A stretch of 64,000 bases of DNA, from positions 1,054,001-1,118,000 of the forward strand of contig JABVCE010000013.1 in NCBI GenBank assembly GCA_014905635.1, given 5' to 3'. Position 1 is the first letter of the stretch, and the number at the start of each line of letters is the position of its first letter. Below, in pieces: positions 1-64,000 of this stretch. The notes beneath the pieces were generated by a model. It was given only the letters and a program-made list of their open reading frames with translations, made no database searches and had not been told where the DNA came from. The position numbers and the translations under genes are program-made. This DNA is from Scenedesmus sp. PABB004 (Eukaryota).

Positions 1-86
1 GTGGCGCGGCGGCTGTTGCGGCGCCCGGGCCGCGCACGGGCCGCGCCCGGCCGCGCGTAGCGACGCCCCGCCGCGCCGCGCCGCAG

Positions 87-893
87 GTCAAGGGCGAGCG
101 CCTGCTGCCGCTGTTCCGGGAGGCCAAGCTGCTGCAGGAGCGCGCGGCGAGCTTCCAGATCGAGCACGTGTATCGGTGCGGCGCGCGCGCGCAGACGCGC
201 CCTCGGCCGGCTGCCGCCGCCCGCGCGCGGGGCCGCCGACGCGAGGGCGCCTCCGCCGCGCCGCCGCCGCCGCCGCCGCGCTGGCCGCCCTGGCGGCAGG
301 GAGGACAACGCGCTCGCGGACGCGCTGTCCAACCTGGCGATGGACAGCGACGCCGCGGTCGACCGCGTCGTCGTGCAGGCGGCGGGCGGCGCCGACCGCG
401 GCGCGCTCGCGGGCCTGCTCGCGGCGGCGGCCAACGTGGACAGCGACGTGCGGCTCGTCAACGCGCTGCGCACCAGCCCCACCCTGCTGCGCGGCGCCGC
501 GGCGCTGCTGGCGCAGGTGTGGGACAACCAGCCCGAGGAGGAGGTCATCGCGCAGCTCTGCGAGCGCGGCTGGGACGACGACACCGGCGGGCCGCCCGTC
601 GCGCCGCTGCCGCTGCCGCTGCCGGACGGCGGCGGCGAGGGCGGCGGGGGCGGCGGTGACGGCGGCGGGCGGGGCCTGCAGGCCGTGGCCGTGGCGGCGG
701 TCACGCTGGGCGCGGGGTGGGGCCGGGAGATCCGGCGGCAGGAGGAGGTGCTGCGGCGAGAGCAGCTGCAGCACCAGCGGCAGCAGCAGCACCAGCACCA
801 GCACCAGCAGCAGGCCGGCGGCGGCGGCGGCGGTGGCCCGCCCGCTGCGCTGCGCGCGCAGCAGCGGCTTGCGGCCGGCTGGAGCTGGCAGGC

Positions 894-955
<62 letters not shown>

Positions 956-1362
956 TGGCGCACCCGCCGCAACATCCGGCGCTCGGCGGCGTGCTGGCGA
1001 TGCGGGCGGCTGGCCGCCCCAGCTGGCAGGGCGGCTGGCCAGCGGGCAGCAGCGGCCGGCAGCTGCCTGGCCTGGCGGGCGGCGGCAGGGCCCTGCCGCG
1101 CGTGCCGCCGTCCGTGCAGCCGCACCACGAGGCGCTGCGGCCGCGCTGGGGCGCCGGCTGCGGGCAAGCGCTGCGGAGCGGCAGCCCGCGCGGGCGCGCG
1201 GCGAGCATGGCGGTGACGGCCGCCGCGCTGGCGGCTGCGGGCCGGCTGTGGCGGCGGCGCGGGGGCGGCGGCGGCGCCGGCGGGGGCGGCGGCGGCGCCG
1301 GCGGGGGCGCCGGGCGGCAGCGCGCGGGGCGACAGGCTCAGCTGCGCGCGCTCTCGGCGTGA
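87..1362 (+). CDS. Ribonuclease HI (archaeal/plant RNH1-type), 3' part; 5' exons lie upstream of the window; long low-complexity polyQ C-terminal tail
   Basis: Exon 87-175 spliced (GT 176 ... AG 299) to exon 300-1362 gives VKGERLLPLFREAKLLQERAASFQIEHVYREDNALADALSNLAMD, matching the RNase HI C-terminal motif F.I.HV.RE.N..AD.L.N.AMD. Confidence 0.8.
895..954 (+). repeat. (CAG)20 trinucleotide repeat encoding polyQ in the RNase H tail
   Basis: Uninterrupted CAG run read directly from the sequence. Confidence 0.95.
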
Positions 1363-1859
1363 GGCTGGCGCCACGTGCAACTACGACACCGCGGCAAGCG
1401 CGCAGCTGAGGGTACCGCCGCGGGCAGGCCGTCAGCAGCGGCGGCGTCGTTTTGGCGGGTGACGCCCGCCGACCGCAGATCGGCGCAGGTCGCCGCCGGC
1501 GCTCGCCGTCGCCGCGCTCCCTTGCGCTGCCGTGGACCAGCGCGCGACCGCCCGGCCGGCCTGCGCGCCGCGCGCCCGCCACCAGCTCTTGCGCTCGGCC
1601 TGCCGAGCTCCTGGGCCGCGTCTTGGGCCTCGATCAATCCCGCGGGCACGTTGCGCTGCCACCCACCTCGCCGGCGCACCGCGTCGCGGCGGCGTCGACA
1701 AACCCGGCATCGGCAGCCTGGGCCGGCCTTCCCCAGCCCGCCCCGCCCTCGCCGCGTGGCCCGCAGGCCACGGTCGAAGCCCGCAACCCCCGCGTCGCGC
1801 GCTGGGGTGCAGCCGCTCATCATCAGCAGCCGCAGGGAGCAGTCGCCTGAGAGCGCAAG

Positions 1860-2572
1860 ATGGCCGGCGCCGGGGGCCCGCTGGAGGTGCCGGCATGGGG
1901 CGTCGCGCTGCTCTTCATCGGCTTCCTCGTGCTCACCCTCATCTGGGACAAGGCCATGCACTCGCTGGAGTGCCTGCTCAAGCGCAAGGGCAAGCGCGGC
2001 CTGCTCGAGGTGCGGCGCGGCCGGCGGCGGCGGCGAGGGCCGCCCGCGGCGCGCGGCGGCATCATCGAGCCCGCGCTGCGCGCAGGTGGTGCACCACCTC
2101 AAGGACGAGCTCCTGGCGGTGGGCGTGATCTCGCTGCTGCTGCCCTTCGTTGAGGTGCGCGGGGCGCGCGCGCGATCGGCGACGACCGCGCCGGCGCCGG
2201 CGGCGGCGGCCCGCCGTCGTCGCCCAGCCGCTCACGCACGGCGCTGCCCTGCTCCCCGGCCCGCCCTGGGCCTGGCGCTGCCCAGGTGTACATGATGCTG
2301 ATCTGCGTGCCCAAGGGCCTCGCGCTCTCGGCGCCCGCGTACGGCAAGGTCGGCGTGACCGGCGCGCGGCGCCTGCTCGCCGCGGCAGCGGCGCTGGCCG
2401 AGCCGGCCGGCCACGCGGCCGAGGCGGCCAGCCACTCGGCCGTGCCGCTCGGCGGCGGCGTCGGCGAGAAGGCGGACTACGCGACGAGCAGCAGCCACGC
2501 GTGCGGGCCGGGCAACGTGCAGCTCTACCCCGTCGAGGCCATCCACGGCACCCACATCTTCATCGCAATGGT

Positions 2573-2603
<31 letters not shown>

Positions 2604-5489
2604 TGCCGCGGGCCGCGCTGTGCTGCTGTGCTGGCGGGCGCGGCGGGGCGGCGGCGCGGGGCGGGCAGTGGCGCGTGGCCGGGCGGGCGGGCGGGCGCGG
2701 CCGCGCCGTCGGCCGAGCGCGCACGCGCCCCCTCCTCGCCGCCAGGTGGCCATCGTGCACATCGGCTACTCCTGCCTCAACATGCTGCTCTGCCTCGCGC
2801 GGGTGCGGCCGCCCACCCCGCCGCGCCGCGCACGCTGCCACGCGCCGCCGTGCGCGCGCCGCGCGCTGCTGCCGCCCGCCGCGCAACTTACGCGCCCGCG
2901 GCGCCCTGCCGCGCCCGCCGCGCCCGCCGCACCTGCGCCGCGCCCGCCGCCGCGCGCAGCTGCACCGCTGGCGGCGCTGGGAGGCGGCCGCGTGCGGGAG
3001 CCCCGTGATCCGCGTCAGCCAGCGCATCGTCGCGGCGCTCGCGCGCAACCCCTTCACCCACGGCCTCGTGTCGGTCGTCAGCCAGTTCAGCCTGAGCGTC
3101 AACCAGGACGTCTACTGCGCCGTGCGCCGCCTCTTCCTGGAGCAGCTCAAGCGCCAGACCGGCAGCGAGAAGCTGCCCTCGGCCTTCCCCTTCCTCAAAT
3201 TCGTCAAGGCACGGCGGCGCAGCCTGGGCCAGACGCACGCGCCGCGCGGGGGGCACGCGCGCACCACGCGTGCGCGCGCGCGCTGCGCGCCGCCGCAGCC
3301 GCCGCGCTCACCGCGCCGCGCCGCGCCGCGCCGCGCCGCGCCGCGCGCTCGCCGCCCCGCAGGAGACGACCGAGACGTCGCTGGGCAGCGTGATCGGCGT
3401 GTCGTGGTACATGTGGGGCTTTGCAGTCATCCACCTTATCATCCCATACCCCTACCGCGCCTACAGGTGAGCCCGCCGCCGGGCGCCGGTGCCCGCGGCC
3501 ACACGGCGCGCCGCTGGCGGCTGCCGCCGCCGGTGGCCGAGCGGTCACCGCCGTGTGTTGTTTGTTTGTTTGCTGTGCGCGGTGCGCGACTGCCGCCACG
3601 AGCGCCGCCACCAGCACGCGCCCGTCCACGCGCCCGCCCACCCGCCCGCGCCCGCGCGCCGCGCCGCCGCGCCCGCAGTCTGGTGGCCATCTGCGTCGTT
3701 GGAATGATCCTCATGCTCATCGCCGGCGCCAAGCTGCACAGCGTGGTCGTGCACCTCGCGGCACGCGCGCAGGCGCTGTACGGCGTCGAGTCGATCGCGG
3801 AGCACGCGGCGAGCGTGTCGATGCGGCGCGAGAGCTTCCTGACGTCGCGCGGCTCCGCCGAGGTGCCGGCGCTGCCGGCGGGCAAGGACGCCGCCGCGGT
3901 GCCGAGCAAGGACGCGGACGACGCGCCGAGGTGCGCGGGCGGCGCGGCGCACGCGCGCGCGCGGGCGGCGTGCGGCGGCAGCGGCGGCGCGGAGCCCGCG
4001 CGCGCGCGCCGGCGGCCGGCGCAGCGCCCCAGCGCGCCTCGCGGCCCCCGCACACCCGCGCCCGCCCGCCCGCCCGCGCCGCCCGCCCGCCCCGCCCGCC
4101 CGCCCGCCCGGCGCGCCGCAGCCGCGTGAGCAGCGCGCAGAGCGATGCGCGGCCGCGGTCGCCCGCCTTTGGCGCGGCCGCCAAGCCGCAGCACCGCATC
4201 CGCCACCACCTGCACAAGCAGCGCGCCGGCATCGGCCGCCTCCACGACGGCATGACGCACCGCATCAAGACCGACGAGGCGCTCGAGGAGCTCTTCTGGT
4301 GCGCGCGCGATCTCCACAGCGCGATCTCCACAGCGCCGCGCAACCCGCCGCGCGCCCCCCGCCCGGCCCCACGCCGCGCCACCGCGCCGCCGCGCCCGCG
4401 TTCTCACGCGCGCCCGCCCGCCCGTGCCCGCCGCCCGCAGGTTCAAGCGCCCCAAGCTCATCCTGTTTTTCTACAAGATCGCCTTCTTTGAGAGCGCCTT
4501 CTGCCTCACGCTGCTGCTCTTCGGGCTCTGGTGCGCGGCGGAGCCGTTGTCCAGGGCTGACGGGAGGGTTGACCGAGGCTTCTTCGCGCCCAGCCGCCCC
4601 GGCCGGCCGCGCCGCCGCGACCGACCGCGCGCGCCGCGCCGCGCCGCCTGCTGCCTTTTTTTGCAGGAAGGACAACCAGTTCCTGCCCGACTTCAAGTAC
4701 TACCGCGGGCAGTTTGTGGCCTACATCATCGTCTTCATCGTCAACATCGGCCTCTGCGTCTACCAGGCACGCGGTGCACACGCGCACATGCGCCGCGGCG
4801 GGGGGATGCGCGGGGCGGCGGCGCGCAGGGCGGCGGGGATTCGCAGGGCGGCGGCGGCGCGGCGGCGGCGGCGTGGCGGCGGCGCGGCGGCGGCGCGCAG
4901 CAGCGGGAGCGGGGGAGCGCCGTGCGCGGGGGAGGCGGGCGCCTCACGCCGCCACGCGCCGCCCGCCCGCCCGCATGCACGGCCACGCGCGGGATGCGCA
5001 GAGCGGCGCGGTGCTGCCTGTTTATGCCCTGGTCAGCACGGCGGACAGCCAGGCGGTCACCGCGGCGGGCCTCTTCCTCAGCGCCAACCTCAGGCGCGCA
5101 CCCGCCGTCGCCGCGGGCCCTGCGCGCCGCCGCCGCCGCGGGCCTCGTGCGCCGCCGCGGGCGCCGCGCGCCGCCGTCGACCCGCCCCGCCCCGCGCTCT
5201 GCTGCCGCCGCCGCCGCGCAGGCACAAGGAGGCGCGCGCGGCGGGCGAGGAGGCGGTGTCGCGCAAGGAGGCGCACGAGGCGATCCTCAAGCTCCAGGTG
5301 CTCAACACCATCAACATGCTGCACAACCTGGGCGGCCCCAGCAACGGCGGCGCCCGCGCGCCCATCACGGGCCACGGCTGGGCGCGCGTGCGCGCGGCGC
5401 TGCACCAGGGCGCGTTTGCGCCCGGCGGCGCCGCCGCGGCGGGGCGCGACGCCGCGCCGGAGCGCGACCTCGAGGCGGGCGCGCCCTGA
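1860..5489 (+). CDS. MLO: MLO-family seven-transmembrane protein (multi-exon)
   Basis: Spliced product has MLO hallmarks: LEVPAWGVALL...LKDELLAVGVISLLL, CGPGNVQLYPVEAIHGTHIFIAMVAIVHIGYS, WRRWE, VIGVSWYMWGFAV, EELFW|FKRPKLILFF, VLPVYALVS. Stop at 5489. Confidence 0.92.
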
Positions 5490-6535
5490 GCAGCAGCGCG
5501 GCGGGGCGCGGACGTCCAAGGGGAGGGGGGGGAGGGGCTCGAGCGGGCGCTGTGCTGCTGCGCGCGTTGACGCGCGGCGCCGCTGCCACATGCCGATGCC
5601 GCGCGCCGGCTGCGAGCGCACGTTGAAAATGAGTTGAATAGCGGGCGCGGCGTCTGCCGCCGCGGGTGCGTCGTGGGCGAGGCGTATGCCAAGAAAGGGC
5701 GGGTTGCTTGCGTTGCTTGGCAGCGCCAAGCGCATGAATGACTGCCGCGCGGCGCCCCGCGGGCCGCCGCCGCGCCGGCCGGACTCGGCCTATGAATTGC
5801 TGTGCAGCGTAGCGGGTCACGAGGACATGTCGGACGGTGTGCACCCGGTGGGGTTTCAAATGGCTGAGGTGCTGGGACCGCCAATGGAGTCGGGGGTTTC
5901 CATCGCGCTGGCGGCGTGCTCGGCACTTGCAGAACTAGGCTTGTGCCGCGCCAGTGCAGCAACGGCTCGACTGAACTGGAGTCCGGCAGTGGTGTGCCGC
6001 CGGGCGGCAGCGCTGCAAGGGATCGCTGGCCCGTGTGTGGACGCGCGAGGCGGCTGCGCGCGCCGGCCGCCCGCGCCCTGGACCGCGCGCCGCGCCCTGA
6101 ACCGCGCGCGCCGCGCCTGGTCCGCGGCGCCCGCCGCCGTGCTCAGAGCCCGGCTGCCCCGCACAGCTGCGCGGCCCGACGCCCAGCAGCAGCTGCGCAC
6201 GCGCCGTCCACGCAGCAGCAGCGCCCGCCGCGCGCCGCAGCGCCGCCGCAGGCCTCGCCCTCCGCGGGGCGACCTCGACTTGCGCGCCCGGCGCTGGTCG
6301 CCACCGCACGCACCCCCCGGCGCGCCCGTGGCGAGGGCAGCGCGGCGCCGCTGGCCGCGGGCGCGCCGCCGCCAGCGCGCACAGCCTCTCCCGGCCAGCC
6401 GCTCAAGCCGCTCCCTGCCCGCCGACCGGCCAGGCGCGTGCTGCCGACGCCGCCGGCGCACGCTGCGCGCCACACGCGCACGGCCGCGCCGTCGACGCCG
6501 CCGCTGCTGCCGCGTTTGCAGGGGTGCGCGCTGCG

Positions 6536-7248
6536 ATGTCTGACAAGGCCAGCGGCGGGCGGGCTGGCCCCAGCAGGCGGCAGGCCGCCCGGGCGACGCC
6601 CAGCGGCGACGCCAGTGCGGCAGGCGCGGCAGGCGCGGCGGCCGCTGGGCAGCAGCAGCGCGAGGCGGGCGGCAAGCGCGCACGCCACGCCAGCGAAGAT
6701 GCCGCGCCGCCGGCCAAGAGGCGGGGCGTGGCCAAGGCCGAGCCCAAGCCCGACGCGGCGGCGGACCCGCAGCAGGCGGTGCTGGCCGCGCTGCAGCAGG
6801 GCGAGCAGGGCGCGGCAGCGGCGCAGCTGGCGGCCATGGCGCAGCCGGCCTTCCTGGACAGCCTGGGCGCAGCCTTGCAGCCGCGCGGTGGCGCCGTGCG
6901 CCTGCTGGCAGCGCTGGCGGAGCCGGCGCACGCGCAGATGGGGCGCCTGCTGCGCATCGCCTCTGACGGCGGCGAGCCCGAGGCGGCGCGCGTGGCGGTG
7001 CGCGTCGTCTGGCAGGCGTTTGACCTGGCGGGCGCAGCGCCGATGCTGGAGGCCGTGCTGGCGGCCGAGCAGGGCGTGCTCCTGCTGCTGCGCGCCTGCA
7101 GCGTGCAGCAGCAGGCGGCGGGCGGCCAGGCGGGCGAGCCCGACCTGGAGGACGTGGCCGCCCGCATCACCAGGGCCGCGACCAGCAGCTCCTGGCCACA
7201 GCTGGTGCCTGCTCTCGTGGAGGTGATTGCACAAGAGCAGCAGCAGCC

Positions 7249-7305
<57 letters not shown>

Positions 7306-8558
7306 GCGGCGCTGGTGTGCTGCAGCAGCGACCGAGCTGCTGGACGAGGTGACCCAGGCCCGTGCGTGTGCGCAAGAGCTGCTGGCACCTCACGCCGCGA
7401 CGCTGCTGTCGGCGGCGATGCAGCGCGGCGAGGACGCACAGATGCAGATTTTGGCAGTCAAGGCCGCCAGGAGAGTCTCTGCTCACGCCAGCCTGCGGCC
7501 GATGCTGCCTGAGCTCCTGCAGCTGATCGCTGCTGCCGGGAGCACGCAGCTGCAGGTGGACACAGGCATACGGGTGGGGGCTTTGGTTGGGCTGCGCAGC
7601 GCGGCGGGGCGGCACGTGCTGGTGCAGCACGCCGGCGCTGTCGCGGGCGCGGTGGCGGCGGTCCTGCGCATGCCGTTCTCGGGCGGGGCGGCGTTCGGGT
7701 ATCGAAGCTATAGCCGGCAGCAGGATGCGTTTGCACTCATCACTTGTGGCACAGCATGGCGCGTCGCAGCTGGCGCAGGCGGGGGCGCCGCTGGTGCAGC
7801 TCGTGGACGCGTTTGCCAGCCTTCCTTCCGGCACAGGTGGCATTGTTTCCGACACAGACATTGGCAGCGCTGTCCAGGTGCTGGCGCTGCTCGTGCCACT
7901 GCCGGCCGCGCACCCCGTGCTGCTGCGGAGCGAGGGCCTGGACCTGCTGGTGGGAATGACGGATCGGTATGTTTGGTATGGGATCGGCGGCGGCGAGCAG
8001 CGCGTGTCCGCGTGCCTGCGCAGCCTGGGCGTGCTGCTGGCGCACTCGCGCGCTGCGGCGGCCGGCGGCGACGCCGCCCGCGCGCGGCTGGGCGCCGCCG
8101 TGACCGTGGAGCACGTGCAGCTCCTGGTGGACGGGCTGGCGCGTGTCGAGCGCAGAGACTTGCACGTGGAGCGCGCCGTGTGCCTCTGGGCCTGCTTGCT
8201 CGCCGAGGTGCCGCGCGCCCAGCTGTGCGTGGGGCTGTTCCTGGACCAGCTGAGGGCCCTTGTGGAGCGGGTGGCGGCTGAGCAGCAGCGCACGGGGGAC
8301 GGCGACGGGGCAGCCGCCCTGCTCGCTGAGCTGGAGGCAGCCGCTGCCGCCGTCGCGGCGCTGCGGCAGGAGGCGGTGCGCGCGCGGCTGGACACGCAGC
8401 AGCTGGCGGTGAAGTGCGCCGAGGCGTGCCTGCGCGCGCACACGGTGCCCGGCGACGGCAGGCACGCGGCGCTCGCGTCTGCGGTGTCGCGCAAGCTCGC
8501 AGCGGCGCTCGTGGCGCACGAGACACTCGCGGCGGACGTGGCGCGCTTTTGCGGCTGA
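6536..8558 (+). pseudogene. Intronless alpha-helical (ARM/HEAT-like) protein gene, copy A, frameshifted at ~7747
   Basis: Paralog of the intact ORF at 23971-25986. Here the reading frame is split between ORF 6524..8281 and ORF 7587..8558 because atcacttgtggcacag is 2 nt shorter than atcacttgtgtcgcgcag in copy B. Confidence 0.75.
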
Positions 8559-9491
8559 GCTCGGCCTCTTGAGAGGGCGCTCGTGTGGCCCTCGGTCGGT
8601 GACGGTTGAGTTGCGAGGCGATGTGTGTTAAGTGACACATCACGCCGTACGACGTGCAGCCGCCAGACCCGTTCGTTCGCGGTCCGGCCAGCGCAAGCTG
8701 GCGAGCCCCCGATCAAGAGGGGCAAGCCAGGTTCGAGGATCAGTCCAGTTCAAGGACCACTCAGCCACAGCCACAGCCGCAAGCGGATGAAGCAAGGGGA
8801 TGAGCGCGCAAGCAAGGGAATGCGCGGCCAAGGCAAGAAGAAGGGAATGACGCTGGGCGCACGCCTGCAGGGCACAGGCACGTGCCTGCTCCGCACAGGT
8901 GCCCGCATATACCTTCTCCGCGTTTCTGTCTGGTAAGGGTAAGTAAGAAAAGAAGGCCGGACTAATGAGGCTGCACATGGTAGCTGGTGCGCCCTCCAGC
9001 TAGCTCAACTGAATGCAGCTAAAGCCCCCGCCCAACACCCACAGACGCGCGCTTGACAAGGACAAAAACCATGGTGTTTGCCCCACCCACCCCAGCTGGA
9101 AGGTTTATCCATGCCCGCACTGCGCGCCTGGTAGGCGTTCGTGCAGGCGGCTGCTGTGCAGGTGCGCCCAGCCCTGCGACGTACGTGGTGCAACTCGCGT
9201 CGCCGCAAGACGCCCCGTGACGCGCCTCTTGGGCCGCAGCCAGAAAAAAAGCAGGGCTTTAGGACGCGGCGCTGGCCGCGTGGCCCGGCCGCATTATGCA
9301 ACGCGTGCTGCCGCACGAGGCCACCCGACGCGGCCGCGGGCCCGCAGTCGTTCAAAGGGGCCTCGCCGTGGCGTCGGCCGCGCGTGTGCCGAGGAGACTC
9401 GATGCGCAGAGACTCCTTGGCGCGGGCTCCAACGCTGCGGTCAACCTGGGCCCCCTGTCGGCACGTTATTCCGCGCCGCCGCCGAGCGCTC

Positions 9492-12400
9492 TCAGCCCTG
9501 CGCGCCCGGCAGCTGGCTGTTGGGCGCGACGCACGCGGTGCCCTTGTTGTTTGGCTCCTGGCCCGCCGGGCACGCGCGGCAGGCGTCGGTGGTGCCGTCG
9601 TTGAAGGCGGGCGGGCTCTGGCTGCGGCAGTGCAGCGTGCAGGGCTCCTTGGCGCCAGCGGCGTCACCGTAACCAGCGTCGCAGACTGCGGCGCGAGGCG
9701 GGCAGGGCGGGCGTCAGCGCTGCCGGCAGAGCAGTGCGTGGGAAAGCGCGCGCTGCGCTGCGCTGCGCTGCGCTGTGCTGCGCTGCGCCGCGCGCCGCCG
9801 CTGTGCTGCCCTGACGCCGCAGCGCAGATGCTCACCAGACGCAGCCAGCGGCGTGCAGAAGCTCGCGCCCGCCTGTGAGGTCTCGTCCGCGTCGCAGGCC
9901 TGGCAGCTGCCAAACATGCCGTTGTTGAACGTGCCGGGCGCGCACTGCGTCGTGCACGCCGGCGCGCCGCCGTAGCCGGCGTTGCAGGCTGCGCAGCGGC
10001 GGGCGTGGCGGGCGGCGGGGTCAGCGGGCGGGCCGGGACGAGTGCGCGTGGGCCGCCGCGGGGGGTGGCGCGCACACGTCAGCAGGCGCGTGCGCGCGGC
10101 AGCGCACACTCACTTGTCCGGGGGACGGCGACACACTCCGCCAGCGCGCGCGCGCCGGCCGCCGAGCTGGTGCCGGCAGGGCAGGGCTCGCAGTCCCGGA
10201 AGGTGCCGTCGTTGTAGGTGCCGGCGGGGCAGCGCTGCTCGCACGTGAACAGGCCGCCCGTGCCGGCGGGGCACTTGGCGTCCGGCGCGCGGCTGAGGTC
10301 GGCGCGGCCCCAGTCGGGGCTCGCAAACCAGCTGCGCACGCCGATCTGGTCCTCGCCGCCGCGCAGCGCAAAGCCCTTGCCGGGGACGTAGATCCAGCCC
10401 CAGCACGCCGCGTTGGTGGCGCACTTGGCGGCGCAGGCGGCCTCGTCGGCGCACTCGCCCCACGACACCGCGTCCACCGCCTCCACCAGCGCCCGGTCCG
10501 GCGGCGTGCCGACCTTGCCCGCCGCCGCGAGCGCGGCCATGGGCGCGCCCATCGCGCAGCGCGCAAACGCGCCGGCGCCGGTCTGCTGCGTCGTCTTTGC
10601 GGTGACCTTGTCGGCGCTCGCGCCGGCCACGAGCTGGCTCGGCGGCAGCTTGTAGAAGAACGCCGCGCCAGAGTAGGCGGGGCCCACGGGCGCGAGCTCG
10701 GCGCGCTTGCACGTGCCCGCGCCGCCGGCCTCCCACTGCACCACGCAGCACTGGCTCGGGTCGCACGCGGCCATGCAGGCCGCCATGTCGGCCGCGCCGG
10801 CGTCGACGGCAAAGAGCGAGTCCGGCAGCGCCAGGCGCGCGCCGGCGGGCGCCGGCAGCTGCGCGTAGCGCGGCACGCAGCCGTCCACGCCGGTCGCGGA
10901 GGTGAAGGTCACGCCGTAGGACGTGTACTTGTCACCCACGGGGTGGTTGAACGCCGTGGAGGGGCAGGCCGAGCACCACAGGCTGCTGCCGTCCTGCGTC
11001 TTGCCGCTCTCGCAGGGCGCGCAGTCGCTCGTGCTCGTGCTGTTGGGCTTGGACGACGGGATGCCCCAGCCAGGCGCGCACACTGCGGGACGCGCGGACA
11101 AACAACAGGGACGAGAGGCAGAGAGAGGTGAGCGGGCGGCCGGACAGGGCGCGGCGAGCGCCCGAGGCCAGCACCGCACAGCGTGGCGGCGCGCGGCCGC
11201 GGCGCTCACCGTCGCAGGCGGCCGAGCCGGCGGCGGACGACCACTGCCCGCGCGGGCAGGGGAGGCAGGTGGGGTTGCGGCTGGGCTGGCCGGCATCGCT
11301 GTCTCCGGGCTGGTAGAGGCCGGCAGGGCAGGCCACAGCGGGCATGCTCGCGTCCGCGTTGGCCGGCGCCCAGGGCTGCGCCGCGTCGTTGGAGAAGACG
11401 CCGTACCCGGGCGGGACCTTGCAGTCGCGCACGGAGGCCTGGAAGGTGCCGTTGCCGGGCACGTACGCGGTCACGCGGCCGTCGGGGCAGAGCTGGCACG
11501 GCCCCATGCGGCCCTTGGGCGCGTACGAGTTGTCGGGGCACTGGTTGGCGCCCTCGCTGGTGTAACTGTAGCCCTTGGGGTTCTTGCAGTCGTTGAAGCC
11601 CGCCGAGCCCGGCGCCGAGAGCAGGTTGCTCGGGCAGGGCTTGCACGGCGCTGCGCCGAGGCCGTAGACCGTGGTGACCGCGCCATACATGTTGGCGGGG
11701 CAGGGCTTGATCGCCATGTACGCGTTGTACGTGCCGTTGGCAAACAGGGACGTGTCCAGGCCCATGCCCCAGCCCGGCAGGATGTCTGCGCATGGGCGGC
11801 GAGCCGGCGGCGCGGCAAGGCGAGTCAGCGACGGCCGCGGGCGCGGCGCTGCGCGCGTGAGGCGCGCGCCCGGGGCGGGCGCCGGCGCCGGTGCTCACAG
11901 CAGGCGGTGGACGTGGACGCGACGTAGCCGGGGCGCGGGTCGTTCGGCACGAGGCCGGCAGAGGCCTCGTCGACGTCCACGAGCGCCGCCAGGATGTCCT
12001 TGCCGCACGCCGTGCACGCGGCCGCGCTGTCGGCGCCGCTCGCCTCGGACACGGCCACCCAGCCGGTGCGGTAGTAGCCCTGCCCGGTCGCGACGTCCGT
12101 CACGCACTTGTCGAGCCGCGGCGCCGCGCCGGGCGCGGTCTTGATGTAGTAGCCGGGCGGGACCGCTGCGCAAGCGCGCGGCAGCGCGGTCGGCGGCCCG
12201 CGGCGGCAGGGCGCGGCGGCGGCAGCGCGCGAGCGCGGCGGGGTAGGCGGCGGGCAGCGCCGCGCGGCCGCGCGCACCGCAGTCGTCGGCGGTCGTGGAG
12301 CCCACGTCGCGCGTGGTGGCGGCCGAGGGGCAGCGGATGCAGGCCAGGGTGGTGCCGTTGCCGAAGAAGCCGATCGGGCAAAAGCTGACGTTGGTGGGGT

Positions 12401-23970: not shown

Positions 23971-25213
23971 TCAGCCGCAAAAGCGCGCCACGTCCGCCGC
24001 GAGTGTCTCGTGCGCCACGAGCGCCGCTGCGAGCTTGCGCGACACCGCAGACGCGAGCGCCGCGTGCCTGCCGTCGCCGGGCACCGTGTGCGCGCGCAGG
24101 CACGCCTCGGCGCACTTCACCGCCAGCTGCTGCGTGTCCAGCCGCGCGCGCACCGCCTCCTGCCGCAGCGCCGCGACGGCGGCAGCGGCTGCCTCCAGCT
24201 CAGCGAGCAGGGCGGCTGCCCCGTCGCCGTCCCCCGTGCGCTGCTGCTCAGCCGCCACCCGCTCCACAAGGGCCCTCAGCTGGTCCAGGAACAGCCCCAC
24301 GCACAGCTGGGCGCGCGGCACCTCGGCGAGCAAGCAGGCCCAGAGGCACACGGCGCGCTCCACGTGCAAGTCTCTGCGCTCGACACGCGCCAGCCCGTCC
24401 ACCAGGAGCTGCACGTGCTCCACGGTCACGGCGGCGCCCAGCCGCGCGCGGGCGGCGTCGCCGCCGGCCGCCGCAGCGCGCGAGAGCGCCAGCAGCACGC
24501 CCAGGCTGCGCAGGCACGCAGACACGCGCTGCTCGCCGCCGCCGATCCCATACCAAACATACCGATCCGTCATTCCCACCAGCAGGTCCAGGCCCTCGCT
24601 CCGCAGCAGCGCGGGGAGCGCGGCCGGCAGCGGCACGAGGGGCACCAGCACCTGGACAGCGCTGCCAATGTCTGTGTCGGAAACAATGCCACCTGTGCCG
24701 GAAGGAAGGCTGGCAAACGCGTCCACGAGCTGCACCAGCGGCGCCCCCGCCTGCGCCAGCTGCAAGGCGCCATGCTGCGCGACACAAGTGATGAGTGCAA
24801 ACACATCCTGGTGCCTGCGATAGGCTTGAGACCAGGGGGCCGGAATGCGCAGGACCGCCGCCACCGCGCCCGCGACAGCGCCGGCGTGCTGCACCAGCAC
24901 GTGCCGCCCGGCCGCGCTGCGCAGCCCAATCCAAGCCCCAACCTGCATGGCTGTGTCCACCTGCAGCTGCGTGCTCCCGGCAGCAGTGATCAGGTGCAGG
25001 AGCTCTGGCAGCATCGGCCGCAGGCTGGCATGAGCAGAGACTCTCCTGGCGGCCTTGACTGCCAAAATCTGCATCTGTTCGTCCTCGCCGCGCTGCATCG
25101 CCGCCGACAGCAGCGTCGCGGCGTGAGGTGCCATCAGCCGGCTCGAAAACCCGTGGGCCTGGGTCAGCTCGCCCAGCAGCTCGGTCGCTGCTGCAGCACA
25201 CCAGCGCCGCCGC

Positions 25214-25258
<45 letters not shown>

Positions 25259-25986
25259 GGCGACGGCGACGGCGGCGGCGACTGCTGCTGCTGCTCTTGT
25301 GCAATCGCCTCCACGAGAGCTGACACCAGCAATGGCCAGGAGCTGCTGGCCGCGGCCCTGGTGATGCGGGCGGCCACGTCCTCCAGGTCAGGCTCGCCCG
25401 CCTGGCCGCCCGCCGCCTGCTGCTGGACGCTGCAGGCGTGCAGCAGCAGGAGCACGCCCTGCTCGGCCGCCAGCACGGCCTCCAGCATCGGCGCTGCGCC
25501 CGCCAGGTCAAACGCCTGCCAGACGACGCGCACCGCCACGCGCGCCGCCTCGGGCTCGCCGCCGTCAGAGGCGATGCGCAGCAGGCGCCCCATCTGCGCG
25601 TGCGCCGGCTCCGCCAGCGCTGCCAGCAGGCGCACGGCGCCACCGCGCGGCTGCAAGGCTGCGCCCAGGCTGTCCAGGAAGGCCGGCTGCGCCATGGCCG
25701 CCAGCTGCGCGGCTGCCGCGCCCTCCTCGCCCTGCTGCAGCGCGGCCAGCAGCGCCTGCTGCGGGTCCGCCGCCGCGTCGGGCTTGGGCTCGGCCTTGGC
25801 CACACCCCGCCTCTTGGCCGGCGGCGCCGCGTCTCCGCTGGCGTCGCCGCGAGCGCGCTTGCCGCCCGCCTGGCGCTGCTGCCCGGCAGCGGCCGCGCCT
25901 GCCGCGGTGGCGTCGCCGCTGGGCGTCGCCTGGGCGGCCTGCCGCCTGCTGGGGCCAGCCCGCCCGCCGTTGGCCTTGTCAGACAT
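23971..25986 (-). CDS. Intronless ~671 aa alpha-helical (ARM/HEAT-like) protein of unknown function, copy B (intact), with N-terminal basic NLS-like motifs and polyQ
   Basis: Single ORF from ATG 25986 (MSDKANGGRAGPSRR...GKRAR...PPAKRRG); amphipathic helical repeats such as LLRSEGLDLLVGM. The fold assignment is by eye only. Confidence 0.7.
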
Positions 25987-26570
25987 CGCAGCGCGCACCC
26001 CTGCGCAGCGGCGGCAGCGTCGACGGGCGCGGCCGTGCGCGTGTGGCGCGCAGCGTGCGCCGCCGGCGTCGGCAGCACGCGCCTGGCCGGTCGGCGGGCA
26101 GGGAGCGGCCTTGAGCGGCTGGCCGGGAGAGGCGGCTGTGCGCGCTGGCGGCGGCGCGCCCGCGGCCAGCGGCGCCGCGCTGCCCTCGCCACGGGCGCGC
26201 CGGGGGGTGCGTGCGGTGGCGACCAGCGCCGGGCGCGCAAGTCGAGGTCGCCCCGCGGAGGGCGAGGCCTGCGGCGGCGCTGCGGCGCGCGGCGGCGGGC
26301 GCTGCTGCGCAGACGGCGCGTGCGCAGCTGCTGCTGGGCGTCGGGGCGCGCAGCTGTGCGGGGCAGCCGGGCTCTGAGCACGGCGCGGCGACGGGCACCG
26401 CGGACCAGGCGCGGTTCAGGGGGCGGCGCGCGGTCCAGGGCGCGGGCGGCCGCTCGCAGCCGCCGCGGGCGTCCACACACGGGCCAGCGATTCCTTGCAG
26501 CGCTGCCGCCCGGCGGCGCACACGCAGGCCCCCGCGCCGCGCCGCGCCGCGCCCGTGAGCCCGTGCTCGC

Positions 26571-28430
26571 TCACGGGTCCCCGCCGCCGCCGCCGAGCTT
26601 GCCCGGCAGAATGCCCGCCATCTTGGCCAGGCCCTCGCGCGTGCGCGCTGCGGTCTGCTGCATGCTGAACGGCTTGAACAGCGCGGGCTTGGCCCCGCCG
26701 CCGTCGCCGCGCGGCGCGCCCGGCGAGCCGCCGCCGCCGTCGCCGCGCATCGACATGCTGCTCGCCAGCTCACGCGTAAAAGTGTTGACGCTGAGCTTGA
26801 GCGCGCTCAGGTTGGCCGCCGCGCCGCCGGGGCCGCCCAGGCCGCCAAAGCCGCCGCCGCCGCCGCCGCCGCTGCCGCTGCCAAAGCCGGCGGCCGGGCC
26901 GCCGCTGCCGCTGCCGACGCCGGCGCCGCCCGGGGCGCCCCCGCTGCCGCTGACAGACCCGCCGGGCGCGCCCGCCGCCGCAGCCACGCCGGGCGGGTGG
27001 TGCGGCCCCGGGCTGGCGCCGCCGCCCCCGCCGCCGGGCGCGGCGTCGATGCCGCCGCCGCCGCCGCTGCTGCCGCCCACCTTGCGCCCGTACTGCGCGA
27101 CCAGCTCGCCCGCCAGCTTCTTGGTCAAGCCCTGCGCGCCGCGCCCGGCGGCGTTGCCGCATTCAGGGGCGCGCGGCGCACGCGCCGCGCCGCGCGCCGC
27201 ACACGGTCCTCGCCGCACGGCGCGGCACGCCGTGCCCGCGCCCAGCGCGCCCAGCGTGCCCCGCGCGCCCAGCGCGCGCCTTGAGGTCGCAGACGCGGGC
27301 CAGGTCGTGCGGCGTGCGCGCGCCGGGGGGCATGAGCAGGATGAAGGTGTCGACCAGGTTCTCCGGCTTGGCCTGCGCCGCCGCCACAGCGCGCGACGTG
27401 GCGCGTCGGCGGCGCGCGCGGCCGCGGCGTGCGCGGCGGCGCAGGGCGGCGGCGCGGGGCCCACGGCGCGGGGGCGCCCAGCGCGGGGCTGCCGCCCGCA
27501 CGCGCACGCGCTGTGCCCCGCCGGCACGGCCGCGCCGGCCGGCCGGGCGGTAGCTCCGCCGCCGGCGCGCGGCGCACCTGCAGGACCTTGACCAGGTTCA
27601 CCGCGCCGCCCATCTCCCGCTCCACGTAGTGCGCGTACGGCGCCGAGTCGGCGCCGTCGTCGAGCGGGCGCGCCACGCGCGGCAGCTCCAGCAGCAGCCG
27701 CCGCACGCTGTCGGCGTCGATCGCCAGCTGCAGCGTGCCCTTCTCGCTCACCCTGTGGGCGCGGTGGCGCGGTGGCGGCGCGGCGGCGCGGCGGCGCGGC
27801 GGGGCGGGGCGGCGGGTCGGGCGCCGCCCCGCGCCCGCCTTCTCCCCCCTCCGCGCCTGCTGCCGCCGCGCGCCCCGCGCGTCAGAGGCCCCCCCCCCCC
27901 CGCCTCACTTGCGCAGGCGGTAGATGGTCTCAATGAAGCGCGGCACAAACATGCGGCCCATCTTGTCACAGAAGAAGGCAAACTGCCCCCGGTCGAGCGC
28001 CGCGCCGAGCCGCGGCGCCGCCTCGACCAGCAGCGTACGCCGCATCGCCGCGACGTACGGCGAGTCGTCGCCCGGGCTGTCGATCGCGTCCCAGCGCACG
28101 CGCAGCATGTCCTGCGGCCCGCGGCCGCCCCGCGGCGCGGCGTCGCGCGCAGCCCGCGGCCGGCGCGGCGGCGGCGCGTGCGCGGCAGGCGGCGCCGCGC
28201 CGGTCCGGTCCGGTCACCTGCAGGCAGGCGTCGAGGCGCGTGTTGACGCCGAGGACGAGCACGCTGAGGCACTGGCTCGCGACGCCCGTGAACGCGCTCT
28301 CCTCCTCGCCCAGGTCCACCTCCAGCGAGGCCCGCGCGCTGCTGCTGGCGCCGGGCTTGACCTCCTTGGCGATGAGCCGCCCCAGGCCCTCCGTCGTCTC
28401 CCTGCCAGAGGCGGCGGCGGCGGCGGTCAC

Positions 28431-28473
<43 letters not shown>

Positions 28474-31400
28474 GGGCGGGGCTCAAAGGCCCAGCGCCGC
28501 ACATCGCCGTGCCGTGCTGCGCCGCGCCGCACCGGCAGTACTCTGCCGTGGCGAGGATGGCCGCCAGCACCGCCTCCTCCTCCTCGGGCAGGCGCACGTG
28601 CCAGTCGGTGCCCGCGTACGGCGCCTGCGCGCTCGTGCCGCCCGCCGCGGTCTTGGGCAGGCGGCGCAGCAGCTCGCCGGCGTACGCCGACAGCACGCGC
28701 TGCGGGCGGCGGCGGCGGCGACGGTGGGCCGGGTCGGCGGCCGGGTCGGCAGCCGCGATCGGCAGCCGCGGCCGGCAGCCGCGGGCGGCAGCCGCGGTCG
28801 GCAGCCGCGGCCGGCAGCCGCCGCGCGGCGGGCCTGGCGCGGCGTGCCTTGAACGCGCCCGCGAGGCGGACGAGGGTGATGCCGCGGCTGACGAGCTTGA
28901 CGCAGCGGTGCAGGCTGGCCCGGATCTTTATGAACAGCGCGTTGGCAGAGCCGAGCACGCGGCTGCAGCGCCACCGGCAGCGGCGGCGGCGGCAGCGGTG
29001 AGAGCCGCACCAGCCCCGAGCGCCGCGCACGCGGCCGCCATCATGCGCGCGCGCGCGCGCGGCCCCTGCCGCCGCGGCCGCGCGCCCACCTGCCCTCGCC
29101 CTCGGGCGGCTTCCAGCCGCGCTCGCCCTCCTCGCGGATGAGCTGCTCGAGGTGCTTCAGCAGCTGCGGCGCCGCCGGCAGGCACGGGGCGGGCCGGGCG
29201 GCGCTCGCCGCGCCCGCCGCACGCTGCGCGGCGCGCCGCCCCGCCCGTGCGCAGCACGCCCCGCGGCGCGGTGTGCCGCACCTCCTTCTGCTCCTCCGCC
29301 ACGTAGTGCTGCAGCGCGTCCTCAAAGGCCTCGCTGATTGCGCCCTCAAACGCGACGCGCGCCGCCGCCGCCGCCGCGGCCTCGGCCGAGCCGCCGGCGG
29401 CGCCCGGCGGCGCGCCGCCGCCGCCGCTGCCGGCCGCCGCGGCCGCCGCCTTGGCCGCCGCCGCCGCGGCCGCGGCCTGCTGCTTCTTCCGGAACGCCTC
29501 CAGCCGCCGCCGCGCCTCGCTCGCGGGCAGGCTGTCGACGTCCTGCGGGCAGCGGGTGCGCGGCGCGCGTCGCCGCCCCCCCGCGCGGGACGGGACGGAC
29601 GCGCCGGGCCGCCGCCGCCGCCGCCACCCCGGGCGCCGCAGCCGGCGCGGTCGCCGCCGCGGGCACCGCGGGCGCCGCACCTGCAGGTCGTCCTCGTCGT
29701 CGCCCGCCGCCGCGCCGCCAAAGAGGGCGGCCATCTCGCGCTCAAACTTGTTGGCCGCCACGACCGTCTTGATGAGCGGCCCCACGTCCGCGCGCACCAG
29801 GTCCTCGCTGTCGCTCAGCAGCCGCTTCACCGCCGCCTGCGCACGGCGCCGCGGCCGCGGCGGCCGCGCGAGCTCGGCGCCGGCTCGGCAGTGCGGGCAG
29901 GGCACGCGGCCGCCGCCGGCGCCGCCGCCGCCGCCCGCCCGCCGCGTCCATCCCCTCGCGCCTTTGTGATCTTGCAGAAGGTCAGGCAGAGCATCTGCGG
30001 CACGCGCCACGCGGGCGGGAAGACCTCCCACACCTCCCTGCGCTCCTCCAGGCGCGCCTTGAACCACGCGAAGCGCCGCTCAAACCTGCGCCGCGGCGGC
30101 GGCGGTCGGGGCCCGCGCGGCGCGCCGGGACGCTCGGGACTGCTGCCGCGCTGCTGCCGCGCGGCGGCGGGCGCCGCCGCTGTGGGCAGGCAGCGCGCGC
30201 CTGTCGAGCTTGGCCGCGTCGCCGCTCATGGAGAAGATGGTCTGATAGACCGTCATCTCCCGCTCACACAGCCAGTCCATGAGCGTGTCGCGCACCTGGT
30301 GTTGGGTAACAGCACAGCAGCGGCGCGCGGCGCGGGCGGGGCGGGGCACGCGGCGTGGGCGGCGCGGGCGCGCGGGGGCTGCGCGTGGCGCGGCCCGCAG
30401 GCGGCGCCCGCGCCCCCGCGCGCCTTGGGCCCCAGCGCGTTGACCACGAGGCAGGCGTTGGTGAGGCGCTCGACGTTGTCGGGCGTGAGCTTCGCGTCGC
30501 TCGTGCCCAGCAGCAGCTTGAAGTCGTCCAGCACCGCGTCCTGCAGCCCCGCCTGCGCGCCGCCGGGCGCGCGCGCGCGCGGGCCGCCGCCGCGTGGGCG
30601 CGCGCCGCGGCGTGGCGGCGCCCGCGCGCGCTTTACTGCCGCCGCCTGCGCCCGCGCGCCTGCACGACGGCGAGGCGGCGGCTGAGGCTCTGGATCTTGG
30701 GGACGTCGGTGTAGTGCGCAAAGTGCTCGAGCAGCTGCCCCACCGCCTCCAGCAGGTTGGCGCAGCGCTTGTACTGGTCCCGACGGTACCCGACCTGCGC
30801 GCGCCGCGCCGCGGCGGGCAGGCGGCGGCGGCGCGTGCGAGGCGGGGCTGCTGAGGGGGGACGAGCCGGGGAGCGCGCGGCGCCGCGCGGCGGCGAGCGC
30901 GCCCGTGCGGCGCCGCCGCGCCTGCTCGAGGTCGTCCACGGCCGCCGTGAGCATCGCGAGGCGGCGCAGGCTGGTGATGGTGTGCGTGAGGTGGCGCTTG
31001 GCGCAGTCGAGCTGCGCGCGCACGGCGGCGCGCGCCGGCGCGCGGCGTGGGGCGGCGCGCGTCGCCGCCGCGTGGCCGCGCGCGCTGCGCGGCCGTGCCT
31101 GCGGCCGCCCGCCGCGCCGCGCCCCCCCCCCCCCCCCCTCGCACCCACCTTGCGAATGTCGCGGCAAATCTCCTGCACCAGCACCTCGCTGTCCGCCGCC
31201 TTCTTCTGGATGTCTCGGATGCGGCCAAACAGGTCGGTGATCTGGCCCGTCGCGACGCTCAGGTCCTGCCTGCACGCGGCGCGGCGGGGCGCGGGCACGG
31301 CCCGGCGCCGCCGTCGGCGCGCCGTGCCGCGCAGCGCGCGCGTCCTGCGAGCGCGGCACGGCGCCGCGCCCGCGCCCCCGCGCCGCGCGCACCTGGACCG

Positions 31401-31924
31401 CGCCTGCGTGCCGCTCTGCGTGCGCACCGCCTGCACGATCTCCTTGTCGGCCGACTTGATCTGCGCCGGCGCCCGGAGCGGCGCGGGCGCGGCGGCTGTG
31501 GCCCTGCGCCGGCGCCGCCGCCGCCCGCGCGGCGCCGCGCCGCGCTGCCCTCTGCCGCGCGCCACAGCGTGTGGCGGCGCGCTGCGGCGGCCGCGCGCAG
31601 TGCACCTGCTTGCGCAGCATGTCGATGAACTTGTCCAGGTCGCCCAGCGAGCTCTCTGCGCAGGGCAGCGGCGGCGCAGCTCGGCGCCACAGGCAGCGCG
31701 CCGCGGCGGCGCTCGCGCGCACAACCAGCGCCCAGGCGCACGCGGGGCTGCCGCGTGCGCGCACCGTCGGGGTAGATTTGGTTCACAAACTTGGTGGGGT
31801 CGAAGTTTTCGGAGTCAAACACGTCGCTCTTGCGCTGGAAGGGCGACTTGAGCGTGACCGGCGCGGGCGCTGCTGCGTCGCCGCCGCCGCCGCCGGCGAG
31901 CGCGCCGGCCCCCGGCTCCGACAT
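26571..31924 (-). CDS. VPS53: Vacuolar protein sorting 53 (GARP/EARP complex subunit), multi-exon
   Basis: DVFDSENFDPTKFVNQIYPD|ESSLGDLD...DLFGRIRDIQKKAADSEVLVQEICRDIRK|LDCAKRHLTHTITSLRRLAML; WEVFPPAWRV; FEGAISEAFE; GTLQLAIDADSVRRLLL. Confidence 0.95.
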
Positions 31925-32363
31925 GGCCGGGCGGCGCCGGGCGCTCAGCGGCGCATGGGCCTGGGCGCCGGCGGGGCGGCTGCGGGGCTGCGCGCCGCGC
32001 GGCGCGGGCCGCGCTGTCCGGCGCTGCTGTCGACCGGGCGGCGCGCGCGGCGAGATCGGCGGCGAGGGTCCGGGTCTGGAGCAGTCAGTCGGCACGGGCC
32101 TGCGGGCGGGAGGCGCGCACAGGGCGGCGGCGACGCCGCACGACGGTTGCGACGAGCGCTGCGCCGCAGCGGTTCTCGGGCGCCCGCTGGTAAAGGTCTC
32201 GCTCCCGCGGCACCGCCTGATCGCTCGGCTCAGCCAGGCCGCCCCCACCAGCGCCCGCGCGCACGGCGCCAGGCCCGCATCTCGTGGCAGCTGCTGCCGG
32301 CACCTCCGCCACGCACGCGCGCCGCCGGCCGCCGGGCGCGGCTGAGCGGCCCGCGGGCGCGGC

Positions 32364-34668
32364 ATGTACCGCATCGGCGACGAGGAGGAGGCGGAGGACC
32401 GCATCTTCCTGCAGGCACGCGCGAGCCGTTCACGCGCCGCCAGCGCGGCGCAGCGCAACGCAGCAACGCAGCAACTCAGCCCGCGCGCCACTGACGCACA
32501 CGCACACGCCTCCTGCAGGGCTTCGACCGCATCGAGCAGCAGAGCGCGCTGCGCGCCCGCTCCGACCTGCACCGCCGCCGCCTCAAATGTGCGTGGGCCC
32601 CGCCGCCGCAGCGGCCAAGCCCGGCGCGGCGACCTGACCGCAGATGCCGTGGCGGCAGCGCAGCGCCGCCGGCGGGGCCGCCGACGCTGCCGCGCGCCGC
32701 TGCTGCGCCGCCGCAGACGCCATGGCCGGCGCGGGCGCGCTGATCGGCGTGGCGCTGCTGGTGGGCCTCGCCGTCGGCGCCTCGCGGCGGGCGCCGCCGC
32801 AGCCGTGGGCGTGCCCGCCGGACGCTGCGTCGTACGACGCCAGCTTTTTTGTGGTGCGTGTGCGCGCCCCGCGCGGCGCGTGCCGCTCTCGGCGGCGCGT
32901 GCCGCCCGGCGCCCGCGCCGCCCCTGAGCGCGGCGCGGCGGCCGCGCGCCGGCGCGCGCAGATCGGCGACTGGGGCCGGCAGGGCAACGCCAACCAGCGC
33001 GCCGTCGCGCGCATGATGGCCGACGTCGCGGGCTGCATGGCGCCGAGCTTCATCCTCAGCACGGGCGACAACTTTTACAAGCGTGCGCTGCGCGGCGCCG
33101 CGGCGGCGCTCACGCGCGCGCCGTGCAGCACCGCGCGCCCCGGGCGCGCGGCTGCGCCGGCGGGGCCACGCCCGCGCGCGCCGCCGTGTCTTGTTTCACG
33201 CGCGCGCAGACGGCCTCAGCTCCAAGACCGACCCCAACTTTGTCGAGTCCTTTGTCGACGTCTACAACGACCCCGCGCTGCTGGTGCGCGCCGCCCGCCC
33301 CGCAGCCGCGCTGCGCGCCCGCGCGCGGGGCGCCCCGACGCTGAGCCTCGCGCGCCCCGACCCTGCAGCCGCTGCCGTGGTACGCGGTGCTGGGCAACCA
33401 CGACCACGCGGACGGCATCGACCCCGCCACCAACGCGGCCTGCGCCGCCAACCGCCTCGCCGACTGCCCGCCCGGCTGCTGCTACTCGCCCGCGTGGCAG
33501 GCGCGCGCCTGAGCGCCGCCGCGCTCACACAACGCGCCGCGGCGGCTGACGCCCCCGCGCCGCCCCCCGCCGCGCCGGGCCACGCCCGCGCAGTACACGG
33601 GCAACATGAACAACACGCGCTGGCACTGCCAGAACGGCACGTACGGCGCGCCGCTGCGCGACGGGCGCCTGGTGGACGTGGTGCTGCTCGACACGAGCCC
33701 CTTCATCAGCCGCTACGCCAAGGAGGCCTGGTTCGCCAACGCGGGTGCGTGGGCGCGGCGGCGGCAGAGGGGCAGGCGTTCAGGGCGCGGCGCGGCGCGC
33801 GCGGGGTCGTGTTGAGCAGCGGCGTGGCCGCGGGCGGGGCGGCCGGCGCGCGCGCGCGGGCCGCCGCGACCCGCCGCCTCCGCGGCCGGCCGGCGCAGAC
33901 GGCATCTGGGCGCAGAACGCGACCGCGATCCGGGCGCAGCTGCGGGCGCGCCTCGCGGCGAGCAAGGCGCGCTGGAAGCTCGTGGTCGGGCACCACCCGA
34001 TCGCGAGCTACGGCGAGCACTGCGACTACGCGATGGAGGAGGACTGCGGGGAGATGGCCTGGCTCGAGGCGGAGCTGCAGGCGCGGCGCTGGCCGCGGCG
34101 GCGCCTGGTCAAAAGCCGCGGCGCCGCGCCGCCCCGCGGGGGGCGCTGCGCGCTCCCGCCGCGCGCCTGCCCGCGCGTGTGCGCCGCGCGCCCGCTCACC
34201 TGCTGCTGGCCGTGTGCCGCGCGCCGCGCGCGCCGCCGCGCAGGACGCGGGCGTGGCGGCCTACTTTTGCGGCCACGACCACGACCTGCAGTACATCGCG
34301 CGGCCCGGGGCGGGCGGCGACGCCGCGTCGCCGCGCCTGCCCGTGTTTGTCGTCAGCGGCGCGGGCAGCGACATCAGGCCCAACGAGCTGCGCTCGTACA
34401 AGCAGCGGGTGCGGCGCGCGGGCGCCGCGCGCGGCCGCCGCCGCGCCCGGGTCTGCGCCTCGCCACGCGGCCCGCGCGCCCGACCTCTCGCGCCCCGGCG
34501 CTCGGCCGCGCCGCGCCGCCGCGGCAGGGCGGCTACGCGCTGCGCTTCATGGCGGGGGACCAGGGCTTTGTCGCGGGCCGCGCCAACGCGAGCCACCTCG
34601 TGCTGCACTACTACGTGCGCTCCGCGCCGCAGCCCGCGCACACCGTCGTGCTGCCGGCGCCGAGCTAG
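32364..34668 (+). CDS. Purple acid phosphatase (TRAP/ACP5, PAP17-like metallophosphoesterase), probably N-terminally membrane-anchored
   Basis: Metal-binding motifs GDWG, GDNFY, VLGNHD, VVGHHP, GHDH and VSGAGS. Hydrophobic segment GALIGVALLVGLAVG follows a short hydrophilic N-terminus. Confidence 0.92.
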
Positions 34669-35232
34669 CCAGGCCGGGCGCGGCGGCGGCGGCGGGGGCG
34701 TGGGCGCAAACTCAACCCAACTCTTTGTGCTAGCGTTCTGTGCGGTGGCGCGCTGGCAACGCACAGTCCCCCCTCCGAGCGCGCCCGCGCGCGGCAGGCC
34801 GCGACAGCGGCGCCCCGGTGACGCGGCGCGGCGGCGGCGCTGGGGCACGCTCCGCGACAGCGGTGAAGCTTTCCAGACCGCCCGAGCGCGGGTGGCAGCG
34901 GAGGATGCCGCTGCGCGGCGGGGCGGGCGCCAACGCCCACCACGCGCGCCCGCCCTGCGCCTCGACCCGCCGCGCAACCGCCCCGCGGGAGCAAGTATGT
35001 GCGATCGCGCGCTGCACGCCGCGCCCCTGGCCGCGCCGCGCGCCGCGCGGAGGTGCACGGGCGCTGAGCGGCGTGAACGTGTACACGTCGCCATGTTAGC
35101 TCCGGCCCCGTGCCGTTCATAGCCCCTCTCGCATCGCCTGTCCCGCATAAATCCTCGTCGTGCGCACCCACGCCCAGCGCGATCCGTCGTGCGCACCTCC
35201 CACCCGCCGCTCCGCCGCCCCGCCGCCTCCAG

Positions 35233-35709
35233 ATGGCCGCCGCCGCGCTCCGCGCCTCCTGCTCCGCTCCCATGGGCGCCGCTGCCCGCGTGTCGCGCCC
35301 GCGGTCGGTCAGCGTGCGGGCGCACCAGGTCACGCTGCGCACGCCGTCGGGCGAGCGGAGCTTCACGTGCGTGAACGACCGCTCGCTGCTGGAGGGCGCG
35401 CTGGCGGCGGGCGTGGAGGTGCCCAACCTCTGCCGCACCGGCACGTGCGGGGTCTGCGCCGCGCGCGTGCTCTCCGGCGACGTCGAGCGCAGTGACTTCC
35501 TGCTGGACGACGCGCAGCGGGTGAGTGCGCGCGGCGGCGGTCACGCGCGTTGACTGCCGGCGACCGCGCGGCCACCGCTCACGCGCCCGCCGCTGCCTCG
35601 GCCGCAGGAGTCTGGCTTTGCGCTGCTCTGCACCAGCAGCGCCCTGAGCGACGTCACGCTGGCCACAGAGCAGGAGACGGAGCTGCACACGGTGCCCTAC
35701 GGCCTGTGA
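35233..35709 (+). CDS. Plant-type [2Fe-2S] ferredoxin with chloroplast transit peptide (2 exons: 35233-35520, 35608-35709)
   Basis: PNLCRTGTCGVCAARV (CxxxxCxxC) ... GFALLC; transit peptide ends VSVRA. Confidence 0.93.
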
Positions 35710-35924
35710 GCACGGCGCGGGGCGCGGGGCGTGGGGGCAGAGGCGACGCGTGCATTGCAATTGGCAGCTGTGACGCTGCCGCCGCGGGGCCGCGGGACCA
35801 GTTGGGGCGGCCCCTGGGGTCGATTGTATCAACACCATCACCGTTGGCGGCACTCGCCGCGCGCATGTCCATCATCACTGCTCGGCCTGCGCGGCTGGCC
35901 TGCACCGACGCGCAGCTGCACGCG

Positions 35925-35929
35925 TGTAA
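35925..35929 (+). terminator. TGTAA chlorophyte polyadenylation signal (ferredoxin)
   Basis: TGTAA ~215 nt after the ferredoxin stop; the motif is rare in this GC-rich DNA. Confidence 0.6.
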
Positions 35930-35970
35930 CTGCGCCGTCTGAGGCAGAGGGGCGCACGCGCGGCGCTCGC

Positions 35971-35975
35971 TTACA
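35971..35975 (-). terminator. TGTAA polyadenylation signal (CWC22)
   Basis: TTACA on the + strand ~95 nt beyond the CWC22 stop. Confidence 0.6.
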
Positions 35976-36068
35976 CGGCCGCCAGCCAGCCGCCACCGCG
36001 CTGCCAACACGGCCCACCCAAACGCCAATCTGCACCCCCCGTGTCACACCCGCCCCGCGGCGCCCGCG

Positions 36069-41362
<5,294 letters not shown>

Positions 41363-41981
41363 CAGTCCGTGCGCTGTGTCGGTCGCAGGGTGCGAGACCG
41401 CTGCGCGGGCCGCCGCTGCATGCGCGCCGACAGCGCCGGCGGCGGAGCGGCCGCGTCCGCGATGCAGGCGAGGGAAGGGGCTGCTGGACGGTGGTGAGGT
41501 GCGGGCTTCCAGGAGGGCCCCCCTGAGGAGTGTGTGGAGAAGCGGCCGCGCGGCGCGTGCGAGTTCGACGGACGCGCGGCTGAGCCCTGCGCCGCTGCCG
41601 GCCGACGCCGCCGGCGCGCGGCGCGCCCAAGGCCGCGGTGGCGCCCCAGAGCTGTTGCTGCAAGAGATAGCCCGCCCGGCCCCAGTCAGGGCGCGGTGCG
41701 GCGTCGGGGAGCAGGGGCGGCTCGGCTTGGCGCCGCCCGCCGACGGTCACACCGGCACGCGCGGCTGGCGGCCGGCTGGGGCCTGCCGCTCGGCCCTGAG
41801 CGGCTGCTCTCACCAGACGCACGGGAGCAGCCTCTGGCGCGCCGTCAGGTCAGGTCAAGGCCGAATGCACGTGTTTTTTTTGCGCGAAATACTCGCACGG
41901 CGGCGCCCGCACGCCCTCACTCCCCCGGCGCGCCATCTGCGTGCCCGTCCCCCTCCCCAGCCGCCTTGCCAATCAATCGCG

Positions 41982-44099
41982 ATGTTGCCGGCCCTCCTGC
42001 GCGCCGGCGCGGCGGGCGCGCCCGCCTGGGGCGGCTGCCTGCTGCAGGTGGGGCGCGGGGGCCTGCTCAGACCGCGTGGGCCGCGCGCCGGGCCCGCCCG
42101 GCGCGCCCGCCGGCGGCGCCGCGCCGCGCAGCACCTGCCGGCGGCGGCGGGGCAATCCCGGCGCCGTGCCGCGTCGCACGGCCGCTCGGCCGCGCCGGGA
42201 GGCCGGCCGGCGACCGCCGCTCGCGAACGCCGGCCGGCGGCAGGCCGGCGGCGCGACGCCGGCGCGCCAACCGCTGCCCGCCCGCCGCCGCTCCCCGCCG
42301 CAGGCGCTGCACGCGGCGGCGCCGGCGGCCGGCGCCGCCGTGCCGCCGCTCTGGGGCCCCGCCGCGCCGTGGCGCGCCTACAGCCGCAGCAGCCGCGCGG
42401 CGGCGGCGGGCGCGGCGCCGGCGTCGGCGTTCACGCACGTGAGCAGCATGACCGACCCGCTGCCCGCGATGGCGGAGCCGCTGCCCATCGGCCTCGCGGT
42501 GGACGAGATCTTCATCGACCACGACGCCGCGTTCTCCGCGGCAGAGACGCCCGCGAGCGGGCAGCTGCACGACGTGCGCCGGGCCGCGCGCCGCGCGGCG
42601 GGGCGCGGGCGGCGCACGGGCGCGGCGCGCGCCGCGCGCGCGCGCGGCGCCGCCGCTCGGCTGCGAGCGGCGCCGCCGCCGCCGCGCGCAGGAGGCGCCG
42701 ATCACCGCCATCTTCCTGCACGGCCTGCTGGGATCGAGCAGGAACTGGTGCGGCGCGCGCGGGCGCTGGCTACCGCTGCCACCGACGCGCGGCCGCTGCG
42801 GAGCCGGCGCCAGCACAGCACAGCACAGCGCGGCGCCGCCCACGCGCCGCCCGCCGCCCGCCGCCGCGCGCCGCGCGCCGCGACGCAGGCGCTCGTTCGC
42901 GCGCCGGCTCGCGCAGGAGGCGGCGGCGCGCGCGAGCCGCGACGTGCGCGTGCTGCTGGTCGACCTGCGCTGCCACGGCGCGTCGGCGTCGCGCTTCGGC
43001 ATGCACCCGCCGCACGACCTGGCGTCCGCGGCGAACGACGTCGCCGAGGTCGTGCGCTCCCACCTCGGCGGCGCCGCGCCGCACCTGGTCGTCGGGCTGA
43101 GCCTCGGCGGCAAGGTCGCGCTGCAGCTGCTCAAGCAGTTTGCCGCCAACGCCGAGGCGGCCGGCGAGGCGCGGGGCCGCCTCTACGACGGCGCGCCGCC
43201 CATCGCGCCGCCGGGGGAGCGGCCGGGCGCCGCCGGCGGGGGCGCCGCCGCAGGCGCCGGCGGCGGCGCGCCGGCCCCGCCGCCGACGCCCGCGGAGCCG
43301 CGCCCGTCGCTGCTGGGGCCCTCCGCCCCGGCGCTCCACGGCATGCCGCAGCAGGTCTGGGTGCTCGACAGTCAGCCGGGCACGGTGCCGCTCGACGTCG
43401 ACGCGCCCACGAGCGTGGGCAAGATCATCAGCCTGATCCACCAGATCCCGACGCCCCTGGAGAGCCGCGCCGCGCTGTCGGCGTTCCTCACCGCGCGCGG
43501 CATCCCGCTCGCGGTCGCGCAGTGGCTCGGCACGAGCCTCACGCCCGGCGGGCGCTACGGCAACCCCGAGATCGGCCTGGACTGGGTCTTTGACGTCCAG
43601 GGCGCCGCGGCGCTCTACAACTCCTACCGGTGCGGCCGCGGCGGCGGGCGGGGAGGGCGGGAGCGAGGCAGGGAGGGGAGGGAGGGAGCGAGGCAGGCAG
43701 GGGGGGGGGGCGACGCGCCGCTGCGGCGTGCGCTCGGACCTCCGCCGCCGCGTCGCGACGCGCCCCCCGCCGCCCGGCGCCGCCACGCCGCCGCGCGGCC
43801 GCGCCGCCAGGCTGAGCTCGTACTGGGACGTGATGTCCCGCCCGCCGCCGGGCGTGGTGGTGCACATGGTGCGCGGCGAGCTCTCCGACCGCTGGACGCC
43901 GGGCATGATCGACGCGCTCGCCGACGCGCACGCGCGCTGGGCGGCGGCGTCGTCGGAGGCGCCCGAGTCGGTGGGCGAGCTGCAGCTGCACACGCTCGAG
44001 CGCGCGGGGCACTGGCTGCAGGCCGACAACCCCGAGGGCCTGCACGCGCTCATGGAGCCCTGGTGCCGCGACCTGCACCAGAACCGCCTGCTCTTCTGA
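41982..44099 (+). CDS. Alpha/beta hydrolase, ABHD11-like, probably organelle-targeted
   Basis: IFLHGLLGSSRNW, VDLRCHGAS, nucleophile elbow GLSLGGKV, catalytic His in AGHWLQADNPEGL; TGTAA at 44233. Confidence 0.9.
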
Positions 44100-44378
44100 C
44101 AAACGGCGGGCCCTTGGCAGCCTGCGCGCGCGCCCGGGCGGCCGCCTTTTGCGGCGCCCGGCGGCGGCAGCGGTAGCGGGAGAGGGGAGGGAGACCCGAG
44201 CCGCGCATTGCGAGCCCTGCAAGAGAACCTGATGTAACAGCACGGCGCAGCGCAGCGCAGAGGGGCTCTCCCCTCCCCCCGCCAGTTGCCGTGGTAAACG
44301 CTCGACCTCTGCCGGCCGCTGCGGCAGCGGCAGCGGCAGCAGCGCCGACCGCCGCCGCCGCCGCCGCTCCCGCCGCGG

Positions 44379-45312
44379 ATGGAGCGGATGGAGCCCGCGC
44401 CCTGGGGACGCACAGAGCCCGCGCAGATCCTCGTGGAGACGAGGTGGGCGGGCGCCAGCAGCAGCGTTGCGCGGAGTGGCGAGCAGCAGCAGCAGCAGCA
44501 GCAGCGAAACGGCCCACCAACCGCCGTCTCCGCGTCGCCGCTGCAGCCCCGGCGCCGACCTGGCGGCGCTGCGCGCGTTCCGCTACACGCCGGCCTGCAC
44601 CGGCGCGCCGCCCGAGGCGCTGCTCGCCGACGCGGCTGGCTGCGCGTGCGGCGCGGCGTGCAGCGCGGCGGCGTGCGCGTGCGCCGCCGAGTCGCGTCGC
44701 GGCCTGGACGCGCTGGCGGCGCGCGGCCGCGGCGCGGGCGTCGTCGTGCTGCTCGAGTGCGGCCCGGCGTGCAGCTGCGGCCCGGGCTGCGCTGGCCGCA
44801 CCACGCAGGGCGGCGTGGTGGTCCCGCTCGTGCTGACCTGGAACGCGGGCAAGGGCTGGTGTGTGCGCGCCCAGGACGCCATCCCTCAGGGCGAATTTGT
44901 CTGCGAGTATGCAGGCGAGTGGGTCGGCCGCGCCGAGGCCGCCGCACACCTCGCCAGCTACGACGCCCAGGGCGGCGGCCATGCGCTGCTCGTCGTGCGC
45001 GTTACGCTGCCTTCGGGCGCCGCCGCGCTCACGTGTCGCATCGACGGCACGCGCGCGGGCAACGTCGCGCGCTTTGTCAACCACGACTGCGCCGGCGGCA
45101 ACCTCGAGCCCGTCGTCGTGAGCAGCCGGGGCGCGCTGCTGCCGCGCGTTGCGCTCTTCGCGGCGCGGCGCATCGCCGCCGGCGAGGAGCTCACGTTTTC
45201 GTACGCGCACGGCGCGGCCGCGCCGGCCGACGCCGACGGCGCGCCCCGCGCGGCGCGGCGCTGCTGCTGCGGCGCGGAGGGCTGCTCGGGGTTCCTGCCG
45301 GCCACGCGCTAG
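44379..45312 (+). CDS. Pre-SET/SET/post-SET lysine methyltransferase (SUVR3/SETMAR-like)
   Basis: ECGPACSCGPGC, KGWCVRA...GEFVCEYAGE, GNVARFVNHDC, GEELTFSY, CCCGAEGCSGFLP. Short first exon 44379-44443 is inferred. Confidence 0.9.
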
Positions 45313-45441
45313 CGTGGCGGGCGTTGGCGGTGGGCGCGCCGCGGTCGGCCATGGCGGCGGCGGCGGGCGCCTCGCGCGCGCAGGCGGGCAACCGTCACCA
45401 CCACCACCTCCCGTGCCTCGCGCCGCGCGCGCGCGCGCGCC

Positions 45442-46176
45442 TCACAGCGCGGCGTCGCCCAGCTGCCGCGCCGCCTCGAGCGCCGCGACCTCGCCGCGCA
45501 GCGCCGCGACGCGGCCGGCGAGCTCGTCGGGCGCGGTGTGGAAGAGGGGCAGCACCGCCCGCTCCAGCTCCTTCTCGCCGCGCGCCTGGTGCAGCAGCGC
45601 CGCATACTCGTTCTGCTGCGCCACCAGGCGGTTCATCTCCCCAGCGAGCGCGCGGCTCACGCCCTCGAGCGCGGCCGCCGCCTCGGCGACCTCCGGCACG
45701 CGCAGCCCCGGCGCAGGCGTGGGCGCGCCGCTCGCGGCGCCGCCGCTCGACGCGCTGCGCGCCGCGCTGCGCGTGCTGCCGGCCACCGACGGCGCGCCGC
45801 TGCCGCCGCCGCCGCCGCCGCCACCGCCGGGCGCCGCCAGCGGCGCGCTCTGCCAGCCGGGCGGGAAGGCGAGCGCGTGCAGCCGCCCCGCGGCGGCGCG
45901 CTGGCGCTCGAGCTGCGCCGGCAGCTCGCCCAGGAGCTGCTGCAGCCGCGTGTCGCCGGCGCTCCGCGCGGCCGCGAGGCTCTGCAGCTGCTCCGTGAGG
46001 CGCATGAGCGGGACGTAGCTCGGCGTGCGCGGCGCGCTGCGGGGCGGGCGCGCGCGAGCGCGGCGGGGGCGCGTGAGCGCGCGCGGCGGGGCGGAGGCCA
46101 TCTGCACGCGCGCCCGCGCCCGCGCCCGCACCTGAGCGACGCGGCGGTGGCGGCCGGCGGCGTGGCGGGCGCGTGG

Positions 46177-46266
<90 letters not shown>

Positions 46267-48424
46267 TCCAGCGGCGCCGCATCCAGCGTGAGGGTGCCCT
46301 CGGCCGCCGCCTGCAGCGCCAGCAGGTAGGCGTCGCCCGGCTGCAGGTTGCTGCGCTGCTGCCCCTGCTGCAACGCGTGCTGCGCCGCGACGCACCTGCG
46401 GCGGCGGCAGCGGCGCAGGCCGCTCGCAGTGCGGCCAGGACGCGCTGCGCTGCGCCGCGCCGCACCGCGCGGCAGCGCGCACCTGTTGATGCGTGCGCGC
46501 GCCGCGTCGGCGTGGCCCTGCAGCTGCGCCGCCGCGTCGGCGAGCTCGCCGTGCAGGCCGCGCAGGCGCGCCTGCTCCTCGCGCGCGAGCAGCAGCAGCA
46601 GCAGGTGCCGCGCCGTCACGCCCAGCAGGCTGCCCAGCACCGCCTGCTTGCGCTGCCCCGCGGCGGCCATCTTGAGGAGCTGGCGGTCGTAGTCGCCGGC
46701 GACGATGTACGTGTCGTTCAGCCGCGCCAGGTCCTCGGTCAGCGCCGGCACCTCGTCGCTGCCGAGCACCTGGCGCCGCTCCTCGAGCGCCGCCACCTCG
46801 GCCGACAGCTGCGCGACCGCGTCCTGCGAGGGGGGCGAGCGCACGGCCCACGTGTGCGAACGTGCGGCGCGCGCGCGCGGGCTCGTCCGCACGGGCGCTG
46901 CGCCGCGCGCGTCGCAGCGCAGCCGGACTCACCGGCCCCATCTTGTGCAGCCGCGCAAAGCCGCCGCTGCCGGCGCGCACCTCCTGCGCCGCCGCGAGCT
47001 GGCCCTTGACGCCTGCGCCCGCCGCGGCAGCAGAGTCGGCCGCCGCGCCCGCGCAGCGCCGCGCCGGCGGCCTGCCGAGCCGCGCGGCCGACGCACCCGC
47101 CTCGGCGACCTCTGCCCGTATGAGCTCGTCCAGCACCAGCTTGAACGCCAGGCGCTGCCGCGTGAGCTCGCGCAGCAGCGCCGCGTTGCGCGCCTCCTGG
47201 TCGGCGTGGCGCCGGATGTCCGATTCCAGCAGCGCCTCCGCACGGTTGCTCTTGCCGCGCTCGCGCGGCGTCAGCAGCGGCAGGCCCTGCGCGCCCGCGC
47301 CCTGCCCGCCCGCCTGCTTCTGCTGCCCCCGTGGCGTGAGCGCTGACGCAAAGCCGCCGCCGCCGCCGCCACCGCCGCCGCGCGCGGTCGCGGCGCCGCC
47401 CTTGGGCGGCAGGCCGCCCGCGTGCAGCAGCGCGCTCGCGGGCGAGGCGGCCGCGCCGCCGGGGCCGGGCGTCGCCGAGGCGGGGTCCAGCTGGCGCACC
47501 ACGCCCGCTGCGTTGAGAAGCTGCATCGCCCTGCGACGTGCGGCCGCGGCAGCGCACGGGTGAGGCCGCCCACGCGTGAGCGCGCCGCCGCGCGCGCGCC
47601 GCCGCCGCTCGCGCCCGCCGCACCTGTCGAACAGCTGCCGCGCCGCCTCGTCCTGCTCGCCGTATCCGCCCAGGTCTGCCGCCGCGAGCAGCCAGCGCTC
47701 CGGCTGCTCGCGCGCGAGCACCGATAGCCCGCCGCACGTGTCGGCGAGGCCGCGCAGCACGCAGTTGAGCTCGACGTTGAGCGCGTCCGCCTCGGCGCGC
47801 GCCGCCGCGAGCTCGTGGCCCGCGCGCGCGCGCAGCGCGGCGGCCGCGGGCTGCCCCGCGCGCGCGGCGCGCGTCGAGGCGTCCAGGCGCGCCGCGAGGC
47901 CCTTGAGCTCCAGCACCTGCGCCTCCAGGTGCGCCACGTGCGCGCGCTTCGCCTGCGGCGGCGGTGGCGCGGCCGTGCGCGTTGCGGCCGGGTTGGCGGG
48001 CGGCCAGCGCGCCGCCGCTGCACGCCGCCCTGGCAGCGCCCCCCCCACACCTCGACCGCGGCCGCGAGGTCGTCGCCGTCGGGCGCGGGCGCCATCCAGT
48101 CGCCGCCGTCGCCGTCGGCCGGCGGATCGTCCTCGCCGTCGTCGCTGGCGCTGCCGAGGGCGTCGTACAGCTCCGCGTTGGGGCCGCGCGCGAGCAGCAG
48201 CTCCGCGTGCGCGGCCGCGTCGGCGGCGCTCACAAAGTTGTCCCGCGACAGCCGGCTGGCCAGGAACTTGAACACCGGCGCGCTCTCCAGCCAGGCCACC
48301 GTGCTGGGCGGCAGCTCCTCGCTGTAGCCGACGGAGCGGAGGAAGAGCAGGAACGAGCCCGCCGTCACGCCCGCCGCGCGGCCCGCGGCGCGCCGCCGCC
48401 GCCGCCGCCCGCGGTGGGGGGCAT
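45442..48424 (-). CDS. HAUS3: Augmin complex subunit 3 (HAUS3/AUG3); 5' end unresolved
   Basis: FLLFLRSVGYSEELPPSTVAWLESAPVFKFLASRLSRDNFVS (HAUS3 N-terminus) and LTEDLARLNDTYIVAGDYDRQLLK...ARHLLL (cf. plant AUG3 LQDTYILQGDYDLK); C-terminal LFHTAPDELAGRV. The ATG at 48424 is not in frame as assembled. Confidence 0.8.
46177..46266. repeat. 9-bp tandem repeat (TCGCCGCCC)~10 encoding (GGE)n in HAUS3
   Basis: Read directly; the minus-strand translation is GGEGGEGGE... Confidence 0.9.
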
Positions 48425-48780
48425 GGCGGCTCGCGGCGCAGAGCGGGGACGGGGACGGGGGGCCTGGGGCGCGCGGGTGCGGGCGGCGCGGCGCGGAGGC
48501 CCACCCGCCACGCCTGCGGCGGCCCGATCGCGGCCCGACGCTGAGGCCCCGCGCGGGTGTTGTGGAGCGGGGTGAGGCCGTGAGGCAGCGCGGGGAGGCG
48601 GCGGCGGCGCCGCCGACAGCCCGGTCGAAAAAGAACACGACGGCGGCGAACTGCGCCTGAAAGTGCCCCGCTGCTCCTCACTGGCATCGCAGCCCGAACG
48701 CGGCACGGCCGCAGCAGCAGGCAGCGAGGCGCGGCGGCGGCACCGCGCGCGGCAGCGGAGCGCAGCAGCTGCGCAGAGCG

Positions 48781-51700
48781 ATGCGGGCGGCCCGCGCGGC
48801 CGGCGGCGCACCACCGCCTCAGCCGTGGTGGCGCTCGCGCTGCGTTGCCGTGGCCGCGGCGGCCGACGGCGGGCAGCCGCGGGCGGCGCCGCCGCCGGTC
48901 GTGCTCTCGCCGCTGCCCCCGCCCGGCGCGGCGCCGCAGTCGGGCCCGCTCGGCGCGTGGTGCGAGGAGGAGCCGAGCGACGGCTACGTCGGGCCGGCGC
49001 CGGTGCGGCAGCAGCAGCAGCGGCAGCGGCGGGGGCCCGACAACGACGCGCCGCGCCGCGGCGGCGGCGGCCGGAGCGCGCAGCCGCGACGCTGGAAGCA
49101 GCAGCAGGGCGAGCCGGGCCAGCAGGGCCAGCAGGGCGAGGAGCCGCCGCGCGACATGTCGCGCCTGCTGACCAAGCACATCGGGCAGCGCGACAGCGCG
49201 GCCGGTCTGCTGGCGCTCATGCGGGAGCCCTCGCGCGCGCGCTCGCTGGCGGGCGTGCGGCTCAACACGGTCCACGTTGCGACCGCGCTGCGCGTGCTCG
49301 TGGACGTGCGGCGGCAGCGGCCGCCGCACCGCCGCGCCGGCGGGGCGCCGCCGCGCGGCGCCGACGCCGGCGCCGACACCAGCGACAGCGGGGCGCGCGA
49401 CGACGCGGGCGAGGACGCCGCGGCGGCGGAGCTGCTGCAGCTGCTCGACGCGCTCGCGGCGGCGCAGCTCGAGGCGGGGGCGGGCCCGCCGCCGGACGTT
49501 CGGTCGCTGTCGACGCTCGTTTACTCCTGGGGCAAGCTCGCGCACCGGCCGGCGCCGGCACTGCTGGAGCGCCTGCTCGCGGCGTTCCTGCAGCAGCTCG
49601 AGCGGCGGACGCAGCAGGCGCACCAGCAGCAGCCGCTGCGGGGCCCGCCGGAGCAGCCGGCGGGCGCAGCAGCTGCAGCTGCGGCCGCGGCACCGCCGCC
49701 GCCGGACGACCAGGCGCACTGCCGCGCGCTGTCAAACCTGTGCTGGGGGCTCGCCAAGCTGGGGTACGGCTGCAGCCAGCCGTACCAGCAGCGCGGCGAC
49801 CCGCTCGCGCAGCCGCCGGCGGCGGCGGCGCTCGTCGCGCAGCAGGCCGCCTGGGCGGCGCTCGCGCGCGCGGTGCTGCTGCTCGCGCCCGCCGCGACGC
49901 CGCGCGACCTCTCCAGCCTCTGCTACGCCTTTGCGGCGGGCGGGCACCGCGACGTGGTGCTGTGGAGCAGCCTCGCGCCGCGCGTGACGGCGGCGCTCGG
50001 CGACTTCACGCCCCACGACCTCTCCGCCGCGCTCTGGGCGTACGCCACCGCCGGCGTGCCCAACCAGGTGCGGGGGTGCGCGCGGCCGCCGCGGGGGCGG
50101 GGCCGTGCGGCGCCGGCAGGCTGCCGGCGGGCAGGCTGCTGCCGCCGCCGCCATCAACGCCCCCGCCGCCGCGACCCTGCGCCTGCCGCCCCGCGCGCGA
50201 CAGGCGCTCTTTCGCGGCGCGGCGGCAGCCGCCAGGCAGCTGCTGCCTGGCTTCACGCCCCAGGGCCTGGCCAACGTGCTGTGGGCGTTCACGGCCTGCC
50301 TGGACCGCGTGCCGCCGGAGCTGTCGTCTGCCGCGTCGGCCGAGTGCCTGCGGCGCGGCAGCCTCGCTGGCTTCGGCCCGATCAACCTCTCACTGCTCGC
50401 GTGGGTGGCCGCCAAGGCGGGCTCGATCGACCCGCTGCTCGCGGCGGCGCTGTCGCGCGCCGCGGCGGCGAGCCTGCCCAGCTTCCGCGCGCCCGAGCTC
50501 TGCCGCCTGCTGAGCGCGCTCGCGCACCTGGGCGCCGCCGACGCGGCGCTGCTGGACGCGGCCGAGCCGCGGCTGCTTGCCGAGCTGGAGCGCGGCGCGC
50601 TCAGCGTGCAGGTCGCGGCGCACGGCGTGTGGGCGTTTGCCGCGGCGGGCGCGCCCGGCGCGGCGCGGCTGCTGCCGCCGCTGCTCGAGCTCGCCGCCGC
50701 GCACGTGCGCGTGCTCGTGCGCAGCGGCGACGCGACGGCGCGCCTGCTGAGCACGCTGGTGCTGATGCGGCACCGCGCCGACGGCTTCATGGCGCTGCTG
50801 GCCGACACGCTCACGGCGGGCGCGGCGGCGGACGCGCCGCCCGGCGGCGGCGCCGCGGCGGCAGCGGGCGGCGGCGCGGGCGCGGCAGCTGGCGGCGCCG
50901 CGCCGGCGCCGGCGCCGGCGGTGAACCACCTGGCGCAGTGGGACGTCAAGTACTTGATGCAGGCGGCCGCCTGCCTCGCGCGGCTGGGCCACACCGAGCA
51001 CCACGCCCTGCTGGCGCTGCTGACGGCGCAGTTCCTGGCGCGCCTGCCGCCAGGCGTGGCACCCGCCGGCGCCCGCGGCGGCGGCGGCGGCGGCGGCGGC
51101 GAGGACGCCGGCCAGGTCGCGGGGCTGCGCGCGGCGCTGCAGCACGCCATCCTGCTGCTCTGGGCGGCGGCCGTGCTGGACGCGCGGGGCGCCATGCCGC
51201 AGCTCGTGCGCGTCGCCGCGCTGCTGCGCGGCGCGGGCGGCGTGGCGCTGAGCGACAAGGCGCTGGCGCAGCTGGTGCAGGTGCACATGTGGGCGCAGGT
51301 GAGAGGAGCGGCGCGGGGTCCGAGCCGCGCGCCGGGCCCCTGCGCCGCGTCGCGCGGCCCCCTGACCGCGCGCGCCGCGGCCGCAGGCGCTCGGCCCCGC
51401 CGGCGCGCCGCTCGTCGCGGCGCTGCCGGCGCGGCTGGTGGCGCAGGTGACGCACATGTGGCAGCACGAGCTCGTGCCCGCGGTGCAGCGCAGCGGGCTG
51501 CACAGCCAGGTGCTGCTCGCGCTCACGGCGCTGCGGCTGCGCCCCGTGTGCGAGGGCATCACGCCGGACGGCATGTTCAGCGTTGACGTCATGCTGCGCT
51601 ACAAGGGCGCTGACGTGGCGCTGGAGGTCATGGGCGCGGAGCACTACACCTCCAACACGCTGCCCCTTGGCATGCCACCGGCGCCACCGGCGCCCGCGGC

Positions 51701-52352
51701 GGCGGCGGCGGCGGTGCAGCAGCAGCAGCAGCACGTGCAGGCGCAGCGGCGGCACCACCTGCTGCTGGGCCCCGAGCAGCTGCGCCTGCGGCTGCTCGCG
51801 GCGCGCGGCTACGCGCTCGCCACGGTCAGCAGCTTTGACTGGGAGGCGCGCGGCGGCACCGCCGCCGGCGCCGCGGCGCTCCTGCTGGGCAAGCTGGACG
51901 ACGCGGTTGCCGCGCACGCAGCGGCGGCGGCGGCGACGCAGCAGGAGCAGCAGCAGCAGCTGGGCGGCGCGGCGGCGCCCGCGCGCGGGCGTGCGGCGGA
52001 CCGCCGGCGGACGGCGGCTCGCGGGCCGCAGCCAGGCCGCTACGGCGACGACGGCGGCGCGGCCGCGGAGCCGCCGGCCGTCGTGTCGCGCCTGCTCGCG
52101 CAGGCGGGCCGCAGCCGGCGCGCGGCGCGCGGGCTGCTGCGGCGGCAGCAGTACGCGCAGGACCGCGCGGCCGCGCAGGCGCAGGGCGCGGGGCTGCTGC
52201 TCGCGGCCGCCGGCGCGGCTGGCGCGGCGCCGTCGGAGCACGCCGGCGCCGCCGCCAGCGCCGAGCCGGCGCCGGGCGCGGCGGCGCTGCTGGGCGAGGG
52301 GGACGGCGAGTTTGACATGGAGCTCGACCTGGACGCGCTGGCGGGCGAGTGA
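48781..52352 (+). CDS. Octotricopeptide-repeat (OPR) protein with C-terminal RAP domain (organellar RNA metabolism)
   Basis: Repeats RSLSTLVYSWGKL, RALSNLCWGLAKLG, PRDLSSLCYAFA, FTPHDLSAALWAYAT, FTPQGLANVLWAF; RAP-like EGITPDGMFSVDV...VALEV.G..HY...LRLRLLAARGY...V...DW. Confidence 0.88.
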
Positions 52353-52592
52353 CGCCCGGTTCTTGAGTAGTGGCGTCGAGAGCGCGTCGCGCGCGCTGCG
52401 CGCCGTGCGTGAAACCGCGAGGTTTTTGCTCAGCGGCGCCCGAACCGGCTCGTGTTTACGTTTCGTGCAGCTCGGAGCCAATAGAGCGGTTGCAGCGCCA
52501 GCAGCAGCGCGTGCGCCGGGCGCAGGCAGCGCGCTCTTGCTGCGGCCGGCGCCGGCGGCGGCCCAGCGGCGCCCGCCGCAGCCGGACCCACG

Positions 52593-53431
52593 ATGGCTGC
52601 GATAACCGCGCAGTGCGATTTCGTGGCGGCCGGGGTGAACCGCATCGTGGGGGCGCTGGACTGGGGCGACGCGGGCATCGCCTACGCCGCGCACGCGCTT
52701 GTGTGCGTCTACGACCCAGAGGTGCGGCGCGTCAGGGCCAGCACGGTCTAGCGCCTTCGCACGCCGCCGCAGGCAGGCAGGCGCTGTGTCGGCGGCAGCG
52801 CGCGGCGGCAGCGGCAGCAGCGGTGCGGCGGCCGGCCGCCCCATCCCAGCCGCGCCGCGCGGCGGCCTGCGCAGGCGGCGCAGGTGGTGGGCACGCTGAT
52901 AGGGCACCGTGGGCCAGTGAACTGCGTGCGCTGGCTGACGGCGGCGGCTTGCCCGCGGGGCGCGGCGCTGCTGCTCTCGGGCGCGTGCGACGGCGCGGTG
53001 CGCCTCTGGGCCTGGTTCGGCCGCCGCGCCGACCCGCCCTGGTGCTGCGTCGCGGAGCTCCAGGGCCACGCCAGCCCGGTGACGAGCCTGGCGCTGCACC
53101 AGCTCCCCGACGGCGACCTGTTGCTGGCGAGCACGTCGGCCGACCCAGTCTTGCGGCTGTGGCAGTGCAGCCCGGGCGACGGCGGCGGCGCCGGCGCCGG
53201 CGCGGCCTTGCCGGAGCAGCTGGCGGCGGCGTACGGCGCCGCAGCGTGGCGGCCGCAGGCGTCGGTGCACGTGGGCACCCACATCCAGCACTGCGTCGCG
53301 CTGGCGGCGCTGCCGGATGCCCCGCGCTGGCTGATCATGGCCACCGGCGGCACCGACTCGACCGTGCGCCTCTTCGTGCGCGGCCCCACGTGCGAGCAGC
53401 AGGGGGAGCAGCAGCAGCAGCAGCAGCAGCA

Positions 53432-53466
<35 letters not shown>

Positions 53467-64000: not shown

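Follow-up and report, generated by a model that had tools for sequence, protein, structure and literature searches.

A 20.5 kb inverted duplication, lying in a very GC-rich chromosome of a scenedesmacean green alga, carries two intact genes in each arm around a spacer that holds a single gene for red chlorophyll catabolite reductase (RCCR). In an HMM segmentation, divergence between the arms falls into three levels with sharp edges: 0.13% in a core with identical introns, ~5% across the outermost 2 kb, and 18% in an island. With reasonable confidence, we read this mosaic as that of an old inverted duplication, which has been repeatedly and partly homogenised by arm-to-arm gene conversion, the mechanism that we infer from the sequence pattern.

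Architecture of the palindrome

Within the window (the whole stretch of 64,000 nucleotides analysed), positions 5993–14774 are the reverse complement of 17788–26521, with 96.4% identity across 8.8 kb. Self-blastn returned the two arms as one alignment (5992–14774 versus 26521–17788; 96.44% over 8820 columns, with 191 mismatches and 72 gap opens; E = 0), and a repeat search of positions 1–40000 gave 13 inverted repeat pairs, of which I1–I12 tile both arms. The remaining pair, I13, is a low-complexity match at 71% outside this tiling. The overall layout is as follows.

5993..14774, arm A (8782 bp), with sharp outer and inner boundaries
14775..17787, unique, non-palindromic spacer (3013 bp), without arm-to-arm homology
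17788..26521, arm B (8734 bp), from the repeat search and self-blastn

Both arm boundaries are sharp, identity falling to the random level of ~42–44% within 100 bp outside, as also at the spacer ends. The two inverted arms and the 3013 bp spacer described in the first-pass annotation are therefore retained, with boundaries displaced by 3–4 bp. The GC content is 74.7% in the arms and 78.5–79.6% in the flanks and spacer. GC-biased conversion, as reported for primate palindromes, is not apparent here. Self-blastn found no third DNA-level copy of an arm in the 64 kb window. The outside comparison consisted of short contigs of relatives from two runs, X1 (a freshwater metagenome) and X2. A relative's contig in the latter (record 16) bridges positions 14583–14876, with 21 mismatches and 8 gaps.

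Genes of the arms, spacer, and flanks

The following genes were placed in the palindrome and on either side of it.

1852..5387, + strand, MLO-like left flank gene, toward arm A (exon model made in this analysis)
6536..8558, + strand, outer gene A, no assigned family; coding blocks 6536–7690 and 7791–8558, from codon periodicity and open frames, with approximate intron borders
9492..14695, − strand, lectin gene A, 12 exons, 1298 aa, intact; exons transferred from arm B via the alignment
15280..16954, − strand, RCCR, at least seven exons, single copy, in the spacer, 5' end toward arm B
17867..23043, + strand, lectin gene B, 12 exons, 1296 aa; translation of the spliced CDS identical to P0003
23971..25986, − strand, outer gene B, a copy of outer gene A with the frame kept
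26571..31814, − strand, VPS53 right flank gene, toward arm B; Vps53_N in three ORFs plus a C-terminal exon model

All 11 GT donors and all 11 AG acceptors are kept in lectin gene A, in which the one stop is terminal, and neither lectin copy has lost any of the 22 splice sites. The product is a predicted secreted ricin-B/ephrin-receptor-like lectin, composed of a hydrophobic N-terminus (signal-peptide-like, by eye), a ricin-B lectin domain, and ephrin-receptor-like Cys-rich repeats. Lectin B matches the Pfam families Ricin_B_lectin (35.4 bits; cut-off, 29) and Ephrin_rec_like (75.7 bits; cut-off, 23.1), and lectin A matches both via P0066, confirming the lectin gene proposed earlier for each arm. 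Of the 35 alignment positions at which the two proteins differ (substitutions and two one-residue indels), 33 are located at residues 95–226. Two differences noted previously, FYKLPP/FYKPPP and PPPAPSP/PPPEPSP, correspond to L/P at residue 1006 and A/E at residue 256, and the three synonymous changes noted in the putatively converted part of the gene were likewise recovered.

The protein of the outer gene is helical and rich in Ala, Leu, and Gln, with one polyQ run. Neither a Pfam family nor homologues were found for it; its former designation as ARM-like was not confirmed and is a weak lead. Block 1 has four indels, of 12, 3, 15, and 15 bp, each divisible by three, and contains no in-frame stops; the omega values of blocks 1 and 2 are 0.87 and 0.66, respectively.

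Three lines of evidence confirm the assignment of RCCR to the spacer. One 56-aa exon shows 69% identity to P0064 and 62% to P0065 (PF06405 is present in both, and RCCR is the source name of P0065), the tblastn matches are colinear along residues 67–342 of P0064, and the RCC_reductase profile matches P0066 at 29.5 bits (cut-off, 24.9). The actual N-terminus may be encoded upstream of the exons modelled here. In the public annotation, RCCR is fused with one lectin copy. Also upheld are MLO and VPS53 as the flanking genes: on the left, six exons match Pfam Mlo colinearly (profile positions 6–47, 50–68, 214–263, 268–291, 302–330, and 350–376), each at 10–14 bits and singly under the 24-bit cut-off, and on the right, besides the Vps53_N ORFs, the predicted VPS53 stop is located ~50 bp outside arm B.

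Divergence mosaic between the arms

The MAFFT alignment of the arms contains 229 substitutions at 8701 ungapped sites and 24 indel events, and its three longest stretches without a difference measure 2325, 989, and 517 bp. Contrary to uniform divergence, under which ~3e-25 runs of 2325 bp would be expected, substitutions per 200 bp have an index of dispersion of 14.7 (permutation mean, 0.95; maximum, 1.77; n = 2000), in agreement with the mosaic suggested by the first-pass annotation. Its accompanying view that the arms are kept homogeneous applies to about half of each arm, which is near-identical, and does not extend to the whole arm at 96.4%. The zones are as follows, the core and island being delimited by the HMM segmentation.

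5993..8044, outer zone of intermediate divergence (~5%), 100 substitutions in 2006 bp, patchy
9165..13643 (arm B, 23367–18892), near-identical core, 6 substitutions in 4476 bp (0.13%)
13644..14123 (arm B, 18891–18419), old-divergence island, 86 substitutions in 473 bp (18%)
14124..14774, inner zone (3.8%), with lectin exons 1–2, introns 1–2, and the 79 bp between the ATG of lectin gene A and the inner arm boundary

The core spans part of lectin exon 4 to exon 12, introns 4–11, and part of the 3' region. None of the 936 bp in introns 4–11 is substituted between the arms, identity is 99% in the 3' intergenic region, and from lectin residue 231 to the end dS is 0.0037 (3.0 synonymous differences at 803 synonymous sites). 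The 0.13% is perhaps an underestimate, as short-read polishing with multi-mapping reads could erase a few core differences; polishing cannot turn 5–18% divergence into 0.1%. The island (~480 bp) runs from exon 3 through intron 3 into the 5' part of exon 4 and codes for the ricin-B domain. Exon 3 (16.6%) and intron 3 (17.2%; 21/123) are diverged, and lectin residues 93–230 give a dS of 0.33, a dN of 0.16, and an omega of 0.49. The outer zone contains both a 271 bp identical run (6821–7091) and a putative intron (7691–7790) at 15% divergence. In the inner zone, the two exons are conserved (3/148 and 0/126 sites differ), and the introns are diverged by 10% (intron 1; 12/127) and 5.5%. This zone thus serves as an internal control, showing purifying selection without recent conversion.

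Duplication and conversion weighed against other explanations

In the proposed history, a unit of two genes (the outer gene and the lectin gene, ~8.8 kb) would have been duplicated in mirror orientation around the 3 kb RCCR spacer. The duplication is presumed to be old, because unhomogenised neutral sites differ by 15–18%, with a dS of 0.33. The arms would then have exchanged sequence non-reciprocally several times, in tracts of differing extent and age. The latest tract or tracts would have reset the 4.5 kb core to 0.13%, and older ones would account for the ~5% divergence of the outer 2 kb and the ~4% of the inner 0.65 kb, while the ricin-B island (480 bp) and the putative intron of the outer gene may never have been converted, or not recently. 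High local divergence may have stopped the tracts at the island edge, perhaps along with selection favouring two distinct sugar-binding domains; chance escape or mismatch-driven termination of tracts explains the island equally well as selection does. Were the arms to undergo reciprocal exchange, the spacer would be inverted. With a crossover in the identical core, each lectin island would stay linked to its present spacer end, for which reason this inversion would probably have no functional effect. A weak outside hint comes from record 2 of run X1 (8476–9718), which shows 40 differences from arm A, as compared with 15 between the arms over the same stretch, suggesting that this relative is more distant from the arms than they are from one another.

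Varying selective constraint along the arms of an old, unconverted duplication could also be considered for the identity pattern. Constraint shapes part of it, since exons 1–2 of the inner zone are conserved and introns 1–2 are diverged. Selection cannot account for the near-identical core, because its introns are identical: eight consecutive introns are unchanged at a distance of 100 bp from neutral sites that differ by 17%, a 3.2 kb coding stretch is identical at nearly all synonymous sites, and the 3' intergenic region is nearly so (99%). Constraint alone is in practice refuted by the introns and synonymous sites, and is by far the least credible of the explanations. A recent inverted duplication (~0.1%), into which diverged patches were later imported from distant paralogues by ectopic conversion or patch repair, is improbable. 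Distant lectin-repeat paralogues do share the window (40.2–41.2, 49.3–49.8, and 56.0–62.1 kb; 23–28% identity in tblastn). No close third paralogue of the ricin-B island was found among cluster representatives, the best being 41–48% identical; representatives conceal paralogues of 50–90% identity, among which an island donor could be. Many independent imports would be needed, however, since there are at least four separate diverged patches at several levels (island, 18%; outer-gene intron, 15%; intron 1, 10%; and ~5% over 2 kb), and these include non-coding sequence of the outer gene, which has no detectable relatives. In addition to the lack of a third DNA-level copy in the window, the 90% protein cluster consists of the two arm copies alone, and the island has diverged symmetrically (10 versus 10 sites when polarised with five outgroup homologues).

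An assembly artefact is given a similarly low probability. The second arm could stem from a chimeric long read or from a haplotype or strain variant that was wrongly attached in inverted orientation, or the core could have been homogenised by polishing, to which near-identical paralogues are prone. Copy number, spanning, and the arm–spacer junctions rest on the public assembly, and a published survey warns that mis-assembly yields artificial palindromes (PMC7953838). On the other hand, the window contains neither N bases nor gaps, and PMC12571836 gives equal counts of contigs and scaffolds for the matching assembly (77 each; N50, 1.3 Mb). A fold-back chimera predicts no or a tiny spacer and near-perfect arms; here, the 3 kb spacer holds a whole oriented single-copy gene, and the arms contain 15–18% islands and in-frame indels. 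A fold-back or scaffolding artefact was thus rejected, the spacer being unique and genic, the islands old, and the sequence free of N. An allele of arm A would have the flanks of arm A, whereas arm B adjoins VPS53 and the other spacer end, and MLO and VPS53 are different unique genes; an allele joined in reverse therefore requires two independent misjoins at the exact ends of homology. Nor is a dS of 0.33 within a gene otherwise at 0.004 allelic variation. Finally, the X1 metagenome, of other origin, has in record 2 the arm-B letter at no fewer than 8 sites (8 of 37 rows among the matches listed) and, at 9474, the 3 bp deletion of arm B. Among the matches listed, this run also has two forms at both 9474 and 13339. 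The older duplication with arm-to-arm conversion proposed in the first-pass annotation is accordingly supported at its core by intron identity, the dS contrast, and sharp edges; its likeness to sex-chromosome palindromes was overstated, as discussed below.

Comparison with known systems

The process itself is already known, and it is the organism that is unusual. In plastids, the inverted copies IRa and IRb are homogenised by recombination (copy correction), and reciprocal exchange flips the single-copy region. The algal locus resembles them in its working, but it is nuclear and incompletely homogenised, and its spacer flip is a prediction. Conversion with protected islands is found in opsin and RH gene pairs, and theory by Innan and Teshima reportedly treats duplicates under gene conversion that keep islands protected by selection or divergence. 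The present arms are likewise mostly homogenised, with sharp edges around a diverged sugar-binding ricin-B module; differently from protected-island pairs, the island combines an omega of 0.49 with similar divergence in exon 3 and intron 3.

The palindromes of the primate Y and X chromosomes (P1–P8 and the X palindromes) similarly consist of inverted arms with intact paired genes around a unique spacer. Their arm identity is ascribed to non-reciprocal exchange in multi-kilobase tracts with rare inversions (PMC3723533, PMC8600007, PMC8981503, and PMC8327919; Rozen et al. 2003, as cited in PMC7953838). However, the primate arms measure tens of kb to Mb and exceed 99% identity, in contrast to 8.8 kb and 96.4% over the whole arm here (99.87% in the 4.5 kb core alone). 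Unlike them, the algal locus shows three divergence levels with an 18% island and arms without GC enrichment, carries a predicted secreted lectin and an unassigned protein instead of testis gene families, and has no known tie to a sex or mating-type region. According to PMC7953838, gene-level palindromes are present at low frequency in many eukaryotic genomes, e.g., those of parthenogenetic animals, and are likewise reverse-complementary collinear blocks on one chromosome, capable of conversion. That survey deals with gene collinearity and cautions against false positives of assembly, whereas the algal palindrome provides base-level anatomy and intron-level evidence of conversion in a gap-free contig.

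Structure of the palindrome

Arm A (5993–14774) and arm B (17788–26521) join in a single self-blastn alignment (5992–14774 against 26521–17788; identity, 96.44% over 8820 columns; mismatches, 191; gap opens, 72), and are tiled by 12 of the 13 inverted pairs that a repeat search detected within positions 1–40000. In a global MAFFT alignment, the homology between the arms spans 5993/26520 to 14774/17788 with sharp boundaries, and the identity just outside them is ~42–44%, corresponding to the random level; the palindrome coordinates in the first-pass annotation were correct within 4 bp. The arms (8.73–8.78 kb) enclose a unique spacer of 3013 bp (14775–17787), which is itself non-palindromic. The GC content ranges from 71 to 82% in 2-kb windows, and the 64 kb contain no N. 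The arms show a GC content of 74.7%, compared with 79.6% in the spacer and 78.5–79.2% in the flanks, and the GC content falls to ~60–70% at ~8600–9500, where the 3′ ends of the outer gene (the second gene in each arm) and the lectin gene converge. According to the accessible part of PMC12571836, the PABB004 assembly comprises 39.8 Mb in 77 contigs, equal to its 77 scaffolds (N50, 1.3 Mb), with 78.5% GC and 1.31% repeats.

Genes in the arms, spacer, and flanks

Paired genes of the two arms
14695–9492, minus strand: lectin A, projected through the arm alignment
17867–23043, plus strand: lectin B, 12 exons
6536–8558, plus strand: outer gene A, with codon periodicity and an open frame
25986–23971, minus strand: outer gene B, with codon periodicity and an open frame

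The public protein of lectin B (P0003, 1296 aa), reached by a cluster-representative search with an arm-A ORF, maps exactly onto the 12 exons, which are separated by canonical GT–AG introns of about 100–150 bp. On projection to arm A, every splice site is preserved, and the reading frame is open over 1298 codons. In Pfam, P0003 scores above the gathering cut-offs for Ricin_B_lectin (35.4 bits; cut-off, 29) and Ephrin_rec_like (75.7 bits; cut-off, 23.1), as does P0066, the public protein covering lectin A (37.8 and 73.5 bits, respectively), and three to four Ephrin_rec_like repeats are above threshold. The exon maps and domain scores bear out the proposal of a lectin gene in each arm, and the two proteins are products of adjacent locus tags of Scenedesmus sp. 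PABB004. Lectins A and B alike contain three Q-x-W-type motifs (LQDW, NQRW, and AQRW), and their hydrophobic N-terminus, judged by eye, looks like a signal peptide. Distant Cys-rich matches to P0003 (tblastn; 23–28% identity) are located at 40219–41187, 49302–49841, and 56049–62091 on the minus strand, suggesting additional ephrin-receptor-like repeat genes within the same 64 kb.

The spacer carries RCCR on the minus strand. A 56-aa spacer exon shares 69 and 62% identity with P0064 and P0065, respectively, two scenedesmacean proteins that both carry PF06405 and one of which is named RCCR by its source; tblastn matches are colinear with residues 67–342 of P0064 and 50–331 of P0065, almost the full length of each protein. 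The gene was detected only via the exon search and the annotated protein, being invisible to Pfam on stop-to-stop ORFs even at E ≤ 10; on P0066, RCC_reductase scores 29.5 bits (cut-off, 24.9). The colinear matches and the Pfam score agree with the earlier assignment of RCCR to the spacer. P0066 itself (1587 aa; 9495–16954, minus strand) is a chimeric gene model, in which seven RCCR exons (16954–15280) are linked to lectin A through a false intron of ~810 bp (~15280 to 14469) that omits the RCCR stop codon and lectin exon 1. The arm-B model, P0003, starts from the corresponding ATG, and the same hydrophobic exon forms its N-terminus. Most likely, RCCR and lectin A represent two distinct genes. 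Because of the chimera, the annotation lacks a separate RCCR model between the locus tags of the two lectins; for practical use, the public gene model of one arm mistakenly fuses RCCR to a lectin. ARAGORN predicted a tRNA-Ala(ggc) within the first intron of lectin A (14451–14523, plus strand). With its arm-B counterpart broken by indels and nothing in Rfam reaching the gathering score, it is probably a spurious call in this GC-rich DNA.

At E ≤ 1, the outer gene matched Pfam families only at chance level. Two homologue searches were also empty, which is weak evidence since the candidate lists were probably swamped by low-complexity words. Its ESM Atlas feature matches include clusters of the ARM, TPR, and V-ATPase-H types (0.94), with a recognition value of 1874 (under the 2300 mark), and an AlphaFold2 single-sequence model is mostly helical (mean pLDDT, 47). 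These language-model neighbours and the low-confidence helical model, the only basis for the label, weakly suggest that the protein may be ARM-like. An exon finder trained on the lectin CDS reproduced 11 of the 12 exons of lectin B exactly and performed poorly on the Ala-rich outer gene, for which its model was discarded. The outer gene contains a CAG microsatellite encoding polyQ, with 23 repeats in arm A (7236–7304) and 14.7 in arm B (25215–25258), where an extra Ser/Pro-rich insert lies beside it; comparable CAG-type runs of 60–70 bp are found at 888–960, 53394–53469, and 58263–58337.

The MLO flank gave six colinear Mlo exon matches, each sub-threshold in Pfam, and the right flank gene is VPS53, with a predicted stop ~50 bp outside arm B. 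Both are transcribed towards the palindrome. Elsewhere in the window, a 2Fe–2S ferredoxin-domain exon (35077–35550, plus strand) and MIF4G/MA3-domain exons of the eIF4G type (37441–40541, minus strand) were found.

Divergence between the arms

The arms differ by 229 substitutions over 8701 ungapped sites and by 24 indel events (MAFFT). The substitutions are strongly clustered, with a dispersion index per 200 bp of 14.7, whereas none of 2000 permutations exceeded 1.77; the uniform divergence that had been named as evidence against conversion was looked for and not seen. The longest identical run extends over 2325 bp. Three-state segmentation of the arm alignment delineated the following blocks.

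Blocks of arm-to-arm divergence (arm A coordinates)
5993–8044: outer zone, 5.0% diverged
8045–9033: ~0.2–0.4% diverged, with one 20-bp hot spot
9034–9164: 5.3% diverged
9165–13643: core, 0.13% diverged (6/4476; 99.87% identical)
13644–14123: island over the ricin-B domain, 18.2% diverged (86/473)
14124–14774: inner zone, 3.8% diverged

Within the lectin gene, introns 4–11 are free of substitutions (0/936 sites), whereas intron 3 differs at 21 of 123 bp (17%) and intron 1 at 12 of 127 bp. As noted in the first-pass annotation, a near-identical stretch, introns included, lies beside diverged patches. The coding sequence is divided likewise: residues 93–230 show dS of 0.33 and dN of 0.16 (omega, 0.49), and residues 231 to the end show dS of 0.0037 and dN of 0.0008 (Nei–Gojobori). 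Among the 35 alignment positions at which the two lectins differ (33 substitutions and two one-residue indels), 33 are located at residues 95–226 in the ricin-B domain. In the inner zone, exons 1–2 are conserved and introns 1–2 are diverged. In the outer gene, the first block has dS of 0.061 and omega of 0.87, and the second has dS of 0.014; the putative intron is 15% diverged between the arms, and all four indels are in frame. An apparent asymmetry of the island, for which blast slightly favoured arm B, was dismissed, since the polarised changes are symmetric (10 versus 10).

Origin of the mosaic

Purifying selection alone accounts for the inner zone, with its conserved exons and diverged introns. 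It cannot explain the overall pattern, because introns 4–11 are unchanged whereas introns 1 and 3 have diverged. Neutral sites at 15–18% and dS of 0.33 give the duplication a minimum age, and the resetting of the 5% and 0.13% blocks must have come later. Non-reciprocal arm-to-arm exchange is the simplest mechanism of such resetting, because the inverted copies share one molecule; at least two or three conversion rounds with differing tract limits would be needed, and the very sharp edge at 13643/13644 fits tract termination at high divergence, to which selection for two different lectin domains may contribute.

It could be argued instead that the palindrome is a fold-back, chimeric-read, or scaffolding artefact, and artificial palindromes do stem from scaffolding errors, as stated in the accessible part of PMC7953838. 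The internal evidence argues against such an origin. Scaffolding errors are not applicable, because the contig is gap-free, and the window lacks the N, gap, or contig end expected at an artefactual junction. A fold-back should leave a minimal spacer or none, as well as near-perfect arms, whereas the spacer of 3013 bp holds a whole oriented unique gene, and the arms contain islands of 15–18% divergence and in-frame indels. The flanks on the two outer sides differ, and a misjoin of haplotypes would require two exact false joins.

Two freshwater-metagenome runs (X1 and X2; small shares of 0.06 and 0.05) offered DNA independent of the assembly. Their contigs were compared with positions 4000–17787 only, a reference including arm A and the spacer, so that arm-B-type contigs appear only as variants. 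The contigs are short and 85–99% identical to this reference; 38 of the 189 in X1 and 21 of the 118 in X2 are ≥99% alike, and close relatives of the alga are therefore present in that freshwater material. One X1 contig (record 2; 8476–9718) has 40 sites that differ from arm A, in a region where the arms differ mutually at 15; of the 37 sites listed, 8 show the arm-B letter, and the contig also has the arm-B deletion at 9474. Arm-B-type sequence is therefore present in independent DNA, and two forms coexist in X1 at both 9474 and 13339. To judge from the rows listed for this one contig, the arms may be nearer to each other than to the X1 relative, a suggestive comparison to which we give little weight. 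Joints listed in the X1 and X2 contigs look spurious, with sides of 21–58 letters. Searching the metagenome contigs with P0003 gave 39 pattern matches, none of which was confirmed as a relative, and a degenerate RCCR motif gave no match.

Possible spacer inversion and the two lectins

Reciprocal exchange between inverted arms flips everything between the exchange points. Since the longest identical stretch is the core, most exchanges would leave the gene–promoter pairings intact: an exchange in the core would move each ricin-B island along with its own spacer end, and the lectin copies would swap spacer ends only via an exchange within the 650-bp inner zone, where the longest identical stretches are ~100–170 bp according to the list of arm differences. 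The inner arm boundary lies only 79 bp from the lectin ATG, and because only these 79 bp upstream of each ATG belong to the arm, the two lectins would be read from opposite ends of the RCCR spacer.

We regard it as improbable that the palindrome is a device keeping two differing sugar-recognition modules on one shared scaffold, and not only a decaying duplicate. With such a device, conversion would hold ~1070 lectin residues, the introns, and the 3′ region identical across the copies, while selection against homogenisation would keep the ricin-B domains apart. The omega of the diverged segment (0.49), an intron 3 as diverged as exon 3, and the balanced polarised changes bear on selection for two lectin domains. 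Were the device real, rare inner-zone exchanges would swap lectin specificities between promoter contexts, acting as a slow recombination-based switch.

Comparison with known palindromes

The locus represents a clean, small, and fully resolvable case of probable concerted evolution of an inverted gene pair outside animals, set in a compact, repeat-poor genome; it displays three levels of divergence and contains its own neutral controls in the form of introns. It provides a green-algal natural system for the length of conversion tracts and the positions of their ends, and also bears on what shields a functional module such as the lectin domain, sequence divergence or selection. No new kind of biology is opened; the value lies in the unusually clean internal controls and the lectin-domain island. 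Our literature search, with the strain's genome paper (doi 10.1111/jam.15311) outside its coverage, found no account of this locus or of nuclear green-algal palindromes; gene-level palindromes are described as occurring at low frequency in many genomes in the accessible part of PMC7953838.

The likeness to sex-chromosome palindromes drawn in the first-pass annotation holds for structure and mosaic tracts, and fails for size and identity. Like those palindromes, the locus has inverted arms on one molecule with a unique spacer between them, neutral-site identity beyond what selection would give, and mosaic tracts, from which arm-to-arm conversion has been inferred likewise in the accessible parts of PMC3723533, PMC8600007, and PMC8981503. 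In contrast to the definition available in part from bioRxiv 10.1101/800185 (arms >10 kb; arm-to-arm identity >99%), the arms here are 8.8 kb long and 96.4% identical, with only 9165–13643 reaching 99.87%. Also unlike sex-chromosome palindromes, the arms show no GC enrichment (74.7% versus 78.5–79.6% in the flanks), and no sex linkage is known for the locus. As far as its sequence allows us to judge, the locus is in kind a palindrome with arm-to-arm conversion, lying outside the usual definition of the sex-chromosome class.
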